Shown here piece after piece: positions 1-64,000 of a stretch of 64,000 nucleotides of DNA. Within the stretch, counting starts at the first letter, position 1, and each line of letters opens with the position of its first letter. The notes under the pieces were generated by a model, which ran no database searches, had not been told where the DNA came from, and was given only the letters and a program-made list of their open reading frames with translations. The translations under genes and the position numbers were made by a program. Source of the stretch: Methanobacteriota archaeon (GTDB taxonomy: Archaea; Thermoplasmatota; SW-10-69-26; JACQPN01); contig JACQPN010000012.1 in assembly GCA_016207515.1 (NCBI GenBank), positions 31,759-95,758 of the forward strand. The letters are read 5' to 3'.

Positions 1-133
1 TCCCCTGACATCCTGAAAAGCGATGGGACGCGGCGCAGCATCGTGGCGCCGCTTCGCCCACGGATCGCCTCTCCAGGGCAATTGAGCATCCAGACGTCCT
101 CGGCGTCCAACGGTGTCGAAGGGACGCCGGGCC

Positions 134-781
134 CTAAGAGGCTTTGGAGACCGACTGATCGAGGATCACGTGCGCAGGTTGGAGCTCCGTCTCCGGCGGC
201 ACGTTCACGACGAGGGTGAAGCCCTTGAAGGCGAACTCCAGAGCCTGCTCCTCCTCGCGAGCGGAGGCGCTTTCCACCGCGATCTCAGCGGTCACGTAAG
301 CTGGCCGGGCCTCGTGCCGGCGAAGAAGGTCCGTGAGGTCGAAGGTGTGCGAATGCCACGTCCCGTCGGCGGGGGCCGATTGATCGTGAAGGGTGTGGCC
401 GGACACTTCCATGTCGTCGTCTCTCCCGACGCGCGCGTTGGCCCTCACGTGGAAGCGTATCTCTTGCGCCCCGGATCCGCCCCAAAGTCGGCGTCTCTCG
501 ATGAAGTGGAATACGGCCGATTCGATCGAGCGTAGGTCCGTCAAGGCCACCGGCCTCGTCCAGATGCTGCCTTTTCCCGTCGCGCCGCCGCCGCTCGTGA
601 AAGCCATCTCCTGGCCGTCCTTACGCCACGCGGGCGGCCGCACTGAAGGCAGTTTCTTCATGAGTTTGTCCACGAGGCCCTTTCGGATGTCCGCGACGGT
701 CTCGTCGAACGTGAACGAATCGAGGCCGTCCTGGGGCGTGAAGATGTACTCGTATTGCTTCCGTGGGTCCTTTCGTGGCAT
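134..781 (-). CDS. hypothetical protein, 215 aa
   Basis: ORF track. Same strand as the PDGT-repeat gene and 72 nt downstream of it. Balanced amino-acid composition, unlike the Arg/Pro-rich antisense ORFs. No motif I recognise. Confidence 0.5.
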   Translation of the reverse strand: MPRKDPRKQYEYIFTPQDGLDSFTFDETVADIRKGLVDKLMKKLPSVRPPAWRKDGQEMAFTSGGGATGKGSIWTRPVALTDLRSIESAVFHFIERRRLWGGSGAQEIRFHVRANARVGRDDDMEVSGHTLHDQSAPADGTWHSHTFDLTDLLRRHEARPAYVTAEIAVESASAREEEQALEFAFKGFTLVVNVPPETELQPAHVILDQSVSKAS

Positions 782-810
782 CGGCGAACTACCTGTTCCG
801 GGGAGTGGGT

Positions 811-841
811 GAAATGGAAAGGGCGGGGGGATACCCCGCCC
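811..841 (-). terminator. GC hairpin with T-rich tail downstream of the PDGT-repeat gene
   Basis: Perfect 8-bp stem gggcgggg (821-828) / ccccgccc (834-841) with a 5-nt loop. Read on the minus strand it is followed by tttccatttc. Confidence 0.4.
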
Positions 842-853
842 GAAGCGTTCTAT

Positions 854-2197
854 CTACTGGCTGCGGTTGATGGTCCCATCGGGGTTGATGGTGAGGACCG
901 ACCCGTTGGGGAAGCTCCTCGAAATCGACCCGTCGGGGTGCTCCGTGACGGTGACGCCGTTCGGCATCGACTTCACGAAGGTCTTGTCCGCGAGCACCTT
1001 GAAGATGGTGCCGTCCGGGAGTTCCTTCACGAACTGCCCGTTCTTCCATTCGGACACGATCGCGCCGTCGGGCATCGTCTTGATGATGCTGCCGTCCGCG
1101 AGGACTTTCACCATCGTGAGGTCCTTCAAGGTCTTCACGAGCATGTTCGAGGGAAGCTCCTTCACGACCGTCTCGTCCGGGAGCGTCTTGATGAGCGTCC
1201 CGTCCGGGTTGATCTCCAAGGTCGTGTCGTTCGGTAGCGTCCTCACAACGGTGTAGTCGGGGAGCTGCTTCACGAGCGCCCCGTCCGGGAACTCCTTCGT
1301 GAAGGTCCTGTCGGCGAACTCGCGCACGATTGTACCGTCGCGGAGGATCTTCTCGAGCGTCTTGTCGGCCTTCATGCGGATGATCGTGCCGTCGGCGAGC
1401 CTTTTCTCGAACACGCCAGAGACGTAGTCGCGCACCGTGACGCCGTCGCGGGTGGTCTTGGTTATCGTCCCGTCGTGGGCGACTTCCACGGTCGCGCCGT
1501 CGGGAAGGACCTTCCTGAGCGTCCTGTCGCCGGTCTCCGTGATCTGCGACCCGTCGGGGAAGTGCTTCGTGACGCTCTTATCGGCATCGATCCTGACCTT
1601 GACGCCGTCGGACGTCTCCTTTTCCAAGCGGCCGTCGGGCTGGTTGCGGATCGTCGTACCGTCGGGTAGCTTCTTCTCGAAGCTCCCTTCCCAAACGGCG
1701 AGTTCAGTGCCGTCGGGGAGGCGGTGGACGAACGTGCCGTGCGGGTCGATGGTGACGTTCGAACCGTCTTTCAGCTTGAGGCTGAAGCCGGCCATCCCGT
1801 AGTGGGCGCTCTCGCCGTTTGCGTAGTTGACGCCGACCTCGCTTCCGCGGGCGACGGTGATCCCCGTCTTGTTCGGGAAGTTGAGGATGAGGTCGCGCTG
1901 CGGGGTCGCCTCGACGTTGAGGCCGTCCGCGAAGCGGGATTCGAAGTGTCCGCTCTCGTCGACGCGCACGGTGGTGCCGTCCGCATACTTCTGGGTGAAC
2001 ACGTGCTTCGGGCTGACCGTGATCGTCACGTCGCCGAGCTGACGGCGGATCGTGCCGTCCTCAAGCACCTTCACTTCCTGTCCGGCGTGGGAAACCGGGC
2101 TGTCGAAGTCCGTCTCCTTGGCCTTCGAGACGTCCGTCCATTCACTGGCCTCCTCATGTCCGCCCTTGCGGGTCTCTGTCCTTGTCTGCTTTGGCAT
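854..2197 (-). CDS. G-box (Tcp10_C / CPAP-like) beta-hairpin repeat protein, 447 aa
   Basis: ORF track gives 854..2248. I prefer the ATG at 2197 (MPKQTRTE...) because AGGAGA lies 7 nt upstream and this removes the overlap with the upstream gene. More than 25 units of about 10-11 aa of the type x-L-P-D-G-T-x-V-x-x (LPDGTTIRNQPDGRLEKE..., NPDGTLIKTLPDETVVKELP..., HPDGSISRSFPNGSVLTINPDGT). The plus strand shows a ccgtc(c/g)gg motif recurring every ~30-33 nt. Confidence 0.75.
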   Translation of the reverse strand: MPKQTRTETRKGGHEEASEWTDVSKAKETDFDSPVSHAGQEVKVLEDGTIRRQLGDVTITVSPKHVFTQKYADGTTVRVDESGHFESRFADGLNVEATPQRDLILNFPNKTGITVARGSEVGVNYANGESAHYGMAGFSLKLKDGSNVTIDPHGTFVHRLPDGTELAVWEGSFEKKLPDGTTIRNQPDGRLEKETSDGVKVRIDADKSVTKHFPDGSQITETGDRTLRKVLPDGATVEVAHDGTITKTTRDGVTVRDYVSGVFEKRLADGTIIRMKADKTLEKILRDGTIVREFADRTFTKEFPDGALVKQLPDYTVVRTLPNDTTLEINPDGTLIKTLPDETVVKELPSNMLVKTLKDLTMVKVLADGSIIKTMPDGAIVSEWKNGQFVKELPDGTIFKVLADKTFVKSMPNGVTVTEHPDGSISRSFPNGSVLTINPDGTINRSQ

Positions 2198-2216
2198 TCT
2201 TTCGTCTCCTGTGAAT

Positions 2217-2654
2217 TCACTGGGCCTTGTTGACTTGAAGCTCCTCAAGGCGTGATAATGAAACGAGGAACACCTGGTCCCTCAGGCTCTCGCCGAAGCG
2301 CGCCAGGTAGCGGATGTTCGCGAACTCGCGCGCGAGCTGCTTGTCGCCGACGGTTTCGGAGATCCACCGTTCGATGTCGCCCGCGTAGATCCCGTATTCG
2401 AGGGCCTTGATGTCGACCGTCTTGACCGCGTCGACGAAGTCGTCGAGCCGGGCCACGCGCAGGATCCCGTTACGGTGCTTGCCGGTCTTGAAATCGAAGG
2501 GCGACCAGAAGAAGGTCCGCAGAAAACTTTCGGCGTCGGCGACCTCGGAGACGGGAATCCGACGAGGGACCTCCGTGAGCGAGAGCGGGCGCACGTCGAC
2601 GGCCATCGGCGGTTTGTTCTGCGTTATTGCCTTACGGGTTTCTGGACCAGCCAC
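2217..2654 (-). CDS. hypothetical protein, 145 aa; first gene of the three-gene minus-strand cluster
   Basis: GTG start at 2654 preceded by GGGAGGT about 7 nt upstream. An AT-rich region with TATA-like elements lies upstream (2655-3128). It ends 19 nt before the repeat-protein start. No firm family assignment. Confidence 0.5.
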   Translation of the reverse strand: MAGPETRKAITQNKPPMAVDVRPLSLTEVPRRIPVSEVADAESFLRTFFWSPFDFKTGKHRNGILRVARLDDFVDAVKTVDIKALEYGIYAGDIERWISETVGDKQLAREFANIRYLARFGESLRDQVFLVSLSRLEELQVNKAQ

Positions 2655-3128
2655 GTTGATACCTCCCTTACCCCTTCGCGAGAACGGGTAACTACCGCAA
2701 CAGGCCTCTTATCCAAATAGGTTTGCCTCATTCGATCGAATGGATGACCACGCGGGTCGGAGCCTAAAAGAAATCGAAAGGAATGCAAGGTTTATGGGGA
2801 TTCGTATTCTCGTGCCTTGAACGGAATCACAAATACGGCATTAATGTGAAGACTTTTTTCCAAGGAGGGAGGACTTTTGGGTGGATCCACGCCGACGCTC
2901 AGGAAAAAAACAAGAACTCCGCGATCATGGACCGCCGACACCATGCGACGTCGGACTCCGAAGTGATCCGCCCGACAGGTTTTTTCGGGAGATCGTCTTC
3001 GGATGGATCCAGGTTAATCTCATAGTTTGGACCGCGTAACAGAAACACCCCTCCCCGAACGAAAGGAAAGGTGCACGCTGGGGCAGCTGGTCGGTAACGG
3101 TTTAGGGCATAGCGGGCGTTGTTAGTCC

Positions 3129-4979
3129 ATGCCCGGCGGCCTTCACGGAAAGCTCCTCGACGTCGATCTCACGACGGCGGCGATGTCGGATTGGCACATT
3201 CCTGCGGATTGGGCCTCGCTTCATCTCGGCGGCCGGGGAATCGGCGCGAGGATACTGTTGGACCAGTACGAGGGGCGCGCGGAAGACGACCCGTTAGGGC
3301 CTCGGAACATCCTCGTTTTCATGACGGGACCACTCGTCGGTCTCTCGGTCCCCGGCGCCGGAAAGCACGCGGTCTACGCACGCTCGCCGCTCACAGGACT
3401 GTTCGCGGAGGCGTTCTGTGGCGGGTACTTCGGCAGCGAGTTGAAAAAGACCGGTTACGACGGCATCATCATCCGAGGCCGGGCCCCGGAATGGCAATAC
3501 CTCTCCGTCATCGACGGAAGACCTGAGATCCTGCCCGCCGGAGACCTTCGGGGAGCGCCCGTGTCGAAGACCGAGGCGGAGCTTCTGAAGCGGTCTCCTC
3601 GCGCCCGATGCGCCTCCATAGGACCCGCTGGAGAGAACCTCGTACGGTTCGCGGCCATCATGACGGATCGCAACCGCGCGGCAGGAAGGTGCGGCGTGGG
3701 CGCGGTGATGGGTTCGAAGACGCTGAAGGCGATAGTGGTGAGGGGGAACGCGAAGGTGCCCGTCGACGACGAGGCGGCGTACCGGGAGGCGCTCAAAGAC
3801 TACATCTCGACGCTCCAAAGCCCCGGCATGAAGCGTTTCGGCGAATACGGGACGCCGGGAGGCGTGGAATCGCTCGACTCGCTGGGGATCCTACCGACGC
3901 ATAACTTCCACCAAGGCCGGTTTGAAGGAGCGTCGAAGATCAGCGGCGTGCGGCTCCATGACGACCTGCTCGTCGGGCGGGACACCTGCTTCGCCTGTCA
4001 CGTCCGTTGCAAACGCATCGTCGAAGGAGAAGTGGACGGGGAACGGATCGAAAAGGCCCAAGGCGGGCCAGAGTACGAGACCATCGCCGCGTTCGGCTCG
4101 CTGCAGATGGTCGACAGCCTGGAGCACGTGTCGCTTGCGAACGCGAGGTGCAACGAGCACGGGCTCGACACGATCTCGGCGGGGAACGTCATCGCCTTCG
4201 CCATGGAGGCCTCGGAACGCGGGCTCATCGACGACGGCGTCGCGTGGGGGGACGCTTCGAAAGCGTTGCGGCTGCTTGACGACATTGCGTACCGTCGCGG
4301 CCTCGGCGAGACGTTGTCGCTTGGCGTGCGCGAGGCGGCGAGGCGACTCGGCGGGTCGGACTTCGCGATCCACGTGAAAGGCCTTGAGGTGCCGATGCAC
4401 GAGCCGCGCGGGAAGAAAGGCCTTGGACTCACCTATGCGGTGGGTCCCCGCGGCGCGAACCACAACGAGGGGCTCCACGACACTTCCGTGGAGCGCGCGA
4501 ACGCCTCGCCCGAACTCGGGGCGACCGCCGCCTTGTCGCGGTTCGACGCGAGCGAAAGGAAGACGGCGGTGGTGAAGAATTGGGAGGACGCGGTGTCCTT
4601 CACGAACAGTCTCATAGTCTGTCTTTTCACGACGAACCTCACGGGGAAGGCGTACAACCTCCCGCATCTAAGACGGCTCGTGACCGCCGTGACCGGTGTC
4701 CAGATGGATCGCGATTCCATGCTTGAAGTGGGCGAGCGGAACTTCAACCTCGGCCGCCTTTTCACGACGCGTATGGGGGCGCGCCCGGAGGACGATGACC
4801 TGCCGCCGCGCTTCAAGCGCGAGCCGTTGGATTTCGGTGACCGCCAAGAAGCGATCCCGGACGACGTGTTGAGACCGTGGATCGCGGATTATTACGCATT
4901 ACGCGGTTGGGGCGTCGACGGAGCGCCCTCGCCCGCAACGCTGGCACGACTCGGTCTTTCGACGCTCGCGAGAGCATAG
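3129..4979 (+). CDS. aor: aldehyde:ferredoxin oxidoreductase, tungsten-type AOR family, 616 aa
   Basis: N-terminus GKLLDVDLTT...GGRGIGARILL is typical of the AOR N-terminal domain. C-x2-C-x3-C cluster motif CFACHVRC. Length fits the family. Confidence 0.9.
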   Translation: MPGGLHGKLLDVDLTTAAMSDWHIPADWASLHLGGRGIGARILLDQYEGRAEDDPLGPRNILVFMTGPLVGLSVPGAGKHAVYARSPLTGLFAEAFCGGYFGSELKKTGYDGIIIRGRAPEWQYLSVIDGRPEILPAGDLRGAPVSKTEAELLKRSPRARCASIGPAGENLVRFAAIMTDRNRAAGRCGVGAVMGSKTLKAIVVRGNAKVPVDDEAAYREALKDYISTLQSPGMKRFGEYGTPGGVESLDSLGILPTHNFHQGRFEGASKISGVRLHDDLLVGRDTCFACHVRCKRIVEGEVDGERIEKAQGGPEYETIAAFGSLQMVDSLEHVSLANARCNEHGLDTISAGNVIAFAMEASERGLIDDGVAWGDASKALRLLDDIAYRRGLGETLSLGVREAARRLGGSDFAIHVKGLEVPMHEPRGKKGLGLTYAVGPRGANHNEGLHDTSVERANASPELGATAALSRFDASERKTAVVKNWEDAVSFTNSLIVCLFTTNLTGKAYNLPHLRRLVTAVTGVQMDRDSMLEVGERNFNLGRLFTTRMGARPEDDDLPPRFKREPLDFGDRQEAIPDDVLRPWIADYYALRGWGVDGAPSPATLARLGLSTLARA

Positions 4980-5157
4980 CCCGTAAGGGAATGGCAACTC
5001 CGAGGTTCAGCACTCGAAGGTTATAATGGGACGTCTCATGGTTCGTGCTTACCCGCTGGAAGCGGGCGGTATTGGAGGCGGGCGTCCCGGTTTCGAACGC
5101 AGCGCGATCGCGGCGTAGGCAGAGGGACGACCGGCCTTGTAGAGGGAGTCGATTGAT

Positions 5158-8100
5158 ATGAGGCGGAGAGCGGGCGGCAGCAAGGCAAGGGCATTCTCGA
5201 CCATCATCGCAGTGGCGCTCCTCGCGACGCCAGGGTCCACCGCGTTTTTCCCCGGCGAGGCGAGCGCCGCGCCGGCGGAGGGCCACGAGGCGGAAGGCAG
5301 CGAGACCGCGTTTCCATCGGCGGTCGAAAACGTCCCACCGGTCGTCTCGGACCTCCTCGGTCGGGTAGGCCTCCCCAAGGCGCCATTCGCCTCGCCCGGC
5401 GGGCCGCCGACGCCCGTGACGGAACAATCCTTCGTCCCGCCGACGCCTGACCCCGTGGGCTTCGAGGAGAACCTCGGCCAGGTCGATCCGCGCGTGCGGT
5501 TCACTCTCCGCGACGGCGGTTCAATGTTGTACCTCCTCGACGATTCCTTTGTCCTGCGTCTTATCGATGTTTCAAAGCGCGATGAGAACGGGGCGCCGGC
5601 GGAATCAACGATGAGCGTCGTCTCGTTCACCATGGAAGGCGTTGCACCGGGCCTTCGCCCCGCCGCATCGGCCTCGCTCCCCATGACGGGCAACCATTTC
5701 ATCGGCTCGGACCCTCACGGATGGGTCTCGGGTGCCGCGCATTACGAACGGGTCACGTACGCATCCGTCTACGAGGGTATAGACCTCGTGTTCCGCTCAA
5801 CGGCAGCGGGGCCGGAATACGACTTCGTGCTCCGACCAGGTGCAGATGCTGACCAGATCCGTTTGCGGATCGACGGCACCGACGGCATCCTCATCGACCC
5901 GATGGGCGAACTGGTGGTCAAGACAGGTGCCGGGGAGATCCGGCACGCAAAGCCATCGGTCTACCAGGTCTCCGACGCGGGCCGCGTTGATGTCCCGGGA
6001 AGCTTTTTCATGATCTCCGAGGACACCGTCGGCTTCCAGACCCTGTGGAAGGATGCGGCTGCGGAACTCGTGATCGACCCGCTCGTCTACTCCACGTTCT
6101 ACGGCGGCACGGGCGACGACGTCGCCGAGGCCGTTGCCATCGGCTCCGACGGTTCCACGTATTTTGCCGGCTGGACCTGGAGTTCGGACTTCCCCACCAC
6201 CACGGGTTCCTACTCGGCCTCGAAGCCCACCGACATCTACGGCTGCGGTTGCCAATACGTGTTCTTCATCACGAAGTTCAACGCCGCCGCCACATCGGTC
6301 GAGTTCGCGACGTACGTCGGCGACTCTGTCGGATTGGACCCTACCCACGTCGGGATGGCCCTCGACGGGGCCGACCGTGTCTACGTGACCGGCGCGACCT
6401 ACGGGCCCGACTATCCACTGGTCAATCCCGTGGAGAACCCGCCATCAGGAATAGACCGAGTCCGCGCCGTCGTTTCCAAATTGAGCGCCGATGGTTCCAC
6501 GCTCCTCTTCTCCACGACCATCGGCGAAGGCTCGTCCTCGAAGGGGCATGCCTTGGTGGTCGCCGATGACGGAACGATCTGGGTCGCAGGCGATGCCAGG
6601 GAAGGCTTCCCGACGACCCCTGACGCGATCGACTCGGCGTACGCCGGCGCCGGATACGATCAAGGTGACGCCGTCCTTGCAAGGCTTGACCCCGCAGGTT
6701 CAATCGTCTACGCGACGTACCTGGGCGGCCTCTCCGACGACGAGATCAATACGCTGTCCGTCTCTCCAGACGGTAGGATCACAGTGGCCGGCGACACGCG
6801 TTCGGCGACATTCCCGACCACGGCTGGCGCGTTCATGGAGCGGGGACCGAGCCTTCCCCGGGTATCTGCGGAGGCCGCGAGCGCCACCATCGGCGACCAC
6901 ACGTACATCTTCGGCGGGCTCGAATGCTTGGGCAATGGTTTCAGTTACTGCGATGACGTCGTCCGCTTCGGGGCGGCCGATCTCTCCGCCGAAGTCATGA
7001 CGGCCCGCTTTCCGACCGGTTTTTCGCTTGCTGCCGGCGCAAGCGACCGGACATATGGGTACGCGATAGGCGGATTCGATGTGGTCTCCTGCGGCGAGGG
7101 CTGCTATACCGGCGCCTGGTCGGGGGCGATTCGCCGGTACGATCCGACGGCCGACGCGGTCGCCATCATGGGTGCTTCCGTCGAACCACGTGCCGGCGCG
7201 GCCGCTGTTGGGCTTGGAGATTACGTCTACATCTTCGGCGGCACGTACGACTACTTCTATCCGACGCGTAGCGACATCCTGCGCTACGACCCCGCGACCG
7301 ACACGGTCGAGACGATGGGTGCCACGCTACCGAGCCCGAACGGTTGGGAAGGCTGGGGCGACGGCCCCGCGGCGACGGACGGCAGCAGCATCTACCTCTT
7401 CGCCGGACAGCGGCCAGGCTCGATGCTCGACACCATCATGCGCTACGATCCTTCGACGGATTCGCTCACGACGATGACGGCGGCGTTCCCGGCGCCGCTT
7501 GCGAGGGCTAGCGCCCTCTGGACCGGCACCGCCTTCTACATATTCGGGGGCGTGACGGAGTGCGAGGGCTGTTACCTCACGCCCGTCGACACGGTCTACC
7601 GCTACGACCCGTTGACGGACACGTTGACGACCGTTGCGGGGACCCTTCCGACGACCCTCTACTCCGCCTCGGCCACGTGGGACGGGACGAACGCGTACCT
7701 CCTCGGTGGATTCGCCGGGTGGCAATTGAGCTTCGGCGTCCTCCGGTTCGATCCCGTTTTCGGGGCCACGTCAGGCCTCACCAATGGCGGAGGGCGGGAC
7801 GCCTTCGTCGCGGAGATCGCTGGTAACGGCACGTCCCTCGCGTGGTCGACCTTGCTCGGCGGCGACACGGACGATGCCTTGAACGCGATGGCGTTCGACG
7901 GCAACGGTCAGATCCTCGTGGCGGGCTCCACCTATTCGCTCGACTTCCCGACCCAGTTCGCCTTCGACTCCACGCGGGCCGGAAGCGGCGAGGTCCCGAG
8001 TCAGGACGCCTTCCTTTCCAGACTGTCTTCGACGGGGAACGCGTTGCTTTATTCGACTTTCCTCGGTGGCGAGGAGGACGACGCGGCGAACGCCGTAGGG

Positions 8101-11100
8101 ATCGACGGGTTCGGCAACATGTACGTCGCGGGCAAGACCCACTCGGGCGATTTCCCCGTGACGGCGAACGCGGAGCAAGGCACCTTCGCAAGCTACTATT
8201 TCTACAACTCCGACGCGTTCTTGTCGGAGCTCGATCCGTTGGGCGCGTCCCTCGTCTATTCGAGTTTCCTTGGCGGCCGGGAGACCGACGTCGCCAACGC
8301 GATGGCGATGGACGAGTTCGGCAATCTCATCCTGGTCGGGACCACGGGTTCGTCAGATTTCCCGGTCGCGAACGCCATACAGCCGGAGAACGCGGGCGGC
8401 TCTGGGATGGACGCATTCGTCACGAAGATCCCGTTCCTCGGTGGCGGCGTCGGGAACGGCAACAATGGCAACAACTTCCCGACGATCCAGGACGCCATCA
8501 ATAATTCGCGTCCCGGCGACACGATCTACATCGCCCCGGGCACCTACCTCGAAGCGCTCACCGTGGACAAGAACCGGTGGGGCGAGGACCTCACGGACCT
8601 CTTCCTATGCGGCGCGACGGAAGCGGGGGTCCGGGGTTGCGGCGGGTTCTCCAACGAGGGGCCGAAGGTGATCGTCGACGCAACGGGTATCTCTGACACG
8701 GTCATCGACGTGAGCGCAGGCGGATTCACTTCGCTTACCGTTAGGTACCAACACCTCGGGCCTGCCGAGGGCGACGAGGTCGTCGGGGCCCGCTTCAACG
8801 ACGTGTATTATCCGCAGTTCAACACCAATTGGATCGTCGTCCAAGGCGGGGGCTGTACGCAGGCCCAAGTGGCGGCGGGCCAATGCGATCAAGCCGGAGG
8901 GGCCCGCGTCTACGGCGTCAAGGGGAGGACGCTCGGCGGCTTCCTGGCGTACAACACCGTCTCGGCGGACGTCCCCCTCGCCGACGGTTCGATCGGCGGC
9001 ACGTCAGGCTTCAAGGGGTGGTTCTACTACACGGGGCTTCGCGGCAACACCGTGAAAGGGTGGACGACGGCGGCGTTCGAGGTCACCGACGTCGTGAACA
9101 TCATCGAGGACGGGGTCGTCGATACGAACTCGGTGGGTGTTCTCCTGTGCGGGACGACCTACTCGGTCATCGTGAACAACGACTTCAAGAACAACGGGGC
9201 GGCCCTGTCTTACTGCGCGACGAACGTCTCCGTGCCGAACTACATCCACTTCAACAAGTTCGAGACGAGTAACGCCATCGGCGCGTCCGTTCCGGACGGC
9301 GTCGAAGGACAGGTGATAGATCTAAGGGCCAACGATTGGCAGATCTACCGTCACACGGGGATCGGGCCCCGCGTCGCCGATTCGGGAACGGGTAACACCG
9401 TGAAGTACGTGCCGTTCATGCTCGTCGACGGGAGCATCGAACCGCCGCTCGTCGTAGTGTCCCCATACCCGCACTGGTCCTGCGACTATTCGTGGGCCGA
9501 GGTCATCATCGTCTACGACAATTATTGGGACTACCACTGCGCATTCACGTCGATCGACGGCGCGCTCCAATTCGCCCAGAGCGGCGACACGATGATCGCG
9601 CCCGGCTCCATCTACCCGACGAGCCCCACGCCGCGACTTGAGAACGTGACGATCGAGAGCAATGCGCCTTTCTTCGAGGAATCGTCGAGGCTCGACGGCG
9701 TCAGGATCTGCAGCAGCACGCGGGACAACAACACGGCCTGCAACCCATCGGCGGGGATCAACGTCGTGGACTCGTCGGGATCGGGCAAGCCGGCTTTCAC
9801 CGTCGGCGAAGTCGAGGGTGTCCTCATCGACGGTTTCACCTTCACCGGCGCGAGTCCGGTCTTTTCTTCCGAAGGTTCGACGGCGATGGAAGTGCGCGAC
9901 AGCACGTTCGCCGTGAGCGCTAGCGCGACACAGGCCCGGCACGGCGCGATCCTCCGGGACACGACGGACGCCGTGCTCCGCTTCAACCGCGTGCTTGGGA
10001 ACATGTACCCGGGGAGCATCGGCATCGGAGCGTACGATTCCGTGGACCCGACGGTCTCATTGAACAACATCGACCAGAGCGGGACCGGTGTCTATTTCAG
10101 CGGCGTGGTCGGCGGCGAGGCGCGCGGCAACGTGATACGCGTCGCCCCGGCTTCGCAGTTCGGCGGCCAGTCGCTCGGCGTCAGTTTCTTCACCGGCACC
10201 GGTCAGGCGGCGCGGTACAACACCTTCGAAGGCACGGGGATAGGCCTCACGGTCAAGGGAGCGACCGAGGTCTACGCGCATTCGAACACCTGGAACGCCG
10301 TGCCGACCGGGATCCGGCTTTCGGCCTCGTGGGCTCCGATTGATGCGGCACAGCCCGATGGCATACTTCTCCGGTACAACCGTCTCGATGGCGCCGCCAC
10401 GAAACTCCTCATAGAACCGGGTGTCGCAGGACTCGCCGTCGATGCGCGATACAACCATTGGGGTGCTTACAGCAGGGACACCATTGAAGCAACTATCGAA
10501 GACGCCGGGACCGGCGATTCCGTCGACGTGTCCTGCTTTTACGACCTCGACGGGACGCACACCGTCTGCCCGCCGACCCCGTCGTTTGACGTCTCGCCCG
10601 CGACCGGCCATTGGCGGACGGCCTTCACGTTCACGGACACCTCGACACCGGGCGGTCGTGCCATCGATTCATGGGATTGGGACTTCTCGGACGGGTCGAC
10701 GGCCGCTGGATCGACGGTGAGCCACACCTTCGCCCGCTCGGGCGTCCTGCAAGCGACGCTCACCATCGAGGACGCGGAAGGTTACGTCGAGTCCACGACC
10801 CGCGACGTGACCGTGACGAATGCGGCGCCGGTCCTTCAACCCGTGGGCGCGAAGACGATCGCCGAGGCGAGCGAACTCCGGTTCTATGTCCAAGGTAGCG
10901 ACCCCGATGGGGATTCCCTTACGTTCGTCGCGTCGGACCTACCGGCCGGCGCGTCGCTTTCGAACCTGCCGGACGGGCGCGGACTTTTCGCGTGGACCCC
11001 CTCGTTTTCGCAGGCCGGCGTCCACCGTGTGACCTTGGGCGTTACCGACGGGGACCTCACCGGTTCTGAAGCCGTCGACATCACCGTCGGAAACGTCGAT

Positions 11101-11925
11101 CGGCCACCGATCGCATCGCTCATCGGGCCGTCGATACTTCGCTTGGGGCAGGTCGGAACATTCACGAGCACTTCCACGGACCCCGACGGCCAATTGGCGG
11201 GCGAGGACTGGAGCTTCGACGACGGGGCCACGGCCGCGGGCAAGACGGTGACGCATGCATTCGCGACCGAGGCTTCACACTACTACACTTTGACCGTGAC
11301 CGACCCCGAAGGCGCGTCCGCTTCCATCACGAGGAGCGTGATCGTCGACGGCACGGCACCGGTCACGACCGCAGCGGCCACGGGGACGCGATCCCCGTCC
11401 GGTTGGTACACGTCAAGCGTTTCCGTGACGCTCCTCGCCTCCGACTCCGGCGGTTCTGGTCTCCTGGCGACCTACTACCGGTGGAACGGCGGGAACCGCA
11501 TCGGCTACAATCCGTCGACCGGCATCAACGTCCCGACCGACGGGACGACGTCGATCGCGTTCTGGTCCGAGGACCGCGCCGGGAACGCGGAGTCGTCAGG
11601 CCTCATGACCATCCGGATCGACAGGACGGCGCCGGTCGCGTCAATCACATCGCCTTCGACGTTGGCCGGTACTGACGTCGGAATCGTGGAGCCGGGCCCG
11701 GTGAACTTCACGGCCGACGTAAGCGATGGCACGGGATCGGGCGTAGCGCAAGTGAAGTTCTACGTGGATGGGGTGCTCGTCAAGGTGCAGACCGGAAGCG
11801 GGCCTTACTATCACCTTTGGGACGCTTCGACGGCAACGCCCGGTCGGCACGTCTTGGAGGTGCGGGCCATCGACGCCGTGGGCTTCGCAAGGTCGGAATC
11901 GGTGAGCGTCATCAGGAGACCATAG
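5158..11925 (+). CDS. giant secreted multidomain surface protein, 2255 aa
   Basis: GAGGGAG Shine-Dalgarno before the ATG; signal peptide MRRRAGGSKARAFSTIIAVALLATPGSTAFF. Domains in order: N-terminal FEENLGQVD...YDFVLRPGADADQIRL domain; SBBP-type repeats (GGTGDDVAEAVAIGSDGSTYFAGWTWSSDFPTT and similar); Kelch-like blades (YIFGG...RYDPxTDT); beta-helix starts (IQDAINNSRPGDTIYIAPGTYLE); two PKD domains (WDFSDGSTAAGSTVSHTF); a cadherin-like Ig domain (SDPDGDSLTF); and the conserved C-terminal module. Confidence 0.9.
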   Translation: MRRRAGGSKARAFSTIIAVALLATPGSTAFFPGEASAAPAEGHEAEGSETAFPSAVENVPPVVSDLLGRVGLPKAPFASPGGPPTPVTEQSFVPPTPDPVGFEENLGQVDPRVRFTLRDGGSMLYLLDDSFVLRLIDVSKRDENGAPAESTMSVVSFTMEGVAPGLRPAASASLPMTGNHFIGSDPHGWVSGAAHYERVTYASVYEGIDLVFRSTAAGPEYDFVLRPGADADQIRLRIDGTDGILIDPMGELVVKTGAGEIRHAKPSVYQVSDAGRVDVPGSFFMISEDTVGFQTLWKDAAAELVIDPLVYSTFYGGTGDDVAEAVAIGSDGSTYFAGWTWSSDFPTTTGSYSASKPTDIYGCGCQYVFFITKFNAAATSVEFATYVGDSVGLDPTHVGMALDGADRVYVTGATYGPDYPLVNPVENPPSGIDRVRAVVSKLSADGSTLLFSTTIGEGSSSKGHALVVADDGTIWVAGDAREGFPTTPDAIDSAYAGAGYDQGDAVLARLDPAGSIVYATYLGGLSDDEINTLSVSPDGRITVAGDTRSATFPTTAGAFMERGPSLPRVSAEAASATIGDHTYIFGGLECLGNGFSYCDDVVRFGAADLSAEVMTARFPTGFSLAAGASDRTYGYAIGGFDVVSCGEGCYTGAWSGAIRRYDPTADAVAIMGASVEPRAGAAAVGLGDYVYIFGGTYDYFYPTRSDILRYDPATDTVETMGATLPSPNGWEGWGDGPAATDGSSIYLFAGQRPGSMLDTIMRYDPSTDSLTTMTAAFPAPLARASALWTGTAFYIFGGVTECEGCYLTPVDTVYRYDPLTDTLTTVAGTLPTTLYSASATWDGTNAYLLGGFAGWQLSFGVLRFDPVFGATSGLTNGGGRDAFVAEIAGNGTSLAWSTLLGGDTDDALNAMAFDGNGQILVAGSTYSLDFPTQFAFDSTRAGSGEVPSQDAFLSRLSSTGNALLYSTFLGGEEDDAANAVGIDGFGNMYVAGKTHSGDFPVTANAEQGTFASYYFYNSDAFLSELDPLGASLVYSSFLGGRETDVANAMAMDEFGNLILVGTTGSSDFPVANAIQPENAGGSGMDAFVTKIPFLGGGVGNGNNGNNFPTIQDAINNSRPGDTIYIAPGTYLEALTVDKNRWGEDLTDLFLCGATEAGVRGCGGFSNEGPKVIVDATGISDTVIDVSAGGFTSLTVRYQHLGPAEGDEVVGARFNDVYYPQFNTNWIVVQGGGCTQAQVAAGQCDQAGGARVYGVKGRTLGGFLAYNTVSADVPLADGSIGGTSGFKGWFYYTGLRGNTVKGWTTAAFEVTDVVNIIEDGVVDTNSVGVLLCGTTYSVIVNNDFKNNGAALSYCATNVSVPNYIHFNKFETSNAIGASVPDGVEGQVIDLRANDWQIYRHTGIGPRVADSGTGNTVKYVPFMLVDGSIEPPLVVVSPYPHWSCDYSWAEVIIVYDNYWDYHCAFTSIDGALQFAQSGDTMIAPGSIYPTSPTPRLENVTIESNAPFFEESSRLDGVRICSSTRDNNTACNPSAGINVVDSSGSGKPAFTVGEVEGVLIDGFTFTGASPVFSSEGSTAMEVRDSTFAVSASATQARHGAILRDTTDAVLRFNRVLGNMYPGSIGIGAYDSVDPTVSLNNIDQSGTGVYFSGVVGGEARGNVIRVAPASQFGGQSLGVSFFTGTGQAARYNTFEGTGIGLTVKGATEVYAHSNTWNAVPTGIRLSASWAPIDAAQPDGILLRYNRLDGAATKLLIEPGVAGLAVDARYNHWGAYSRDTIEATIEDAGTGDSVDVSCFYDLDGTHTVCPPTPSFDVSPATGHWRTAFTFTDTSTPGGRAIDSWDWDFSDGSTAAGSTVSHTFARSGVLQATLTIEDAEGYVESTTRDVTVTNAAPVLQPVGAKTIAEASELRFYVQGSDPDGDSLTFVASDLPAGASLSNLPDGRGLFAWTPSFSQAGVHRVTLGVTDGDLTGSEAVDITVGNVDRPPIASLIGPSILRLGQVGTFTSTSTDPDGQLAGEDWSFDDGATAAGKTVTHAFATEASHYYTLTVTDPEGASASITRSVIVDGTAPVTTAAATGTRSPSGWYTSSVSVTLLASDSGGSGLLATYYRWNGGNRIGYNPSTGINVPTDGTTSIAFWSEDRAGNAESSGLMTIRIDRTAPVASITSPSTLAGTDVGIVEPGPVNFTADVSDGTGSGVAQVKFYVDGVLVKVQTGSGPYYHLWDASTATPGRHVLEVRAIDAVGFARSESVSVIRRP
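6880..7760 (+). other. Kelch-type propeller inserted inside the SBBP repeat array (domain of the 2255-aa protein)
   Basis: Repeated blades: DHTYIFGG, GDYVYIFGGTYDY...ILRYDPATDTVETMGATLP, SSIYLFAGQ...IMRYDPSTDSLTTM, TAFYIFGG...VYRYDPLTDTLTTV, TNAYLLGG. SBBP units lie on both sides. Confidence 0.6.
11350..11922 (+). other. conserved C-terminal module, copy A (end of the 2255-aa protein)
   Basis: GWYTSSVSVTLLASDSGGSGLLATYYRWNGGNRIGYNPSTGINVP...RIDRTAPVASITSP...VNFTADVSDGTGSGVAQVKFYVDGVLVKV...GRHVLEVRAIDAVG. Collinear with 32460-33034, and shares an identical 21-nt run (11499-11519 = 32612-32632). Confidence 0.7.
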
Positions 11926-11931
11926 ACTCTC

Positions 11932-12287
11932 CTCACGACCGCGCCGGAAACCTCGAGACGCAACGCACGACGAGTTTCACCATCGACGTCTCGCCGCCCA
12001 TTGTGGAGATCACGAACCCGACGGACCTACTCGACACCGGCATCGCGCTACAGGTCGGCGGCGAGGTGGTGGAATTCACCGCGACGGCAAGCGACGCGGG
12101 AAGCGGTATCGCGGCCGTGAAGTTCTACGTGGACGGGGTAATCGTGAAAATCGACACGTCAGGGGGCCCGTACTCCTACGCGTGGGATAGTTCGACCGCC
12201 TCGACGGGACGGCACGTCCTCTCGGTCAAGGCGATAGACGGGGTCGGGAGGATCCCGGAGGAATCGATCGACGTCGTGAAGATTTGA
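11932..12287 (+). pseudogene. orphan partial copy of the giants' C-terminal module, with no start codon or signal peptide
   Basis: Begins immediately after the TAG of the 2255-aa gene, in a different frame. Translation DRAGNLETQRTTSFTIDVSPPIVEITNPTD...VEFTATASDAGSGIAAVKFYVDGVIVKIDTSGGPYSYAWDSSTASTGRHVLSVKAIDGVG...VVKI parallels the last ~115 aa of both giant proteins. Confidence 0.6.
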
Positions 12288-12379
12288 CCACCACGGGATG
12301 GGTAAAGCCCATTTCTCGCGACGGCCAGCCGACGTCATAATTCGTGCCATCAAGTTATCCCATCACCGCGGCCACGTGG

Positions 12380-12660
12380 CCCGGCCATAGGGGCGGTCGG
12401 ACAAGCGCTGACCACCAACGTGGGCCAAAAAACACGGCAAGCTTCGCGAGTTTGGCAAGTCGATTATCGCGTACGTCGAAGCAACGGTTTCAACACCAGC
12501 GTGAAGCAGTAATACACCCCAAGTGGAAGCGGCGTGAGTCGTCACGTGATTGGCGTCGGTGTCGCGAACCAATCGATGAATGGGGCACGCCTTGGAACGC
12601 CGGCCGGGCCCAACGGCATGATGCTCGCCAAACCCGATTTCCTAGGGGCGCTTCCGGATG
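12380..12660 (+). pseudogene. decayed fragment of the pseudo-subtilase core of the ~1900-aa glycoprotein family
   Basis: Collinear nucleotide similarity to about 15395-15630. The core 12555-12643 matches 15529-15617 with 2 mismatches in 89 nt. An in-frame TAA at 12510 sits where the intact gene has TAC (Tyr). The fragment translates as ...SRHVIGVGVANQSMNGARLGTPAGPNGMMLAKPDFL.... Confidence 0.65.
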
Positions 12661-12696
12661 ATGGCGCGGGTCAAGAATCCCAATGCGCTTGAGAAT

Positions 12697-13845
12697 CTAC
12701 GGGCCCGCGGTCGGGCTGGCCGAGGTAAGCCAGGGGCTAAACGAGGGGGCTTGAGCTCCAGCCAGGCATTTCGTTACCGCGTCACCGCTTCCGCTTCCAA
12801 GGCCGCTTGGGCCCGACGAGTCTCCCCACCAGTTGTTCGTCCAGTTCAGGACGTTGGAAGAGCACGTTCTTAGTCCGTAGTTCGAGTTTCCGAAGATGTT
12901 GTTCCCGGAATAGGAATAGGTGCTGGTTCCACCACCGATATCGATGCCGCCGCCGGAATTGTAGGAGACGATGTTATCATCCACATGGGCGCCGCTCGAC
13001 CCAGTGTAAATGCCGACTCCGGTGTTGTTCGTGACGAGGTTGTGGCTGATGGTGACGTTGGTGTAGGAGCCCAAGAAAACGATGCCGCGAGCCGCGGCGG
13101 CCGTGACGGTATTCCCGTCAGCTACGACATTCGAACAGGCCAACACAATCCCGGAGTGACTCGAAGTGGTGACGCTATTGGCAGAAACATTCGTCCCGCC
13201 GCACGCCGCCACACTCACGCCGCTATAGCAACCTGAGACGGAATTGCTGCCGACCATTGAACCGCTGCTCGTCCCACTTATCAGAATACCAATGGACCCC
13301 ACCGAGCCAGCCGCACACTCCACCGTGTTCCCACTCACGCTCACCCCAGCGCTGTCGTGCACGAAGATGCCGTCACCAGATTGCACGCCGACCAAGTAAC
13401 TTCCCGCGGGCCCGATGGTGTTAGACTCGATTCGGACGTTCGCCGAGTCCTCCACGTAAATCTCCGCAAGTTTGTGGTGGCTGACGACGTTGTTCCGAAT
13501 AACGACGTAGGCCGTAGTTTGGATTATGGTGATGCCGCCGCACACGTCCTCGAAGGTTGAGCACTCTGGTGAGAGCGCCCCGTCAATGCTCCAACCCTCG
13601 ATCACGTAGGGGTTGGCCGCCGTACCGCATCCACCCACGACGCCGTTCGCCGCGTTTGGAACGCAAGAGACGCCCAGGCCCGCGTTTCCGATTATCAGTA
13701 TCGCTGGCCGTGAGATGGGGGCTGCGGCGGCGAGTCCTGGCAAAAAAATACTGACGAGCAAGACAAATGTGCATAACGTCACTCCGAAGCTCGAAAGCCT
13801 CCCGCCAGTCACGTCCTGAAAGTAGCCGTGGGAGTATTTCAACAT
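12697..13845 (-). CDS. secreted NosD-like right-handed parallel beta-helix protein (copy 1), 382 aa
   Basis: ORF track gives 12697..13896. I prefer the ATG at 13845 (MLKY...), which matches the MLKG... start of the paralog and leaves about 100 bp for divergent promoters. Hydrophobic signal/anchor VTLCTFVLLVSIFLPGLAAAAP. Repetitive beta-helix turns (NTIGPAG, SGNTVECAAG, SANSVTTSS, DGNTVTAAAA, ISHNLVTNNTGVGIY, DDNIVSYNSGGGI, SGNNIFGNSNYG). Terminal NWWGDSSGPSG...GDAV...SPWL motif. Confidence 0.8.
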   Translation of the reverse strand: MLKYSHGYFQDVTGGRLSSFGVTLCTFVLLVSIFLPGLAAAAPISRPAILIIGNAGLGVSCVPNAANGVVGGCGTAANPYVIEGWSIDGALSPECSTFEDVCGGITIIQTTAYVVIRNNVVSHHKLAEIYVEDSANVRIESNTIGPAGSYLVGVQSGDGIFVHDSAGVSVSGNTVECAAGSVGSIGILISGTSSGSMVGSNSVSGCYSGVSVAACGGTNVSANSVTTSSHSGIVLACSNVVADGNTVTAAAARGIVFLGSYTNVTISHNLVTNNTGVGIYTGSSGAHVDDNIVSYNSGGGIDIGGGTSTYSYSGNNIFGNSNYGLRTCSSNVLNWTNNWWGDSSGPSGLGSGSGDAVTKCLAGAQAPSFSPWLTSASPTAGP

Positions 13846-13900
13846 TCTCCGAATCGCCTGTTTGCTATCGCGCTCCAAGACTTCGCCGAAAAGCACAAAC

Positions 13901-13907
13901 TTTATAA
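13901..13907 (+). promoter_or_regulatory. TATA box candidate (tttataa) in the divergent intergenic region
   Basis: A-rich BRE-like sequence aagcacaaac lies immediately upstream. The box is 38 nt upstream of the ATG at 13945. The element is nearly palindromic (reverse complement ttataaa), so it could also serve the minus-strand gene about 55 nt away. Confidence 0.4.
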
Positions 13908-13927
13908 GCGCGCGCGCGCGCGTGTAT
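13908..13927. repeat. alternating purine-pyrimidine tract, (GC)7 followed by GTGTAT
   Basis: Read directly as gcgcgcgcgcgcgcgtgtat. It lies between the TATA candidate and the glycoprotein start codon. Confidence 0.9.
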
Positions 13928-13944
13928 TTGTTGGGGGCAAGAAA

Positions 13945-16900
13945 ATGGGGCGGGCTAAGCCTAGAGCAATAATAATTACGTTCATCATTCTATTTTCTGG
14001 ATTTTCCTTTCCTCTTGATGTTGAGCCGCTACAGTTAGCTCCGGTAGCAAGCGCGGGGCACGGTGGTCCCCATCCCGAACTGAAGCAAGTCGTCACGGAC
14101 CCACCCAATCCGAATTCCACGACTGACGTGTACCTGAAGGCGGAGTGCTCAAATTGCAGCGAAATCAGTCTTGAATGGTTCGTCGACGGCGTGAAGTCAG
14201 ACGATGCCCAAATCTCATTTGAGAGCATCCCTCCGGACGGGGTTTTCAATTTCAAGTATTCACTGATTCCGGCGAGCCAGCTCAAGTACGGTGCGAACGT
14301 CACTTGGACGGCGAACGCCACATTGACCGCTCTCCTGACCGATTCCAAATCGGGGTACTTCGTCGTCGGCAACAGCCACCCGGTCGCGACCGTTCACCCG
14401 CTGCTTAAGTCTCAAGGATTCTCCGTCAATCGATTTCAATCGCTTGATTTGGAGACATTCTACAATAGGGAGTACCGCGACGGTAATTGGACCTATTGGC
14501 AGGACACCGTGAAAGTGCAGGACAAGGAGCAGGACGACAATGAGTCGTTCGCGATCCAGCAGAATCTCTCGTACAATTGGGATTTCAAGGAGGGAAACTT
14601 CAGCGCGTTCTCGAACTCGTCACGGGCCAGTCACGAGTGGCGGGACCTAGGGGATTATCAGGTCCGCGTCACCGTGAAGGATTGGAGCAAGGCGACTGGC
14701 GCGCAATTGAATTCCACCACGGCCGATATTCCGGTCCATGTTCGAAACCAGCCGCCTTCCCTAACATTTCTTGAAGCCCGTGAGATGCCCGCGATGGATT
14801 CGGACACATCTACGATCGCGGACGACGATGTCGACACGACCGACGTCCTGCGCGTGAAGGTCCATTGGTCGGATGGGGACGCTGCGACTGGCGCGGATCA
14901 AGTGTTTCTTGATTTCTACGATGTAAGCGCCACCGCCGCCGCACTGAACGCTACACGAGAGGTGAACGCGACGGGTGTTGGAGCGAACGTGTCGGTCGTT
15001 GAATTACCACTGGTGGATTTCAAGGCGTCGAGGCTTCGCGTGTGCATCCGCGACAGGGTCACCACATTGCCCGTCAACGGAGCCATCCCGTTGCAAGCTG
15101 GACGCAACCTCACGCTAGCGGGGAAGATCTGCCTCACCACAGAGATCCTTCAGAAATTCAACCCCCTTGACCTACGCGGGATCGACGTCGTCCACTTCGT
15201 GTCGGGCGATGCGCCGTTTTCCACCACGGGCAACGTCACTGATATTTGGACGAAGGTGCCGTTGGATGTCTCCACGCCGCACGAGCGGAACGAGACCATC
15301 CGGTTCTTCAATGAGAATCTCACGAAACTCATGAATGGTCGACCGCCTCGGGTACTGGCGATTGAAAGCCTCGGATACCCGTTGACCGACGAGGTGAACG
15401 CGAAGCTCGGTCTCCTGCGCGATTTGGGCACGTTGATAATCGCGCCCGTCGAAGCGAACGATTTCAGCACAACGGTGACGCAGTACTACACGGCGGGCGG
15501 AATCGGCATCAGCCGCCACGTCATCGGGGTCGGTGTCGCGAACCAGTCGATGAACGGGGCACGCCTTGGAACGCCGGCCGGGCCCAACGGCATGATGCTC
15601 GCCAAACCCGATTTCCTCGTCGCGCTTCCTGATAACATGGCTATGGCGCAAGCTCAAGTGCAGGCCGTGCGGAACGTCACGGATTTGGCCGCGATCCTCA
15701 TGCTCAAGGGGATTACAGACCCGTTCATCATCGAAGAATACCTTCGGACCATCGCCGTGCCGTCGTGGAACGGCGTCGACGCTATCGACAATGCGTGGCG
15801 CCAGGGTTATGGAATCCTTAACACGACGAACATCCTCGGCTTCGTCTCCAACGCGACTTTCAGCCCGCAAAACCTCAGCAAGGATCACAATCTCTCCGTT
15901 TGGGGAAATTCCTCGAAGCTCAACCACATCGTCGACCTTGCACCGGTCCTTCTCAATCCCTCCGCCGACTTCGGGGTCACGACGCGAGAGAACGCCACGA
16001 CGGCGCACTTGAAGCTCGTGAACCCGTCCATGGTGTTGCCAAGTCTCGGAGATCAACTCTTGGGGTCTCCGCGCGCCCTGCTCGACAAAGGTTTGCTGCC
16101 CAACACCGTCTTCGCCTCGGAGAAGAAGGTTCGCATCAACGTCACGTTCTACCACTTCCCCGAAACCCTGTTGAACAATGCGAGCGAGGCGATGCGCGGC
16201 CTCGGCCACGAATCCGCCGTTTGGAGCCTCATGGGAAGCAACACGACGGACCCGAACCTGACCGTGAACACGACCTCGGACATCCTTTCAGACTTGAATT
16301 CGAGCCGCGGAAGCCTGGACCACCCTTTGAAGCCGTATTATTTCATCCCCGAGACGACCGCGACGGTCGGCGGTGACTTCGCGGTCACCCGGATTTCTCC
16401 CTATGTCGAACCGCTCCTGGAAGCGGCCGACATCGCCTTGGACCGGACCAAGTACCTCGGGTTCTCGTCGGAATCGCCGTTGAACGCCTCGACGCGTTTC
16501 GCCATCCAGCAGCACCGGCTTGGTCTCGTCGCGCTTCGCGCTAATCTCACGAACGTCGGGGACTTGGATCGCGTCACCGGAAACGTGAGCCTCCTAAAGG
16601 TCAAGCTCACGAATCTCGTGGCGATAGTCCCTTCGGACCCCGTGTTGAAGCCCTTGAATGACACGGTGAGGAATTACACGGAGCAATTGGCGTTGTTCGC
16701 GAGTCGGACCGTGGGCGCCGTCACATCACTGGGGGACGAGACGTTTGTGGATCTCACGACGGAGGCCGAAAAGACCACGCAAGCACCCTACGGTCACTAT
16801 TTCGGCGTCGTCCGCGTCATCGCGGAGGACATCTGCAACAACTCCACCGCGACGGGACAGGATCAGACCTGCAAAACGATCATCAAAACGGCGCCGACTG

Positions 16901-19602
16901 GAATCTACCTGACTCGAAACGTCAACTTGACCGTCCGGTATCGAGATGGGACGGCAATCCCGAACGCGACGGTTCAACTGTTCATGTTGGACACGGCGCC
17001 GGAGGATACGGGCTCGTGCGAGGGCCGATTGGATTCTCCGAGCGTCTCGTTGGAGGTCCAATTGGCGCAGTCGTCGACGCGCATCCAGACGGTCTGGCGT
17101 GGGCAAACGAATCAGGACGGGAACACGACGCTTTACTCGGTCCTTCCCGGATTCTGGTGCTCACAATTCCCCTACCTGTTTCCCGCGAATTTCACCTCCC
17201 ACACGACGGCCCCGAATGGTTCGGACGCGCGACACAATGAAAGCTTTGGGGCCGTTGAGCTCACGCCCCACCAATGGGACTTCCGAGGCATGCCAAGTTA
17301 CGCGAACTACACTCGGTTCCTCTACGATTGGGGCTTTTGCAGCGTGAACACGGGCCCGGAACGCGCGTTCGAGAAATGCATCAACGGGGAGACGCCGACC
17401 TACCCCATGGTGGGCCCGGCCCGTTTGTTCTCCGGCGGAGTTTTATCGGCCGCGGGGTACGCCTTGAACCCGAAGACCGCGGTGTTGACGGCGGTGGATC
17501 GCCAGTGGGCGCGGGACCAGCTTTGCGATTGGACGCGCGGTTACAATGAACTGTTCGGAGCCGGCCTTTCCGTTGGCGACATAAACAACTCGTTAGACGT
17601 CCCCATTGTGGGAGGCAAACTCGGCGAATGCCGGGATGAAGCGGCTTTCTTCCAATGGCCCTCAGCACTCCTGATGCACGAGGCGTTCAGTGAGACTGGG
17701 CGCGTGCGCGATTACGTGAACGGGACGGAGTGGGTGACGAACAGTTGGCCGGTGGTGCCCGCCCTGCCGGGTTCGCTTCTTGACACCACTTGGGCGTTCT
17801 TGGCAAATGAGACGACAGTGACAGCGACCCCGAAGACCCTTACGGGCCCTTCCGTGATGGGCATGTTGCGTTACAATTTCACCATCCCCGAGAACGAAGT
17901 CGTGAACATCGCCACGAGCTTCCAATTCGAATTCATCGGAACGAAGGGCTTCTACGTCGTCGCCCTCGGCGACGACGCTGTGAACTCCATGGAAAGCACG
18001 CTTGCAAACGTTTCTTCAGCGGAGCCCACGTGGTTCGAGAACCCCTTACAAAAATTCCTGAATCCACACTTGAGGATCACGCCCTTCGCCACGAACCAAC
18101 CCTTGAACGTCACGTTCGATTCGCAGTGGGACTTCAACGCGACGTTGCAAGTGGAGAACCACGCGTCCCAAGGCAACATGAGCACGAATGCCGAGTGGAT
18201 GACGCGCGGTTGGAACCCGAGAGGCGGCGCGATATTCTTCGTGTTCTGGCGGGAAAGCATCGTCTCGGCGAGTCTGCTTCGCGTCACCGACTATGATTAC
18301 CGTGCTTTCACGTACCTGGGGATGGTGCCGGCCGTGGATGCGTCCTCCTACGCCGCCTCGACGGGTAATCAAGTGGACAACACGCGGGTCAATCCCGAGG
18401 CGGAAGGGTGGGACCTCCTCATTTCGACGAGCCGGAAGCTCACGAACGTCACGGTGACTCCCGGCGTGGATGACCCGACCTACCTGAATGCGTCATCCTT
18501 GTACTCGACGGGCGTGACGGAGGGTTCGGACTTCGGGCCGATCATCGAGCGCCGTGGGATCGATGATTACCCGATTACGTTGGCGTCGAATTCGAAGACG
18601 CCGGGGTTCATGGTCGACTCGTACGGGGGTGGCGTCGTGTCGCAAGACAATGGGACGTGGCGTTACCTTGGGCGTGGCATGAATTCCGCGGCCCCCGGGT
18701 ACCTTGAGCAACGGTGGGAACGCGTGGCGCCGGAAGGCGCTGGAGCGGTTGATTCGGTGATTGATGCGGCGATCGATCCATTGGCGGGCGCCAGTTTGGC
18801 GCTCGTATGTCCGGGTTGTCAGGACGATTTGTTGGATTTCGTGAATTCGTCGGCGCCGTCGTACGCGGTCCCGGATTTATTCGCCGGGAAGGCGGATAGG
18901 GTGCACCATGCTGTTTGGTTGAACACGAGCTTCAACCGGTTCTATGATGTGGGTCTTACGTGGAATGAGACTTTCGCCGAGGTGGGCGTCTCTGGGTGGA
19001 ACGCGTCCGGTCCGCTTCCGGTCGACCCGGTCGACCGTTACGTGGAACGGGAGAATACGAACACGAATTACACGATCGAGGCGCATGGATTCACGTCGCA
19101 CGCGTGTTGGATGTGGGTGATTAGCGTCCAGACATGTGCGACCGGTGGTGAGGCAAAGGTCGTTTTGGAGGCGGACCCGCGCGTGGAGCTCTTCGGTGGC
19201 GCGATGAGGTGGAGTTTCAACCTCGGCACCCTATCGGTGGTCATCGTCGACAATGACGTCGATGACGAGGTCCCGGATACGGTGGTCATCTGTCAGGATA
19301 ATCATTGTGAGGATTTCAATCCGGATGCGTGCCCGATGAGCGATGACCTGGAGTTCAGGACGTTGGCCTGTCACTTCAACATGAATGCGCCGTCGGGCTT
19401 CGTGTATTTCACGGAGCGTTCGGGTGACGTGGGGGGTCCACCGCCGTTCGAGACGATGGTGTACACGGCGCCGGTGGCTGCACATGTGTGGAACCCGTTG
19501 TACCTCGTGGATCCGAATGAGGCCCACTATCAGCCAGTGCCCATCAATTATCCCATCTGGTGCTCCGAACTTACAGATCCGGATACGTGCGTCCTTAACT
19601 AG
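13945..19602 (+). CDS. giant sequon-rich surface glycoprotein candidate with degenerate subtilase core (copy 1), 1885 aa
   Basis: ORF track gives 13828..19602. I prefer the ATG at 13945 (MGRAKPRAIIITFIILFSGFSFPL, a signal peptide). My by-eye count is about 60 N-X-S/T sequons. Cys-rich C-terminal part. Clear paralog of 46567-52173. Confidence 0.85.
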   Translation: MGRAKPRAIIITFIILFSGFSFPLDVEPLQLAPVASAGHGGPHPELKQVVTDPPNPNSTTDVYLKAECSNCSEISLEWFVDGVKSDDAQISFESIPPDGVFNFKYSLIPASQLKYGANVTWTANATLTALLTDSKSGYFVVGNSHPVATVHPLLKSQGFSVNRFQSLDLETFYNREYRDGNWTYWQDTVKVQDKEQDDNESFAIQQNLSYNWDFKEGNFSAFSNSSRASHEWRDLGDYQVRVTVKDWSKATGAQLNSTTADIPVHVRNQPPSLTFLEAREMPAMDSDTSTIADDDVDTTDVLRVKVHWSDGDAATGADQVFLDFYDVSATAAALNATREVNATGVGANVSVVELPLVDFKASRLRVCIRDRVTTLPVNGAIPLQAGRNLTLAGKICLTTEILQKFNPLDLRGIDVVHFVSGDAPFSTTGNVTDIWTKVPLDVSTPHERNETIRFFNENLTKLMNGRPPRVLAIESLGYPLTDEVNAKLGLLRDLGTLIIAPVEANDFSTTVTQYYTAGGIGISRHVIGVGVANQSMNGARLGTPAGPNGMMLAKPDFLVALPDNMAMAQAQVQAVRNVTDLAAILMLKGITDPFIIEEYLRTIAVPSWNGVDAIDNAWRQGYGILNTTNILGFVSNATFSPQNLSKDHNLSVWGNSSKLNHIVDLAPVLLNPSADFGVTTRENATTAHLKLVNPSMVLPSLGDQLLGSPRALLDKGLLPNTVFASEKKVRINVTFYHFPETLLNNASEAMRGLGHESAVWSLMGSNTTDPNLTVNTTSDILSDLNSSRGSLDHPLKPYYFIPETTATVGGDFAVTRISPYVEPLLEAADIALDRTKYLGFSSESPLNASTRFAIQQHRLGLVALRANLTNVGDLDRVTGNVSLLKVKLTNLVAIVPSDPVLKPLNDTVRNYTEQLALFASRTVGAVTSLGDETFVDLTTEAEKTTQAPYGHYFGVVRVIAEDICNNSTATGQDQTCKTIIKTAPTGIYLTRNVNLTVRYRDGTAIPNATVQLFMLDTAPEDTGSCEGRLDSPSVSLEVQLAQSSTRIQTVWRGQTNQDGNTTLYSVLPGFWCSQFPYLFPANFTSHTTAPNGSDARHNESFGAVELTPHQWDFRGMPSYANYTRFLYDWGFCSVNTGPERAFEKCINGETPTYPMVGPARLFSGGVLSAAGYALNPKTAVLTAVDRQWARDQLCDWTRGYNELFGAGLSVGDINNSLDVPIVGGKLGECRDEAAFFQWPSALLMHEAFSETGRVRDYVNGTEWVTNSWPVVPALPGSLLDTTWAFLANETTVTATPKTLTGPSVMGMLRYNFTIPENEVVNIATSFQFEFIGTKGFYVVALGDDAVNSMESTLANVSSAEPTWFENPLQKFLNPHLRITPFATNQPLNVTFDSQWDFNATLQVENHASQGNMSTNAEWMTRGWNPRGGAIFFVFWRESIVSASLLRVTDYDYRAFTYLGMVPAVDASSYAASTGNQVDNTRVNPEAEGWDLLISTSRKLTNVTVTPGVDDPTYLNASSLYSTGVTEGSDFGPIIERRGIDDYPITLASNSKTPGFMVDSYGGGVVSQDNGTWRYLGRGMNSAAPGYLEQRWERVAPEGAGAVDSVIDAAIDPLAGASLALVCPGCQDDLLDFVNSSAPSYAVPDLFAGKADRVHHAVWLNTSFNRFYDVGLTWNETFAEVGVSGWNASGPLPVDPVDRYVERENTNTNYTIEAHGFTSHACWMWVISVQTCATGGEAKVVLEADPRVELFGGAMRWSFNLGTLSVVIVDNDVDDEVPDTVVICQDNHCEDFNPDACPMSDDLEFRTLACHFNMNAPSGFVYFTERSGDVGGPPPFETMVYTAPVAAHVWNPLYLVDPNEAHYQPVPINYPIWCSELTDPDTCVLN
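15165..15840 (+). other. degenerate subtilase-like core (domain of the copy 1 glycoprotein)
   Basis: Order of subtilase landmarks is kept: LRGIDVVHFVSGD ... ESLGYP ... GTLIIAPVEAND ... HVIGVGVANQS ... AKPDFLVALP ... RNVTDLAAILML ... GYGILN. The G-T-S-M-A-A-P position reads N-V-T-D-L-A-A (Thr codon 15679-15681), and I see no H-G-T-H. Confidence 0.5.
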
Positions 19603-19727
19603 CGTGGGGCGTCGCGTGGCCAATGCACATTTTCACTAGTCCTCGGCTTGCCAAATTTCGGGGGATTTTTCGGAGATGACGCAACGGACCCGGCCGCAAT
19701 TACCAGTCGTAACGACATGGGGTCCGA

Positions 19728-20642
19728 TCACTTGCACGGTTTCCCGCCCCACGAACTGTCAAAAAGCGTCGCATCCCAGCCGTAGGCCGCGTAGTAGCCG
19801 ACCGTGGGTTCGCAGCGTAGCCACCTCAGGTTCCCGGATGAGGTCTGGTTCGCGATCGGCGCCGACGTGTAATGGTTAGCAGGCCAGCTCTTGCCTGATG
19901 CGAGCAGTTCGACCCTCAGGTCCTCCGCGCTGATGCGTTCCGGGACGAGCCCCGCGTGGCCACGCGTGTAATCGTTGATGAGTTGCACGATGAACGCGTG
20001 GGCGTCGGCCGAGACGGTGTCCCCCTTCGCGATCGTCTCGGGATCCAATGACTTCGACGGGACCTCGATGGCCCACGGGAGGGCAGGTCCGGGCGCGAAC
20101 GTGTAAGGGCTCTCAAGGGCGCCTGACGCCTCCACGCGCGCGCTCACGATATTCGTGCCCGCCGCCTCGATCGTCACCGAATAGTCCATGCGGCTCCCGC
20201 CGGCGTCGAAATGCCCTTCACCGGCCCACGTGTGTCCCACCAACGTCGTCGTCACGTTCCCGCGAAAACCCGCGTGTTCCGTGAGGTACTTCAGGTCCCA
20301 CGCCAAGAGTTGCACGGTGCTTGTGCGGAAGGCCGCCGCGTCGAACCCGTATTTCGTCCAGCCGATCCCGTTGTACGTAGTGTAGATGACCGTTCCGGAT
20401 TTCACGGCCCGGCCGGGGAATTCCGCCGTGCCGTTCGGGTCAGCCGCGAAAAGATCGCCAGCGCGGCCCGTGAACATCCTTCCCGGCGCCTCGCCTGGTT
20501 CGCCGGGCGTGAGCGTCACGATCATGTCCGCGAATTCCAGATCCAGACGCTCTGCAGGGCGGGTCTGGTCGGACGTCGGACTTGTGCAACCGGTCAGAGT
20601 GATCGTGCTAAGAAGCATGATCGCGAAACGCGCTTTGCTCAC
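19728..20642 (-). CDS. lipoprotein, hypothetical, 304 aa
   Basis: GTG start. Lipobox MSKARFAIMLLSTITLTGC|TSP. A TATA-like element lies 23-30 nt upstream on the same strand. Confidence 0.7.
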   Translation of the reverse strand: MSKARFAIMLLSTITLTGCTSPTSDQTRPAERLDLEFADMIVTLTPGEPGEAPGRMFTGRAGDLFAADPNGTAEFPGRAVKSGTVIYTTYNGIGWTKYGFDAAAFRTSTVQLLAWDLKYLTEHAGFRGNVTTTLVGHTWAGEGHFDAGGSRMDYSVTIEAAGTNIVSARVEASGALESPYTFAPGPALPWAIEVPSKSLDPETIAKGDTVSADAHAFIVQLINDYTRGHAGLVPERISAEDLRVELLASGKSWPANHYTSAPIANQTSSGNLRWLRCEPTVGYYAAYGWDATLFDSSWGGKPCK

Positions 20643-20665
20643 AGCGCCTCAGTCGCAGCGGATTC

Positions 20666-20673
20666 TTATAAAA
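20666..20673 (-). promoter_or_regulatory. TATA box candidate for the lipoprotein gene (leaderless geometry)
   Basis: The minus strand reads ttttataa, 23 nt upstream of the GTG at 20642. Confidence 0.4.
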
Positions 20674-21160
20674 CGTTTGGTGGCGGGTATCGGCTCCTCG
20701 ACTCGGATGCGACCGATTGCCGGGAACCCGGTTGCGTGGCTCGGGTTGATCGAAGACGGCGCGTTATCGACGCGAAGACGACGCTACGGATCAGCATAGA
20801 TGCATCGTCTTTCCGGGAACACGAAAACCAGCGCCGATCCGCGGTCACGCCGCGGTTCACTGATCGCGTTCCGAGTTCCCGATCTCTCCGAATCTCGCAG
20901 CTGATCAGCTCCGCATTTGAACATGTTTGACAAGTATTCCAAAAACCGGTTGTTAACCTCCTATCGTAACAACGATATCATATTAATACGACCGGTGTCC
21001 TCTTCACGTAAGCCCCAGATGGCGAACTGGGACGGGAGACTGGGGAGGCGGAACGCGGTTTCCGTAGCCGAAGAAAGTGTTCGGTTGTCGGTCACGCTTT
21101 TTCGCGCGCCTCGCTTTCTCGATCGGTCAGGATTTCGTCGCCGAAAAAGAGGGATTTGAA

Positions 21161-24100
21161 ATGGCGAAAGGAGGCAACGAGGGCAAGCGGGCATTGAATG
21201 TTTTTGTGAGCGTCATGATGGTCACTTCTGGCCTATTGGTGCTTCCATTCTCGGAATGGGCGCCGTTCGGCACAGCAAGCGCGACACCGAGTTTCGGCAC
21301 AGGCGCCGCCGGTTTCACGGACTATCAACCCCCGTCGACGATGGGTAACGACGCTGCCGAGCCCGGCATAGGCGTGAACTGGAACACTGGAAAGGTGTTC
21401 ATCAATTCCAACGCAGACCAATTGCGCGTGACCTTCAACGACGCGGTCTACCCTCCGACCGCGTTTTGGGAAGACAAGAGCGCCCCCTTCTCCATAGTCA
21501 ACATCGACCCCGTGCTTTTCACCGATTCCGTCACGGGCCGCACCTTCGCCGGCGGCCTCGACGGGACTTGCAGCATCATCGGGTTCACGAGCGACGACGG
21601 TAACTCCTGGACCCCGTCGGCGGACGCCTGCGCCCATGGCGGTTGGGACCACGAGACCGTCGGCGGCGGCCCGTACGCCGAACCCCTTCGGAGCATCATC
21701 GAGGACAGCCCGATCGCGTACAAGCACGCAGTGTACTATTGTTCGCAGGTCGGCCTGGAGCCGAGCCCTGCCTTCTGTTCGCGAAGCCTCAACGGCGGCC
21801 TCACCTTCGAAGAGGTGCGCCCCACGTGGGTGAGGGATTGTTGGGCCATCTCCGGCCACATCCGCGTCGCCCCCGATGGGACCGTCTATCTCCCGTCCCG
21901 TAACTGCGGCGGCAAGGACGGCTTCGGCGTGAGCACCGACAACACGCTCAACTGGAACGTGAGGACAATACCGGGTTCGACCGCGAGCGGCCGCTTCGAC
22001 CCGAGCATCGCCCCGAGCTACAACGCGGACGGTTCGGGCAACTACTGGATCTACTACGGCCAGGCCGAGGCGAACGGCGCCTTCATCGCGGTCTCGAAGG
22101 ACCGCGGCGTCACATTCGAGGACATCGGCGCCGGCAACGGCGTCACGCCAACGAAGTGGTTGAACGTCGGCGCGCTGACGAGCCCGCCGGTGTTGCGGGC
22201 CGAGTTCGCCGAGGTCATCGCGGGCGATCACGACAGGGCCGCGTTCGCCTTCCTCGGTGCGACACAATCCGCGGCGAACCTCCCCGGTTGCGCGGCCGCA
22301 CAGAACTCGCTCGTATGGTACATGTACGTCGCCATGACGTACGACGGAGGCGTCACCTGGAACGTAGAGAAGGCCTCCGAAAAGATAGTACAACGCGGTT
22401 CCATCGGCGACCCCGATGAGACGTGCCGCAACCTCCTTGACTTCAACGACATCACCGTGGGCGCCGACGGACGCGTCCTGATCGGCTACGCCGACGGCTG
22501 CACGTCCGCGTCCTGCGAAGGGCCAAGCGGCACGGCGGGGCAGAGCCGTAGCGAAAAAGCGACCATCACGCGCCAAAGCAGCGGCCGCGGCCTCTTCGCG
22601 GCGTTCGACACCGGTTCCCCGCTTGAAGCCGACGCCGGCGGCCCATACTCGGGCGGCGTCGGGGCGCAGATCTCCTTCGACGGCGCTGCCACGGGCGGCA
22701 CCTCGCCATACTCATTCGGTTGGGACTTCGGTGACGGGAACACGGGAAGCGGCGCTTCCCCCACGCACGCCTACGCCTCTTCGGGGACGTACACGGTCAC
22801 CCTTACCGTCACCGACGCGGCAAGCACCAGCGATTCGGTCTCGACGACGGCGACAGTATCCAGTACGACCTCGGTGCCGGTCGTCGACATCGAGAACCCG
22901 GCTTCGGGTTCCACCGTGCATGACACCGTTGCGATCTCCGGGACGGCCGGTCACACGGGCGACCCGAACGGATTGACGTTTGCGGGCCTTTCCTCGGTCA
23001 CGGGCACCGGCACGACGGCGACACTTTCCTGGAGCTCCGCCTCGGGCGGCACGCCTCCCTACACGTACAACGTGTACACGGGCCCCGCCGGCAGCGTCGA
23101 TCTCGGTAGCCCTATCGAAACAACGGGCTCCACAGGAACGACGATCTCCGGCCTCGTCGCCGGCGTCGAAGCCTGTTTCATCGTCCGCGTCACCGACTCG
23201 GCCGCCTCGAGCGACACGAACACGGTGGAGAAGTGCTACCTGCCCACCTTGACGACCGAGACCATCACCTTCTACTACCACGGCGGCGAGTTCACGGACG
23301 CGCCGGACCCCGCTCCCGACAGTGCTGTCATGGTGAAGGGGACGATGAGCACGACCCCGGGCGCCGCCCCGAAGCGGGCGGTCACCGGAGGTGGCCTCGT
23401 CGGTTCTAGCCAACAGATAGGCAACGTCGTTTCTCCGGACATCGACGCCTACCCGCTCCTGTTCGAGAGCGGCCCATTGACGGGCCCCCTCACGATCGCC
23501 GACGGGACGACCACCATCACCGACAACGACGGCGCACCGTGGACCATCGCGAACAACGTCCTTCTCAGGGACTGCATCGCGGGCGGCATCGACGGCAACT
23601 ATTTCGCCGACGTGTACCAGGTGGTCGGCGACACTGCGACGCTTGTGCTCACCAACGACGCCGCGGAGTTCTCCAACACGGGCGTCCTCTCGGCCGACCC
23701 GGTCGAAGGCGACTGCGTCGTACACCACTTGGGTTACGCGGAGCCGAGCACCGCGAGCCACACTTTCCCGGTGGGAAGCAAGATCCTTGTGGGGATCCAC
23801 CCGGACTTCTTCGCCGCATCCTTCAGCGCGACCTACAAGTGGGACGGTCCGGCCCTCTATGACTCGCACCTTGAGTTCACCGGGACCTACGAGCCAGGTT
23901 CGCCGCCTGTGCAGGCGATGATAAGCGACGCCGTCGGCGACGGGCACAGCCCCGAAGCCGATTTCGTCCAGGTGGACGCGGCGGCGACGGCCACGGACCT
24001 CGTCGTGGCCATGAACGTGGACCTTCTTCTCACGTCCCCCGGCGACGGGTTCGCGTCGAGCGAGTTCCACGAATGGGACGTCGTCTTCACGATCGGGACC

Positions 24101-27100
24101 ACGGAGTACGATTATCAGGTCTACACGTTCGGCCAGGTGACGGGCCTTTGGTCCTTCAACGACGGCGCGGACAGCACCGGCACGGTCGACATCGACTACG
24201 CGAACAACAGGATCACGGTCACGATCCCCTGGACAGAGGTCGGCGCCACGGCGGGCCAGGTCCTTTCCGACGTCCACGTGCAATCGTACGAGACGCCGAC
24301 CGGATTTCTCAGCTCCGTCGTGCCAGACGACAGAGCTCCCGACGTCGGCGGCGCGGCGTTGAGCGTTCCGGCCTCGGTCTCCGCCCCCTCGACGGGCGAC
24401 CTCGTTACCGGTCTCAATACGCTCTTCCTCCATGGGGAACGCGTGCGATCGCTCTCGGTCCCGTCGATAGGCGACCTTGGAAAGTCCGCGCCCGTCTTGT
24501 CCTTCGAAAGACCGGAAGGGCTTGCGCCCTCGGTCTTCTCTGAAAGCGACGGCCCCGTCTTCATCGCGTTCAGCGCGCCGTTCGAAAGCGACGCGACGAT
24601 CGGCGACGGTGAGGGCTCTACGATCGACGGTGCGAGCCTCGGCGTCTACATCTCGCAGAGGTCAACGGCCTCGATGCTCGATGGATTGAACGCGGAACTG
24701 AATCTTGTGACCAACGACGGCGTCTTGCCCCTTGCAAGGAGCTACAGCGACGACGGCCCGAAGGCGCAGGGGATGCCGACGCTCGTAAACATGCCGTTCG
24801 AGATGGGCAAGGCGTACTCGAAGACGCGGCAACTCGGCGGCTTCGACGTCTCCCGGACCGATTTCGCCGGCTTCCCGGCCACGGATGAGAACGGCGATGT
24901 CCTCGCCCACGTGGGCGACAGGCTCGAAGTCCGCTTCTGGATCGACTCGCCGGCCACCACGTCGCCTTACGCGGTGTACTATGACAACAACCGCTTCCCG
25001 AGCGCCCTCAGGGTGCCGTTGAGCGGCCTCGCGCCGGCCGAACCGCCGGTGCCGATCACCGCGACGGGTGCGAACGTGCTCGGCGCCGACGACCCGCAGG
25101 AACTCCCGCCGCAGTATGCGAGCCTTGACCTCAAGGGCGCGGCGGTCTCGAACACGGCGACGGACCTTGTCGTGACGTTCACGACCTACGGTTTCGATCC
25201 GGCCTTGCCCCACCCCGGTAGCCCCGCGGCCACATGGGAGTACGGTTTCACGCTGGACGGATCGGAGCTCGCTTTGTGGATAGAGAGCACCGGCGCACAG
25301 AACCCGACCTTCGAGGCCCAATCGCAATGCCTCGGCTGCCTCGGCGCGACCGGTTGGCTGACCCTCCAGAGCGGCTTCCCGGTGACGATCGACGCCGCGA
25401 GCCACACCCTTACGGCGACGGTCCCGCTGTCGGCCTGGTCGACGGCGATCAGCGGCGCTAGCCTTTCGCCCGGCGACACGTTGACGACGACCTTCCTCCA
25501 AGCGAGGATGCTCGTGCCTGGAAACGGGCTTCCGAGCGTCCTGCCCACGATGGACTATGCGCCCGGCGGCGGCCCCGAAACCACGGCGACGCAATTCGTC
25601 CTGGCTCCCGCCAATGGCAACGAGTACACTATACAGGGCGGCCCGAACCCCGACACGCCTCCGACCATCTCGGCGTTCTCGGGTTCGCCGACGTCGGGAA
25701 GCGCGCCCCTCGCGGTCGACTTCAATGGAAGCGTCGTAGAAGGGACGAACGCCATCGCCAGCGTCTCTTTGAACTTCGGCGACGGCTCGAGCCCGGAAAG
25801 CATAACGCTTTCCGGCGGCAGCTTCTCCGGCGTCTCCCACACGTACACGACTTCAGGCTCACGTACGGCGACGCTCACAGTGACCGACACGGAGGGCCTC
25901 ACGGACTCCGCGACCCAAGGCGTCAACGTCGGCTCCAAACCCGCGGGCGTCTACGTGACGGTGGGGAGCGGCGCCGAAGAGCGCGCGACCGACGACTCGC
26001 CTGATTCGGCGACGTGGCACATCGACCATGACTTCTCGGTCTACGCGCCCGGGACCGGGCTCGTCATCACCGCAGTCTTCTTCGACGGATCCTCGGAGAG
26101 CGCGCCTGATTCGGTGAGCGTCACCGTGGGCGAGTCTGGGACCATCACCATCACGAGTCCCGCCGACGGGGCCTACGTGGACCCGGGCATCGTCCCCATA
26201 TCGGGCACGACGCCGGATTCAAGCGGCTCCGGCCAGTCCTCCGGCATGTGGACCCTTCCGTTCGCGGACGACGTGGACATGGATCGCGTCCAGGACGCCT
26301 TGGAGGACGAACTTTCGCAAGCCAGCGCAAGTGACGTCTACAGCGTCAAGGTGCTCCTCGACCACCCGGCGACGGCGTTGGACGCCTTCAAGTTGGGAAG
26401 CCGCGGACACGCGACATACTCGTACCCGATCAAGGTGATCGACGCCGTCGACCTCGAAGGTGTTCCCGCTTGGGCCGTCAAGGGCCTCTTGCGCCACGAC
26501 GGGGCGATCCGTGTCGAGTGGAACCCGCCGGCGGTCCTCGCTGACGGTCTCTCCGGGCAGATCATCAAGGCTAGGCCGTCGAGCACCTACGCGGACTGCG
26601 TGTGGGGCGGGGCGGGTTGCCTCGGCTACACCGGCAAAGGGGTCGGCTACGCCAACTTCGACGCCGGCGCCATGGGCACCCACAAGGCGTTCGAATGGGG
26701 CGCTTTCGCCCCGACGGGCGTCTCGCCGTCGACCTCGAAGCGCGTCGCCACCCTCGACGTCTGGGGACAGAACACGGTCGGCAACCACGCGACGGCGACG
26801 GCGGGTCTCGCCGTCGGGACCGGCATGGCGACCACCGAGCAGCCGCTTTACGGTTCGGCTCCGGGTGCTTCGCTCGTGAGCGTCATCGCACTCCAGGAGA
26901 TCGGCGGCGCGACGGGGAACAGCGTCAACGTGCGCACCTGCCAGGCCGTGGACGCGGTCATCGCGGCGAAGGCCACGTACAACATCCGCGTTGCGAGCCT
27001 TTCATACGGAAGCCTCCTTCCCGCGTCCACTTCGGACGACGCGTGTGTGGATCGCGCGGTCGACAACGGCATCGTCATGGTCATCGCGTCAGGCAACACG

Positions 27101-30100
27101 GTCGGGATCGGAAGCCCCGGTACGGCCGCGAAGGCGATCACGGTCGGGAACCAGGACGATCTCCGTACCGTATCCCGTGTCGACGACACCGTCTGCCACG
27201 GAGCCTTCTTCGAAGCCAACGGTTTCGGGGGTGCTTGCGGTGTCAGCGGTTCCGTCACGGCCTCCAACCAGGTCGGCAAACCCGATCTTCTGGCGCCGGG
27301 CGTCTGCGTCTCGGTGGCCCAGGCGACGTCCACGACCGCCTTCAACGAGTGCGGCTCGGGAACGAGTTACTCTGCTCCCATCGTCGCGGGCATCGTCGCC
27401 CTCATGTTCGAGGCGAACCCCGCGTTGACACCGACCCAGGTCAAGAGTATCCTCAGGGAGACATCCCACGTCGGCGACCTGCCGCCCACCAACACGTGGG
27501 TGCCCGGGATCGGCTACGGTCACGTGGACGCCTTTCTTGCAGTGAAGGCCGCGAAGGACCTTGCCGGAACGACGCCCCTCAGCGTCGATGCGGGCGGCCC
27601 GTACGTGGGCTCCCCTGGCGTCGATGTCGCGATGTCGCCGACCATCAGCGGCGGCACCTTGCCCTACACCTATTTGTGGAATTTCGGCGACGCGCAGACC
27701 TCGACACAGGCCGCTCCGAGCCACGCTTGGGCCTCGGCCGGGACGTACACGGTGACGTTGACCGTCACGGACTCGGCGGCAACGCCGTCCATCGTCAGCG
27801 ACTCGACCACTGCCACCATCTCCGCGGGGCTACTCGCGGCGATTGGAACCCCAGCCGCGGATGACGTCGTGTCCGGCTCCGTCCCCGTTTCGGGCACGGC
27901 CTTCTTCCCGCCCTCGGCGGGAAGTGCTCTCGACCTCAACGCCCCGCTCTGGACGGACACGGCGGGCGACGGGGGCGCGGGCGGCGCGAACATCGATCAC
28001 ATGGACTTCGTCTCTGGGTACGCTTGGGGAGACGACGGGCCGGCGGACACCACGTTCAACGTCGGCGCCCGCCTTGCGTCGCTTCCGAGCGACCCTCGTA
28101 ACGCCGAATACGCGCGTTACACCCTGCAGTTCGTCTACGGCGACAGGCAGTACTACCTCCTGAGCCGCCTCTCGAACATCGCGGGGACGAACCTGCCGGA
28201 TGGCGAGTTCAAGGAACGCTTCGTGCTCTACAACCGGCCATGGCCCATCGCCTCGACGAGCCTCACCTACATCGCGGACATAACCGGTTCCTGGGACAGG
28301 AACACGGGGCTCGTGACGTGGAACGTCCCCAAGGACCGTATCCAGGATTCCAGCGGTAACGCCGTGCAGCCGGGCGAACTCCTCACCGACTTCGCCGGCT
28401 CGACGTCGCTTGCGGCCGCCGGTTCGGGTATTGTAAGCATCGATTCCACGAGCGCTCCCGCATCGGCCACGTTCACTATCGGCCCCTCGGGAGGCGACCC
28501 CTCGGTCGAGGTGACCTTCGGTTCTCTAGGGCCCGTGCTCGCGACGGGGACGACGTCCTGGAGCACGTCGTTCGATTCGACGCTCGTTCCCGACGGTTCG
28601 ACCACCATCACTGCGATCGCCTACGACGGCCTGGGCCACGCGAGCCCGCCGGCGACGGTCGTCGTGACGGTCTCGAACGGCGGCGGGACGGACCCGTCGG
28701 TGTCCTTCACGACTCCGGGTGCCGGGGCGACGGTCTCTGGTTCGGTCCTCTTCTCGGGAACGGCCTCCGCCGGCACCGGGGGTTCAAGCAGCATGCCGCA
28801 AGGCGTCGGTGGGATAGAACTCCATGGAACGAACGGTGCGGTCCCCATGCGGGCCCAGATCGAGACCTACGCGTACCGCGACGTGCGGTCGTGGCGCCTT
28901 GAATGGGGCGACGGCCAGATCGAGGCCGGCGTTGGAGCCCCGTCAGGCCTCTACAACCACCTCTACCTCATCCCGGGCACGCACGAAGTGCGTATGCTCA
29001 CCGAGGACCACGATGGTGTGTTGCACCTTGACGACTTCACGGTGATCGCATCGAGCGACCCCAACGGCGAGCCCGGCCCGACCAAGAAGACGCTCTACTT
29101 CCACATGGCGGATACGAGTGTGCCCGCGGACGGTCTCATCGACGAACAGTGGGTCAACGCGGATCCCGACGATCCGGAGGGCAACTCCGACGGCGCGATA
29201 TCGAGCGGCGGCTTCAGCCCCGACGGCGTCGACGAGTGGCCGCTGTCTCCGGCACCCAGCCAGACGCTTTACCTCACGACGGGCGGCGTCGGTGTCGCGA
29301 CCCTCGAATACGAGGGCCCGGCCGACGTACAGACGCGCGTCGTCGTCGACGTGCTCGTCGACGGGGAGCTGCGCGCCACGGGTTCGACGACGGCGGACTT
29401 CACGGGCCTTGCCCCGACGACGGTGACTTTCAACGTCGTCGTGACCACCGATTGGGACGGGACCATCCCCGCGGGAGCGGACGTACGAGTCGTGACCAAG
29501 TACCAGACCGCCACGGGCGGTTGGGTGGGAGCGCACGGGTTCGACACGACGTTGTGGAGCCTCATGCTGCCCTTCACCACCACCTCCGGTGGAGGCGGCG
29601 GGGGCAGCACCATCGAGGAGGTCAAGTACTACCCGCAGAACGTCGTGACGACGTTCAACTCGGGCGGTTGCAGCAACACGGCGGCCGGGTCGATGGCCTT
29701 GACCTCGCCGGCCGGGCAGGCGTACCTCCACACGACGAAGCTCGCGAACGCGAACTGCGCCCAGAACTCGCTCACGTTGAAGTTCCTGACGGACGTCTTG
29801 GTCGACGACCTCGACATCTCGAAGGACGGCGACGTCGAGGTAGTGATGGGCGTCAGCGGTTACCCGTGCGGTGACTGCGCGCTCGCCCCGATAAGCATCG
29901 GGGCCAAGGTCGGAACGGCCGCGGACCCGACGCTTGTGGGCTCCGTCGAGGCGGTCGTCGGGCCATCATCGCCGCTTGAGTACCCGTGGATGTTCACCTT
30001 GACGTTCACGCCCGCCGCCGATGTCACGATCCCGGCAGGCTCGAAGCTGCGCCTTGAACTCGAATGGGACAGCTCCCAGGGCCAGGGCCGCTACTTCGGT

Positions 30101-33037
30101 CCGCCGCACGCCGTCTACGGCGGTGGCGACGATCTGACGCAAGGCCCGGCGTATTGGAGCGTCACAGTCCCGAAGAAAGTCGCGATCCCGCCACCCGCGC
30201 AGGTGACAGGCCTCTTCGCGATACCCGGTCCCGAAGAGATCACGCTCGGATGGAACGTCGTGTCGGGGGCGACTTCGTACAAGATCTACCGCGACGGCGT
30301 GTCCATCCAGCAGCAGAGCGCGATCGGGTTCACCGACACCGGCCTCACGGACGGGCAGCTTTACACGTATGAAGTGAGTGCTATGGGTCCGGGCGGCGAA
30401 GGCCTCAAGTCCTCACCCGTTTCCGAGACACCCGGACCGGTCGAGGTCGACGAAAAAGTCGACGTGACCGTGCGTAGGACAAGCGACAGCGTCGTCGTGT
30501 TCGGTCCCTCGACCGCGACCGGCGTTTCCGCCTGGAGCCTGTCGTGGGACTCGACGACGGTGGGCGACGGCGACTACGTCGCGACAGCAGTCTACCAGAT
30601 GACGGACAGCTCCACGGTGCAAGCCGAACGCGCGTTCAGCGTGGACAACGTGCCAGACGTGGTCGCTCCCACCGTGAGCCTCTCCGCCGACAAGGCGAGT
30701 GCGCTCACCGGCGAGACGATCACCTACACGGCCATCGTGACGGGGACAAGCCCCACGATCGAATGGGCCTTCGGCGACGGCGCGACGGCATCCGGCGGCA
30801 CCAGCCAGACGCACAGCTACGCATCGGCCGGGACCTACACGACCACCGTGACGGTATCCAACTCCGCCGGAAGCGATGCGGACAGCGTCTCGGTGACGGT
30901 CCTCGTTCCGAAGACGGTCGAAGTGCGCATCCTGGGCTCCATCGATGATTGGGCGCTTGCGACCCCCACGGGTCCTGCGGGCTCTTGGTCGTCGTGGGCC
31001 TACGATTGGGACGCGACCGGCCTACGCGGTACCTTCACCATCGAAGCACGCTACTTCGATGGAACCACGATGAACGATCCGACGTCGATATCGGTGACCG
31101 TAGACGCCGCGCCGACGGCCGCCCTCACGGCGACTCCGGGGACGGCCCCGACCGGCATGGACGTGACTTTGGACGCCAGTGCGTCCACGGCCACGACCGG
31201 TGGTTCTCTCGTCGAATACAGTTTCGACCCCGGTGACGGAAGCGGTGTCGTGACCGGCGCCGGCTCCTCGCTGGTGCACAGTTACGCGGCCCCCGGCACG
31301 TACACGGCGAGCGTGACCGTCGAGGACGACCTCGGGCGCGTAAGTGCCCCTGCGACGATCGACGTCGTGGCCGAGGATCGCGCCCCGACGGCAGCCTTCA
31401 CAGCGCCGTCCACCGTGCTTACCCTTGTATCCGTGGCCTTCGACGGTTCGGCAAGCTCGGACCCGGACGACGCCATCGCGTCGTACGCTTGGAACTTCGG
31501 AGACGGGGGTTCCGGGTCGGGTGCTGCGACGAGCCACGCCTATGCAAGCAAGGGTACGTACACCGTGACGCTCACGGTGACCGACGGCCACGACGCCTCC
31601 GGCTCGGTGTCGAAAGACATCCAGGTCTTGAACAGGCTTCCGAGCGCGTCGCTCGATGTGAGCCCCGCGTCGGCCCTTGCAGGAACGGAGAGGACGCTTT
31701 CTGCGGCTTCAAGCTCCGATGCGGACGGCACGATCGTGGAATACCGCTTCGACCCAGGGGACGGAACCGGCGTCGTCATCGGCACGGCGAGCTCGATTGC
31801 GCACACCTACGAGGTCCAAGGACAGTACACGGCAAGCGTCGTGGTCGTCGACAACGACGGCGACACGGACCTTGCCGAGTTCCTCGTTACGGCGGCCAAC
31901 AGGGCCCCGGTCCTTGGCGCGATCGGGAACAAGGCGGGACCCGAGGGAGCGCTCATCACCTTCACGGTGACGGCGAGCGACCCCGACGGCGACGCCGTGA
32001 CGCTTTCCGCGTCGAACCTCCCCGCAGGCTCGGACTTCGACACGACGACTGGTGTGTTCTCGTGGACGCCCACCTACAACCAGGCGGGCACCTACGTGGA
32101 CGCGCACTTCGAGGCGTCCGACGGCCTCACGTCCGATTCGGAGGACATCCTCATCGCGGTCTGGAACGTAGACCAAGCGCCCGTGATCGCGGCGATCGCC
32201 GCCCAAACGGTCGTCGAGAGGACGCAGCTCGTATTCTGGATGCACGCTTCCGATGCGGACGGGGACACTTTGACCCTCTCGGCGCTCGGGCTTCCAGCAG
32301 GCTCGATGTTCACGACGACGCCCGCCAACGACTCGGCGTACGTCGCATGGACGCCGGGCTTCGGTCAATCGGGCTCGTACGTGGTGACGCTACGTGCTAG
32401 TGACGGCAACCTCACGACCGCGGTCGCGGTGGGCATCGTCGTCGAGGACTTCCCGGACCACGAGGCACCGGTTACAAGCGCCGCGATCACCAGCGGGACC
32501 CAGTCGCCGAGTGGCTGGTACACGACGAACGCGGAGGTCACGTTGACGCCCGCAGACGCGGGCGGCTCGGGATTGAAATCCACCTACTACCGCTACAACG
32601 GCGGTAACAGGATCGGCTACAATCCGTCGACCAGGATCAACGTGCCGAGCGAAGGGACGACCGTGATCTCGTACTGGTCGGAGGACAACAACGGCAATCT
32701 CGAGGCCGAGAAGACGATCACCGTGCGTATCGACAGGCTCGCTCCCACGGTGACGATCACTTCGCCGACCGGGGTCTTCGGCACCGACATCGCGACGACC
32801 GAGGGCGGGACCGTGAACTTCACCATAAGCGCCAACGACGGCAGCGGTAGCGGCATCGGCCAGGTCCGCTTCTTCGTCGACGGGGTGTTAGTGAAGGTCG
32901 ACACGTCCGCCGGCCCATACTACTACAACTGGAACGCAGGCGCGGCAACGACCGGTCGCCACGTGCTTTCGGTGAAAGTGGTGGACAACGTCGGGATACT
33001 CGTTGAGAAGTCGATAAGCGTCGTGAAGCTCACGTAG
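21161..33037 (+). CDS. giant secreted multidomain protein with BNR/sialidase-like propeller and S8 subtilase domain, 3958 aa
   Basis: ORF track gives 21077..33037. I prefer the ATG at 21161 (MAKGGNEGKRALNVFVSVMMVTSGLLVLPF, a signal peptide) with a purine-rich GAGGGA upstream. Asp-boxes SDDGNSWT, SLNGGLTF, STDNTLNW, SKDRGVTF, TYDGGVTW. At least 7 PKD domains (WDFGDGNTGSGASPTHAY and similar). FN3-like domains (TSYKIYRDG...YTYEVSA). S8 domain. Two cadherin-like Ig domains. Conserved C-terminal module. Confidence 0.9.
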   Translation: MAKGGNEGKRALNVFVSVMMVTSGLLVLPFSEWAPFGTASATPSFGTGAAGFTDYQPPSTMGNDAAEPGIGVNWNTGKVFINSNADQLRVTFNDAVYPPTAFWEDKSAPFSIVNIDPVLFTDSVTGRTFAGGLDGTCSIIGFTSDDGNSWTPSADACAHGGWDHETVGGGPYAEPLRSIIEDSPIAYKHAVYYCSQVGLEPSPAFCSRSLNGGLTFEEVRPTWVRDCWAISGHIRVAPDGTVYLPSRNCGGKDGFGVSTDNTLNWNVRTIPGSTASGRFDPSIAPSYNADGSGNYWIYYGQAEANGAFIAVSKDRGVTFEDIGAGNGVTPTKWLNVGALTSPPVLRAEFAEVIAGDHDRAAFAFLGATQSAANLPGCAAAQNSLVWYMYVAMTYDGGVTWNVEKASEKIVQRGSIGDPDETCRNLLDFNDITVGADGRVLIGYADGCTSASCEGPSGTAGQSRSEKATITRQSSGRGLFAAFDTGSPLEADAGGPYSGGVGAQISFDGAATGGTSPYSFGWDFGDGNTGSGASPTHAYASSGTYTVTLTVTDAASTSDSVSTTATVSSTTSVPVVDIENPASGSTVHDTVAISGTAGHTGDPNGLTFAGLSSVTGTGTTATLSWSSASGGTPPYTYNVYTGPAGSVDLGSPIETTGSTGTTISGLVAGVEACFIVRVTDSAASSDTNTVEKCYLPTLTTETITFYYHGGEFTDAPDPAPDSAVMVKGTMSTTPGAAPKRAVTGGGLVGSSQQIGNVVSPDIDAYPLLFESGPLTGPLTIADGTTTITDNDGAPWTIANNVLLRDCIAGGIDGNYFADVYQVVGDTATLVLTNDAAEFSNTGVLSADPVEGDCVVHHLGYAEPSTASHTFPVGSKILVGIHPDFFAASFSATYKWDGPALYDSHLEFTGTYEPGSPPVQAMISDAVGDGHSPEADFVQVDAAATATDLVVAMNVDLLLTSPGDGFASSEFHEWDVVFTIGTTEYDYQVYTFGQVTGLWSFNDGADSTGTVDIDYANNRITVTIPWTEVGATAGQVLSDVHVQSYETPTGFLSSVVPDDRAPDVGGAALSVPASVSAPSTGDLVTGLNTLFLHGERVRSLSVPSIGDLGKSAPVLSFERPEGLAPSVFSESDGPVFIAFSAPFESDATIGDGEGSTIDGASLGVYISQRSTASMLDGLNAELNLVTNDGVLPLARSYSDDGPKAQGMPTLVNMPFEMGKAYSKTRQLGGFDVSRTDFAGFPATDENGDVLAHVGDRLEVRFWIDSPATTSPYAVYYDNNRFPSALRVPLSGLAPAEPPVPITATGANVLGADDPQELPPQYASLDLKGAAVSNTATDLVVTFTTYGFDPALPHPGSPAATWEYGFTLDGSELALWIESTGAQNPTFEAQSQCLGCLGATGWLTLQSGFPVTIDAASHTLTATVPLSAWSTAISGASLSPGDTLTTTFLQARMLVPGNGLPSVLPTMDYAPGGGPETTATQFVLAPANGNEYTIQGGPNPDTPPTISAFSGSPTSGSAPLAVDFNGSVVEGTNAIASVSLNFGDGSSPESITLSGGSFSGVSHTYTTSGSRTATLTVTDTEGLTDSATQGVNVGSKPAGVYVTVGSGAEERATDDSPDSATWHIDHDFSVYAPGTGLVITAVFFDGSSESAPDSVSVTVGESGTITITSPADGAYVDPGIVPISGTTPDSSGSGQSSGMWTLPFADDVDMDRVQDALEDELSQASASDVYSVKVLLDHPATALDAFKLGSRGHATYSYPIKVIDAVDLEGVPAWAVKGLLRHDGAIRVEWNPPAVLADGLSGQIIKARPSSTYADCVWGGAGCLGYTGKGVGYANFDAGAMGTHKAFEWGAFAPTGVSPSTSKRVATLDVWGQNTVGNHATATAGLAVGTGMATTEQPLYGSAPGASLVSVIALQEIGGATGNSVNVRTCQAVDAVIAAKATYNIRVASLSYGSLLPASTSDDACVDRAVDNGIVMVIASGNTVGIGSPGTAAKAITVGNQDDLRTVSRVDDTVCHGAFFEANGFGGACGVSGSVTASNQVGKPDLLAPGVCVSVAQATSTTAFNECGSGTSYSAPIVAGIVALMFEANPALTPTQVKSILRETSHVGDLPPTNTWVPGIGYGHVDAFLAVKAAKDLAGTTPLSVDAGGPYVGSPGVDVAMSPTISGGTLPYTYLWNFGDAQTSTQAAPSHAWASAGTYTVTLTVTDSAATPSIVSDSTTATISAGLLAAIGTPAADDVVSGSVPVSGTAFFPPSAGSALDLNAPLWTDTAGDGGAGGANIDHMDFVSGYAWGDDGPADTTFNVGARLASLPSDPRNAEYARYTLQFVYGDRQYYLLSRLSNIAGTNLPDGEFKERFVLYNRPWPIASTSLTYIADITGSWDRNTGLVTWNVPKDRIQDSSGNAVQPGELLTDFAGSTSLAAAGSGIVSIDSTSAPASATFTIGPSGGDPSVEVTFGSLGPVLATGTTSWSTSFDSTLVPDGSTTITAIAYDGLGHASPPATVVVTVSNGGGTDPSVSFTTPGAGATVSGSVLFSGTASAGTGGSSSMPQGVGGIELHGTNGAVPMRAQIETYAYRDVRSWRLEWGDGQIEAGVGAPSGLYNHLYLIPGTHEVRMLTEDHDGVLHLDDFTVIASSDPNGEPGPTKKTLYFHMADTSVPADGLIDEQWVNADPDDPEGNSDGAISSGGFSPDGVDEWPLSPAPSQTLYLTTGGVGVATLEYEGPADVQTRVVVDVLVDGELRATGSTTADFTGLAPTTVTFNVVVTTDWDGTIPAGADVRVVTKYQTATGGWVGAHGFDTTLWSLMLPFTTTSGGGGGGSTIEEVKYYPQNVVTTFNSGGCSNTAAGSMALTSPAGQAYLHTTKLANANCAQNSLTLKFLTDVLVDDLDISKDGDVEVVMGVSGYPCGDCALAPISIGAKVGTAADPTLVGSVEAVVGPSSPLEYPWMFTLTFTPAADVTIPAGSKLRLELEWDSSQGQGRYFGPPHAVYGGGDDLTQGPAYWSVTVPKKVAIPPPAQVTGLFAIPGPEEITLGWNVVSGATSYKIYRDGVSIQQQSAIGFTDTGLTDGQLYTYEVSAMGPGGEGLKSSPVSETPGPVEVDEKVDVTVRRTSDSVVVFGPSTATGVSAWSLSWDSTTVGDGDYVATAVYQMTDSSTVQAERAFSVDNVPDVVAPTVSLSADKASALTGETITYTAIVTGTSPTIEWAFGDGATASGGTSQTHSYASAGTYTTTVTVSNSAGSDADSVSVTVLVPKTVEVRILGSIDDWALATPTGPAGSWSSWAYDWDATGLRGTFTIEARYFDGTTMNDPTSISVTVDAAPTAALTATPGTAPTGMDVTLDASASTATTGGSLVEYSFDPGDGSGVVTGAGSSLVHSYAAPGTYTASVTVEDDLGRVSAPATIDVVAEDRAPTAAFTAPSTVLTLVSVAFDGSASSDPDDAIASYAWNFGDGGSGSGAATSHAYASKGTYTVTLTVTDGHDASGSVSKDIQVLNRLPSASLDVSPASALAGTERTLSAASSSDADGTIVEYRFDPGDGTGVVIGTASSIAHTYEVQGQYTASVVVVDNDGDTDLAEFLVTAANRAPVLGAIGNKAGPEGALITFTVTASDPDGDAVTLSASNLPAGSDFDTTTGVFSWTPTYNQAGTYVDAHFEASDGLTSDSEDILIAVWNVDQAPVIAAIAAQTVVERTQLVFWMHASDADGDTLTLSALGLPAGSMFTTTPANDSAYVAWTPGFGQSGSYVVTLRASDGNLTTAVAVGIVVEDFPDHEAPVTSAAITSGTQSPSGWYTTNAEVTLTPADAGGSGLKSTYYRYNGGNRIGYNPSTRINVPSEGTTVISYWSEDNNGNLEAEKTITVRIDRLAPTVTITSPTGVFGTDIATTEGGTVNFTISANDGSGSGIGQVRFFVDGVLVKVDTSAGPYYYNWNAGAATTGRHVLSVKVVDNVGILVEKSISVVKLT
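21320..22600 (+). other. BNR/Asp-box beta-propeller, sialidase-like (domain of the 3958-aa protein)
   Basis: Five S-x-D-x-G-x-(T/S)-(W/F) Asp-box-like motifs at roughly regular spacing. Confidence 0.6.
26330..27560 (+). other. S8 subtilase domain with putative I9-like propeptide (domain of the 3958-aa protein)
   Basis: Asp in GKGVGYANFDAGAMGTHKAF (GAC 26660-26662). His in GNHATATAGLAVG (CAC 26786-26788). Oxyanion Asn in VIASGNTVG (27095-27097). Ser in GSGTSYSAPIVAG (AGT 27365-27367). Closing GIGYGHVDA. Confidence 0.75.
32460..33034 (+). other. conserved C-terminal module, copy C (end of the 3958-aa protein)
   Basis: GWYTTNAEVTLTPADAGGSGLKSTYYRYNGGNRIGYNPSTRINVP...RIDRLAPTVTITSP...VNFTISANDGSGSGIGQVRFFVDGVLVKVDTSAGPYYYNW...GRHVLSVKVVDNVG. 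Confidence 0.7.
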
Positions 33038-33052
33038 ACGACGCGGCAATGG

Positions 33053-33090
33053 GGGGCCTGCGCGGGGCCCCTTCTCCTCTTCCCTTTCCA
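33053..33090 (+). terminator. GC hairpin followed by a pyrimidine/T-rich tract after the 3958-aa gene
   Basis: Stem ggggcc (33053-33058) / ggcccc (33066-33071), then ttctcctcttccctttcc. Confidence 0.4.
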
Positions 33091-33260
33091 ACGTAGCGCA
33101 AGCCACACCGAAAGGCGGGTTGTGGGGCGCCGATCTTGGCGCTGTCAAGGGTTGACATGGGTGACAAGCGCATGGTCACTACCATTGGCCGCGTCTTGTG
33201 GCCTCCTTCGGCGACCCAACAATGATTAAAGTGTGGTCCTCGTATAGCCGCATAGTCAAG

Positions 33261-34514
33261 ATGCCGCGACCTCGCTACGTCGTCATCGGAGATGGGATAT
33301 CCGGGGCCACGGCAGCCGTCACCCTTAGAAAGAACAGTGCCGACTGCGACATCACCGTCCTATCCGACGAGCTTGAGCCGCTCTACAACCGCGTGAAGAT
33401 CAAGGACTTCGCGAAAGGATCCGTGACGGAGCAAAGCGTCCGGATGCACGACGCGAAGTTCTACAAGGACAATGAGATCGAGCTCCGCCTCGGCACACCG
33501 GTGCGCAACATCTACGACGTCGACAAGCAGGTCGTCACGGAAGACGGCGAATCGATCCCTTTCGACAAGCTCCTCATCGCCACCGGCGGGATCCCGAGAC
33601 GCCACCCGGCTCCCGGCTCCGACCTTGGAGGGATACACAGGTTCTGGACGTTCGTGGATTCCCGCCGCATACGCGCTCACGCGCAAAAAAGAGGGAACGG
33701 GGTCGCCATAGGAGCCGGGCTACTCGGTATCGACATCGCGGTGGTCTTCGCCGTGAACGGCGTCAAGACCAGGTACATCATGCGCGGAGACCGCTGGTGG
33801 CGTGAAGGCATCAGCAAGGTGGGCTCCGAGATAGTGGAGGAGGCGATGCTCAAGAAGGGCATCGAGTGCGTCTTCCATGAGAACCCATTGGAGTTCAAGG
33901 GCACCGATGGACACGTCTCCTCGGTCGTCACGGACAAGGCCGAGTACCCGTGCGAGATCGCAGGGGTCGCCGTCGGGCTTCAATTCAATACGAGGCTCAT
34001 CGCGGGGACGAAGGTGAAACTGGGTGAAGGGATACTCACGGACGAAAAACTCCAGACATCTGTGCCGGGCATCTACGCGGCCGGCGACATAGTGCAGTTC
34101 TACGACGTTGTCCAGGAGCGTGTGAACATGAACGGGTCGTGGGCCTCCGCGAAGAAGACCGGGGAGGTCGCCGCGATGAACATGCTCGGCAAGGACATGG
34201 TTTTCCGCCACGTCGACACCTACAGCATCAACCATTTCGAGTTCATGATCGGCTCCGTCGGGTCGGTCTTGGGCACCGACGCGATAGAGGTGAAACTGGG
34301 GCCGAAGGACTACAGGCGCGTCGTGTTCAAGGGAGACAGATGCGTAGGCGCCGTCTTCATCGGAAGCCTCGCGATGCAGGGAAAGTTCAGCAAACTCATC
34401 GACGGGAAGGTGGACATCTCAGGGAAGAAGGAGCTTCTGCTGGAGAAGGACGTCGACTTGACCAAGTTCGGGTTGGCCGCGAGGGCGCCGGCCCCGGTGA
34501 CGGCCACCGAGTGA
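33261..34514 (+). CDS. FAD-dependent pyridine nucleotide-disulfide oxidoreductase family protein
   Basis: ORF track gives 33198..34514. I prefer the ATG at 33261 (MPRPRYVVIGDGISGATAA, a GxGxxG motif). Second Rossmann motif IGAGLLGIDIA. GIYAAGDIV near the C-terminal third. Confidence 0.8.
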   Translation: MPRPRYVVIGDGISGATAAVTLRKNSADCDITVLSDELEPLYNRVKIKDFAKGSVTEQSVRMHDAKFYKDNEIELRLGTPVRNIYDVDKQVVTEDGESIPFDKLLIATGGIPRRHPAPGSDLGGIHRFWTFVDSRRIRAHAQKRGNGVAIGAGLLGIDIAVVFAVNGVKTRYIMRGDRWWREGISKVGSEIVEEAMLKKGIECVFHENPLEFKGTDGHVSSVVTDKAEYPCEIAGVAVGLQFNTRLIAGTKVKLGEGILTDEKLQTSVPGIYAAGDIVQFYDVVQERVNMNGSWASAKKTGEVAAMNMLGKDMVFRHVDTYSINHFEFMIGSVGSVLGTDAIEVKLGPKDYRRVVFKGDRCVGAVFIGSLAMQGKFSKLIDGKVDISGKKELLLEKDVDLTKFGLAARAPAPVTATE

Positions 34515-34584
34515 CGGAGTCACCGACGTAGCGACAGTCAAGTGGCCCGCGTGCCCGGACGTGAGCACCAGCATCCAATGGCGT

Positions 34585-34794
34585 CTACGCGCCCGAGACC
34601 TCGGGTTGCCTTCCCCCTTCCGTCTTCTCTATCTCGTCCCTTCTGAACGGTTTTCTCATCCCCGTCTTGAATTCAATGACTATGTAACCGTCGGGCCTGA
34701 AGCCTTTCACCGTCCCCCAGGCGCCCCTCCATTGTTCCTGTACGGTGGGAACGTCAAGGACACGGACCTCATCCCCCTTCTTCAAGACCAGCAT
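34585..34794 (-). CDS. small hypothetical protein, 69 aa
   Basis: ORF track. Balanced composition (MLVLKKGDEVRVLDVPTVQEQWRGAWGTVKGF...). The sequence vaguely suggests a KOW/SH3-like fold. No firm assignment. Confidence 0.4.
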   Translation of the reverse strand: MLVLKKGDEVRVLDVPTVQEQWRGAWGTVKGFRPDGYIVIEFKTGMRKPFRRDEIEKTEGGRQPEVSGA

Positions 34795-34895
34795 GCCGGG
34801 CTCATCAACGCATGCGGACTATAAAAATCGAGGGAATGGGCACGGTGAGGGAAAGCGCCCACGCCGCACGGGCGCCGCATGCTTGTCGCGGCCCC

Positions 34896-35585
34896 CTAGA
34901 AAACGAGCGTTTCATCGGCTTTTGGGATGTGCACTTGCGCCTTCGACCGTTCGGCCACCATCCGCTTGAAGGATACGGGCGCTGCGACGATTGTCGGAAC
35001 CGTGTTGTAATGGATCGGGATGACGTGGTCGACCCCGAGCCAATCCGTCGCGATCGCCGCCTCGAGTTCCCCCATAGTGTAGTGCCCGCCGATGGGAAGC
35101 AATGCGATGTCCGGCCGGTAGAGTTCACGGATCACGTGCTTCATGTCGCCGAACAACCCCGTGTCGCCCGCGTGGTACACGCGATGCTCGCCATCGTCGA
35201 TGACGTAGCCGCAGGGGTTGCCTCCTTGGCCGTCGAAGGGCCCTGCCTGATCGTCCTGGATGCCGCTCGAATGGGCCGCGAACGTCATCGCGACCATGAT
35301 TCCGGGCGAGACGACGTATCGACCGCCGATGTTCATGCCGGTCGTCTTCAAGCCCTTCCTCTGGAGGTAGTTGGATATCTCGAAATTCGCGACCATGGGA
35401 GCGCCGATCGTAAGCGCGTCGCCCATGTGGTCGTCGTGGCCATGTGTGACAAGGACAAGGTCCGGCCTCAAGTCGGTGGCCTTGGCGCCCGTGACGTTCG
35501 CCGCGAACATCGGGTCGATGAGGATCCTGAAACCCGTCCGGCACTCGAGCTCCACGTTGGCGTGGCCGTGCCAGGTTATCTTCAC
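34896..35585 (-). CDS. metallo-beta-lactamase-fold hydrolase (UPF0173-like), 229 aa
   Basis: MKITWHGHANVE start. HxHxDH motif VTHGHDDHMGD. Later YHAGDTG and IPIHYNT. Confidence 0.85.
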   Translation of the reverse strand: MKITWHGHANVELECRTGFRILIDPMFAANVTGAKATDLRPDLVLVTHGHDDHMGDALTIGAPMVANFEISNYLQRKGLKTTGMNIGGRYVVSPGIMVAMTFAAHSSGIQDDQAGPFDGQGGNPCGYVIDDGEHRVYHAGDTGLFGDMKHVIRELYRPDIALLPIGGHYTMGELEAAIATDWLGVDHVIPIHYNTVPTIVAAPVSFKRMVAERSKAQVHIPKADETLVF

Positions 35586-35664
35586 CGGAAGACCGCTCCA
35601 GCCATGGGGTAGTCAAACGCCTCGGTATCCTAAAGTATTTCGACAAGGACGAAAATCAGGCCCT

Positions 35665-36096
35665 ATGCCCGATTGCATCTTTTGCAAGATCGCGAAAGGC
35701 GACATACCGAGCGTCAAGGTCCACGAGGATGAGCACTCGTTCGCATTCCTCGACATCGACCCGCTCACGGTCGGGCACACGCTCGTCATACCGAAGAAAC
35801 ACTACGACAGGCTTGAAGCGATGCCGCAGACCGAATCGAATCGGCTCTGGGCGACCATCGCCAGACTCGTTCCAGCCGTCCAAGAAGGGGCGGGCGCCAC
35901 GTCATCGAACATCGCCTTCAACAACGGTCCCGAGGCTGGCCAAGAGGTCGCCCACGTCCACTGCCATGTCATCCCGAGGCGGAAGGGGGATGGTGGCGGG
36001 CCGGTGCATGCGATCATACCGCAGGCCGCAAGACCGAAGGTGACGAAGGACGAGCTCGCAAAGACCGGAGAAGCGATCCGGACGAACATCCGTTGA
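35665..36096 (+). CDS. HIT family protein (histidine triad nucleotide hydrolase), 143 aa
   Basis: ORF track gives 35371..36096, but the upstream part overlaps the MBL gene on the opposite strand. ATG at 35665 gives MPDCIFCKIAKGDIP. Histidine triad HVHCHVIPR. Confidence 0.9.
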   Translation: MPDCIFCKIAKGDIPSVKVHEDEHSFAFLDIDPLTVGHTLVIPKKHYDRLEAMPQTESNRLWATIARLVPAVQEGAGATSSNIAFNNGPEAGQEVAHVHCHVIPRRKGDGGGPVHAIIPQAARPKVTKDELAKTGEAIRTNIR

Positions 36097-36219
36097 TGGG
36101 ACCATCCGGGCCGGGGTCGACGGGGGCCGAGCCGGGACGCCTCGCTCGTTGCGGGAGACCTGGAATCGACTGGGACGCCCGGTCGCATCAAGCGTGCTTT
36201 CGACAAAGTGATGGTGATT

Positions 36220-36468
36220 TCACGGCTTTGACAAAGGCCGCCCGCGTCCGTAGCAATGTAGGCACGGCACGAGGTGGGCGGCCTTCAAGACCTTCGTGGC
36301 GGAAAGCTCGTCCTTGTAGTACACGCGTTTGTCTGGGGGCACATCGGGGAGGCGGCATGCGGGAGTGAGGCGGCCGATGTTATGGATCTCGCCTTTTACC
36401 AGGTCGCGGACGAACAGGCCCTTGGCCAGTTCCGAATCGCGGGTCGGCTCGAAGTCATCGTCGGCCAT
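36220..36468 (-). CDS. small hypothetical protein, about 82 aa
   Basis: ORF track gives 36220..36513. The internal Met (MADDDFEPTRD...) seems the more plausible start. No recognisable motif. Confidence 0.35.
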   Translation of the reverse strand: MADDDFEPTRDSELAKGLFVRDLVKGEIHNIGRLTPACRLPDVPPDKRVYYKDELSATKVLKAAHLVPCLHCYGRGRPLSKP

Positions 36469-36700
36469 TTTCAACCCTGTACGGGTCCAGGAATGAAGGC
36501 CCATCGTTATCAAGGGAGGGGGGAAGGTTGAAGTCGTGGTCAGGCCCTTTCGCCCTTGTCCTCGACTCCTGCCGGGGAAGATGGGCGCCCGACCTCACTC
36601 CCCTGAAGCCAGAATGACGGGGAATTCTGGGCCGCCCGAAAACCGTTTTTCCAGCACTGGCGAACGCATTACGCTCCTGCCTCGCCCGTCTTGCACTAAC

Positions 36701-36709
36701 TAATATAAA
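36701..36709 (+). promoter_or_regulatory. TATA box candidate (taatataaa) upstream of the RIO kinase gene
   Basis: The box ends 24 nt upstream of the GTG at 36733, consistent with a leaderless or very short-leader transcript. Confidence 0.4.
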
Positions 36710-36732
36710 CGGGAGGGTGGTAATCATCAGCC

Positions 36733-37566
36733 GTGGAAGATAGTTGGCTGGACCTCGTGGAGAAGCGCCTCGAGCGCGTCCTCGACAGGACGAACCGGGA
36801 GCGTGAGCTTCGAAAGGAGGTCGAATCGAAGGACAGGAAGACCGTCGACGAGGTCTTCGACCGGCCCACATTGTTGGCGCTCTACAAGCTCATCAGCAAC
36901 GGCGTCGTCCACACCGTCGATTACCCGGTCTCGACCGGCAAGGAAGCTAACGTCTTCCACGCAACGGACGGAAAAGGCAAATCGATCGCCCTCAAGATAT
37001 TCCGTGTCCACACGGCGACGACCCACGCCTACCTCACGTATCTCCAGGGCGATCCACGTTTCGACGGCGCCAACCGCGGCCGGCGGGACACCATTAACAC
37101 CTGGGTGAAGAAGGAGTACAAGAACCTTCTAAGGATGGCCGACGCCGGGGTCCCGGTCCCGAAGGCGATCCACGCCATCGACAACGTACTCGTGATGGAA
37201 TTCATCGGTTCCCACGGGACGCCCGCACCGATGATGCGAGAGGTGCGCCTACGCGACCCACAGAGGTCGTACAACCAGATAATCGCGAGTGTGCGCAAGA
37301 TCGTGCGCACGGCCAATCTCGTGCACGGCGACCTCTCCGAATACAACATCCTCGTCAAGCAAAGCGCCGGCGCCGACAAGCTCTACGTGATAGACGTGGG
37401 GCAAGCGGTCCTCATCAGGCACCCGATGTCGAACGAACTTCTTGCCCGCGACCTCAAGAACCTCTCCCGGTACTTCAAGAAACTCGGTGTCGACGCCGAC
37501 CCCGCGGTCGCGTTGAAGAAAGTGATGCCAAAACAAGGTTTTGCCCGGGAAGTGGTCGTAGCATGA
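36733..37566 (+). CDS. rio1: RIO-type serine/threonine protein kinase (Rio1-like), 277 aa
   Basis: VDEVFDRPTLLALYKLISNGVV...STGKEANVFHA...IALKIF...HGDLSEYNIL...IDVGQAV. Confidence 0.9.
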   Translation: MEDSWLDLVEKRLERVLDRTNRERELRKEVESKDRKTVDEVFDRPTLLALYKLISNGVVHTVDYPVSTGKEANVFHATDGKGKSIALKIFRVHTATTHAYLTYLQGDPRFDGANRGRRDTINTWVKKEYKNLLRMADAGVPVPKAIHAIDNVLVMEFIGSHGTPAPMMREVRLRDPQRSYNQIIASVRKIVRTANLVHGDLSEYNILVKQSAGADKLYVIDVGQAVLIRHPMSNELLARDLKNLSRYFKKLGVDADPAVALKKVMPKQGFAREVVVA

Positions 37567-37627
37567 TGGCACCGACGGTGAAGTTTCCGTGCTACTTGTC
37601 GGATCGTGACATGGGACGTGCACCCAC

Positions 37628-38179
37628 GTGACCGAGGATGTCGTCCGGATCCCGGTAAGGCGCATCGGTGTCCTCATCGGGAAGAACGGGGAGGTGAAGG
37701 CCGAGCTCGAAGCGCGCGCGGGCGTCGTCCTGGGGATAGATTCCGAGAGCGGCGACGTGACGGTGGAGGATTCGAAGGCGTACGACCCCGTGGTCGCGCT
37801 GAAAGTGAGGGACATCGTGAAGGCCATCGGGCGCGGCTTCTCGCCAGAGCACGCGTTCCGGCTCTTCCAGGACGAGACCTATTTCGACGTGATGGACGTG
37901 ACGGATTACGTCGGAAAAAGCGACAAGCACATCAAGAGAGTGAGATCGAGGCTCATCGGCACGGGCGGGAAGACGCGCCACATCATCGAGGAGCTCTCCG
38001 GCGCCAACGTATCGATAATGGGCAACTCCGTGGCGTTACTCGGCGACATCATGGAAGTGCGGGTCGCTCGCGAGGCCGTCGAGATGCTCATGGAAGGCGC
38101 GCCGCATTCGACCGTCTACAAGTTCCTGGAGCGAAAGAGGAAAGAACTCCGGCTTTACGACCTTGGTATCCGTTACTAG
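37628..38179 (+). CDS. KH-domain RNA-binding protein (archaeal Dim2/Pno1-like), 183 aa
   Basis: Two KH-type GxxG segments (IGVLIGKNGEVK and LIGTGGKTRHIIEE). The position directly after a RIO kinase gene is a common archaeal arrangement. Confidence 0.85.
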   Translation: MTEDVVRIPVRRIGVLIGKNGEVKAELEARAGVVLGIDSESGDVTVEDSKAYDPVVALKVRDIVKAIGRGFSPEHAFRLFQDETYFDVMDVTDYVGKSDKHIKRVRSRLIGTGGKTRHIIEELSGANVSIMGNSVALLGDIMEVRVAREAVEMLMEGAPHSTVYKFLERKRKELRLYDLGIRY

Positions 38180-38252
38180 GGAAGCTTGGAGTGGCAAGCG
38201 GGGCCACTCGTGACCTTGGCATTGGGACGCGGCTCGGGCCGCGACCTCATCA

Positions 38253-38732
38253 TCAGCGTTGATCTTGCGGTAGATCGACCGTTGCGCCGTTCTTCACGCC
38301 AGGTGCTCTCAACATCGTCCCGGCGAAAAGCACGGCGAGGCCCGACGCGAACGCGACGAATACGCCGCTTCCCCGTTCGCATTTGAAGAAACCGCACGAT
38401 TGGGCCGCGTCGGGTTCGAAGGCGAGTGAGAAGGCCAGGAGCGCGGTCGCTGCACCCAGGAGCATGAACGTCCGTCCACGGGCCCCACGTCCTGGGACGG
38501 ACCAGAGCGCGACGTACCCCGCAATTGCGATCGGCGCAAGGAACACGGCGCTCGTGTCGTAGCCGTACACCGGGACCGCGGTGGATACGGCGCCCGTCTT
38601 GGTCATCCAAGGAAGAACGACCGAAAAAAGCATCGTGGGAAAGGCGACGGCAGCAAGCCAGTCGCCCGGCGGCATCCCATCCCTCGCTTCGAGCGAAGCC
38701 ACCACTTGGAGACCCGATTGCACGTGCCGCAC
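38253..38732 (-). CDS. hypothetical integral membrane protein, 159 aa or shorter
   Basis: Four hydrophobic segments (WLAAVAFPTMLFSVVLPW, VFLAPIAIAGYVALW, FMLLGAATALLAFSLAF, VFVAFASGLAVLFAG). Start codon uncertain. Confidence 0.5.
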   Translation of the reverse strand: MRHVQSGLQVVASLEARDGMPPGDWLAAVAFPTMLFSVVLPWMTKTGAVSTAVPVYGYDTSAVFLAPIAIAGYVALWSVPGRGARGRTFMLLGAATALLAFSLAFEPDAAQSCGFFKCERGSGVFVAFASGLAVLFAGTMLRAPGVKNGATVDLPQDQR

Positions 38733-39174
38733 TTAACGGTTTGGGTGACACCCATGCTGGAGTCGAAGCCGGTCCGCTACGCGGGCGCGACCAGTCAACG
38801 TGCCCTTCTCGTGCGCTCATCGCGAGATGATGGCCCCGGTCGCCGACCCTGTCACTGCGTCGCCGAAGATCTTGGCGACGATGCGCGTCCTTTTCGGTTT
38901 GTGATCGCATAGCGTGTGATATGTTTCTCATTGATCGACCGCGACGTTGGAACTCGGCCTGGGAAGCGACAGGCGTCTTGATCCGTGAAAGTAACATCGG
39001 GTCATCGATGGTTTGCAGGCCGCAGTCCGTTTGGCGATCGACTTCGAGGATCGAACCGGGATTCGAAGATCGGCTGGCGACGGACGTGGGGCACAAGGAA
39101 GGTTGGATTTTCTAAAACGAATAAAATAGCAACCTTCTTATTGGCGGACCCCGCATTTCTCGCTGGGATGCACA

Positions 39175-39708
39175 GTGGTGAGCATAGAAGAGTGTGAACT
39201 ACCCGGGGTCGGACACAAGTTCACGCTCGAAGAGACGCCCGGCGGTCAAAAGTTCGTCGTCATCTTGAGAAACGACGGCCGTCGAGAGCTGTACGAATTC
39301 CACGGGCCGGATGCGACACCCGTCTCGGTGACGATGAGCGAGGAGGAGGCCAAGCGGGTGGCCGTCGTGCTCCTTGGTGCATACTCGGTGCCCCACAGTG
39401 AACCCCGCCCGACGGTCGGCCTCGGGGAGAGCACCTTGTCTTGGTACGAGGTCCCGAAACTCGGGACGCATCCCCACACGGGCCACGACCGGCGGGGAGT
39501 TCCCGAAGCCAACGCTGGATCCGCGCCCCAACTTCTCAAGCAGCTATCGGACTGCGGGCTCCAACTGGTAGGCCTTGTCCGCGCCGGCGTCACTCTATCG
39601 CCGCCCGCGAAGGAAGCAGACATCCGCACCGGGGATCTCATGGTCGTCCTCGGGCCGCCGCGCGCACTCGACTCGTTCGCTAGAGGCTTGACGGGGAGCG
39701 CAAGATGA
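39175..39708 (+). CDS. cation:proton antiporter regulatory subunit with RCK_C (TrkA-C) domain, 177 aa
   Basis: N-terminus IEECELPGVGHKFTLEETPGGQKFVVILRNDGRRELY and C-terminus GVTLSPPAKEADIRTGDLMVVLGPP resemble KhtT-type subunits. The stop overlaps the antiporter start (ATGA at 39705). Confidence 0.75.
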   Translation: MVSIEECELPGVGHKFTLEETPGGQKFVVILRNDGRRELYEFHGPDATPVSVTMSEEEAKRVAVVLLGAYSVPHSEPRPTVGLGESTLSWYEVPKLGTHPHTGHDRRGVPEANAGSAPQLLKQLSDCGLQLVGLVRAGVTLSPPAKEADIRTGDLMVVLGPPRALDSFARGLTGSAR

Positions 39709-40931
39709 TAGGCCTGGTCGAATTGGCGGTGGCGCTTGGCGGCATAGCCGTGGTGGCACTCCTAGCCGCGCGCTTCGGCCAATCGGCCATCCCTGCCTTC
39801 ATACTCTGGGGGATCGCGTTCGGACCCTTCGGGTTCCGGATCGTCGACGCCGCCCACAACAGCGAGGGCCTCGCGCTCGTCTCGGAACTGGGGATAATCC
39901 TCCTCCTCTTCTACCTGGGGCTCGACTTCTCGATCAGCAGGTTCCTCAAAAGCGGGAAGAAGACATTCGAGAACGGGGCCGTCGACACTGTCCTGAACTT
40001 CACGCCGGGTTTCCTCATCGGTTGGATCTTCGGCCTTGGCCCCGTCGGGGCGATGTTCCTCGGCGCCATCGTCTATTGCACGAGCACCGGCATCGTCGCC
40101 AAGGTCATAACCGATCTTCGAAGGACCGCCAACCCCGAGACCGAGATAATACTCGGGCTCTCCATCTTCCAGGACCTCGTGATCGCCTTTCTCATCGTCG
40201 TCCTTTCCGGACTCGCGTTCGGAGGCCTCGATCCGGGTTCCGCGGGCGTCGCGATCGCCAAGTCGTTCGGATTCTGCATCGCGGTCATCCTCGCATCGCG
40301 CAGCCTCGCCGCCCCCATCCAGGCGTTTCTCAAACCGCGTTCCGAGGAGATCTTCGTCCTTCTCGTGATCGCCGCCACCGTGACTGGCGCCGCCCTCGCC
40401 CATCTCGCGGGGCTTTCGGCCGCGATCGGGGCATTCCTTACCGGATTGGTCTTTGCGGAGACGAACGTCGTCGGACGCATCAAGGCCAAGGTCGCCCCCA
40501 TCAAGGACCTGTTCGTCGCCCTTCTCTTCTTCGTGTTCGGGCTCACGATCAACTTCTCATCCGTCGATTCGGTGATGCCGCTTCTTCTTTTCGTCATCCC
40601 GGCCGTGCTCATCACGAAATTCGCAACAGGCATCATCATCGGGCGCTGGAGGGGCCAGACGGAACGCGGTCAAGCCAACATCGGAACCTCGCTAATAGCC
40701 GTCGGCGAGCTCTCCATCGTGCTCGCGCAGGTCGCGGTCTCTGCCGGCTTTCCCCAGGAGATCGCCGTCTTCACCGCCATCTACGTGCTCGTCACGGCGC
40801 TCGTCGGCCCCATCATGATGACCCTCTCGCACCCAATCTCGGACCAACTCAAGTACACGACCGGGATAGGCCTTGCCGCCTCCGACATGATATTCAAGGC
40901 GCGGATGGCCTTCAACCGGCGCCCGGGTTGA
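39705..40931 (+). CDS. CPA2-family monovalent cation:proton antiporter, 408 aa
   Basis: About 11-12 hydrophobic helices and Na+/H+ exchanger family-like sequence (SELGIILLLFYLGLDFS, GLSIFQDLV). Translationally coupled to the RCK_C subunit. Confidence 0.85.
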   Translation: MIGLVELAVALGGIAVVALLAARFGQSAIPAFILWGIAFGPFGFRIVDAAHNSEGLALVSELGIILLLFYLGLDFSISRFLKSGKKTFENGAVDTVLNFTPGFLIGWIFGLGPVGAMFLGAIVYCTSTGIVAKVITDLRRTANPETEIILGLSIFQDLVIAFLIVVLSGLAFGGLDPGSAGVAIAKSFGFCIAVILASRSLAAPIQAFLKPRSEEIFVLLVIAATVTGAALAHLAGLSAAIGAFLTGLVFAETNVVGRIKAKVAPIKDLFVALLFFVFGLTINFSSVDSVMPLLLFVIPAVLITKFATGIIIGRWRGQTERGQANIGTSLIAVGELSIVLAQVAVSAGFPQEIAVFTAIYVLVTALVGPIMMTLSHPISDQLKYTTGIGLAASDMIFKARMAFNRRPG

Positions 40932-41159
40932 CGCTTTTCTTGGCTTTCGCCGTCGCGCTTCATGGATATCCGTTGTTCAACAACCCTTAGTATCGCGCAA
41001 GGCGGCGGCCTTCAGGGAAGGCGGGTCGCATAGGCGGCCTGCCGAAACCAAAGGTGTTGCCAGAATGCCGGACAAGTATGACGATAGCCCCAGCGCAAGC
41101 GTCGTGTCGAACGATTCGTTGCTTGAATGCTCTCTCAACGCGTGCGCGGAGGCTTGAAC

Positions 41160-42005
41160 ATGAAGCTTCTCAAAGCCTCCGTCGCGATTATGGCAATCCT
41201 GCTTTCCGCGCCCGCGTGGGCCGATAACGTCGACACGCAGGCGAGCGTTTCGAACCAAGCGCCGACGGTGGTCGAGGTCGCCTTGGTCGAAGATGACGAC
41301 AGTGGCCTTCCTGGCGCACAGATCGCGCCCACGCCCGGTTCCTCGAGGACCCTTTCCATCAGAGCAAGGGCCCAAGACGGAAACGGTTGGAAGGACCTCG
41401 ATTCGCTGTCCCTCGAGATCACGCGCCCGGACGGCACCGTCCTTGTAAATCTCGCGGCCACGCCGACGAGCGAGCACTCGGGTAGGACCCAGGTGTATTC
41501 CGCCTCGTTCAACATGGACTATTACGAGGCGCCCGGGATCTACACAATCACTTCGGACGTCTCCGACGGGCCAGGTTCCCATGGAGCCCATTCGGACTCG
41601 TTCACCTACCAGTCGCTCCTCGCGTTCGCCCTCGGTTCGAGTTCCATCAGCTTCTCGGCCGGGGCGCTCGATCCGGGAGCGACCAGTTCAGTCGCCTCCG
41701 TGAACGTCATGAACAAGGGGAACGTCAAGTTCGACACGCAGCTCTCTGGAACGGACCTAGGCGCGGTCGGCTTCGATGCGATGATCCCCGCCGACAAAGT
41801 CAAGTACAGCGCCGACTCCGCGATGGCCGGCGAGGTGGGCCTTTCTGGCGCACCCCGGACGGACGCGTCCTTCGACCTTGCCCCGGGCGCTGCGGCCGCA
41901 AGGAACGCCTACTTCGACGTCCACGTGCCGTCTGGTGACGACCAGTTCGTGCCTGCCGCGAACTACGTGGGCAGCATCACGATCGGTGCGGTCGCGAGCG
42001 CGTAA
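41160..42005 (+). CDS. secreted hypothetical protein, 281 aa
   Basis: ORF track gives 41127..42005. ATG at 41160 has GGAGG 7 nt upstream. Signal peptide MKLLKASVAIMAILLSAPAWA|DN. Beta-rich sequence. Confidence 0.6.
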   Translation: MKLLKASVAIMAILLSAPAWADNVDTQASVSNQAPTVVEVALVEDDDSGLPGAQIAPTPGSSRTLSIRARAQDGNGWKDLDSLSLEITRPDGTVLVNLAATPTSEHSGRTQVYSASFNMDYYEAPGIYTITSDVSDGPGSHGAHSDSFTYQSLLAFALGSSSISFSAGALDPGATSSVASVNVMNKGNVKFDTQLSGTDLGAVGFDAMIPADKVKYSADSAMAGEVGLSGAPRTDASFDLAPGAAAARNAYFDVHVPSGDDQFVPAANYVGSITIGAVASA

Positions 42006-42385
42006 CCTATCAGCCCCGACCCGACACGCGCCCCGGTCGTCGCCAGGCGGCGGCCGGGGCACCATTCCCCACCTCTTTTCGTTCCGCCTCGTCCCCCGGT
42101 CTCAAGCCGACTTTCGGAACGCATAGGCTCTAGTCCGTGCTACCATGTAGCAAGGCTTAATACCCCAACTTTCGGAACAAATGCTGGAGAGCGGCAGATT
42201 ACAGTGACAATCTGCCGGGTTTGAGCAGGTGTTGCCGGATGAATGGAGAGGAGAACCACTACAATCACAAGGCCAGCGGAGCGGAGACCGATGAGCAAGC
42301 GGAACCGCGCCCGCCCTCGGATAACGAGTGTTCGATAAGCGTATTAGCCGCGAGGGCAGCAGAATACACGGGTGGAGCCAAAGCG

Positions 42386-42784
42386 ATGCCAGCCAAGAAA
42401 GCCCGAACGGGAAAGAGCGCGAAGACCAAGCGGTTGAACGCGCTCGTCGGCGCCCTCGAACGCGAATTCAGGATGCAGGCCGACGACGCGAAGGCGATAG
42501 CCGAGATCGTCTCCGAACGCTTCGCCGAGGACGAGGAGGTCAACGACGACAACCTCGACGCGGAGATCCGATCCATCTTCTACACGCTCGAATCCAAGAA
42601 GCTCCTGTCCTTCCGCCGTGAGGAGTACCAGTGGGAGAACGGCGAGCACCGCCGCGCCTTCTATTGGAAGCTCCGGGACGAGGCACTCTTCGAGCACGAG
42701 GCGCCCGCGATGCCGCAGATGAACGATTCGGTCTACGACAGCCTCCCGGTCGACGCGTGGAAGCGCCCCGTGAGAGCCAGCTAA
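42386..42784 (+). CDS. hypothetical protein, 132 aa
   Basis: ORF track gives 42221..42784. ATG at 42386 (MPAKKARTGKSAKTKRL) is preceded by GGTGGA. Basic N-terminus, acidic middle. Confidence 0.5.
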   Translation: MPAKKARTGKSAKTKRLNALVGALEREFRMQADDAKAIAEIVSERFAEDEEVNDDNLDAEIRSIFYTLESKKLLSFRREEYQWENGEHRRAFYWKLRDEALFEHEAPAMPQMNDSVYDSLPVDAWKRPVRAS

Positions 42785-43030
42785 GACCCATACGTCTCAA
42801 GACCAACCTCCCATCGGGGGACGCGAAGTCCCCCTCCCTCTTTTCTCCGTTCGTTTCTCTCTACCCCGCCCGATCCACGGACGCGAGGTCGCGTCAGGCC
42901 TCCACGAGGAATAGAGACTAACGAGACGCCTCCTTCTTGGGCCGCCCGCTTCTGGCCACGCCCCCGTTTCCATCGCGCCGGCCCTCATCCACAATTCAAT
43001 TTATAATGGCAACCCTCGTTCCAAGCCTCC

Positions 43031-44014
43031 ATGCAGGCCGTTATCCTCGCTGGCGGGCTTGGGACGAGGATGCGCCCGCTGACGCTCACACGGCCGAAGG
43101 CGCTTCTTCCGGTCCTCAACAAGCCGGTGGTCGCGCACATCATCGACAAACTGCCGCGCGAGATCGACGAGGTCATCCTGGCGACCAACTACAAGACCGA
43201 GATGATCGAGGAGTTCTTCCTCGATGAGCCGTCCCGCATCCCCGTGCGGATAGTCACCGAACCCGAGCCGCTCGGGACGGGGGGAGCCGTCAAGAACTGC
43301 CGTGACCACCTCAAAGGCCCCACACTCGTCCTTAACTGCGACATCCTCGACTCGCTCGATCTCACCAAGTTCATTCGTTACCACCGTGAGAAGCGGGGAG
43401 CCGCGACGATCTCGCTCTGGGCCGTGGAGGATCCAAGCCACTACGGGGCCGTGTCCTACTCGAACGGGAGGATCGACAGGTTCGTGGAGAAACCGGCCCC
43501 GGGCGAAGCGCCGAGCAACCTCGTGAACGCCGGCACGTACCTCCTCGAACCCAGTGTGCTCGACTACATACCGGAAGGGAAGATGGTGTCGCTCGAACGC
43601 GAGGTGTACCCGAGGATCATCGCCGACGGGAAGGGGCTCTTCGGCTTTCCGTTCACCGGGCACTGGCTCGACGCCGGGCGCCTCGACTCTTACCTCGCCA
43701 CCCACGCTAGCCTCCTAGGCGAACGCGGCATCGTGGTCGGCCATTCCGTGAAGATGGACCAGGCCCGCGCCAAACCGTGGGCCGCCATCGGGGCCAAGAC
43801 GAGGCTTGGCCGCGGCTCCGAGGTCGAGAAGTCCGTGATATTCCCCCGCTGCCAGGTCGGCGAAGGCGTTTCCATAACGGGCTCGATCCTTGGGGAATCA
43901 TGCTCCATAGGTGACGGTGCCGTCGTACAGGACTCCGTTCTCGGCGACGGCGTCGTCGTCAAGGCGAAAACGGTCTTGAAGAAGGCCACGTTGCAGCCAG
44001 GGGAGTCGAGGTGA
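43031..44014 (+). CDS. sugar-1-phosphate nucleotidyltransferase with C-terminal left-handed beta-helix, 327 aa
   Basis: MQAVILAGGLGTRMRPLTLTRPKALLPV (the GxGTRxxPxT motif). Hexapeptide repeats at the C-terminus. The stop overlaps the next start (ATG 44011 / TGA 44012-44014). Confidence 0.85.
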   Translation: MQAVILAGGLGTRMRPLTLTRPKALLPVLNKPVVAHIIDKLPREIDEVILATNYKTEMIEEFFLDEPSRIPVRIVTEPEPLGTGGAVKNCRDHLKGPTLVLNCDILDSLDLTKFIRYHREKRGAATISLWAVEDPSHYGAVSYSNGRIDRFVEKPAPGEAPSNLVNAGTYLLEPSVLDYIPEGKMVSLEREVYPRIIADGKGLFGFPFTGHWLDAGRLDSYLATHASLLGERGIVVGHSVKMDQARAKPWAAIGAKTRLGRGSEVEKSVIFPRCQVGEGVSITGSILGESCSIGDGAVVQDSVLGDGVVVKAKTVLKKATLQPGESR

Positions 44015-45426
44015 TGGGCCGGCTCTTCGGGACCAATGGGGTGCGAGGCCTCGCGAATGTCGAGATCACGCCCGAATTGGCGCTTGCCGTCGGCCGGTCC
44101 TTCGGCACGTATGTGATGGCCCAATGGCCTCCGAGGCCCGCGAAAGGCGGCGAAAATGGGCCCGTGACGGCGGCGCCGCGCGTTCTCGTGGGCTGCGACA
44201 CGAGGACCACGAACGAGATGCTCAAGGCGGCGGCCATATCCGGCTTACTCTCTACTGGCTGCGCGGTCGAGGATTGCGGCGTCGTGCCCACCCCAGCGCT
44301 CCAGTATGCGGTGAAGTCCTTTGGCTTCGCCGGGGGGCTCATCATCACCGCGAGCCACAACCCGCCCGAGTTCAACGGCATCAAGATCATGGATTCGGAC
44401 GGCTCGGAGATGCCGCGCGACAAGGAGGCGCTCGTCGAGGACGCGTATTTCTCGAAGAAATTCAACGAGGCGCATTGGAAGAGCATTCGCACGGACATGG
44501 CATTACCGGGCGTGAACGCGCACTACGTGAACGGCGTCATCGGCCAAGTGGATGCGAAGGCGATACGCGAGCGCGCATTCACCGTCGTCTTGGACACGAG
44601 TAACGGAGCCGGTTCCTTGACCGCCCCCTTGGTACTCACGGGACTTGGTTGCCGGGTCGTGACATTGAACGCGCAACCTGACGGCACTTTCCCCGGCCAC
44701 CCGAGCGAGCCCACGCCCGAGAACGTGGCCGACCTCATCTCCACCGTCAAGGCCGTTGGGGCCGACCTCGGCGTCGTCCAGGACGGGGACGCGGATCGCG
44801 CCATATTCGTCGACGAGAAGGGCGCTTACGTCATGGGAGACCGGACGCTCGCGCTCATGGCCGGTTACGTCGTGAAGGCGAAGAAGGGTGGCGTCGTCGT
44901 GACGCCTGTCTCCTCCTCATCCGGCGTCGAGGACGTGGTGAAGGCCAACAAGGGCCGCATCGAGTACACGGCCGTCGGAAGCCCCGTCGTCGCCAAACGC
45001 ATGAAAGAGGTGAAAGCGGTCTTCGGCGGAGAGGAGAATGGCGGCCTCATCTTCCCGGAGCACCAGCACTGCCGCGACGGCTCGATGAGCATGGCGAAGA
45101 TGCTGGAACTACTCGCGAAGGAAAAGAAGCCGCTTTCGCAACTCATCGCGGCCACACCCCGATATTCGCTTTACAAGACCAAGCTCCAATGCCCCGACGC
45201 CAAGAAAGAGAAGGCGATCAAGGCCTACCTCGCGGCGAACAAGGGAACGAAGGTGGACGCGACCGACGGCGCGAAGGTCTACTTCGACGAAGGATGGGTC
45301 CTGGTGAGGCCGAGCGGGACCGAGCCGCTCTTCAGGGTGTTCGCGGAGGCGAAGACGGATGAGGCGGCGAAGAGGTTGGGGGAGACGGAGAGGGAGAGGA
45401 TCGAAGCCATCATTGGAGAAGCCTAG
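44011..45426 (+). CDS. phosphohexomutase (phosphoglucosamine mutase / phosphomannomutase family), 471 aa
   Basis: Active-site loop TASHNPPEFNGIK. Metal loop VVQDGDADR. GEENGG sugar-binding loop. RPSGTEP phosphate-binding loop. Confidence 0.9.
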   Translation: MMGRLFGTNGVRGLANVEITPELALAVGRSFGTYVMAQWPPRPAKGGENGPVTAAPRVLVGCDTRTTNEMLKAAAISGLLSTGCAVEDCGVVPTPALQYAVKSFGFAGGLIITASHNPPEFNGIKIMDSDGSEMPRDKEALVEDAYFSKKFNEAHWKSIRTDMALPGVNAHYVNGVIGQVDAKAIRERAFTVVLDTSNGAGSLTAPLVLTGLGCRVVTLNAQPDGTFPGHPSEPTPENVADLISTVKAVGADLGVVQDGDADRAIFVDEKGAYVMGDRTLALMAGYVVKAKKGGVVVTPVSSSSGVEDVVKANKGRIEYTAVGSPVVAKRMKEVKAVFGGEENGGLIFPEHQHCRDGSMSMAKMLELLAKEKKPLSQLIAATPRYSLYKTKLQCPDAKKEKAIKAYLAANKGTKVDATDGAKVYFDEGWVLVRPSGTEPLFRVFAEAKTDEAAKRLGETERERIEAIIGEA

Positions 45427-45432
45427 AGGCGG

Positions 45433-45449
45433 CTGGAGAACCTCTCCAG
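45433..45449. terminator. 7-bp hairpin between convergent genes
   Basis: Stem ctggaga, loop acc, stem tctccag. It lies between the stop of the mutase gene (45426) and the stop of the minus-strand beta-helix gene (45485). Confidence 0.3.
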
Positions 45450-45484
45450 GTCACTTGCGTGTCCATGCCATGGACGTCGCCCGA

Positions 45485-46468
45485 CTACGGTCCGGCATCA
45501 CCGTTCGCGGTCGTCAGCCACGGGTCGAACAAGGGCGGTTGTCCGCCTGGGTTGTCTAAGAGTGCGTCCCCCGTTCCGCTTCCCGCTCCGCTCGGGCCTG
45601 AGGCGTCGCCCCACCAGTTGCCCCGGAGATCGATTTCCAAAGTCGAACATGCGCAGGCACCGTAGTTCAAGTTGTCGAAGATGTTGTTCCCACTGTAATC
45701 CACGCCTTGGCGGCCAGCAAAGAGGCCGCCGCCGGAGTTGTTAGAAATGACGTTATCCGTGACGCTACCGGCAGAGCCCGTGAAGTAGATGCCGACGCCC
45801 GTGTTGTTCGTGACGAGGTTGTGGCTGATGGTGACGTTGGGGTAGGAGCCGCCGATTGAGAAGCCGGCGGCGGTTGTCCCGCTCACCGTGTTTCCACTCA
45901 AGAGGACGTTCGCCCCAATAACACTGATCCCCACCTGTCCGCCAGCGATGCCATTGCCGATGATGTCAACGTTTGAGCTGCCCATGAAAACGGCAATCCC
46001 AGTATCGTCGGTCGAGATGGAGTTGGTTTCAACCACAATGCCGGTGCTTCCAGAAACCAGCACACTGCCGGTCAAGGAATTGTCCATGACTCGTAGGTTC
46101 TGCGCGTTTTCAATTCTTAGAGCGTTGGCGAATCCAATGGGTATCGTGTTGTTTCTTACGAGGACGTGGCTAGTCGTACCGCGGATCACGATTGCGTCGG
46201 AGCTGATGAGCGCGTCATAGACAGGATTCGGCTCGATAAACCATCCCTCGATGACGTACGGGTTCGATGCGGTTCCACAACCTGAGACCACGCCGCTGGC
46301 AAGATTCGGAACGCAACCGACCCCGAGCATGGCATTGTTCGTGATGAAAATAGGTGGCCGCGACTGTTGGCCGGGCCCGAGCGGGTTTTCCGCGCTGACC
46401 CCCACGGGAATCAAGACGACGCAGATTATTGCCAAAACCACGACTTGACCTGACATACCCTTGAGCAT
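45485..46468 (-). CDS. secreted NosD-like right-handed parallel beta-helix protein (copy 2), 327 aa
   Basis: Signal peptide MLKGMSGQVVVLAIICVVLIPVGVSA. Same landmarks as copy 1 (GCGTASNPYVIEGW, ISHNLVTNNTGVGIY, SGNNIFDNLNYG, NWWGDASGPSG...GDAL...DPWL). Confidence 0.8.
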   Translation of the reverse strand: MLKGMSGQVVVLAIICVVLIPVGVSAENPLGPGQQSRPPIFITNNAMLGVGCVPNLASGVVSGCGTASNPYVIEGWFIEPNPVYDALISSDAIVIRGTTSHVLVRNNTIPIGFANALRIENAQNLRVMDNSLTGSVLVSGSTGIVVETNSISTDDTGIAVFMGSSNVDIIGNGIAGGQVGISVIGANVLLSGNTVSGTTAAGFSIGGSYPNVTISHNLVTNNTGVGIYFTGSAGSVTDNVISNNSGGGLFAGRQGVDYSGNNIFDNLNYGACACSTLEIDLRGNWWGDASGPSGAGSGTGDALLDNPGGQPPLFDPWLTTANGDAGP

Positions 46469-46566
46469 CAGAGTAGGTGCGGCTGTTTAAGTGTTTTTTC
46501 GATACATTCTATTCCTTTCAGCATCCAGTATATGAACTCGCAGGGGTTTGCGTTTCCGGGGAGAGG

Positions 46567-49500
46567 TTGAGGCGCGATAGACTCCGCGCCGTGTTCTTGC
46601 TGGTCGTGCTGCTCATGTCGAGCTGGCCCGCGCCTGTGGACCGTTGGCAGCCTGTAGGTAGCGCGGTCGCCTCGCACTCGAATTTTGATTTCGGCAACGT
46701 CACGATCGAGCCGTCGAGTCCCAACTCTTCACAGGACGTCGTCGTGAAGATCACTTGCAATCCATGCACGAAGGTTCTCCTGCTCGCCGAACGCGGCGCA
46801 GATACGCTCGCGGAGGTCGAGATGTCTCCGATCACTCCGATCGTGAATGGGCTCACCCACGAGTTCATCAAGATCAACGCGTCGGACCTAAGATTCGGCG
46901 ATGTGATTCGATTGACGCTTACGGGCGAGTTTGGTCTCGAGGACCACGTACTCTATCACAATTTCACCATCGCCAACAGCCACCCGGTCGCTTCGAGCCA
47001 GTTTTGGACGAAGAACAATCTCAAACCAGGCGACCAGGCGTTTTGGACGGGCGGCCCTGGGATCGTGACGTACCGGCTGCGGAACACTGATCTCTTGAAC
47101 ATGAGCGGCGACGTTTCCGTGTTCAACTTTTACGACAAGGAGGCGGATCCGCTTATCGGCTTTCCGAATGTCACGACGAGCGAAACGGACTATCAGAGTC
47201 TAACCTTCAATTGGACTACGACGAACACCACGCTCAACGACATCGCCAGCTCGATCAACAACACCCGTTCCTTCCGCGGCATCGGCAATTACAGCGTCAG
47301 GGTGAACGTTTCGGATGGTCTCAATTTCACGTTGGGGGATTCGCGGGTCCAGGTCGTGAATTACGTTCCCTGGCTCCCCTTCGCCGAGGCACGTCGGATG
47401 CCGGCATCGAACTCGCCGACTTCTACGGATCCGAATGCCACGGTCGCCAACACGACCGTGGTCCGGGTCACGGTGAAGTGGCGTGACGATGACTCGAGCA
47501 CGAGCGCGGATCGGGTCTACCTGGACTTCTACAACATGACCGCGGACACGACAATCGCGAACCCGAACGCGTCACGCGAAGTAAGCCAAGGACCCATCGG
47601 AGCGACCACATCCACTTTCGAACTTGACGCGTCCAGTTTCGTAAGCAAACTCATGAAGATCTGCATCCGAGACGTCGTCAACGATCTCAACGTAGGCGGA
47701 GCGCCGCTTCCCGGCGCCGGGACCGTTCTCGACGGTTACGGAAACATCTGTCTGAACGTGGACGTCATCGAGAACTTCGCCCCACTGGACCTGCGCGGCG
47801 TTCGCATAATGCACGTGATCCACGGGACTGCCCCGTCCTCGACGATGGGGAACGTCACCCACCTTTGGCGAAACGTGTCCGCCGCGGCCGACACGCCCGA
47901 AGGGACCAACCAGACGATTCTCGAGTTGCGCAAGATCCTCCAGGAAGCGATGGAACTCCGGCCGCGCATCGTCGCAATCGAGGGCAGCGGGTTCCCGCTC
48001 ACGCCCGAGATTGAAGCGGACCTGGCGCTCCTACGCGACTATGGCACCCTCGTAATCGCTCCCGTTGACTCAATAGGCTTTGGCGCGTCCCAATACTTCA
48101 CCGCCGGCGGCATCGGATCAAGCAGATACGTCATTGGCGTGGCCGCGGCCAACCAATCGGGAAACGGCGCGGCCACGGGTGTCCCCGCAGGGCCTACGTA
48201 CTCATTGGCCCCTAAGCCGGATTTCCTGGTCGCGCTTCCCAGCGCAGCGGGATCGGACGTTCAAGCCGTCAAGAATGTGACGGACCTCGCAGCCCTGCTG
48301 ATGCTCAAAGGCATCACCGACCCCTTCATCGTAGAAGAATACCTCCGCGCCCTCGCGGTTCCCGCTTGGAACGGCGTGGACACCGTTGAAAACGCGTGGC
48401 GCCAAGGGCATGGCGTGCTTAACACGACGCAGATCCTCGGGTGGACGCCGAACGCGACGTTCAGCCCCGAAAACGCTAGCGCCATACCAGGGCACCCCGC
48501 GTGGGCAAGCACGTCGCGATTGAACCACATCCTGGACCTTGCCCCCGTCGCGCTGACGTCCATGATCGACTTCGGCGTCACCAACAACGCGACCAGCGTA
48601 ACCAGCAGCTTCAAGGTCGCAAATCCGTCCATGGCGTTGCCAAGTCTCCTCGACCAACTCATGGGCTCCCCCCGCACACTCCTCGAAGATGGTGAATTCT
48701 CCACCTCAATCCCGGGCTCGGCAAAGACCGTCAGGATCAACACGACCTTCTATTATTACCCCGAATCCTTCGTGAATAATGCGAGCGAGGCGATCCGCCG
48801 ACTGGGCCACGAGACCGCTTTGAACGTTCTCCAGAACTCGTGGGACTCCACGGCCGCAACACCCGGAAGTCTCCCAGCTAGTACCAGCGTCGCGGCAGAC
48901 GTTGACGATTCCCTGGGAAGCGTCACTCGCCCTACGAAGGCGTACTACTTCGTGCCCGAGGAGACGGTGAACGTGAGTGGAAGCTTTGCCGTCGCCCCGA
49001 CATTTCCCCACCTCGATCCCTTGCTGGAACTTGCGGAGATCGCGGCGAATCGGAGCCAGGAGATATTCTACCATCCCCCCGTGGGTATGACGACGCCGCA
49101 ATTGAACGAGATTGCGGCGCATCGGGCGGCGATCCTCGCTGCCCGAGCGAATATGACCACGACGACCAAGCCCGGGGGCGTGGCGGAGAGTCTCACGTGG
49201 GTCCGATCCCACGTCCAAGGTGTGCTAAAGATGGTGCCCGTGGACCCGATTCTGAAGCCACTGAACGAGACGACAACGAAGTACCAGGATCAACTCGATG
49301 CGATCCTTGACGCGTCGATCGGGAGCGTCATACCGACGACCGGGATGGCAAACATCGTTCTAGAGACCGATGCGTCACGCACTTGGGATTCGCCACTTGG
49401 TTACTACTTCGGCGTTGTACGCGTGATCACGGACGATGTTTGCGATTACAGCACCGGCACGGGGGTCGACACCTCATGCCGTCGGGTGGTCAACACTGTC

Positions 49501-52173
49501 CCGACTGGCCTCTACCTGACGCGGGACGTGAACATCACGACGCGGTATCGAGACGGCGTTGCCATCCCGGATGCACTCGTCGAACACTTCATGCTGGAGA
49601 CCTCGAAAGAGGATCATCACAATTGCGACGGCGTTGTGATGTCGCCCAGAGCGAGCCTGGACGCGGAATTGGCCGGTAACAACCTGCGTCTCCAGACCGT
49701 GTGGCGAAACAACACGGGACCGGATGGGAACACGACCATGCACGCCGTTTTCCCCGGCCTTTGGTGCAGTCACTTCTACTACGAATTCCCCCTGGACTTC
49801 ATGAGCAACGGAACGGACGCGTTGAGTGGCGCCGCGTTCAACGTCACCGAAGTCGCGAACATGAGTGAGGCGAGTCCACAAGATTGGGGCGTGATAGGTC
49901 TTCCGAGTGCGGGGAATTATTCCAATTGGCTGAACCTCTGGGGCCTTAGGGGGCGCATCATGGGTCTTGGCTCATTGGAAGCGGATGCGCCTGGGATCCC
50001 TCCCGTGCCGCCGGTCCGATTTTTCGAAGATGGCGAAGTCACCGATGCTGCGGAGCACTTGAACGAGTACACCGTGGTGCTTTCGAACGAGGAATTGGAT
50101 TGGACTCGCGATGGGTTATGCAATCTCACGACGGCGTACAATGAATTGTTCGACGCGGACTTCGATCAAACGGTCTTGGATGATCATTTGGGCGAGTGCG
50201 ACGCGCCAGTCGGTTCTTTCCAGTGGCGGACGCGTTTCACGTTGCACGAAGGCTTCGTCACGACGTCTCGCGTGCGGGATAATGTCGCGGGGACCGAGTG
50301 GTCGCACACGTCGATTCCCGAGGTTCCCGCCGCGCCGTTGCCGGTGCTTGAGCCCAATTGGAGCTTTGTCGGGTCTAATGAATCCTTCACGGCAACGAAC
50401 GGGCCTTTGACTAATCTCACGGCGTACGGTGCCGCGTGGTACGATTTCGAGCTTCCAGAGAACGAGAACGTCCAGATCTCCACGAGCTTCCAATTCAGGT
50501 ACGAGGGCGTGAAAGGATTCTACATTATCGCGCTTGGGGAGGATGGACGCGCTTTGTTGAACGATACGATGGCGTTGCTCGTCGGGTCTTTGCCCGCCTC
50601 GATCGGGGAGCCTTTGAATTATTTCCACAATCCATTGGTTCGAGTTATGCCGTTCAGCAGCGCGCCGAGTCTTCACCTCGTGTCCGGCAACACGAATTAC
50701 TTTGAGACGAACGTGAGCCTTGAGAACAATTCCACGCGAGGGAACATGACGACTTATTCGGAGTGGGCGACGCGGGCTTGGTTGCCGACGAATGGGACCG
50801 TCATGTTCATGTATTGGCGCGAGAGCCTCCTCTCACCGGCGCTCGTGCGGGTGAAAGATTACAACATGCGCATAATCACGTACCTCGGCAAGGAACCGGG
50901 TATTTCCGCGACGTATGACAAGTCGTTGGGGAACCGGATCGAGAATTGGAACGTGAACCCGAAGGCCGAGGGGTGGGACGTGTTCGTCCCGACTAGTAAG
51001 AGGGTCACGGGGATCAACGTCAGTTGGAGCGACCCCTCGCCGGGCTTCACGCTCCTCAATTCCACCATGTTCGTTGATAGTGCGGATATTCCTTCGCCAT
51101 CAGTGAACGTGACGCATTTGGGATTCGATGATCACCTCGTGATGCTTCCGAGTACTGTGAAAAACATTTCCCGGTTAATGGGCCCGGATGGACCGTTGAG
51201 GGTGGATAATGGGACTTGGTTGTACCTCGGCAGGGCGGGAAATCCCGGTGCGCCTGATTATTTGGAGCAGCGGTGGCGATTGTTGGCCGCGGATGGAGCG
51301 GGTGCGGTCGACCCGGTTGTTGCGTCGCTTGACGACCCGTTGGGATCGGGTTTGGCTCGCTCAATCTGTTTCGAGTGTCAGGATGACGTGTTGGATGCGT
51401 ATTTGCCGTCTTGGCGGGTTTACTCGCCGATTCCCTATACTCTGAGTTTTGGCGATATAGTTCACGATGGTATTTGGTTGAACACGAGTTTCAATAAGGC
51501 CCACAATTCCACGTTGACGTGGGACGAGTATTTTGGGTCGCCAGCGTGGACGACGACCTTGGCTGTTCCTTTGGCGCCGGTGGATCACTTCGTGAATCAC
51601 GGGATCAGTGGGAACTATAGTGTGGAGGCGCGGGGGATCGTTATCGCGTCGTGTCTGCCGTATTGGGATTTCTTGGATCCTGGGCACCATGTCGGCGATG
51701 GTCAGTGGAGTACGGGTTGTTCTGGTGCGACTCATGGGTGGGCGCGTGTGGGGGTGAATTTCACGTTGGCGTTTCTTGGGGGGTCGGTGGTGCAACGGTT
51801 TGATTTCGGGTCTTTCAGTCTCGAGTTGAAGGATTGGGGGTGGAGTTCTCAGGAGGATGACGTCCCGGATCGCGTGCGGGTCTGTCGGGACTCGATGTGC
51901 GAGGAGGAGGAAGTGGATCGGTGTCCGGGTACGAATGAGGCGTATGCGGGTAGCCTCGGGTGCATGTTGGACATGGCGCCGCCTGATGGGTTTGTGAAGG
52001 TCGAGTATTACACGATCAATCATCCGAAAGGGGATTTGACATTGCCGCATCGGATCTTCAGGTGGGACCCATTGTGGGTGCATGGGATGTTCACACCGCA
52101 TTACGTGGAGATCTTCCACAGCACGTATCATTGCGACATACCAGCCCCACCCGGCGGATGCCCACAAGAGTAA
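46567..52173 (+). CDS. giant sequon-rich surface glycoprotein candidate with degenerate subtilase core (copy 2), about 1868 aa
   Basis: ORF track gives 46477..52173 (GTG), but that start leaves only 8 nt to the divergent gene. The in-frame TTG at 46567, preceded by GGGGAGAGG, gives a signal peptide (M)RRDRLRAVFLLVVLLMSSWPAPV and a ~98-nt intergenic region like copy 1. My by-eye count is about 57 N-X-S/T sequons. The start remains uncertain. Confidence 0.8.
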   Translation: MRRDRLRAVFLLVVLLMSSWPAPVDRWQPVGSAVASHSNFDFGNVTIEPSSPNSSQDVVVKITCNPCTKVLLLAERGADTLAEVEMSPITPIVNGLTHEFIKINASDLRFGDVIRLTLTGEFGLEDHVLYHNFTIANSHPVASSQFWTKNNLKPGDQAFWTGGPGIVTYRLRNTDLLNMSGDVSVFNFYDKEADPLIGFPNVTTSETDYQSLTFNWTTTNTTLNDIASSINNTRSFRGIGNYSVRVNVSDGLNFTLGDSRVQVVNYVPWLPFAEARRMPASNSPTSTDPNATVANTTVVRVTVKWRDDDSSTSADRVYLDFYNMTADTTIANPNASREVSQGPIGATTSTFELDASSFVSKLMKICIRDVVNDLNVGGAPLPGAGTVLDGYGNICLNVDVIENFAPLDLRGVRIMHVIHGTAPSSTMGNVTHLWRNVSAAADTPEGTNQTILELRKILQEAMELRPRIVAIEGSGFPLTPEIEADLALLRDYGTLVIAPVDSIGFGASQYFTAGGIGSSRYVIGVAAANQSGNGAATGVPAGPTYSLAPKPDFLVALPSAAGSDVQAVKNVTDLAALLMLKGITDPFIVEEYLRALAVPAWNGVDTVENAWRQGHGVLNTTQILGWTPNATFSPENASAIPGHPAWASTSRLNHILDLAPVALTSMIDFGVTNNATSVTSSFKVANPSMALPSLLDQLMGSPRTLLEDGEFSTSIPGSAKTVRINTTFYYYPESFVNNASEAIRRLGHETALNVLQNSWDSTAATPGSLPASTSVAADVDDSLGSVTRPTKAYYFVPEETVNVSGSFAVAPTFPHLDPLLELAEIAANRSQEIFYHPPVGMTTPQLNEIAAHRAAILAARANMTTTTKPGGVAESLTWVRSHVQGVLKMVPVDPILKPLNETTTKYQDQLDAILDASIGSVIPTTGMANIVLETDASRTWDSPLGYYFGVVRVITDDVCDYSTGTGVDTSCRRVVNTVPTGLYLTRDVNITTRYRDGVAIPDALVEHFMLETSKEDHHNCDGVVMSPRASLDAELAGNNLRLQTVWRNNTGPDGNTTMHAVFPGLWCSHFYYEFPLDFMSNGTDALSGAAFNVTEVANMSEASPQDWGVIGLPSAGNYSNWLNLWGLRGRIMGLGSLEADAPGIPPVPPVRFFEDGEVTDAAEHLNEYTVVLSNEELDWTRDGLCNLTTAYNELFDADFDQTVLDDHLGECDAPVGSFQWRTRFTLHEGFVTTSRVRDNVAGTEWSHTSIPEVPAAPLPVLEPNWSFVGSNESFTATNGPLTNLTAYGAAWYDFELPENENVQISTSFQFRYEGVKGFYIIALGEDGRALLNDTMALLVGSLPASIGEPLNYFHNPLVRVMPFSSAPSLHLVSGNTNYFETNVSLENNSTRGNMTTYSEWATRAWLPTNGTVMFMYWRESLLSPALVRVKDYNMRIITYLGKEPGISATYDKSLGNRIENWNVNPKAEGWDVFVPTSKRVTGINVSWSDPSPGFTLLNSTMFVDSADIPSPSVNVTHLGFDDHLVMLPSTVKNISRLMGPDGPLRVDNGTWLYLGRAGNPGAPDYLEQRWRLLAADGAGAVDPVVASLDDPLGSGLARSICFECQDDVLDAYLPSWRVYSPIPYTLSFGDIVHDGIWLNTSFNKAHNSTLTWDEYFGSPAWTTTLAVPLAPVDHFVNHGISGNYSVEARGIVIASCLPYWDFLDPGHHVGDGQWSTGCSGATHGWARVGVNFTLAFLGGSVVQRFDFGSFSLELKDWGWSSQEDDVPDRVRVCRDSMCEEEEVDRCPGTNEAYAGSLGCMLDMAPPDGFVKVEYYTINHPKGDLTLPHRIFRWDPLWVHGMFTPHYVEIFHSTYHCDIPAPPGGCPQE
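47782..48440 (+). other. degenerate subtilase-like core (domain of the copy 2 glycoprotein)
   Basis: LRGVRIMHVIHGTAP ... GSGFP ... GTLVIAPVDSIG ... YVIGVAAANQS ... PKPDFLVALP ... KNVTDLAALLML (Thr codon 48280-48282) ... GHGVLN. No Asp, His or Ser at the canonical motif positions. Confidence 0.5.
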
Positions 52174-52227
52174 GCGTCAAGAGGATTGGGCGAGCGCCAT
52201 CAACGCGAGACTTGGAACATTGGTCGT

Positions 52228-53640
52228 TCAGCCCACCCTCCACTTCACTCCATCCGCCGTGTCCTCGACGATTATTCCGGCCTCTTGGAGCGTTTTCCTG
52301 ATCTTGTCGCTTGTCGCGTAGTCCTTTCGGGCCCTCGCCTCGGCGCGAAGTTGTATCACGAGTTCCATGACCTTCGCGAGCGATTCTCCGCCTCCGGCCT
52401 TTTTTTCAGGAACGATCCCGAAAACATCCGCCAGGCCTTTGAAGAGCGTTGTGGCCTCGTCGAGTGTTTCCCTGTGCGGGTCCGCCGCCGCGTAGCCGTT
52501 CATGTCGTTCACCATCTGGAAGATGGCGGCAAGGGCCTCCGGGGTCGCGAAGTCGTTGTCCATCGCGTTCTGGAACGCGAGCGTCTGCGCGGCGAGGCCC
52601 TCGTGGAACTTCTTGTCCACGGCCGTCATTTCGCCTGCCCGCGCTTTTCCTTTCGCGTGCTCCACGTTTCCAAGCATGTTCACGATGCGTTCCACGTTCT
52701 TCTCGGCCTGCGTGATGGATTCGGGCGAGTAATCGATGGGGCTCCTGTAGTGCGTGGAGACCATGAAGAGGCGCACGGCATGTGGATCGTGGTCTTTGAG
52801 GAGATCGCGGATAGTCACGAAGTTGCCGAGGCTCTTCGACATCTTCTCGCCGGAGACCGTGAGGAAACCCGTGTGCATCCAGTACTTCACGAACGGTTTT
52901 CCGGTCGCTGCCTCCGATTGGGCTATCTCGTTCTCGTGGTGCGGGAACTTGAGATCCATCCCGCCGCCGTGGATGTCGAAGGTGTCGCCGAGGATCGCCC
53001 CGGACATGGCGCTGCACTCTATGTGCCAGCCAGGGCGTCCCTCCCCCCAAGGTGATCCCCACGCGACTTCGCCCGCCTTGGTCCGTTTCCAAAGCGCGAA
53101 ATCAAGCGGGTCCTCCTTGCCTTCGGCCGCTTCCTTGCGCACCTCATTCAGCATCTCTTCGGGGTCGATCTTCGAGAGTTTGCCGTAGTCGGCGAGTTTA
53201 CGCACGCGGAAATATACGCTTCCTGCCGCTTGGTACGCGTATCCCCGTTCGATGAGCCGTTGGATCATGGAAAGGATGAGGTGCATCGAGGAGGTGACCT
53301 TGGGGTAGTGGTCCGCCCGGGAGACGGAGAGGAGGTCGAGGTCGCGTTCGGCCTCGCGCGTGAAGCGGGCCGCGAGCGCCACGGGGTCCTCGCCCGTCTC
53401 GGCTGCGCGTTTGATTATCTTGTCGTCTACATCGGTCACGTTCTGGACGTGGGTCACGCGAAGCCCGCGGTGGAGCATGTAGCGTTTCGCGACGTCGAAG
53501 GCCACGTAGGTGCGGGCGTGGCCGATGTGCGCGTAATCGTAGACGGTCAAGCCGCATACGTAGAGGCGGACGTGGCCCTTCTCAAGCGTCTCCAAGGGTT
53601 CCTTTCGGCCGGTGAGACTGTTGAAGACTTGGAGCCCCAT
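52228..53640 (-). CDS. cysS: cysteine--tRNA ligase, 470 aa
   Basis: Class I signatures HIGHARTY and KMSKSLGN. Full-length collinear CysRS-like sequence. Confidence 0.95.
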   Translation of the reverse strand: MGLQVFNSLTGRKEPLETLEKGHVRLYVCGLTVYDYAHIGHARTYVAFDVAKRYMLHRGLRVTHVQNVTDVDDKIIKRAAETGEDPVALAARFTREAERDLDLLSVSRADHYPKVTSSMHLILSMIQRLIERGYAYQAAGSVYFRVRKLADYGKLSKIDPEEMLNEVRKEAAEGKEDPLDFALWKRTKAGEVAWGSPWGEGRPGWHIECSAMSGAILGDTFDIHGGGMDLKFPHHENEIAQSEAATGKPFVKYWMHTGFLTVSGEKMSKSLGNFVTIRDLLKDHDPHAVRLFMVSTHYRSPIDYSPESITQAEKNVERIVNMLGNVEHAKGKARAGEMTAVDKKFHEGLAAQTLAFQNAMDNDFATPEALAAIFQMVNDMNGYAAADPHRETLDEATTLFKGLADVFGIVPEKKAGGGESLAKVMELVIQLRAEARARKDYATSDKIRKTLQEAGIIVEDTADGVKWRVG

Positions 53641-53770
53641 GGTCGGCGTGAAGACGCCGTGAGCGTTTAAATGCGTTACGAGAAACCGACCCTAGACGTG
53701 ACGCCCTAAAAGGCCGGCGCCCGTCGCTTTGGTCCGGGTCTTCGTACCAATGCATCCCGGCGGGGGATAA

Positions 53771-54784
53771 TCACACCGCTTCCCCTTGGTCGATCCTATG
53801 GATTACGCCTTCGATGATGCGCCCGACGACGCCAAGGCTTTTCGCGGAGACGTGCTCCAAGTCGTCGAACGTCGTGTGATGGGAGTCCGGGAAGACGGAC
53901 GATCCTTTCTTGTCAAGATGTATCACGTCGACCGCCTTGATGCCGCGGGCCAGGAACGGCGCGTGGTCGTCGATTATGCTTCCGCCGCTTGCGTTCACGA
54001 ACTGAGTCGCGTTCTGTCGCCTCGCTTCTGCCCAGATGAGGTCTTGAAGGGCTTTGCCCGGCCCGTTCGCCGACGTCGATTCACGTAGGAACGACAGTTC
54101 GGGGTCGCCGACCATGTCGAGGAGCACGAAACCCATCGCGTTCGCGACCTCGCTCGTCGTCATGTTGGACGCGTAGTGGGTGCTCCCGACGATCCAACCG
54201 TCACCGCCACGGCCACCGTCCTCCCCGTCGAAGAACAGGAAGGTCACGCTGAAGTTCAGGGACCGGTTGGAAAGCACGCGCGCCAATTCAAGTAGCACAG
54301 CAACGCCGGAGGCCCCGTCGTTGGCGCCCAAGACCGGTTCCGATCGACGTCGTGGATCGGGGTCCTCGTCGGCCCACGGGCGCGTATCGTAGTGGGCGGC
54401 GAGATAGACGGTCCGAGGCGTCGTCCCGAGGCGGCCGACGACGTTGTGCATCCGCGTCTCGTTTCCGGCGTAGGGGCCGGTGAAATTGTCCCAAGTGACG
54501 ACCGTGCCGATCGCGGAAAGTCGCGCGGCGATGATGTTCGCGGCGTAGTCGTTGCCTTCCGTGCCGGGGATCCTGTAATAGTTTTCCAAGGCCGTCCCAT
54601 TGACGCGCTCGACTTGGTGTCGTAGGGCCTCGAACGCAAGATCCTCGTCGAAGAGGACGTCCGGGCGGTGCGAGCCGTTCACATGCGGAGGCGTCACGGT
54701 CTCGGTCGGGAAACTGCACCCTCCAAGGGCCGGAAGGAGCAGCAATAGCGCCGGTAAGACGCGTAAAGTATGGCGCACTTGCAA
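53771..54784 (-). CDS. M28-family metallopeptidase / glutaminyl-cyclase-like lipoprotein, 337 aa
   Basis: Lipobox LLLLPALGGC|SFP. AAHYDTRPWADEDPD...PVLGANDGASGVAVLLELARVL and FLFFDGEDGG are typical of the M28 / bacterial-type glutaminyl cyclase fold. Confidence 0.75.
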   Translation of the reverse strand: MQVRHTLRVLPALLLLLPALGGCSFPTETVTPPHVNGSHRPDVLFDEDLAFEALRHQVERVNGTALENYYRIPGTEGNDYAANIIAARLSAIGTVVTWDNFTGPYAGNETRMHNVVGRLGTTPRTVYLAAHYDTRPWADEDPDPRRRSEPVLGANDGASGVAVLLELARVLSNRSLNFSVTFLFFDGEDGGRGGDGWIVGSTHYASNMTTSEVANAMGFVLLDMVGDPELSFLRESTSANGPGKALQDLIWAEARRQNATQFVNASGGSIIDDHAPFLARGIKAVDVIHLDKKGSSVFPDSHHTTFDDLEHVSAKSLGVVGRIIEGVIHRIDQGEAV

Positions 54785-54827
54785 CCATCCCGTCTGCCCT
54801 CCTTAAGGGCTTTGGCGCCGTTGCAGC

Positions 54828-55241
54828 ATGGGCATCGTTAAGACCGGCCCGGAGATTCTCCTCCCAATGGGAATACTCGGTTCGGAAGGGGTGCTCGTCG
54901 TCGTCTCGCTTCACCTCAAGACGCCGCACGCCATTCTCGGTTGGGCCCAGCGAAGCGGCGGGTTCCTGAAGGCCTTGAACGCCTCAGAAGGGTTGATCAG
55001 GTCCCATGCGGCGATCGAGTCGCCGACCAAGGTGTTGATTGTCGCGTATTGGAAGGACATGAAGACGCTGATGGCGTGGTACGGGTCGCAGGAGCACCAG
55101 CGCATGGTCGCCTGGGCAAACTCGCATTCCCACGACATCGACCTCACGATCGGCCTCTTCCGTGAGGAAAAAGGCGGATTCGAGCGCATGTCCTCCGACG
55201 ACACCGGTGCGCCGCCGCGAAAACTCTCCGCGCCGTCGTAG
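54828..55241 (+). CDS. hypothetical protein, 137 aa, possibly ABM/DUF4188-like monooxygenase fold
   Basis: ORF track. Weak resemblance (VLIVAYWKDMKTLMAWYGSQEHQRMVAW). Start uncertain. Confidence 0.4.
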   Translation: MGIVKTGPEILLPMGILGSEGVLVVVSLHLKTPHAILGWAQRSGGFLKALNASEGLIRSHAAIESPTKVLIVAYWKDMKTLMAWYGSQEHQRMVAWANSHSHDIDLTIGLFREEKGGFERMSSDDTGAPPRKLSAPS

Positions 55242-55338
55242 ACTCCCCGCCGACCGATGGCGCCGGTCAATCTGGCGACGCAATGAACGCCGTGGCTTAT
55301 GGCACACCTTTATCATCAATCGGGATTGTGGCCGTGCA

Positions 55339-56799
55339 ATGGATAAGGAGTGGACCGGGCCCCTCGAACGCCTCGACGATTATCGTTGGGCGATCCCGAA
55401 GACGTACAAGAAAGGGATGAGGGCGCCAGGATTGATTTACACCAACGAATCGATGGTGAAATCGATCGTGAAGGATCATGCGCCGGAACAGGTCGCGAAC
55501 GTCGCCCACCTGCCGGGGATCATCGGGCCGTCCATGGCCATGCCGGACATCCATTGGGGCTATGGTTTCCCCATCGGCGGTGTAGCGGCGTTCGATGCGG
55601 AAGAGGGCGTGGTGTCGCCCGGTGGCGTGGGGTTCGACATCAATTGCGGTGTGCGCCTCATCAGGACCAACCTTGCACGTGAGGAGATCACGCCAAAGTT
55701 GAGGGAACTCGTCGAAGTGCTATTCGTGAACGTTCCGTCCGGCGTAGGCAGCAAGGCCAAGGTGAGATTGACCCCGCAGGAGTTGCACGACGTTTTGAAG
55801 GACGGAGCGCACTGGGCGGTGGAGCACGGTTATGGTTGGGACGCCGACCTCGCCCACACCGAACACGAAGGGCGCCTCACGAGCGCGCGCCCCGAATGGG
55901 TCTCCGAGCGGGCCCGGGAACGCGGAAAAGTGCAGGTCGGGTCCTTGGGCGCCGGGAACCATTTCTGCGAGATCCAGGCCGCAGCGGACATCTTCCGCCC
56001 AGAGACCGCGAAGGCGTTCGGGATAACGAAACGCGACCAGGTCTGCATCATGATACACACGGGTAGCCGCGGTTGCGGGCACCAGATCTGCTCCGACTTC
56101 CTGGAATCCATGGAACGCGCCCAGAAGAAGTACGGGATAGAGCTCCCGGACAGGCAACTCGCGTGCGCTCCCGCGAAGAGCCGCGAGGCGGAGGAGTACT
56201 TCGGCGCCATGTGGGCGGGCCAGAACTTCGCCTGGGCGAACCGGCAGATGATCACCCATTGGGTGAGGCAAAGCTTCGAGAAGGTGCTCGGGAACAGCCC
56301 GGAGTCAATGGACATGCAGATCGTCTACGACGTCGCGCATAACGTCGCGAAGCGGGAGTTCCACGAGGTCGACGGCAAGAGACGGGAACTCATCGTACAT
56401 CGCAAGGGCGCCACGCGCGCTTTCCCAGCAGGTAACCCCGACATCCCGTCCGATTATCGTGACGCGGGGCAACCGGTCCTGATCCCCGGCGACATGGGGA
56501 CAGAATCGTACCTCTTGGTCGGCACCGAGAGGGCGATGAAGGAGACGTGGGGCTCCACGTGCCACGGCGCAGGGCGTAACCTCAGTAGGGCCGCGGCGAC
56601 ACGAAACTTCCGAGGCCAGGCGGTCATCCGCGACCTTGAAAAACGGGGGATAATCGTGAAACCAGCATCCTTCGAGGTCGCGGCCGAGGAGGCGCCGGGC
56701 GCTTACAAGGCCGTGCGAGAGGTCGTCGACGTCTGCGAAGGCGCAGGCATCTCGCAAAAGGTCGTAAGGCTCGTGCCGATGGGCTGTGTCAAGGGCTGA
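55339..56799 (+). CDS. rtcB: RNA-splicing ligase RtcB, 486 aa
   Basis: ORF track gives 55162..56799. ATG at 55339 gives MDKEWTGPLERLDDYRWAIP. Conserved PDIHWGYGFPIGGV, GVGFDINCGVR, GAGNHFCEIQ, HTGSRGCGHQ, STCHGAGR. Confidence 0.95.
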   Translation: MDKEWTGPLERLDDYRWAIPKTYKKGMRAPGLIYTNESMVKSIVKDHAPEQVANVAHLPGIIGPSMAMPDIHWGYGFPIGGVAAFDAEEGVVSPGGVGFDINCGVRLIRTNLAREEITPKLRELVEVLFVNVPSGVGSKAKVRLTPQELHDVLKDGAHWAVEHGYGWDADLAHTEHEGRLTSARPEWVSERARERGKVQVGSLGAGNHFCEIQAAADIFRPETAKAFGITKRDQVCIMIHTGSRGCGHQICSDFLESMERAQKKYGIELPDRQLACAPAKSREAEEYFGAMWAGQNFAWANRQMITHWVRQSFEKVLGNSPESMDMQIVYDVAHNVAKREFHEVDGKRRELIVHRKGATRAFPAGNPDIPSDYRDAGQPVLIPGDMGTESYLLVGTERAMKETWGSTCHGAGRNLSRAAATRNFRGQAVIRDLEKRGIIVKPASFEVAAEEAPGAYKAVREVVDVCEGAGISQKVVRLVPMGCVKG

Positions 56800-56896
56800 A
56801 TCAGGAGGGTGGCTCGGCCGTCGCTGTCGATGACACGGACGCCACCAAGAGGGCCGGACCGGAAACGTATTCTAACGTGCTCCCGATTCCGGCGGC

Positions 56897-57625
56897 GTGG
56901 ATACGGCGCTACTCTTCGACCTCGCGCGCTTCATTGCGGGTGTCTTGGTCCTCAGCTATGCCTCCGTCACGGATTGGTTCTGGCGTAGAGCCCCGAACTA
57001 CCTATGGTTCGGGCTCGGGGGTTTCGGCCTGGTGCTTCTAGGCGTCCAATACTTCGTCGGCGCCGTTGCGTTGGACGCGTACCTCTACCTGGGGGCCGCT
57101 GCGGTCTTCGCCCTCGCGGCGTACGTCTTCCACCGGTTGGGCCTCATCGCCGGCGGGGCGGATGCGAAGGCATTGATGGCGCTCGCCGCATTGGCCCCGC
57201 TTCCCATTCATTTGGAGGCCCTCCCGGCCTATCCGGGTATCGTCCCGACACCGTTCTCCATCCTTGGTAACGCGCTTCTTGGCATCCTCATCGTCCCGCT
57301 TGGGCTAGTCCTCGTGAACGTTGCCCGCGGCGATTTCCAGTTCCCCGCCATGTTGATAGGTTACAAGATGCGGCCGGAGAACGTCGTGGACAGTCCCGTA
57401 TGGTTGATGGACCGGCTCGAAGAAGGCCGGATGAAGCGACGCTACATGCTTCCGCACGATGACGCGGAGGAGCAGGTGCCGCTTTTCTTGGAGAAAGGCA
57501 TCGATCAAGTCTGGGTGACGCCAAAGGTCCCTTTCATGATCCCGCTGCTTCTCGGGTTCGTCCTCGCGTTCACCGCGGGTGACGTCGTCTTCAGCCCGAT
57601 TGTTTCCCTGATCCTTCAGCGCTAG
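56897..57625 (+). CDS. A24-family aspartic peptidase (archaeal preflagellin/prepilin peptidase type), 242 aa
   Basis: Polytopic membrane protein. First Asp in SVTDWFWRRAPN; second in IAGGADAKALMALA (the GxGD-type motif seen in FlaK/PibD-like enzymes). Confidence 0.8.
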   Translation: MDTALLFDLARFIAGVLVLSYASVTDWFWRRAPNYLWFGLGGFGLVLLGVQYFVGAVALDAYLYLGAAAVFALAAYVFHRLGLIAGGADAKALMALAALAPLPIHLEALPAYPGIVPTPFSILGNALLGILIVPLGLVLVNVARGDFQFPAMLIGYKMRPENVVDSPVWLMDRLEEGRMKRRYMLPHDDAEEQVPLFLEKGIDQVWVTPKVPFMIPLLLGFVLAFTAGDVVFSPIVSLILQR

Positions 57626-58553
57626 CTTGGGTCACAGGCTTCTGTACTTTGGCAACGAGCTCGATTCGAGCGACCTTGTTCGGGGAACTCTTGCTTTTCG
57701 CCTCAAGGGCCACCTTGACGCTTTCCCCTTCCTTGGCGTCCGGCGGGGCTTTCACCATGAGCCACAGGTTCTTCTCCTCCTTGGGGCCCACTTGGATCTC
57801 CGGGAGCGCCATGAACGCGCTCCAGCCCGCAGGCACTTCGGCGACCTTGAAAACGGCCGTGTCCGCCTTGTCGGAGCGGTTCTGGAGGACCACGGGGAAA
57901 CTCGCGCCGCGCCCCGGCGCCAACTCCTTGGTCCCCTCTGCGGTCTTGAGACGCACACCCACCGGTTTCGTGGTGAGGACGAGATAGGCCGCACCGGCGA
58001 CGATGGCGAGCGCGATCACCGTGATGAGGAGGGCGTTGCCGTCGGGGGGAGGCGGCTCTGGTCCCACGGTCTCGTTGGTTCCCGAGACGTTCAGCACCGG
58101 TTTGAATGCGAGTTGCTGGTTCGAATTCGCAGTACCAATGTTGCCGCTGGCGTTCGAGCAGGAAAGGATCCCCGAAATCGTGAACGTCGGGGTCTTCGGT
58201 GCGTCGGCGGCGGAAGGGGCGAATACGGTGACGCTCCCAGCACCCGCGCCTTGCGCGTCGAGGCTTATCTGTTGGCTGGTTGGGGTTCTCGACCAGCCCG
58301 TCGCCCCTGGATCTCCGTAGGTCATCTGCACGATCCTCGTCTGAGCTGCGGGTCCCGTACCGGGTTGCGTGTTCTGGTCCGTGAGGGTGATGTTGACGAC
58401 GTAGCTCGAGCGCTGCGCCATCGATGGGCTTGCGTTGGTCCCTGGCGCAAACGCGATGTCAAGCGGTCCGCATTGGTTCGGAAGAGCGCCCGCCACGAAG
58501 GCCGACCCGGCGAGCGCCAGGACCAATGCGACAGCCTTCGTCCGTGTCCCCAT
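57591..58553 (-). CDS. membrane-anchored hypothetical protein with two beta-rich ectodomain-like halves, 320 aa
   Basis: Signal peptide MGTRTKAVALVLALAGSAFVAGA. Central TM ALLITVIALAIVAGAAYLVL. The C-terminal half is CARDB/NEW3-like (FPVVLQNRSDKADTAVFKVAEVPAGWSA). The 3-prime end overlaps the convergent A24 peptidase gene by 35 nt. Confidence 0.55.
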   Translation of the reverse strand: MGTRTKAVALVLALAGSAFVAGALPNQCGPLDIAFAPGTNASPSMAQRSSYVVNITLTDQNTQPGTGPAAQTRIVQMTYGDPGATGWSRTPTSQQISLDAQGAGAGSVTVFAPSAADAPKTPTFTISGILSCSNASGNIGTANSNQQLAFKPVLNVSGTNETVGPEPPPPDGNALLITVIALAIVAGAAYLVLTTKPVGVRLKTAEGTKELAPGRGASFPVVLQNRSDKADTAVFKVAEVPAGWSAFMALPEIQVGPKEEKNLWLMVKAPPDAKEGESVKVALEAKSKSSPNKVARIELVAKVQKPVTQASAEGSGKQSG

Positions 58554-58664
58554 GGCTTTCCGTCAATCGAAGCAAGGTACGGCTATAAAACCCTCCCATA
58601 AACGGCGTAGCGCCCCAATCGAGAGGGCTAAACGTTAAGGCCGGCCACCGCGCTCCTTCGCGCC

Positions 58665-60896
58665 GTGGCCGAAATGGGCGCATCCCTCCTTGTCCCAGGG
58701 TCGATAGAGGAGCGTCCATACCAGGTAGTCATCGCCCGGGAGTGCCTTCGGAGGAACACCCTCGTCGTGCTTCCCACCGGCCTTGGAAAGACTGTCATCG
58801 CCCTCAGGGTCATCGCGGAGCGCTTGAGGTCGGGCGACTCAAAGTGCCTGTTCCTGGCGCCCACGAAACCCCTCGTGGAGCAACACGCCCGTTTCCTCGA
58901 GTCGCGCCTCGACGGGCTCACAGTCGCCATGATGACGGGGGAGACGTCGACCAAGAAACGTGCGAAGATCTGGGAGGCATCGCGCGTCATCGTCGCAACA
59001 CCGCAAGTCGTCGAGAACGACATCCTGAGCTCACGGGCGTCCCTAAGGGACGTGGGTCTCATCGTGTTCGACGAAGCGCACAGGGCGGTGGGCGATTACG
59101 CGTACGTCTACATCGCCGAACAATACCAGCGCCAGACGATCCACGGCCTAGTGCTCGGGATGACGGCCTCCCCGGGTGCTGACCCTCAAAAGATCCGGGA
59201 ACTCTGCCACGTCCTGGACATCAAGGGCGTCGAGGTCCGCACCGAAGCGGACCCGGATATCGCGCCGCATGTGCATGGCATCGACGTGAACTGGATCGAA
59301 GTGCCTCTTCCCGAGAACCTTCGCATCATCGCGGAGCACGTGAAGCGCGCTTTCGCAAGGCCCATCGCGGAGTTACGGTCTGGTGGAGTGATCAAGACCG
59401 CCCGCCCCCCGGTCAAGGACCTGCTTCTTGCCCAAGGCCTCCTCCTCAAACGCATCAAGGACGCCGGGCCGGAAGGCGCGACGAGGGCTTACTCGCTGCT
59501 TTCGTCCCAGGCGGCCGCCCTGAAGCTATCGCACGCCATCGAACTCGTCGAGACGCAGGGCCTTCGCGCGTTCGTCTCGTACATGGAGAAGATGAACAGG
59601 GACGAATCGAAGGCGGCGAGGGCGATACTCGCCGACCCCGACGTCGTGAAGGCGGTCATCCTCGCGCAAAACGCGAAAGTCGAGCACCCGAAGCTACGCC
59701 GGGTCGCCATCATCCTCCAACGTCAATTCACCAAGAAACCCGATTCGCTCGTCATCGTCTTCACGCAGTTTCGAGAGACTGCGGAACTCCTGTTCCAGGA
59801 ATTGTCCAAAGTCGAGGGGATCCGCCCGATCCGATTCGTGGGCCAGGCGGACAAGGCCAACGACAAGGGACTGAGTCAAGCGGAGCAGAGCGCGATAATC
59901 GAGGACTTCAAGAAAGGCCGCCACAACACCCTCATCGCCACATCGGTCGCGGAAGAAGGCCTCGACATCCCGGCCACCGACCTGGTCGTATTCTACGAGC
60001 CCGTCCCCTCGGAGATCCGGAGCATCCAGCGCCGGGGAAGGACCGGCCGGGGCCGCGCCGGGACGGCGTTGATCCTCGTCACGAAAGGCACGCGCGACGA
60101 GATCTCGAGATGGAGCGGACGCAACAAGGAACGGAAGATGTCGGCCGAGGTCGAGAACCTTCGCCGGTACCTGGAGCACGTGAACGTGTCGTGGACGGCG
60201 TCGCTTGATGAACCCGTACCCGCGCCGGAGATCGCGAAGCCGGACGACGGTTCCAAAGTTTCCGTCATCGTCGACAGTCGCGAACTCGCTTCCCCGGTTG
60301 TGAAGGAACTTTCGAGACTTGGGATGGATTTGACCGTGGAACCTATAGAGGTGGGAGATTTCGTCGTGTCGGACCGCGTCGTCATCGAACGCAAAGAGGC
60401 GCATGATTTTGCCGATTCACTGCTTGATGGGCGCTTGTTCGCCCAAGCGCGCGCCCTTCGCCTGAACTACGAAGCGCCCATCATGGTAATCGAAGGCGAG
60501 GACCTCTTCACGGCGAGGAAGATCGAGCCCTCCGCGATATACGGAGCGATGGCGGCGCTTCTTTCTGGTTTCCAGATGGCGGTCATCCGGTCGAAGGATG
60601 CGAAGGAGACGGCGGCGATCGTGGCCGCGCTTGCAAACCGCGAGCAATCCGACGAGAAACGGTCGCTTTCGCTACGTTCGGAAAAGCCGGTGATGACGCC
60701 GGACGAGGAGCTCCAGTTCATCGTGGAGGGCCTTCCGGGCGTGCGATCCACCCTCGCGAAGCGCCTCCTCGCGCGTTTTCGCACCGTCGAGGCGTTGTCG
60801 AAGGCGACGATCGACGAACTCGCCGAGACGCAGGGGATAGGCGAAAAGACCGCGAAGAGGATACGCGATGCGCTGCATCGCCGGTACGGAGGGTGA
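58665..60896 (+). CDS. hef: Hef-type helicase-nuclease (SF2 helicase + ERCC4/XPF nuclease + HhH2), 743 aa
   Basis: LPTGLGKT (motif I), FDEAHRAV (motif II), TSVAEEGLDIP, QRRGRTGR (motif VI). Nuclease GDFVVSDRVVIERKEAHDF. C-terminal HhH (LPGVRSTLAKRLL...TQGIGEKTAKRI). The start could be the GTG at 58665 or the ATG at 58674. Confidence 0.9.
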   Translation: MAEMGASLLVPGSIEERPYQVVIARECLRRNTLVVLPTGLGKTVIALRVIAERLRSGDSKCLFLAPTKPLVEQHARFLESRLDGLTVAMMTGETSTKKRAKIWEASRVIVATPQVVENDILSSRASLRDVGLIVFDEAHRAVGDYAYVYIAEQYQRQTIHGLVLGMTASPGADPQKIRELCHVLDIKGVEVRTEADPDIAPHVHGIDVNWIEVPLPENLRIIAEHVKRAFARPIAELRSGGVIKTARPPVKDLLLAQGLLLKRIKDAGPEGATRAYSLLSSQAAALKLSHAIELVETQGLRAFVSYMEKMNRDESKAARAILADPDVVKAVILAQNAKVEHPKLRRVAIILQRQFTKKPDSLVIVFTQFRETAELLFQELSKVEGIRPIRFVGQADKANDKGLSQAEQSAIIEDFKKGRHNTLIATSVAEEGLDIPATDLVVFYEPVPSEIRSIQRRGRTGRGRAGTALILVTKGTRDEISRWSGRNKERKMSAEVENLRRYLEHVNVSWTASLDEPVPAPEIAKPDDGSKVSVIVDSRELASPVVKELSRLGMDLTVEPIEVGDFVVSDRVVIERKEAHDFADSLLDGRLFAQARALRLNYEAPIMVIEGEDLFTARKIEPSAIYGAMAALLSGFQMAVIRSKDAKETAAIVAALANREQSDEKRSLSLRSEKPVMTPDEELQFIVEGLPGVRSTLAKRLLARFRTVEALSKATIDELAETQGIGEKTAKRIRDALHRRYGG

Positions 60897-60899
60897 CAC

Positions 60900-61388
60900 G
60901 TGGCCGAGCGGAACCTCACGGTACACAAGAGTCCCGGGCCCCACAATTCGCTCTGGTACTGGACGAGGATCCTCAACCCGTTCCGGGTCTCGTACAACTA
61001 CCTCCTCATGAGTGTCGCGAGGCCTTCGCCGTCGCTACGGCTCAAGAACTGGCTCTACCGGCGGATGGGCGTGAAGATCGGTCGCCACGTGTCGATGGGA
61101 CTTGAGACGACCCTCGATATCTTCTACCCGCAGATGATCGAGATCGGCGACGACTCCATCGTCGGCTTCAACACGACGATCCTATGCCACGAGTTCACGG
61201 TCGATGAATATCGGACGGGCGCCGTGAGGATAGGCAAGCGCGTAACCATCGGGGCGAACTGCACGATCTTGCCCGGCGTCACGATCCACGACGGTTCCGT
61301 CGTCTCGGCACATTCACTTGTGAATTCCGACGTTGACGGTTTCTATGGTGGAGTCCCCGCGCGGCCGCTCGAACGCCGCGTTGGTTAG
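60900..61388 (+). CDS. hexapeptide-repeat (LbH) acyl/acetyltransferase, 162 aa
   Basis: IGDDSIVGFNTTIL...IGKRVTIGANCTILPGVTIHDGSVVSAHSLV. GTG start 4 nt after the hef stop. Confidence 0.8.
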   Translation: MAERNLTVHKSPGPHNSLWYWTRILNPFRVSYNYLLMSVARPSPSLRLKNWLYRRMGVKIGRHVSMGLETTLDIFYPQMIEIGDDSIVGFNTTILCHEFTVDEYRTGAVRIGKRVTIGANCTILPGVTIHDGSVVSAHSLVNSDVDGFYGGVPARPLERRVG

Positions 61389-61491
61389 TCTTTCGCCGGG
61401 CCCGGAAGAACGGTTTCATCCAAGGGCCAATATTTATCAGGAAGAAGCGGACTACCCGGTAACGCCGATGCTTTCGCGAACAGGAGGTGTC

Positions 61492-61755
61492 ATGTTGAAT
61501 CCCGATGAGAAAGTGAGACAAATCACAGAATTGATAGATCAGCTCATCGAGGACACCTCGGTCCCTCGCAACATCAGGCGCGGCGCCGACACCGCGAAGA
61601 AGGTCTTGGCCAACAAGACGGAGGCGTTCGACGTCCGGGTCGCAAAGGCGGTCTCAAGCCTCGACGAATTGGCGAACGACCCCAACATCCCGCTCCACGG
61701 GCGCACGCTGATCTGGAACATCATCAGCGCGTTGGAATCGCTCACCGCAAAGTAG
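61492..61755 (+). CDS. UPF0147-family small archaeal protein, 87 aa
   Basis: ORF track gives 61333..61755. ATG at 61492 has AGGAGG upstream. DTSVPRNIRRGA...LDELANDPNIPLHGRTLIWNIISALE matches my recollection of the UPF0147 family. Confidence 0.75.
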   Translation: MLNPDEKVRQITELIDQLIEDTSVPRNIRRGADTAKKVLANKTEAFDVRVAKAVSSLDELANDPNIPLHGRTLIWNIISALESLTAK

Positions 61756-61801
61756 GCCGCCCGCACGCGGTTTTCCCTGGGTTCGATCCGCTTGTCCCTT
61801 G

Positions 61802-61972
61802 TCAGAGGTCGTGCGGCATCAGCGTGTTCCGGCCGTTCGCTTCGGCGCGTGTTTTCGCTTGCTCGATGGCGTCCACGAGGCGTGCCTCGAGTGCCGCGTA
61901 GAAACTCGCGCTTACGCGGAACTTGCCCGCGACGTCTTTCACTTTGCTCTGGTTCACGAGTGAGTGTGTCAT
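61802..61972 (-). CDS. small histone-fold-like protein (DUF1931-like), 56 aa; not in the ORF track
   Basis: My own translation of the minus strand: MTHSLVNQSKVKDVAGKFRVSASFYAALEARLVDAIEQAKTRAEANGRNTLMPHDL, then stop. GGGGGAT Shine-Dalgarno-like sequence 4 nt upstream of the ATG (61970-61972). It fills an otherwise empty gap before radA. Confidence 0.6.
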   Translation of the reverse strand: MTHSLVNQSKVKDVAGKFRVSASFYAALEARLVDAIEQAKTRAEANGRNTLMPHDL

Positions 61973-62100
61973 TGGATCCCCCTTTCACCAACCCATAGGC
62001 ACCTTAAAAGTTTGCCGATTCAGGCCGTAGAATCGGCATATTGTCAAGACGTGGAAGAAAAGGAAACAGGCGGCCCGTGGGCCGCCGACCATGTCTCCGG

Positions 62101-63075
62101 TCAGTCCCTTACGCCGTCTTCGCAGACGCGTACCACTGCTTCTCCCTCTGGTAGATGCGGCGAGTCGATGAGGCGCACGATCCTCTTGTCGCCTTTGCTC
62201 TTCCGCATGTAGATGCGGAAGGTCGCCGTGTGGCCGACGATGTGGCCGCCTATCGGGCGTGTCGGGTCGCCGAAGAACGCGTCTGGTTTCGCCATCACCT
62301 GGTTCGTCACGGCGATGGCGGCGTTGTGGAGGTCCCCGAAGCGCAGCAACCCATGCATGAACTTGTTGAGCTTCTGCTGCCTTTCCGCAAGCGTCCCTCT
62401 CCCGACGTATTCGGCGCGGAAGTGAGCGGTGAGCGAATCGCAGATTATGAGCCGGATCGGACGCTTCTTCGCAAGCTCCTCGGCTTTGTCAAGGAGCAGC
62501 ATCTGGTGATGGCTATTGTAGGCGCGGGCCACGTGGATCTTGTCGAGCACCTTCTTCGGGTCGAGTTCCAGAGCCTCGGCCATCTGGCTGATGCGTTCCG
62601 GCCGGAACGTGTTCTCGGTGTCGATGATGAGGCACTCACCGTCGAGGCCGCCCTCGTCCTTGGGAAGTTGCACCGTGACGGCAAGTTGGTGGCATATCTG
62701 CGTCTTGCCGCTTCCGAACTCGCCGTAGAACTCGGTTATCGATTGGGTCTCGAAGCCGCCGCCCATGAGGTCGTCGAAGGCCTTGGAGCCGCTTGTGAGT
62801 TTTCCGATGGCCTGTCGCTTCTCAAGAAGCTCCACGCCGGTCCTGAAACCGCCGACGTCCGCGGACTTCTTCGCCGCCTCGATGATCTTGGTGGCGGCCG
62901 CTTCTCCGAGTTCCGCGGCCTCCACGAGGTCGGAGGGTGATGCCACGGCTATTGCCATGAGGTCGGTGTAACCTGCGTCCCTGAGTTTGTCGGCGGTGGC
63001 CGGTCCGACGCCGGGCAAGCTCTCTATGGTAGGCTTTTCGATCGATTCCTTTGTCATGCTCGCTGTCTGTGCCAT
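62101..63075 (-). CDS. radA: DNA repair and recombination protein RadA, 324 aa
   Basis: N-terminal HhH ([17 protein letters not shown]). Walker [10 protein letters not shown]. Walker B LIICDS. Full-length RadA-like. Confidence 0.95.
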
Positions 63076-63148
63076 ATGCTGACCGTCGCACTTCTAACTT
63101 TTCCACGGCTATTTAGAACGCCTGTGCGGGGGTCGTCGAAACTACCGT

Positions 63149-63997
63149 TCATAGGGAGCGGCTTGCCGAATCGGGTGCGGGGGCCGGTAGGAGCGGTGTG
63201 CCGATCGTCACGCTCGGCACACCAGCACCCATGGTACCGTCTCCAACTGACGGGTGGGCAGCGTCATCTATGAAAAGGACGTCCGTCGACCGTGTCGAGT
63301 TGAGCGTCAGCCTGCCGTTCCTCTGCTTGGCGTACAGGCCGTGGAGCGCCACGCGTTCACCGATCGTGAGTTTCTGCGCCACTTTCGCCGCGCCGTCCCA
63401 AAGCGTCACCGTCACGCTCTCGCCTTCGCACTCAAGGCCCACCTCGCAAACGAAGCCCGTCCCCCCTTCAGGACGAATGAAACTGCGCGGTTCGGAGAAC
63501 GCTGTGACGTGTCCTTTCAAGGAGATGCCGGTCTCGCCCGCCGAGATGGCCGACGGCCGTTTCGCGGTCGGCGTCGCGGGCTCCACGTCCACTTGCGACC
63601 AATCACCCGCGGTCAATTCAAGCGTGGTGCCCGCGAGGGTCGCCTCGGCGTTCACAATGATGAGTGTCGAACCCGGGACGACCCGCCGGCTGTCGACCAA
63701 TCCGACCTTGTCCCCGCGAATTTCGAGCTTGGCCGATCTCGTCCCATCGGTGACGTCTAGTTTCACGCTCGGCTCGGTTGACGAACGGCGCGGCTCGTAG
63801 ACCTTCTTCACGACGACGCGAGTGTCGAGCATCGTCCGGTCTGTGATGGACGCCAGCGGGGCCGAGGAGCGTTTGACGAGTCCCGCCTCTACAAGGAGGA
63901 CTTTTGCAAGGGTCGAGCGCGCGATGAGCCCGCCGGTCCGCTTTTCGAGCTCCTCGATGCGGGCGAGGGAGTTCGCCCGGGGAAAGACCGCATCCAA
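63149..63997 (-). CDS. OB-fold ssDNA-binding protein, RPA (replication factor A)-like; N-terminus may lie beyond the window edge
   Basis: Two OB-fold-like units. The second, ISLKGHVTAFSEPRSFIRPEGGTGFVCEVGLECEGESVTVTLWDGAAKVAQKLTIGERVALHGLYAK, follows the archaeal RPA pattern R-x-F...G...L-x-D-x-x-G...TLWd. Adjacent to radA. Confidence 0.55.
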   Translation of the reverse strand: MDAVFPRANSLARIEELEKRTGGLIARSTLAKVLLVEAGLVKRSSAPLASITDRTMLDTRVVVKKVYEPRRSSTEPSVKLDVTDGTRSAKLEIRGDKVGLVDSRRVVPGSTLIIVNAEATLAGTTLELTAGDWSQVDVEPATPTAKRPSAISAGETGISLKGHVTAFSEPRSFIRPEGGTGFVCEVGLECEGESVTVTLWDGAAKVAQKLTIGERVALHGLYAKQRNGRLTLNSTRSTDVLFIDDAAHPSVGDGTMGAGVPSVTIGTPLLPAPAPDSASRSL

Positions 63998-64000
63998 GGC

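What the first reader, a model, noticed from the sequence alone, without database searches (positions are those of the whole stretch)
854..2197. Archaeal protein made almost entirely of PDGT beta-hairpin units resembling the eukaryotic CPAP/Tcp10 G-box
The 447-aa product has no signal peptide. It has a charged ~45-aa N-terminus followed by more than 25 consecutive units of about 10-11 aa such as LPDGTTIRNQ, FPDGSQITET, LPDGATVEVA, LADGTIIRMK, NPDGTLIKTL, MPDGAIVSEW, HPDGSISRSF and NPDGTINRSQ. The periodicity is visible in the DNA as a ccgtc(c/g)gg motif every ~30-33 nt.

This is the sequence logic of the G-box / Tcp10_C domain of centriolar CPAP/SAS-4, which forms an open single-layer beta-sheet that can stack into fibrils. 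A cytoplasmic protein of this kind in an archaeon would be an unusual filament or scaffold candidate.
Basis: partly seen in the sequence, partly recalled or inferred. Interest (0 to 1): 0.7.

Follow-up and report, generated by a model that had tools for sequence, protein, structure and literature searches.

The report
Archaeal G-box-type single-layer beta-sheet protein
A real, strongly conserved gene of an uncultured Thermoplasmatota archaeon encodes a soluble protein built almost entirely of about 46 nine-residue "PDG" beta-strand units, and by sequence and predicted structure it matches the open single-layer beta-sheet (G-box/Tcp10_C) of the eukaryotic centriole protein CPAP, though its function in archaea is unknown.

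Summary
The ORF is real: window 854..2197, minus strand, 447 aa, dN/dS 0.04-0.11 against close orthologues. It has no signal peptide, TM segment or Cys.

The repeat is real, but its period is exactly 9 aa (27 nt) with an 18-aa hairpin super-period, not 10-11 aa. There are 33 in-register units and about 13 degenerate ones.

- Pfam Tcp10_C scores 73 bits (gathering threshold 36), and there is no MORN hit.
- phmmer and hhalign match the CPAP G-box at E about 1e-10 to 1e-11.
- The AlphaFold model has 46 short strands. Its best PDB matches are CPAP/SAS-4 G-box crystals (TM 0.87-0.89, RMSD about 2 Å).

Orthologues at 43-98% identity occur in Thermoplasmatota MAGs. Where the downstream flank is readable they sit next to a 215-aa beta-sandwich protein (four other genomes; one exception). 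Strand number is fixed, and a 10-strand core is nearly invariant.

The most likely function is a rigid, roughly 20-nm cytoplasmic binding platform or spacer. Polymerisation is untested.

Novelty is moderate. Bacterial Tcp10_C-type repeat proteins already exist in databases, and NCBIfam even has a model named "not_Tcp10". No characterised prokaryotic example turned up, the STIL-binding residues are not conserved, and convergence cannot be excluded.

The parts
854..2197 (-). CDS of the 447-aa G-box/Tcp10_C-type repeat protein (stop codon at 854-856)
   Evidence: ORF and translation. Pfam Tcp10_C 73 bits, above the gathering threshold. dN/dS 0.04-0.11.
2072..2197 (-). Residues 1-42: a polar, charged tail predicted to be disordered. 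Its sequence and length are not conserved among orthologues.
   Evidence: pLDDT below 50 for residues 1-42. No invariant columns before residue 41, apart from the start Met. No hydrophobic stretch.
1751..2071 (-). Residues 43-149: about 13 degenerate beta-strand units, in which only some turns are D-G. This region includes the conserved motif VLxDGT...P.H.FTQKY.
   Evidence: Register layout. Strands predicted about every 9 residues. It is the only part matched by the orthologue fragment P0106.
857..1750 (-). Residues 150-447: 33 canonical 9-residue units ([L/F]-P-D-G-T-phi-V-[K/R]-x) in perfect register. That is about 16.5 beta-hairpins.
   Evidence: The region aligns without gaps among ~50%-identical orthologues, apart from one 1-residue deletion.
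1103..1372 (-). Residues 276-365: the most conserved 10-strand core, with 5-8 of 9 residues invariant per unit. Every second turn lacks Gly (DK, DR, DY, ND, DE, SN, DL). This is a candidate partner-binding edge.
   Evidence: Per-unit invariance across three ~51%-identical orthologues. The AF2 confidence dip at 349-361 coincides with the conserved PSN and KDL turns.
2206..2209 (-). GGAG ribosome-binding-like motif, 8 nt upstream of the ATG. It lies in the 19-nt gap after the stop codon of the upstream gene.
   Evidence: Read directly from the sequence.
2217..2654 (-). Upstream co-directional gene. It is 145 aa from a GTG preceded by GGGAGGT, or 129 aa from the ATG that Logan called. It has no family assignment and is a possible operon partner.
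   Evidence: ORF. Only sub-threshold Pfam hits. A 36%-identical homologue occupies the same position in L003 only. The Shine-Dalgarno-like motif was read.
134..781 (-). Downstream co-directional 215-aa gene, the conserved neighbour of the G-box gene. It is predicted to be an N-terminal helix followed by a jelly-roll-like beta-sandwich, with no family assignment.
   Evidence: It is adjacent to the G-box gene in the window and in L003, L004, L008 and L009. dN/dS 0.097. The AF2 model has pLDDT 59 and gives only generic beta-sandwich Foldseek hits. No Pfam, NCBIfam or PADLOC hit.

Best explanation
**What it is**
The gene encodes a soluble, probably cytoplasmic protein of a Thermoplasmatota archaeon. 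A ~42-residue disordered tail is followed by about 46 antiparallel beta-strands, one per 9 residues, joined by tight PDG-type turns. The protein is a member of the G-box/TCP (Pfam Tcp10_C) class of beta-hairpin repeats.

**What is shown or computed**
These points rest on sequence and on predicted structure.
- Family membership holds at the domain level.
- The period is a strict 9 or 18 residues.
- The predicted local fold is an open, single-layer beta-meander that superimposes on the CPAP G-box.
- Purifying selection is strong.
- Strand number is fixed among orthologues.
- A 10-strand core is nearly invariant.
- The gene is usually adjacent to a 215-aa beta-sandwich protein gene.

**What is inferred**
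- The protein forms a twisted ribbon about 20 nm long without a hydrophobic core. This assumes 46 strands at about 0.47 nm each, scaled from the ~8-nm, 17-strand G-box.
- It acts as a rigid, length-defined binding platform or spacer.
- As CPAP does with STIL, it would bind extended peptide segments of partners along one edge of the sheet. The likely site is the conserved core at residues 276-365, whose alternate turns carry conserved non-glycine residues.
- The neighbouring 215-aa protein is the prime candidate partner, and the 145-aa upstream protein is a possible second one.

**My probabilities**
- G-box-like single-layer sheet fold: about 0.85.
- Cytoplasmic location: about 0.75.
- Scaffold or partner-binding role rather than self-assembling filament: about 0.45.
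For: **Family and fold**
- Pfam Tcp10_C scores 73.1 bits against a gathering threshold of 36, E=1.3e-20.
- phmmer matches the CPAP G-box at E=1.4e-11 and SAS-4 at 4e-5.
- hhalign of the orthologue profile against the zebrafish G-box gives probability 96.5% and E=8.5e-10.
- AF2 predicts 46 strands. Mean pLDDT is 73, and mostly 85-95 across residues 170-330.
- The top seven Foldseek hits are CPAP G-box structures, with TM 0.87-0.89 at 1.7-2.2 Å.
- The PDG type I turns and the ~20-strand solvent-exposed single sheet of CPAP are described in PMC3776556.

**Real and constrained gene**
- dN/dS is 0.038 and 0.108.
- Orthologues are 43-98% identical in six other contigs.
- Units within the protein are only about 26-29% identical to each other, whereas orthologous positions are 51% identical. 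The repeats are therefore old and individually constrained, not recently amplified.
- There are no indels across residues 177-447, apart from one residue.
- Residues 276-365 are nearly invariant.

**Soluble**
- No TM segment or signal peptide occurs in the query or in the L003, L004 or P0106 N-termini. There are no Cys.

**Partner**
- The 215-aa gene is adjacent in the window, L003, L004, L008 and L009.
- The gaps between genes are short (19 and 72 nt) and a Shine-Dalgarno-like motif is present.
Against: - No experiment exists for any prokaryotic member, so the function is pure inference from CPAP.
- The CPAP residues that contact STIL are mostly not conserved in the best alignment. Y994 aligns with R274, Y996 with K276, Q1019 with T298 and E1021 with T300. 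Only F978/Y258 and F1015/F294 stay aromatic. The alignment register in a repeat is also ambiguous.
- The AF2 model was built from a single sequence, has pTM 0.47, and gives no reliable global shape. Confidence drops at residues 349-361.
- L005 lacks the 215-aa neighbour, and the 145-aa upstream gene is detectable only in L003.
- The model of the 215-aa protein is low-confidence and uninformative.
- PDG-turn hairpins also give E about 1e-6 hits to designed beta-trefoils and propellers. Sequence similarity in such short repeats could therefore be convergent.
Confidence: 0.6

Rival explanations
1. Self-assembling filament. The open N- and C-terminal edge strands of the ribbon pair head-to-tail, as seen in crystals of the CPAP G-box. 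This would build a continuous, soluble, amyloid-like beta-sheet fibril that serves as a cytoskeletal element or molecular ruler in the archaeal cytoplasm.
For: - The C-terminus ends right after the last strand with no capping domain, and the N-terminal edge strand is preceded only by a disordered tail.
- Hatzopoulos et al. (PMC3824074) report head-to-tail G-box fibrils with ~8 nm periodicity and concentration-dependent assemblies.
- Strand number is strictly conserved among orthologues, as expected for a ruler.
- The protein evolves more slowly than its neighbour, as structural polymers often do.
Against: - Cottee et al. (PMC3776556) found the same CPAP domain predominantly monomeric by SAXS and SEC-MALS, and judged the crystal contacts small.
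- The terminal units are less conserved than the internal core, whereas a polymerisation interface should be conserved.
- The variable, charged N-terminal tail could act as an entropic cap.
- No polymerisation test is possible with these tools.
Confidence: 0.15
2. Extracytoplasmic cell-envelope protein. Like many prokaryotic Tcp10_C-repeat proteins, it would act outside the cell as a stalk, spacer or adhesin, exported by an unrecognised route.
For: - 48 of the 150 best relatives carry multi-TM anchors or N-terminal hydrophobic, signal-like segments.
- The window is rich in giant PKD, Kelch and beta-helix surface proteins.
- In the window's own lineage, a 2-TM protein and a HerA/FtsK-type ATPase follow the 215-aa gene.
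Against: - There is no signal peptide, Tat motif, TM segment, lipobox or Cys in the query or in any orthologue whose N-terminus is available.
- Both conserved neighbours also lack export signals.
- The HerA and 2-TM genes are not linked in the ~50%-identical orthologous loci L003 and L004.
- The neighbouring AOR gene is cytoplasmic and is transcribed divergently.
Confidence: 0.1
3. Convergent PDG-hairpin repeat, not homologous to the eukaryotic G-box and possibly not sharing its fold. A simple 9-residue strand-plus-turn unit would have been amplified independently, and would match Tcp10_C only because both use the same turn motif.
For: - The unit is short and of low information.
- The total score is summed over many weak repeats, with 6 stretches in Pfam.
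- The same archaeal profile hits designed Symfoil beta-trefoils and Cake propellers at E=1e-6 to 1e-5 through PDG turns.
- There are weak hits to aRib and CopK.
- NCBI curators named the model of one bacterial family 'not_Tcp10'.
- One phmmer hit, P0017, is really a TIR-NB-ARC-WD40 protein.
Against: - The period is the same (9 residues per strand), which gives a nearly gapless 174-residue alignment to CPAP.
- CPAP is five orders of magnitude better than any other PDB sequence.
- The Pfam score is twice the gathering cut-off.
- Only G-box crystals superimpose well on the model (TM 0.87-0.89). Propellers align at RMSD 38-47 Å.
- Uniform 4-5-residue strands and 4-5-residue turns leave no room for blade or core-forming loops.
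- Convergence of origin would not change how the protein works.
Confidence: 0.08

Closest known systems
G-box / TCP domain of CPAP (CENPJ) / SAS-4 (Pfam Tcp10_C, PF07202; PDB 4LD1, 4LD3, 4BXP, 4BXR, 4BY2)
   Same: - Tandem beta-hairpins with PDG type I turns.
- About 9 residues per strand.
- A predicted open single-layer antiparallel sheet without a core.
- Passes the Pfam gathering threshold.
- Model superposition at TM 0.87-0.89 and 1.7-2.2 Å, with 27-28% identity.
   Different: - It is archaeal and stand-alone. There is no coiled coil, tubulin-binding module or other CPAP module.
- It has about 46 strands instead of about 17-20.
- The period is much more regular.
- The STIL/Ana2-contacting residues, including the microcephaly Glu, are mostly not conserved.
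- Archaea have no centrioles, so the partner or partners must differ.
Uncharacterised bacterial Tcp10_C-repeat proteins. Examples are 6-7-TM plus repeat proteins (P0002, P0003), lipoprotein or signal-peptide forms (Chloroflexota MBI4786760.1 = P0007), giant 5900-7100-aa proteins (P0004, P0006), and the Streptomyces 'AAWKG family' (NCBIfam NF038047, 'not_Tcp10').
   Same: - The same repeat, with 27-38% identity over 150-300 residues.
- The same 9/18 periodicity.
- 9 of 10 tested pass Pfam Tcp10_C.
- All are annotated as hypothetical.
   Different: - In these proteins the repeats are an appendage to membrane anchors, signal peptides or other N-terminal domains.
- The archaeal protein is repeats only, with no anchor, and has its own conserved degenerate N-terminal units and its own conserved neighbour.
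- None of them is an orthologue. Only the fragment P0106 matches residues 37-139.
MORN repeat proteins and OspA-type single-layer beta-sheets
   Different: - MORN units are 23 residues long with a 6-residue linker loop (PMC7725318). Here the unit is 9 or 18 residues.
- There is no Pfam MORN hit.
- In OspA the single-layer segment is capped by globular domains at both ends. Here no caps are present.

Membership tests
Tcp10_C / G-box (TCP) domain family, PF07202 | Sequence score at or above Pfam's curated gathering threshold | tested here: met
   73.1 bits against a cut-off of 36, E=1.3e-20, 6 stretches. The orthologue profile against the zebrafish G-box gives hhalign probability 96.5%.
Tcp10_C / G-box (TCP) domain family, PF07202 | Tandem beta-hairpin repeats whose turns are frequently P-D-G (type I turns) | tested here: met
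   There are 21 D-G dipeptides at spacings of 9, 18, 27 and so on. The consensus is [L/F]PDGT-phi-V-K-x. The feature is as described in PMC3776556.
Tcp10_C / G-box (TCP) domain family, PF07202 | Open single-layer antiparallel beta-sheet with both faces solvent-exposed and no hydrophobic core | tested here: met
   This rests on prediction only. AF2 gives 46 strands of 3-5 residues and no helices. The model superimposes on 4ld3_A and 4ld1 at TM 0.89 and 0.87, RMSD 1.7 and 2.2 Å. The global shape of all 46 strands is not established.
CPAP/SAS-4 orthologue (centriolar function) | Conserved STIL/Ana2 proline-rich-motif binding residues (D. rerio F978, Y994, Y996, H1003, T1005, F1015, Q1019, E1021) | tested here: not met
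   In the phmmer alignment, only F978 (Y258) and F1015 (F294) remain aromatic. Y994 aligns with R, Y996 with K, H1003 with E, T1005 with I, Q1019 with T and E1021 with T. The residue list comes from PMC3776556. The register is ambiguous because of the repeats.
CPAP/SAS-4 orthologue (centriolar function) | G-box located C-terminal to coiled-coil and tubulin-binding regions in a long centriolar protein | tested here: not met
   The whole 447-aa protein is a tail plus repeats. No helices are predicted and there are no other Pfam domains.
Tcp10_C / G-box (TCP) domain family, PF07202 | Head-to-tail association into beta-sheet fibrils (reported by one group for CPAP and disputed by another) | not testable with these tools
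   PMC3824074 conflicts with PMC3776556. This needs recombinant protein.
MORN repeat | 23-residue unit (hairpin plus 6-residue loop) and a Pfam MORN match | tested here: not met
   The period is 9 or 18 residues. No MORN family appears at E<=10.
Beta-propeller (WD40/Kelch) or beta-trefoil | Blade or lobe-sized repeat of about 40-50 residues, with 4 strands and variable loops closing into a ring | tested here: not met
   There is no 40-50-residue periodicity. Propeller and trefoil designs align only at RMSD 38-47 Å, despite weak sequence hits through PDG turns.
NCBIfam YPDG_rpt (NF038186) / AAWKG 'not_Tcp10' (NF038047) | Match to the curated prokaryotic models | tested here: not met
   Neither family is listed for the window protein at E<=10. 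NF038047 covers only the N-terminal domain of the Streptomyces proteins.
Known anti-phage defence systems (PADLOC) | Match of the G-box protein or its conserved neighbours to a defence-system model | tested here: not met
   There are no hits for the 145-aa, 447-aa, 215-aa or 126-aa proteins. Only the non-conserved downstream ATPase matches the generic HerA models.

The most novel reading that the evidence does not exclude
Thermoplasmatota archaea use a stand-alone G-box ribbon as a cytoplasmic structural element. It would be a length-defined, roughly 20-nm single-layer beta-sheet that polymerises head-to-tail, or docks a jelly-roll partner at a conserved edge. This prokaryotic repeat lineage would be the evolutionary source of the centriolar CPAP/SAS-4 G-box. 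That would give a centriole building block a prokaryotic ancestry and reveal a new class of archaeal cytoskeletal or scaffold protein.
Probability: 0.12. Interest if true: 0.8.

Novelty: new member of a known kind. Interest (0 to 1): 0.42.

Why it matters
The G-box is one of very few natural single-layer beta-sheets, and it has been studied only in eukaryotic centriole assembly. This archaeal protein is compact, Cys-free and soluble, consists of nothing but that fold, and is extremely regular in its 9-residue register.

It could matter in three ways:
- It would be a clean model for how core-less beta-sheets fold and stay soluble.
- It is a candidate natural nanoscale ruler or scaffold.
- It is a data point on whether the centriolar G-box has prokaryotic roots.

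Slow evolution, a fixed strand count, a nearly invariant 10-strand patch and a conserved neighbour all indicate a specific cellular role that is at present entirely unknown. The find is tempered by two facts. Automated annotation would already label the protein Tcp10_C. Bacterial relatives are known in databases, though uncharacterised.

Tried and rejected
**Searches that found little or nothing**
- The word-indexed homology search with the full protein saturated on repeat words and returned only 3 distant hits.
- The same search with the N-terminal 175 residues found nothing.
- The exhaustive representative search returned 572 hits at E<=1e-3 but no orthologue and not even the query's own cluster. 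These libraries apparently lack the archaeal family, so their counts say nothing about its rarity.
It was repeated with A2 and gave 2 loci, one of them identical to L004.
- Literature searches for prokaryotic or archaeal G-box, Tcp10 or single-layer-sheet repeat proteins found no paper describing them. The two founding structure papers do not mention bacteria or archaea.
- There are no tRNA or Rfam features in the window.

**Neighbouring genes**
- Pfam, NCBIfam and PADLOC gave no usable assignment on the 145-aa and 215-aa neighbours.
- AF2 plus Foldseek of the 215-aa partner gave only generic jelly-roll, CBM, capsid or TNF-like similarity with TM at most 0.53. No function was assigned.
- A HerA / 2-TM / DUF357 linkage was considered as a functional module. 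I rejected it as a conserved feature because it is present only in the window's close relatives (L002, L008) and absent from the L003 and L004 flanks.
- A defence-system context was rejected.

**Other ideas rejected**
- STIL-like proline-motif recognition by the identical residues was rejected.
- A continuous basic stripe on one face was considered. I dropped it because the 18-residue super-period and the strand limits in the model imply that faces alternate between successive strands. This could not be verified without coordinates.
- The plus-strand mirror ORFs inside the gene, such as 867..1256, were rejected as artefacts. The third-position substitution bias is in the minus-strand frame.
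Full report
**1. The observation**

The finding's coordinates hold an ORF on the minus strand, 854..2197 (ATG start, 447 aa; a TTG alternative lies at 2248). A GGAG motif sits 8 nt upstream of the ATG, in the 19-nt gap after the stop codon of the preceding gene.

The product has no hydrophobic segment: the maximum 19-residue Kyte-Doolittle mean is 0.88. It has no cysteine and a pI of 5.7. The quoted units are all present.

The period, however, is not 10-11 aa. Protein autocorrelation peaks only at lags 9, 18, 27, 36 and 45 (0.20-0.25 against about 0.05), and lag 18 is the strongest. DNA autocorrelation peaks at 54 and 27 nt.

Laid out in 9-mers, residues 150-447 form 33 consecutive units in perfect register with no indel. 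The consensus is [L/F]-P-D-G-T-[I/L/V/T]-V-[K/R]-x. Residues 43-149 are degenerate units, and residues 1-42 form a polar tail.

**2. It is a real, constrained gene of an archaeon**

The identical protein is encoded on two Logan metagenome contigs. I found orthologues in three ways:
- A scan of GTDB species genomes gave L003, L004 and L005, at 49-52% identity and near full length. The records are titled Thermoplasmatota archaeon or Methanobacteriota (formerly Euryarchaeota) archaeon.
- A JGI metagenome scan gave L007 at 43%. It also gave L006, which is identical to L004.
- Following homologues of the downstream gene gave L009 at 97.7% and L008 at 89%.

Against L009 and L008, dN/dS is 0.038 and 0.108, and 83 of 98 substitutions fall at third positions of the minus-strand frame. 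The plus-strand mirror ORFs are therefore artefacts.

The window itself carries RadA, Hef, RtcB, RIO kinase, an archaeal prepilin peptidase and an aldehyde:ferredoxin oxidoreductase. This fits an archaeal chromosome.

**3. What fold and family**

The sequence evidence:
- Pfam's top hit is Tcp10_C (PF07202), at E=1.3e-20 and 73.1 bits against a gathering cut-off of 36.
- Nothing MORN-like or solenoid-like appears even at E<=10. The weak aRib and CopK hits reflect shared PDG-type motifs.
- Against PDB sequences, the best matches are the zebrafish CPAP G-box (4bxq, 4bxp, 4ld1) at E about 1e-11. The alignment spans 174 residues with only two single-residue gaps, so the ~9-residue strand period is shared. 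Drosophila SAS-4 follows.
- A profile of three orthologues against the zebrafish G-box gives hhalign probability 96.5% and E=8.5e-10, with gaps of 18, 9 and 10 residues.

The structural evidence:
- Single-sequence AlphaFold2 gives mean pLDDT 73, and mostly 85-95 across residues 170-330.
- It predicts 46 strands of 3-5 residues, one per unit, no helices, and a disordered tail at residues 1-42.
- The top seven Foldseek hits in PDB are CPAP G-box crystals. 4ld3_A gives TM 0.89 and RMSD 1.7 Å over 153 columns. 4ld1 gives 0.87 and 2.2 Å. SAS-4 4by2_A gives 0.80 and 1.5 Å.
- Propellers and other beta-rich folds align only at RMSD above 30 Å.

This is the architecture Cottee et al. describe: a single-layer sheet of about 20 antiparallel strands joined by type I turns, often PDG, with both faces hydrated and no core (PMC3776556). 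The global path of all 46 strands remains unknown (pTM 0.47).

**4. Anatomy that bears on function**

- **The repeats are old and individually constrained.** 9-mers and 18-mers within the protein are only 26-29% identical to each other. Orthologous positions are 51% identical.
- **Strand number is fixed.** Among ~50%-identical orthologues the alignment of residues 177-447 is gapless, apart from one residue in L003.
- **Conservation is patchy.** Units 276-365 (10 strands) have 5-8 of 9 residues invariant. The N-terminal tail and residues 96-176 are variable.
- **One edge looks specialised.** In the conserved core every second turn lacks glycine (DK, DR, DY, ND, DE, SN, DL). So one edge of the predicted sheet is canonical PDG and the other carries conserved, chemically diverse residues. 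The AF2 confidence dip at 349-361 falls on the conserved PSN and KDL turns.
- **The protein evolves more slowly than its neighbour.** Identity is 98 against 87%, 89 against 67%, 52 against 34% and 52 against 29% in the four pairs.
- **No export signal is visible.** No orthologue with an intact N-terminus has one, and the tails are short, polar and not conserved.

**5. Context**

On the minus strand the order is: a 145-aa gene (2217..2654), the G-box gene, and a 215-aa gene (134..781). Beyond the window start come a 126-aa 2-TM protein, a HerA/DUF87 ATPase and DUF357.

The 215-aa gene is adjacent to the G-box gene in the window, L003, L004, L008 and L009. L005 is the exception. The 145-aa gene is recognisable only in L003. 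HerA and the 2-TM gene are linked only in close relatives.

The 215-aa protein has no Pfam, NCBIfam or PADLOC match. Its low-confidence model (pLDDT 59) is an N-terminal helix plus a jelly-roll-like sandwich, with only generic structural neighbours. There is no defence-system signature.

**6. Most likely mechanism**

*Shown or computed:* the protein belongs to the G-box-type single-layer-sheet repeat class. It is under strong constraint, has a fixed length and a conserved patch, and keeps a conserved neighbour.

*Inferred:* the protein is a ribbon about 20 nm long (46 strands at about 0.47 nm, scaled from the ~8-nm, 17-strand G-box of PMC3824074). It would act in the cytoplasm as a rigid, length-defined docking platform. 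CPAP binds a polyproline-II segment of STIL along one sheet edge, packing prolines against aromatic residues that precede the turns. By analogy I expect partner peptides to bind along the differentiated edge of units 276-365. The 215-aa protein is the first candidate.

The exact STIL-contact residues are not conserved. Only 2 of 8 are similar, and the microcephaly Glu aligns with a Thr. So this is 'works like', not 'is an orthologue of', CPAP.

**7. Rivals**

- **(a) Head-to-tail filament.** The edges are uncapped and the length is fixed. But the termini are less conserved than the core, and solution behaviour is disputed even for CPAP.
- **(b) Extracytoplasmic envelope protein.** 48 of the 150 best relatives have anchors or signal-like N-termini, and the window is full of giant surface proteins. 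But no orthologue has any export signal.
- **(c) Convergent PDG hairpins.** Designed beta-trefoils and propellers also hit the profile at 1e-6, and one phmmer hit is really a WD40 protein. But CPAP is five orders of magnitude better, and only G-box crystals superimpose.
- **(d) Not a gene.** Excluded.

**8. Comparison with what is known, and novelty**

Prokaryotic proteins with Tcp10_C-type repeats already exist in databases:
- P0002 and P0003, which have 6 TM segments plus repeats, carry precomputed PF07202.
- 9 of 10 tested relatives pass the Pfam threshold.
- The source names are 'hypothetical protein' (Chloroflexota, a 7085-aa protein from a bacterial MAG) or 'AAWKG family protein' (Streptomyces). 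The NCBIfam model of the latter is literally called 'not_Tcp10'.

I found no paper that describes or characterises a bacterial or archaeal member.

The archaeal family stands out in four ways. It is repeat-only and unanchored. It is extremely regular. It has about 46 strands. It has its own conserved neighbour. I therefore file it as a new member of a known kind, namely a new archaeal family within the G-box/Tcp10_C repeat class, and not as a new kind of system.

**9. Verdict**

The function is inferred only. Interest is moderate, at 0.42: the protein would make a neat and tractable model and is a possible archaeal scaffold, but standard annotation would already flag the domain and no new mechanism is demonstrated.

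Noticed in passing
window 5158..11925 (+), 13828..19602 (+), 21077..33037 (+), 46477..52173 (+): Four giant ORFs of 2255, 1924, 3986 and 1898 aa fill about half of the window. The first has DUF7948, Kelch-type propellers, PKD and Big_7 domains. The second has a single PKD hit. The third has a subtilase S8 domain plus 7 PKD, He_PIG and Big_7/9 domains. The fourth has no Pfam hit at 1e-5. They are probably cell-surface proteins.
   Followed up: partly
window 12697..13896 (-) and 45485..46468 (-): Two NosD-like right-handed beta-helix proteins, each sitting immediately upstream of and divergent from one of the giant ORFs. They may form recurring pairs.
   Followed up: no
L002 3386..5979 (continuation of the operon beyond the window start); also L008 1856..3445: Downstream of the 215-aa gene lie a 126-aa protein with two TM helices, a 611-aa HerA/DUF87 ATPase (HAS-barrel plus a FtsK/HerA-type P-loop) and DUF357. 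HerA is 93% identical in L008. The set is not linked in the ~50%-identical loci L003 and L004.
   Followed up: partly
window 55162..56799 (+): The RtcB match starts only at residue 110 of the 545-aa ORF. Either the GTG start is called too early or there is an N-terminal extension.
   Followed up: no
window 52228..63075: A cluster of archaeal information-processing genes: CysRS, M28 peptidase, RtcB, an archaeal type IV prepilin peptidase, Hef (DEAD helicase plus ERCC4 plus HhH) and RadA. It confirms the archaeal origin of the window.
   Followed up: partly
window 867..1256 (+), 1437..1802 (+); L003 3795..5813 (-); L004 7851..9872 (-): Long antisense 'mirror' ORFs run through the repeat gene, with translations full of PSG and VPSG units. 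They are artefacts of the GC-rich periodic codons and could be mis-called as genes.
   Followed up: yes
proteins P0014, P0024, P0043, P0057, P0071, P0082, P0096, P0127 (relatives, not in the window): A family whose one looked-up member (P0014) is from Streptomyces. It has a conserved N-terminal 'AAWKG' domain (NCBIfam NF038047, short name 'not_Tcp10') followed by Tcp10_C-type repeats. This shows that curators have met bacterial Tcp10_C hits and chose not to name them after the eukaryotic protein.
   Followed up: partly
search libraries: Neither the word-indexed library nor the exhaustive protein library returned the query's own cluster or its 50-98% identical archaeal orthologues. The contig-based tools did find them. 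Absence from those protein searches is therefore not evidence that the family is rare.
   Followed up: partly

What the first reader, a model, noticed from the sequence alone, without database searches (positions are those of the whole stretch)
13945..19602. Roughly ten-fold enrichment of N-X-S/T sequons in the ~1900-aa paralogs
Counting by eye and excluding X=Pro, I find about 60 N-X-S/T sequons in the 1885-aa protein and about 57 in its paralog (46567-52173). That is roughly one per 32 residues. I find only about 6 in the 2255-aa giant protein encoded next door.

Many sequons are clustered (LNATREVNATGVGANVSV; SNTTDPNLTVNTTSDILSDLNSS; NVSLENNSTRGNMTT), and many sit at aligned positions in both paralogs. 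This pattern is what heavily N-glycosylated archaeal S-layer or envelope glycoproteins show. It implies the proteins are displayed as a dense glycan coat.
Basis: seen in the sequence. Interest (0 to 1): 0.65.

Follow-up and report, generated by a model that had tools for sequence, protein, structure and literature searches.

The report
Sequon-packed giant archaeal surface glycoproteins
Two related ~1,900-residue exported proteins of an uncultured groundwater archaeon carry about 60 sugar-attachment motifs each, ten times the local background, so they are almost certainly heavily sugar-coated; this is a known habit of archaeal surface proteins seen here in an undescribed protein family.

Summary
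Paralog A (13945-19602, 1885 aa) has 61 N-X-S/T sequons and paralog B (46567-52173, 1868 aa) has 57. That is 3.4 times what their own composition predicts (z about 11) and 10-11 times the density in 13 housekeeping proteins of the window.

The excess sits only at offset +2 from Asn, and the reversed motif is at expectation. Whenever a sequon Asn is kept between the paralogs, its +2 Ser/Thr is kept too (23 of 23). Only about 38% of sites share a column, and each paralog has about three times more private sequons than chance. Selection therefore keeps density, not positions.

The proteins are archaeal. They have an N-terminal signal peptide, a PKD domain and a subtilisin-fold core that lacks the catalytic triad. 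They have no C-terminal anchor.

The best reading is heavily N-glycosylated exported envelope proteins. S-layer identity and cell-surface retention are not shown.

The neighbouring 3986-aa protease-bearing giant shows the opposite pattern: offset-specific sequon avoidance (4 found, 24.8 expected).

This is a new member of a known kind, of moderate interest.

The parts
13945..19602 (+). Paralog A gene: 1885-aa exported protein with 61 N-X-S/T sequons
   Evidence: Translation is. Counts and shuffles are, and the offset profile is. A TATA-like TTTATAA lies at 13902-13908 and a G-rich stretch lies before the ATG. The deposited gene call (P0003, 1803 aa) starts 82 codons later and would lose the signal peptide.
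46567..52173 (+). Paralog B gene: 1868-aa exported protein with 57 sequons, 39-42% identical to A over its full length
   Evidence: Supported. The TTG start is preceded by GGGGAGAGG.
13945..14055 (+). N-terminal signal peptide of A: basic stretch, then a 15-residue hydrophobic stretch, then the conserved P-V-x-S-A site
   Evidence: This is the only hydrophobic segment in the protein. P33, V34, S36 and A37 are invariant between the paralogs. Cleavage is inferred, not shown.
14557..14712 (+). PKD domain (A residues 205-256)
   Evidence: Pfam PF00801, E = 2.7e-7. There is also a weak match to ColH PKD domains.
15172..15849 (+). Subtilisin-fold core of A (about residues 410-635) without a catalytic triad. 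The NVT sequon at N577 lies within a few residues of where the nucleophile Ser would be.
   Evidence: The profile of 9 relatives hits solved subtilases: 3afg at E = 7.8e-7 and subtilisin BPN' at 4e-5. The AlphaFold2 model has pLDDT 70 and pTM 0.75. The top 50 Foldseek hits are all subtilisin-family (S8) serine proteases or engineered variants of them, E about 1e-7. The alignment shows no GTSxA motif and no conserved Asp or His. No Pfam S8 hit was found at sequence level.
47791..48450 (+). Subtilisin-fold core of B (about residues 409-628)
   Evidence: It aligns to A with the highest identity in the protein, including KPDFLVALP, LMLKGITDPFI and NAWRQG.
19075..19599 (+). Sequon-free, Cys-rich C-terminal tail of A (last 177 residues; 137 in B). 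It has no transmembrane segment.
   Evidence: The last sequon is at residue 1708 in A and 1731 in B. At the proteins' own density the chance of such a tail is 0.003 (A) and 0.014 (B). Conserved Cys residues are listed.
12697..13896 (-). Divergent secreted beta-helix (NosD-like) partner gene of A. It has 4 sequons, which is at expectation.
   Evidence: Pfam Beta_helix, E = 5.6e-28. It is 41% identical to the copy next to B. A beta-helix domain is fused to the same core in the distant relative P0005.
45485..46468 (-). Divergent secreted beta-helix partner gene of B
   Evidence: Supported.
21077..33037 (+). Contrast: 3986-aa exported giant with an intact S8 protease and PKD repeats, and offset-specific sequon avoidance (4 sequons, 24.8 expected)
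   Evidence: Supported. Ser/Thr at +2 after Asn is 5%, against 13-23% at other offsets (p = 2.6e-7). The depletion is present in every 500-aa block.
5158..11925 (+). Contrast: 2255-aa exported Kelch / beta-helix / PKD giant with 6 sequons against 12.9 expected
   Evidence: Supported. The depletion is weak on its own (z = -2.1).
43031..45426 (+). Overlapping sugar-1-phosphate nucleotidyltransferase and archaeal phosphoglucosamine mutase (GlmM) genes, just upstream of module B
   Evidence: GlmM matches TIGR03990 at 555.8 bits, above its cutoff of 439. The nucleotidyltransferase scores below all equivalog cutoffs. This is context only; both are housekeeping precursor enzymes.
53771..54784 (-). 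M28 peptidase with a lipobox-like N-terminus: 9 sequons against 1.9 expected. It is another sequon-rich exported protein.
   Evidence: Supported.

Best explanation
A and B are real, diverged paralogous genes of an uncultured groundwater archaeon. Earlier notes place it in Thermoplasmatota; I did not test that. Each encodes a protein of about 205 kDa with this layout: signal peptide, Ig-like and PKD domains, a subtilisin-fold core that has lost its catalytic triad, further unassigned helical and beta-rich domains, and a Cys-rich sequon-free tail.

**Proposed mechanism.**
1. The protein is exported through Sec.
2. On the outer face of the membrane the archaeal oligosaccharyltransferase AglB transfers a dolichol-phosphate-linked glycan to a large share of the ~60 Asn-X-Ser/Thr sites.
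3. The mature protein therefore carries a dense glycan cover, about one site per 31-33 residues along almost its whole length.

Selection acts on glycan density rather than on individual sites. Sites are lost and regained, as in a glycan shield. The cover probably protects a long-lived extracellular protein from proteolysis, and an intact giant S8 protease is encoded next door. It may also mask the protein from viruses.

The dead subtilase core most likely serves as a binding or scaffold module. It probably works with the co-duplicated secreted beta-helix protein.

**Shown:** motif excess, its specificity, co-conservation of Asn and Ser/Thr, positional turnover, subtilisin fold, loss of the triad, and the N-terminal hydrophobic signal.

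**Inferred:** actual glycosylation, AglB as the enzyme, retention at the cell surface, the protective role, and the complex with the beta-helix protein.
For: **Motif excess and specificity.**
- 61 and 57 sequons against 18 and 17 expected; z = 11.2 and 10.8.
- The excess is only at offset +2: 52% and 51%, against 12-25% elsewhere. The reversed motif is at expectation. No Pro at +3 in 118 sequons.
- Density is 10.5-11 times that of the window's housekeeping proteins, and the excess is uniform along both proteins.

**Selection on the motif as a unit.**
- The +2 Ser/Thr is kept in 23 of 23 cases where the sequon Asn is kept. The background Ser/Thr-to-Ser/Thr rate is 47% (p = 2.5e-8).
- Private sequons number 38 in A and 32 in B, against 11.6 and 10.7 under a null that keeps conserved columns fixed (z = 8.7 and 7.1).
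- The only close homolog is a 923-aa fragment, MBI4393112.1, from a 'Euryarchaeota archaeon' MAG. It has 34 sequons (3.4 times expectation). Only 6 of 73 sequon columns are shared by all three proteins.
- Lost sequon Asn residues are replaced mostly by T, S, D, G, P and E, which are typical surface or loop residues.

**Export and archaeal setting.**
- Each protein has a single N-terminal hydrophobic segment.
- The gene set is archaeal.

**Literature.**
- AglB is almost universal in Archaea, and Thermoplasma acidophilum membrane proteins carry N-glycans (PMC11407970).
- N-glycans on NXS/T sequons have been seen directly in Thermoplasmatales filaments (PMC12448462).
- The SlaA benchmark is in PMC2948927.

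**Subtilisin fold.** Supported. The missing triad is shown.

**Internal sign that the motif is 'read' in this organism.** The adjacent 3986-aa exported giant avoids the motif specifically at offset +2.
Against: - No experimental or expression data exist. Only DNA runs from groundwater metagenomes hold the sequence.
- AglB and the agl genes could not be searched in the genome.
- No membrane anchor was found: no C-terminal TM, no PGF-CTERM, no lipobox. The proteins could be released rather than displayed.
- The co-encoded beta-helix partners and one other signal-peptide protein (41127-42005) are not sequon-rich. Heavy glycosylation is therefore not a general rule for this organism's exported proteins.
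- Sequon occupancy cannot be predicted from sequence.
- Some distant sequon-rich relatives come from contigs whose taxonomy I could not settle.
Confidence: 0.75

Rival explanations
1. A and B are the S-layer (lattice-forming wall) glycoproteins of this archaeon. The small beta-helix protein would act as the second component, by analogy with SlaA and SlaB.
For: - They are large, exported and sequon-dense like SlaA.
- A small secreted partner gene is paired with each copy.
- A TATA-like element lies close to the start.
Against: - No S-layer domain family was found in Pfam or NCBIfam.
- Neither the giant nor the beta-helix partner has a C-terminal TM or PGF-CTERM.
- There are two 40%-identical copies rather than one dominant gene.
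- The family is almost absent from 1.84 billion representative proteins, which is unlike a lineage-wide wall protein.
That one fits an S-layer protein better.
- Cultured Thermoplasmatales lack a paracrystalline S-layer (PMC12448462).
Confidence: 0.12
2. The N-X-S/T excess is a by-product of composition or structure, not a glycosylation signal. Possible sources are Asn/Ser/Thr-rich beta-rich extracellular domains, Asn ladders, cryptic repeats or lower GC.
For: - The genes have lower GC (57-60%) than their surroundings and twice the Asn content of neighbouring proteins.
- The beta-helix neighbours contain NxT-type repeats.
Against: - Shuffles that keep composition give 18 +/- 3.8 against 61 observed.
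- Only offset +2 is enriched, and the reversed motif is at expectation.
- Spacing between sequons shows no period.
- Positions turn over between paralogs while Asn and Ser/Thr co-vary.
- Asn codon usage is the same inside and outside sequons.
- The Asn-rich beta-helix proteins themselves are at expectation.
Confidence: 0.04
3. A and B are glycosylated but are released, soluble or matrix proteins rather than cell-attached ones. Examples would be an extracellular binding protein or scaffold, or part of a polymer-degrading or adhesive assembly with the neighbouring giants. The glycans would then serve mainly for stability outside the cell.
For: - No anchor of any known kind was found.
- A conserved signal-peptidase-like site (P-V-x-S-A) lies after the hydrophobic segment.
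- The genes sit among giant exported proteins with protease, Kelch, beta-helix and PKD modules.
- Distant relatives fuse beta-helix and Kelch modules to the same core.
Against: - A sequon-free, Cys-rich C-terminal domain conserved in both paralogs could be an attachment module.
- The hydrophobic N-terminus with 'RA' before it could also be an uncleaved anchor or a pilin-type signal. A prepilin peptidase gene lies in the window.
Confidence: 0.3

Closest known systems
SlaA, the S-layer glycoprotein of Sulfolobus acidocaldarius (PMC2948927)
   Same: It is a large exported archaeal protein without its own membrane anchor. It has a very high sequon density: 31 in 1395 aa, and one per 30-40 aa in its C-terminal domain, nearly all occupied where tested.
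   Different: No sequence or domain relationship was found. A and B keep the top SlaA density over the whole 1,885 aa (3.2 against 2.2 per 100 aa overall). The organism comes from groundwater, not a hot acid habitat. Lattice formation and a membrane-anchored partner are not shown.
Cell-surface N-glycoproteins and glycosylated filaments of Thermoplasmatales (T. acidophilum glycan cited in PMC11407970; Cuniculiplasma pilin and Oxyplasma archaellin in PMC12448462)
   Same: If the earlier placement in Thermoplasmatota holds (my own evidence shows only an archaeon), this is the same phylum-level lineage. In those organisms exported proteins are N-glycosylated on NXS/T, with up to 8 glycans on a ~210-aa archaellin.
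   Different: Those are small filament subunits or unidentified membrane proteins. A and B are ~1,900-aa multidomain proteins of an undescribed family.
Large cell-envelope subtilases (S8 family; for example Tk-SP of Thermococcus kodakarensis, PDB 3afg, the best profile hit)
   Same: They share a subtilisin-fold core embedded in a large exported multidomain protein. The landmarks 'GP(T)...KPDxxAP' and 'QGYGxL(D/N)' are kept.
   Different: The Asp/His/Ser triad and the oxyanion Asn are not conserved, so it is not a peptidase. Pfam's S8 model does not detect it.
Viral envelope glycan shields, as a concept (my own knowledge)
   Same: Sequon density is maintained while individual sites are gained and lost.
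   Different: This is a cellular protein. No evidence of immune-like or viral pressure was obtained here.

Membership tests
AglB-dependent archaeal N-glycoprotein | Asn-X-Ser/Thr sequons (X not Pro) present and under selection | tested here: met
   There are 61 and 57 sequons (z about 11). The excess is specific to offset +2. The +2 residue is kept in 23 of 23 cases where the Asn is kept. Private sequons are about 3 times the null.
AglB-dependent archaeal N-glycoprotein | The protein is translocated across the membrane (signal peptide) | tested here: met
   Both paralogs have a basic N-terminus followed by a single 15-19-residue hydrophobic segment. No dedicated signal-peptide predictor was available.
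AglB-dependent archaeal N-glycoprotein | The genome encodes the oligosaccharyltransferase AglB and glycan-assembly genes | not testable with these tools
The window itself holds only GlmM and a sugar-1-P nucleotidyltransferase. The literature says AglB is almost universal in Archaea (PMC11407970).
AglB-dependent archaeal N-glycoprotein | Sites are actually occupied by glycans | not testable with these tools
   This needs glycoproteomics. Only DNA runs exist for this organism.
Archaeal S-layer protein | Homology to a known S-layer protein family | tested here: not met
   Pfam finds only PKD, and NCBIfam finds nothing. PDB sequence searches find only PKD and subtilases.
Archaeal S-layer protein | Membrane anchoring by a C-terminal TM, PGF-CTERM/archaeosortase, a lipid anchor or an anchored partner | tested here: not met
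   Neither A, B nor the beta-helix partners has a C-terminal hydrophobic segment. No sorting-signal model hit was found.
Archaeal S-layer protein | Forms a 2-D lattice and is among the most abundant proteins | not testable with these tools
   No RNA runs and no imaging are available.
Subtilase (peptidase family S8) | Subtilisin alpha/beta fold | tested here: met
   The model has pLDDT 70 and pTM 0.75. The top 50 Foldseek PDB hits are all subtilisin-family (S8) serine proteases or engineered variants, with E about 1e-7 and TM about 0.5. The profile hits 3afg at E = 7.8e-7.
Subtilase (peptidase family S8) | Catalytic Asp-His-Ser triad and oxyanion Asn | tested here: not met
   There is no GTSxA motif. 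The positions expected for Asp and His are Val/Ile and are not conserved between paralogs or relatives. No Pfam S8 hit was found.
PKD-domain surface protein | PKD domain above the Pfam threshold | tested here: met
   PF00801 scores 30.9 bits against a cutoff of 23.5 in A residues 206-256. It is not detected in B.

The most novel reading that the evidence does not exclude
Neighbouring giant exported proteins of one archaeon are under opposite selection on the same three-residue motif.

- The pseudo-subtilase family (A, B, the MAG homolog and several 3.7-4.3-kaa distant relatives) is driven to keep a dense glycan shield whose sites turn over.
- The protease- and PKD-bearing giant is purged of sequons: 4 found against 25 expected, specifically at offset +2 and in every 500-aa block.

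If real, the cell sorts its surface into 'coated' structural or protective proteins and deliberately 'naked' enzymatic or adhesive ones. Sequon depletion would then become a purely genomic marker of functional, glycan-intolerant surfaces in uncultured archaea. The coated pseudo-protease might be protected from, or work with, the naked active protease.
Probability: 0.3. Interest if true: 0.55.

Novelty: new member of a known kind. Interest (0 to 1): 0.4.

Why it matters
Heavy N-glycosylation of archaeal surface proteins is well known. It has been documented mostly in thermoacidophiles, halophiles and methanogens, and on S-layer proteins and filaments.

Here the same extreme density appears in a mesophilic groundwater archaeon. 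The carrier is a protein family with almost no relatives in public data, built around a dead subtilase.

The paralog comparison gives a clean sequence-only demonstration of two things. The motif is selected as a unit, and density rather than position is what is kept.

Together with the sequon-purged giant next door, this offers a simple genomic test for which exported proteins of uncultured archaea are meant to be glycan-coated. It does not open a new kind of biology.

Tried and rejected

**Homolog searches.**
- Three word-indexed searches (full length, the conserved core, and a 3-sequence profile sized to catch fragments) found only the window's own protein and one irrelevant PKD protein.
- Four collection scans, two of genome contigs and two of metagenome contigs, found no related locus.
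- The exhaustive profile search returned 9 proteins.
- Exact look-ups of the window's protein and of P0004 found no contig.

**Structure.** Profile-profile comparison with the neighbour's true S8 domain gave only 4% probability.

**Population variation.** Four groundwater DNA runs hold the same strain with no differences, and there are no RNA runs.

**Taxonomy of the distant giant relatives.** Neighbouring genes (Prim-Pol, an ArdC-like protein, terminase and portal, class-2 PyrD) and a terminase search against phage records did not settle whether they are archaeal or bacterial.

**Local compensation of lost sites.** 7 of the 38 non-shared sites (about 18%) have a site within 3 columns in the paralog, about what the density predicts. 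I therefore rejected this idea.

**Explanations rejected.** Composition or low GC, structural Asn ladders, and repeats (see the rival explanations).
Full report
**1. What is there**

The window is GC-rich (about 62%) and archaeal. It encodes RadA, Hef, RtcB, a RIO kinase, an aldehyde:ferredoxin oxidoreductase, an archaeal prepilin peptidase and an archaeal-type GlmM. Four public DNA runs that hold the stretch are labelled groundwater metagenome. Earlier notes of this scan call the organism an uncultured Thermoplasmatota archaeon; I did not test that placement.

The finding's coordinates match an open frame from ATG 13945 to 19602 (1885 aa, protein A). The paralog runs from TTG 46567 to 52173 (1868 aa, protein B). 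A and B align end to end at 39-42% identity.

**2. The observation**

- A has 61 N-X-S/T sequons (X not Pro) and B has 57. The 2255-aa neighbour has 6 and the 3986-aa neighbour has 4.
- Composition predicts 18.0 for A and 17.2 for B.
- In 2000 shuffles the mean was 18.1 +/- 3.8 and the highest value was 31. That gives z = 11.2 for A and 10.8 for B.
- Half of all Asn residues lie in a sequon.
- Ser/Thr follows Asn at offset +2 in 52% (A) and 51% (B) of cases, against 12-25% at every other offset from -4 to +4.
- D, Q, G and K followed by x-[ST] are at 3-13%.
- The reversed motif is at expectation (16 and 14).
- No sequon has Pro at +3, where about 7 would be expected.
- Asn codon choice is the same inside and outside sequons, and the spacing shows no period.
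- Every 500-aa block of both proteins is 2.6-5 times over expectation.
- Thirteen housekeeping proteins of the window hold 16 sequons in 5508 aa (0.29 per 100 aa, 14.3 expected). 'Roughly ten-fold' is therefore correct: 10.5-11 times.

**3. Is the motif selected?**

- Between the paralogs, 23 sequons share a column. Random placement would give about 1.8. However, 38-40% is no more than the general identity (42%) or the conservation of non-sequon Asn (21 of 61).
- The informative result is different. In all 23 cases where a sequon Asn of A is kept in B, the +2 residue is still Ser or Thr. Other Ser/Thr residues stay Ser/Thr in only 47% of cases (binomial p = 2.5e-8). The reverse direction gives 23 of 25.
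- I kept the conserved columns fixed and shuffled only the diverged residues. A still has 38 'private' sequons against 11.6 expected (z = 8.7). B has 32 against 10.7 (z = 7.1).
- The only close homolog found anywhere is a 923-aa fragment, MBI4393112.1, from a 'Euryarchaeota archaeon' MAG. It has 34 sequons, 3.4 times expectation.
- In the shared ~920 residues the three proteins have 36, 31 and 34 sequons. Only 6 of the 73 occupied columns are common to all three.
- Lost sequon Asn residues are replaced mainly by T, S, D, G, P and E.

The motif is therefore maintained as a unit. New copies keep arising, and it is the density that is conserved.

**4. What the proteins are**

- *Hydrophobic segments.* Each protein has one, at the N-terminus behind a basic stretch, followed by a conserved P-V-x-S-A site. 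There is no C-terminal transmembrane segment, lipobox or sorting-signal match.
- *Family searches.* Pfam finds only a PKD domain in A. Sub-fragments give nothing else.
- *Rarity.* A profile search of 1.84 billion representative proteins returned nine proteins: the window's own, the MAG fragment and seven distant ones, most of them 2,700-4,350 aa.
- *Distant relatives.* Those giants share two collinear modules with A and B. One of them carries an N-terminal beta-helix domain, and the contig look-ups show Beta_helix hits on three more. In the window the beta-helix is a separate, divergently transcribed gene next to each paralog, and the two copies are 41% identical.
- *Subtilase landmarks.* The first shared module aligns with subtilase landmarks: 'RGPT...KPDxxAP' and 'EQGYGxLD' in the distant relatives; A and B keep 'AGP...KPDFLVALP' and 'RQG(Y/H)GxLN'. 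No member has GTSxA.
- *Sequence and fold evidence.* A 9-sequence profile hits solved subtilases, with Tk-SP (3afg) at E = 7.8e-7 and subtilisin BPN' at 4e-5. An AlphaFold2 model of A 396-680 has pLDDT 70 and pTM 0.75. Its top 50 Foldseek hits in the PDB are all subtilisin-family (S8) serine proteases or engineered variants.
- *Catalytic residues.* The positions expected for Asp and His are not conserved. An NVT sequon lies within a few residues of where the nucleophile would be. This is a pseudo-subtilase.
- *Linker and tail.* Five of the ten sequons in that modelled stretch fall in the low-confidence linker behind the domain. The last 177 residues of A and 137 of B are sequon-free and Cys-rich.

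**5. Context**

- Other exported proteins of the window vary. An M28 peptidase with a lipobox-like start has 9 sequons against 1.9 expected. The two beta-helix partners are at expectation. A 292-aa signal-peptide protein has none.
- The 3986-aa giant carries an intact S8 protease and many PKD domains. It shows the opposite bias: Ser/Thr at +2 after Asn in 5% of cases against 13-23% at other offsets (p = 2.6e-7). By 500-aa block it has 0, 0, 0, 1, 0, 0, 0 and 3 sequons, where 1.2-4.5 are expected.
- That offset-specific avoidance is indirect evidence that N-X-S/T is 'read' on exported proteins in this organism.
- Several distant relatives (P0005, P0007, P0008, P0010) also show +2-specific enrichment: 37-47%, with 59-75 sequons. 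Two others do not. Their contigs have 66% GC. Two lie beside mobile-element or viral genes: Prim-Pol and an ArdC-like gene in one, terminase and portal in the other. Their taxonomy stayed open.

**6. Interpretation**

The best-supported reading is Sec export followed by AglB-type N-glycosylation at many of the ~60 sites. This would give a protein with a dense glycan cover whose sites drift while the density is held.

- AglB is reported to be almost universal in Archaea, and Thermoplasma membrane proteins are N-glycosylated (PMC11407970).
- N-glycans on NXS/T have been seen directly on Thermoplasmatales filaments (PMC12448462).
- The density equals the 'remarkable' one-per-30-40-residue density of the C-terminal domain of S. 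acidocaldarius SlaA, and it exceeds SlaA's overall 2.2 per 100 aa (PMC2948927).

What is not shown is occupancy, the enzyme, attachment to the cell, or lattice formation. The S-layer label fails two testable criteria: family homology and an anchor. I put N-glycosylation at about 0.75-0.8, cell-surface retention at about 0.55, and a true S-layer role at about 0.12.

**7. Novelty and score**

Sequon-dense archaeal surface proteins are a known kind. The carrier family, a giant pseudo-subtilase paired with a beta-helix protein, is undescribed and very rare. The evidence for selection on density, and the contrasting sequon-purged neighbour, are neat but incremental. Interest is 0.4.

Noticed in passing
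window 21077-33037 (+) and 5158-11925 (+): The two PKD-rich exported giants are depleted in sequons. The 3986-aa protein has 4 against 24.8 expected. Ser/Thr at +2 after Asn is 5%, against 13-23% at other offsets (p = 2.6e-7), and every 500-aa block is depleted. The 2255-aa protein has 6 against 12.9, which is weak on its own. This looks like selection against glycosylation.
   Followed up: partly
L002 678-7168 and 10001-23038; L001 4808-6593 and 10001-21139: Two distant sequon-rich relatives (4345 and 3712 aa, beta-helix plus pseudo-subtilase core) lie next to mobile-element genes. One is beside a large terminase and a portal gene. The other is beside a Prim-Pol primase and an ArdC-like anti-restriction gene. 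Whether the giants belong to those elements, and whether the hosts are archaea, is open.
   Followed up: partly
window 13909-13927: An alternating GC/GT tract (gcgcgcgcgcgcgcgtgt) sits between the TATA-like TTTATAA at 13902-13908 and the ATG of paralog A, in the shared divergent promoter region. Such tracts can change length by slippage.
   Followed up: no
window 13945-14190: The deposited gene call for A (1803 aa) starts 82 codons downstream of ATG 13945 and so omits the signal peptide. The upstream ATG, with a TATA-like box about 40 nt before it, is the better start.
   Followed up: partly
window 13945-13990 and 46567-46612; 56897-57625: Both paralogs have Arg-Ala directly before the hydrophobic stretch (PRA|IIITF, LRA|VFLLV). 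This loosely resembles an archaeal pilin-type (class III) signal, and a prepilin peptidase gene lies in the window. The signal type (Sec-cleaved, uncleaved anchor or class III) is unresolved.
   Followed up: no
window 53771-54784 (-): An M28 peptidase with a lipobox-like N-terminus (LLLLPALGGC) has 9 sequons against 1.9 expected. It is a second, unrelated, sequon-rich exported protein.
   Followed up: no
window 15499-15633: The short-read assemblies (Logan's contigs) of two runs, X1 and X2, break at 15585-15588. There the two paralogs are most alike at DNA level (the LMLKGITDPF region). This is a repeat-induced assembly break, not a biological joint.
   Followed up: partly

What the first reader, a model, noticed from the sequence alone, without database searches (positions are those of the whole stretch)
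45485..52173. Second copy of the beta-helix / giant glycoprotein module, 26 kb downstream of the first
The genes at 45485-46468 (minus) and 46567-52173 (plus) reproduce the architecture of 12697-19602. Both beta-helix proteins start with MLK.

The giant proteins are collinear paralogs:
- FVVGNSHPVATV vs FTIANSHPVASS;
- GGIGISRHVIGVGVANQS vs GGIGSSRYVIGVAAANQS;
- VQAVRNVTDLAAILMLKGITDPFIIEEYLRTIAVPSWNGVDAIDNAWRQGYGILNTT vs VQAVKNVTDLAALLMLKGITDPFIVEEYLRALAVPAWNGVDTVENAWRQGHGVLNTT;
- YYFGVVRVIAEDIC vs YYFGVVRVITDDVC;
- APGYLEQRWERVAPEGAGAVD vs APDYLEQRWRLLAADGAGAVD.

If the plus gene starts at the TTG at 46567, the divergent intergenic region is about 98 nt, nearly the same as in copy 1 (99 nt). 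Both intergenic regions carry TATA-like elements. Duplication of the whole pair, rather than of one gene, argues that the two products work together. The divergence between the copies suggests variant or alternative surface coats.
Basis: seen in the sequence. Interest (0 to 1): 0.75.

Follow-up and report, generated by a model that had tools for sequence, protein, structure and literature searches.

The report
Duplicated archaeal beta-helix / giant glycoprotein gene pair
An uncultured archaeon carries two diverged copies of a two-gene module, a small secreted beta-helix protein plus a ~1,900-residue, probably heavily glycosylated secreted protein built around a dead subtilisin-like domain; the pair is conserved in a few related genomes and its tip region is swapped between strains, which points to a variable cell-surface structure of a previously undescribed family.

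Summary
G2 (46567-52173 +) and G1 (13945-19602 +) are collinear over their whole length (39% identity, E=0). B2 (45485-46468 -) and B1 (12697-13845 -) are 40% identical. The divergent spacers are 98 and 99 nt.

New findings:
- The B-G divergent pair recurs on three independent metagenome contigs. Four of six distant giant homologs carry a beta-helix domain on the same chain. The two products are therefore functionally linked.
- G has no Pfam or NCBIfam family, apart from a PKD domain in G1. Its most conserved part (aa ~395-660) is a subtilisin fold (profile vs PDB E 3e-7; Foldseek E 9e-9). It lacks the Ser/His/Asn catalytic residues, so it is a pseudo-protease.
- G1 and G2 carry 61 and 57 N-glycosylation sequons where about 18 are expected (z~11). 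They have 18 aligned cysteines, one N-terminal hydrophobic segment and no C-terminal anchor.
- Between the window and its closest relative, a sharply bounded ~1.3 kb block is replaced. The block covers the B body, the promoter and the first ~140 codons of G. The flanks are 88% identical and under strong purifying selection.

Most likely this is a secreted or surface glycoprotein complex with a recombining variable tip, present as two paralogous versions. The function itself is inferred, not shown.

The parts
45485..46468 (-). B2: secreted right-handed beta-helix protein, 327 aa. N-terminal signal peptide (MLKGMSGQVVVLAIICVVLIPVGVSA|EN), variable helix body, conserved C-terminal ~120 aa ending in AGP.
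   Evidence: Pfam Beta_helix E 2e-14 and NosD E 5e-14. 40% identical to B1. Orthologs P0012-P0015. Hydrophobic N-terminus only.
46469..46566 (.). 98-nt divergent promoter region of copy 2. TATA-like TATATG at 46529-46534, 33 nt upstream of the TTG start of G2.
   Evidence: Sequence. Aligned with the copy-1-type spacers.
46567..52173 (+). G2: giant secreted protein, 1868 aa, TTG start. 57 N-glycosylation sequons, 20 Cys, pI 4.75, no C-terminal membrane anchor.
   Evidence: No Pfam or NCBIfam family. N-terminus homologous to G1 and the L084/L085 orthologs from residue 1.
46642..46986 (+). Region of G2 (aa ~26-140) equivalent to the hypervariable N-terminal tip defined in copy 1. It is the least conserved part between G1 and G2 (20-28% identity).
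47749..48546 (+). Pseudo-subtilase domain of G2 (aa ~395-660) and the most conserved part of the family. It contains GGIGSSRYVIGVAAANQS, KPDFLVALP, the helix AVKNVTDLAALLMLKG and AWRQGHGVLN. There is no GTS serine, no conserved His and no oxyanion Asn.
   Evidence: A profile of 9 family members vs PDB sequences: the top ~40 hits are subtilases, best E 2.8e-7. AF2 model pLDDT 66 and pTM 0.73. Foldseek vs PDB: top 50 all subtilisins, E 9e-9, TM 0.57. Catalytic positions.
49012..49323 (+). Predicted four-helix region of G2 (aa ~816-919).
   Evidence: The only confident part (pLDDT 62-85) of the otherwise poor model of aa 270-1010.
49354..49575 (+). Second block shared with the distant giant homologs ('segB', aa ~930-1003: PLGYYFGVVRVI..C....C...PTGLYLTR.VN.T.RYRDG).
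   Evidence: Local hmmsearch shows collinear second matches in P0003-6, P0008 and P0009. Alignment.
12697..13845 (-). B1: paralog of B2, 382 aa.
13846..13944 (.). 99-nt divergent promoter region of copy 1. TATA box TTTATAA at 13901-13907, followed by an alternating (CG)7 run at 13908-13922. Both are conserved in L084, L085 and L086.
13945..19602 (+). G1: paralog of G2, 1885 aa, 61 sequons, 22 Cys. PKD domain at aa 206-256.
13060..14364 (.). Hypervariable cassette of copy 1: the B1 body (N-terminal ~260 codons), the promoter and the first ~140 codons of G1. It is only ~40-60% identical to L084, whereas both flanks are 88% identical.
   Evidence: blastn and sliding identity. dN 0.67-0.93 inside the cassette vs 0.03-0.09 outside. 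Mosaic identities.
12369..12692 (+). Relic of a G gene (equivalent to G1 aa 468-571, inside the pseudo-subtilase domain) with an internal stop. Its last 52 codons (12534-12692) are an open frame nearly identical to G1. It abuts the 3' end of B1 and is convergent with it.
   Evidence: tblastn 58% over 104 aa.. The same kind of fragment sits in the same place on L086.

Best explanation
The region is the second of two old paralogous copies of a two-gene module. The module makes an extracellular, probably cell-surface, glycoprotein complex in an uncultured archaeon. Its nearest named relatives are annotated Euryarchaeota/Thermoplasmatota.

Shown:
- Both genes of both copies are intact.
- Each product has a single N-terminal hydrophobic signal or anchor segment.
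- B is a right-handed beta-helix protein.
- G is a ~1,900-residue protein whose conserved core is a subtilisin-fold domain without the catalytic residues.
- G is three-fold enriched in N-glycosylation sequons and has 18 cysteines aligned between the copies.
- The divergent B-G arrangement is conserved in at least three other genomes.
- Distant relatives carry a beta-helix domain and the G core on one polypeptide.

Inferred:
- B and G are exported and G is heavily N-glycosylated. A phosphoglucosamine mutase and a sugar-1-phosphate nucleotidyltransferase sit next to copy 2.
- The two proteins associate outside the cell. The dead subtilase domain would act as a structural or binding scaffold rather than as a protease.
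- The beta-helix body of B together with the first ~140 residues of G forms the exposed, specificity-determining part. This block straddles the shared promoter. It is replaced as a unit by recombination between lineages, while the rest of both genes is under strong purifying selection.
- The two copies in one genome (G tips 26% identical, cores 54%) then provide two alternative or co-displayed surface variants. This is the pattern expected under pressure from viruses, predators or partner recognition.
For: Paralogy.

B family. The nearest solved relatives are NosD and polygalacturonase, at E 1e-5 only.

Subtilisin fold of G aa 395-660: (weak Pfam S8 hit on homolog P0005 at the same place).

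Loss of catalytic residues.

Export and glycosylation signals:
- Sequons number 57 and 61 against 17-18 expected, z~11, with 23 shared positions.
- 18 of 20-22 Cys are aligned.
- There is a single N-terminal hydrophobic segment.
- The same sequon excess occurs in P0002 and in four beta-helix-bearing distant homologs (z 7.8-11.7). The two other giant proteins of this window are depleted (z -2.2 and -4.9).

Pair conservation:
- L084: G 81% and B 56% identical to copy 1.
- L085, the same population as MAG protein MBI4393112.1: G 47%, B 52%.
- L086: G 28%, B 41%.

Fusion: P0003, P0005, P0006 and P0008 have an N-terminal Beta_helix/NosD domain plus the G core.

Cassette:
- Window 12696-13059 and 14365-16177 are 88% identical to L084. 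The 1.3 kb between them is ~40-60% identical.
- dN/dS is 0.05-0.14 for G aa 151-745. In aa 1-150, dN is 0.67-0.93.
- The G tip of copy 1 is 61% identical to L085 but 31% to L084. The rest of G is 91-94% identical to L084 and 40-42% to L085. The B body follows the tip (52% to L085 vs 43% to L084). The B C-terminus follows the backbone (93% to L084).

Context: archaeal GlmM (556 bits, cutoff 439) and a nucleotidyltransferase lie convergent to B2.
Against: - No expression, localisation or glycan data exist.
- There is no C-terminal transmembrane segment, PGF-CTERM or known S-layer domain, so attachment to the cell is unexplained.
- If the N-terminal hydrophobic segment is an uncleaved anchor, the variable tip would be membrane-proximal. 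That fits poorly with an exposed variable surface.
- The beta-helix domains fused in the distant homologs are not specifically similar to B1/B2 (best 26% identity, E 2e-5). The fusion argument therefore holds only at domain-family level.
- Co-variation of the B body with the G tip rests on three lineages, and the difference for B is modest (52% vs 43%).
- L084 is a metagenome contig, so part of its mosaic could be a between-strain assembly chimera. Such a chimera would still imply strain-level variation at this cassette.
- About 1,200 residues of G (aa 660-1868) have no recognisable fold. The structure model was poor (pLDDT 39) and there is no PDB sequence match.
Confidence: 0.55

Rival explanations
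1. The module is an adhesin or recognition device rather than a coat. G is a long glycosylated stalk and B is a carbohydrate-binding or carbohydrate-cleaving beta-helix. The variable tip determines which partner cell, surface or polymer is bound. The two copies give two specificities.
For: Beta-helix proteins closest to B in the PDB include polygalacturonase and GH110 glycosidases as well as NosD. G1 has a PKD domain, and G carries Ig-like segments. The hypervariable tip and B body are exchanged as a unit. There is no lattice-type or anchor domain. The window holds two further giant secreted multi-domain proteins.
Against: No glycosidase or lyase family is matched above threshold by B. No ligand or partner organism is known. 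The anatomy does not separate this reading from the coat reading; it differs in role only.
Confidence: 0.25
2. G and B are secreted degradative enzymes used for feeding: a pyrolysin-like protease and a polysaccharide lyase or hydrolase.
For: G has a subtilisin fold. The neighbouring 3986-aa protein has a regular S8 domain. A distant homolog, P0009, is annotated as an S8 family serine peptidase and has a true S8 domain elsewhere in the chain.
Against: The GTS serine motif falls in a deletion. The His and the oxyanion Asn are not conserved in any of the 9 family members. Pfam S8 does not match G1 or G2 at all. P0009 carries a separate canonical S8 domain with DTG/HGTH/GTSMAAP at 3040-3314, which shows what an active domain looks like in this lineage. 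A hypervariable N-terminal cassette is not expected for a bulk digestive enzyme.
Confidence: 0.08
3. The modules belong to a virus, provirus or other mobile element. They would be tailspike-like beta-helix plus fibre proteins and not part of the cell's own envelope.
For: A conserved anchor plus a variable beta-helix body is a tailspike-like pattern. Both modules have 3-6% lower GC than their surroundings. The distant homolog P0003 lies next to Prim-Pol and ArdC-like genes.
Against: Both modules sit among housekeeping genes (CysRS, GlmM, RtcB, Hef, RadA). No integrase, capsid or terminase was seen. No relative was found in 2.9 million viral contigs. L084, L085 and L087 also have cellular neighbours: cytochrome b, PIN/MazE and RNA polymerase Rpb6. 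The low GC can follow from the Asn/Ser/Thr-rich composition.
Confidence: 0.03
4. Copy 2 is a redundant, decaying duplicate without a function of its own.
For: It is more diverged from all known relatives than copy 1 is. No full-length ortholog of G2 was found.
Against: The 5.6 kb reading frame is uninterrupted. 18 cysteines and 23 sequon positions are kept, and the core is 54-77% identical to G1. A B2-type ortholog fragment (64% identical) exists on L087. Real relics in this window look quite different: they are short and carry stops.
Confidence: 0.04

Closest known systems
Large cell-envelope subtilases (pyrolysin of Pyrococcus furiosus; lactocepin PrtP with its divergently transcribed maturation gene prtM). 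Recalled from my own knowledge, not tested here.
   Same: They are secreted proteins of about 1,400-1,900 residues with a subtilisin-fold domain followed by long beta-rich and helical extensions. Pyrolysin is glycosylated and envelope-associated. prtP and prtM form a divergent pair of a giant protein and a small exported helper.
   Different: G lacks the catalytic Ser, His and Asn and does not reach the Pfam S8 threshold. The subtilisin domain starts ~400 residues from the N-terminus, behind Ig/PKD-like domains. The partner is a beta-helix protein, not a PrsA-like foldase. No cell-wall or membrane anchor is recognisable.
Tetrabrachion S-layer with bound STABLE protease of Staphylothermus marinus (review PMC5744192)
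   Same: It is an archaeal surface assembly made of a very large glycoprotein physically combined with a subtilisin-family module.
   Different: There the subtilase is a separate, active enzyme bound to a coiled-coil stalk. Here the subtilisin fold is part of the giant chain and is inactive. No sequence similarity to tetrabrachion was found.
Giant (2,700-4,300 aa) predicted proteins of Thermoplasmatota-type metagenome contigs (P0003-P0006, P0008, P0009; for example HWG91815.1, annotated 'S8 family serine peptidase')
   Same: They share two collinear blocks with G: the pseudo-subtilase domain and the YYFGVVRV/YRDG block. Four of them also have an N-terminal Beta_helix/NosD domain and a similar sequon excess.
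   Different: Identity is only 22-28% in the shared blocks. They are twice as long, with Kelch and other domains. The beta-helix is fused rather than encoded by a separate divergent gene.
NosD and other right-handed parallel beta-helix proteins (Pfam PF05048/PF13229)
   Same: B1 and B2 match both Pfam models, and NosD is the best solved relative.
   Different: They score 25-57 bits against the NosD family model, whose cutoff is 300. No nosZ/nosF/nosY context is present. B has its own conserved ends (GCGT..PYVIE.W and NWWGD.SGPSG.GSG.GDA...PW...AGP), found only in 4 other sequences.
Cell-wall-associated variable genomic islands of Haloquadratum walsbyi (PMC4535781)
   Same: These are archaeal loci encoding large surface glycoproteins that exist in several versions within a population.
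   Different: That is a different organism group with different proteins. Here the variation is a small cassette straddling a divergent promoter inside an otherwise conserved two-gene module.

Membership tests
Peptidase S8 (subtilases) | Subtilisin alpha/beta fold | tested here: met
   The family profile hits ~40 subtilase chains in the PDB, best E 2.8e-7. Foldseek on the AF2 model (pTM 0.73): top 50 all subtilisins, E 9e-9, TM 0.57.
Peptidase S8 (subtilases) | Catalytic triad Asp-His-Ser and oxyanion Asn | tested here: not met
   The GTS motif of true S8 domains aligns with a gap. The residue before the AV.NV helix is Q/Q/E/A/S/G/A/G/I in the 9 members. An HGT occurs only in G2 (SGD in G1). 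The Asn position is D/E/S/G.
Peptidase S8 (subtilases) | Match to Pfam PF00082 at gathering score | tested here: not met
   No hit for G1 or G2 at E<=0.1. There is only an 18-bit sub-threshold hit on homolog P0005.
Right-handed beta-helix / NosD-like (PF13229, PF05048) | Match at gathering score | tested here: met
   B2 scores 53.9 and 52.8 bits. B1 scores 97.8 and 57.2 bits. The cutoffs are 25.9 and 23.6.
NosD proper (TIGR04247, N2O reductase maturation) | Family score >=300 bits and nos gene context | tested here: not met
   Scores are 24.9 and 57.3 bits. No nosZ/F/Y was found among the window genes scanned.
Archaeal S-layer glycoprotein | Known S-layer domain, or a C-terminal membrane or PGF-CTERM anchor | tested here: not met
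   No Pfam or NCBIfam S-layer model matched. The only hydrophobic segment is N-terminal.
Archaeal S-layer glycoprotein | N-glycosylation | tested here: inconclusive
   The sequon excess has z~11, but glycans cannot be shown from sequence.
Archaeal S-layer glycoprotein | Forms a 2-D lattice and is a dominant envelope protein | not testable with these tools
   Needs microscopy or proteomics.
Substrates of archaeal prepilin peptidase (class III signal peptide) | [KR][GA] followed directly by a hydrophobic stretch at the N-terminus, with a cognate A24 peptidase | tested here: inconclusive
   All five G N-termini have R-A followed by V/I and a hydrophobic run, and a FlaK/PibD-type peptidase is at 56897-57625. 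The same pattern fits an ordinary Sec signal peptide, and an A-x-A site follows 12-20 residues later.

The most novel reading that the evidence does not exclude
The module is an archaeal surface-variation system. A cassette comprising the body of the beta-helix gene, the shared divergent promoter and the tip of the giant gene is exchanged as one unit by homologous recombination. The exchange uses the conserved flanks: the B C-terminus on one side and the pseudo-subtilase core on the other. The G-gene fragments that sit convergent to the 3' end of B in two lineages (window 12369-12692; L086 1949-2137) would be footprints or donor/landing sequences of that process. The two full copies in the genome would then be alternative variants of the same surface structure.
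Probability: 0.15. Interest if true: 0.75.

Novelty: new variant of a known kind. Interest (0 to 1): 0.55.

Why it matters
Envelope proteins of uncultured Thermoplasmatota-like archaea are almost unknown. This work defines a protein family without any Pfam or NCBIfam model. A search of about 15 billion predicted proteins found only two close relatives. One of these is G1 itself, and a further ortholog fragment (L084) came from a contig look-up. Six distant relatives were also found.

The core of the family is an inactivated subtilisin domain. The work links the family to a dedicated beta-helix partner by three independent genomic arguments. It also locates a sharply bounded hypervariable block spanning two genes and their promoter.

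If the surface-variation reading is right, it gives a concrete, testable locus for how such archaea diversify their exterior against viruses or for partner recognition. It would also be an example of a protease fold recruited as a structural module in an archaeal envelope protein.

Tried and rejected
- Word-indexed homology search with full-length G2 and with the 9-member domain alignment returned nothing. The exhaustive HMMER search did find relatives.
- The GTDB genome scan with the G alignment found nothing.
- The second genome scan, with CysRS, was meant to identify the organism and syntenic loci. The best hit was only 50% identical (a Theionarchaea MAG), so it gave no placement.
- The JGI metagenome scan with G found nothing.
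- The JGI metagenome scan with the B alignment returned only generic beta-helix proteins (<=43% identity over parts). None had a G-like neighbour.
- The viral contig scan found nothing. The domain alignment was too diverse to scan.
- The structure model of G2 aa 270-1010 from a 3-sequence alignment was unusable (pLDDT 39).
- PDB sequence searches with aa 279-1452 and aa 1080-1868 gave nothing.
- BLASTP of G2 against the two other giant proteins of the window shows no relationship.
At 39% protein identity synonymous sites are saturated. It was done against the L084 ortholog instead.
- The contig records for P0002 and for the window's own proteins could not be retrieved.
- No RNA family or tRNA is present in the window.
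- The bacterial-type promoter and terminator scan is uninformative for an archaeon.
Full report
**Setting.** The window is a piece of an archaeal chromosome of about 62% GC. It encodes:
- RadA (62101-63075 -);
- a Hef-type helicase-nuclease (58665-60896 +);
- RtcB (55162-56799 +);
- an archaeal A24 prepilin peptidase (56897-57625 +);
- CysRS (52228-53640 -);
- aldehyde:ferredoxin oxidoreductase (3129-4979 +).

It also encodes four giant secreted proteins. These are G1 and G2 (the subject here), a 2255-aa DUF7948/Kelch/beta-helix/PKD protein (5158-11925) and a 3986-aa S8-peptidase/PKD protein (21077-33037). No close relative is present among the species representatives of GTDB. The nearest named relatives of the G family are annotated 'Euryarchaeota archaeon' (MBI4393112.1) and 'Candidatus Thermoplasmatota archaeon' (HWG91815.1).

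**The observation.** G2 (46567-52173) and G1 (13945-19602) align over their full length at 39% identity (E=0). Identity runs from about 20-28% in the first 225 residues to 77% around residues 573-632. B2 (45485-46468) and B1 (12697-13845) are 40% identical (E 3e-56). A tblastn of all four proteins against the window finds just these two modules plus one short relic. The spacers are 98 and 99 nt.

The TTG at 46567 is the supported start of G2. It yields an N-terminus (MRRDRLRAVFLLVVLL) homologous from residue 1 to G1 and to the ATG-initiated orthologs on L084 and L085. The longer GTG 46477 frame would leave 8 nt between the genes and has no counterpart. A canonical TTTATAA (13901-13907) followed by a (CG)7 run is conserved in copy 1 and in three orthologous loci. 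Copy 2 has TATATG (46529-46534) at the aligned place.

**What the proteins are: B.** B1 and B2 are right-handed parallel beta-helix proteins. They match Pfam Beta_helix and NosD above threshold. They are far below the NosD family cutoff. Their best solved relatives are NosD and a polygalacturonase, at E 1e-5. Both have N-terminal signal peptides.

In a database of 5.8 billion protein clusters they have only four close relatives (P0012-P0015, 41-64% identity). After these, scores drop from E 4e-66 to E 5e-21. The subfamily is marked by conserved ends: GCGT..PYVIE.W near the N-terminus, and NVTISHNLVTNN.G.GIY ... NWWGD.SGPSG.GSG.GDA ... PW...AGP at the C-terminus.

**What the proteins are: G.** G1 and G2 match no Pfam or NCBIfam model, except a PKD domain in G1. 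An exhaustive HMMER search of 1.84 billion cluster representatives found only:
- G1 itself;
- one 923-residue fragment (P0002, from a groundwater-type MAG);
- six very long proteins (2,727-4,345 aa) that share two collinear blocks with G.

The first shared block is the most conserved part of G (aa ~395-660). A profile of this block from nine family members hits subtilisin-like proteases in the PDB and almost nothing else: Tk-SP E 2.8e-7, CspB-type germination proteases 3e-4, subtilisin BPN' 8e-4. Pfam S8 gives a sub-threshold hit at the same place in homolog P0005. An AlphaFold2 model of G2 395-660 (pLDDT 66, pTM 0.73) retrieves only subtilisins as its top 50 Foldseek hits (E 9e-9, TM about 0.57).

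The family keeps the structural motifs of subtilases: the V.IAP strand, P.VI.VGA, ..GP, KPD..AP, the helix after the serine, and QG.G.L. It does not keep the chemistry:
- The GTS serine loop is deleted.
- The His is not conserved (HGT in G2, SGD in G1).
- The oxyanion Asn is D/E/S/G.

By contrast, P0009 carries a separate, canonical S8 domain (DTG, HGTH, GTSMAAP) elsewhere in the chain. G is therefore built around a pseudo-subtilase.

The rest of G remains unassigned:
- Ig/PKD-like N-terminal part;
- a confidently predicted helical region at aa ~816-919;
- the second shared block at aa ~930-1003;
- about 800 C-terminal residues without any detectable relative.

**Export and glycosylation.**
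- Each protein has one hydrophobic segment, at the N-terminus, and no C-terminal anchor.
- G2 has 57 and G1 has 61 N-x-S/T sequons against 17-18 in composition-preserving shuffles (z about 11). 23 sequons lie in shared alignment columns.
- 18 of 20-22 cysteines are aligned.
- The sequon excess is also present in P0002 and in four distant homologs (z 7.8-11.7). The two other giant secreted proteins of the same window are depleted (z -2.2 and -4.9). The excess is therefore a trait of this family and not of the genome.
- An archaeal phosphoglucosamine mutase (TIGR03990, 556 bits) and a sugar-1-phosphate nucleotidyltransferase form a small operon ending 58 nt from the 3' end of B2.

**Do B and G belong together?** Three independent lines say yes.

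1. The contigs that carry the close B relatives all show a G gene starting divergently about 100-140 nt upstream of B and running off the contig end. L084 has G 81% and B 56% identical to copy 1. L085 has G 47% and B 52%, and its G is 99.5% identical to P0002. L086 has G 28% and B 41%. Generic beta-helix loci from metagenomes have no G-like neighbour.
2. Four of the six distant G relatives (P0003, P0005, P0006, P0008) carry an N-terminal Beta_helix/NosD domain on the same polypeptide. These domains are not specifically close to B1/B2.
3. Parts of the two genes co-vary, as described next.

**A hypervariable cassette across the promoter.** Against L084, window 12696-13059 (the last 121 codons of B1) and 14365-16177 (G1 from codon ~141) are 88% identical at DNA level. 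The 1.3 kb between them drops to about 40-60%. That stretch holds the B1 body, the spacer and the first ~140 codons of G1.

For G1 versus its L084 ortholog, dN/dS is 0.05-0.14 over residues 151-745. In residues 1-150, dN is 0.67-0.93 and dS is also raised, as expected for replacement by a diverged allele.

The replacement is modular:

| Segment | Copy 1 vs L085 | Copy 1 vs L084 |
|---|---|---|
| G tip (aa 26-140) | 61% | 31% |
| Rest of G | 40-42% | 91-94% |
| B body | 52% | 43% |
| B C-terminus | 63% | 93% |

The B gene of L085 has a B1-like body but a B2-like C-terminus (77% identical to B2). The unit that varies is thus the B body plus the G tip. The conserved B C-terminus and the pseudo-subtilase core are the constant frame. 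One caveat: L084 is a metagenome assembly, and part of the mosaic could arise from merging strains. That would still indicate strain-level variation at this place.

**Age of the duplication.** The cores of G1 and G2 (aa 266-740) are 54% identical. That is more than either shares with L085/P0002 (42-43%). A B2-type fragment (64% to B2, 51% to B1) occurs on L087, from the same metagenome as the copy-1-type L084. So two module types coexist at least at the community level.

**Interpretation.** The best reading is a secreted or surface-exposed, heavily N-glycosylated two-protein assembly. The dead subtilase domain serves as a scaffold. The B body plus the G tip forms a recombining specificity or antigenic surface. 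The genome keeps two diverged versions.

The lack of any recognisable anchor or lattice domain is the main gap.

The alternatives are less likely:
- An active protease role is contradicted by the missing catalytic residues.
- A viral or mobile origin is contradicted by the housekeeping context and the empty viral scan.
- Decay of copy 2 is contradicted by its intact 5.6 kb frame and its conserved cysteines and sequons.

**Comparison with known systems.** The nearest functional analogies are:
- large envelope-associated subtilases such as pyrolysin and lactocepin, the latter with a divergently transcribed helper gene (from my own knowledge);
- the tetrabrachion/STABLE-protease S-layer of Staphylothermus marinus (PMC5744192);
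- variable cell-wall islands of Haloquadratum (PMC4535781).

G fails the defining test of the S8 family, the catalytic triad, although it has the fold. B is a member of the beta-helix superfamily but not of NosD proper. I therefore class the finding as a new variant of a known kind: an archaeal giant extracellular glycoprotein with a protease-derived scaffold and a dedicated beta-helix partner.

Noticed in passing
window 12369-12692 (+); L086 1949-2137 (-): A fragment of a G gene (equivalent to G1 aa 468-571, inside the pseudo-subtilase domain) lies convergent to B1, ending 4 nt before the B1 stop codon. It has an internal stop. Its last ~105 nt are about 95% identical to G1. A 62-codon G-like fragment (aa ~505-563) sits in the same position and orientation behind the B gene of the distantly related L086. 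L084, the closest relative, has none. Both fragments lose similarity to G within ~10 codons after KPD.L. Whether this is a shared relic, a recombination footprint or a small gene is unexplained.
   Followed up: partly
window 11950-12287 (+): Directly after the stop of the 2255-aa protein (11925) lies a second, diverged copy of its C-terminal Big_7 module (…VKFYVDGVIVKIDTSGGPYSYAWDSSTASTGRHVLSVKAIDGVG…). It is in another frame with no proper start. The same C-terminal module also ends the 3986-aa protein. The 770 bp between 11926 and 12696 therefore hold remnants of two different giant genes.
   Followed up: partly
window 5158-11925 and 21077-33037: The two other giant secreted proteins are depleted in N-glycosylation sequons (6 and 4 where 13 and 25 are expected). 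G1 and G2 are 3-fold enriched. So there are two contrasting classes of giant exported proteins in one 64 kb stretch.
   Followed up: partly
window 43031-45426 (+): A sugar-1-phosphate nucleotidyltransferase and an archaeal phosphoglucosamine mutase GlmM (TIGR03990, 556 bits) overlap by 4 nt and end 58 nt from the 3' end of B2. They may supply nucleotide sugars for glycosylation.
   Followed up: partly
window 56897-57625 (+) and the N-termini of G1/G2: A FlaK/PibD-type prepilin peptidase is encoded 5 kb from G2. All five known G N-termini have an invariant R-A followed by V/I and a hydrophobic run, inside an otherwise 20-30% identical region. This could be a class III (pilin-like) signal, or simply a Sec signal peptide.
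   Followed up: no
window 13908-13922; L084, L085, L086 spacers: An alternating (CG)6-7 run directly follows the TATA box of the G promoter. It is conserved in four copy-1-type loci and absent from copy 2.
   Followed up: no
window 53771-54784 (-): The M28 peptidase has 9 sequons where 2 are expected (z 5.2). It is probably another exported glycoprotein.
   Followed up: no
L083 4808-6593: The distant giant homolog P0003 lies next to Prim-Pol and ArdC-N/MPTase-PolyVal genes and small HTH genes. This suggests that its gene sits on or beside a mobile element.
   Followed up: no
window 12001-20000 and 46001-52000: Both modules have lower GC (0.57-0.60) than the rest of the window (0.61-0.67). The related contigs L084-L087 are 0.58-0.59.
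   Followed up: no
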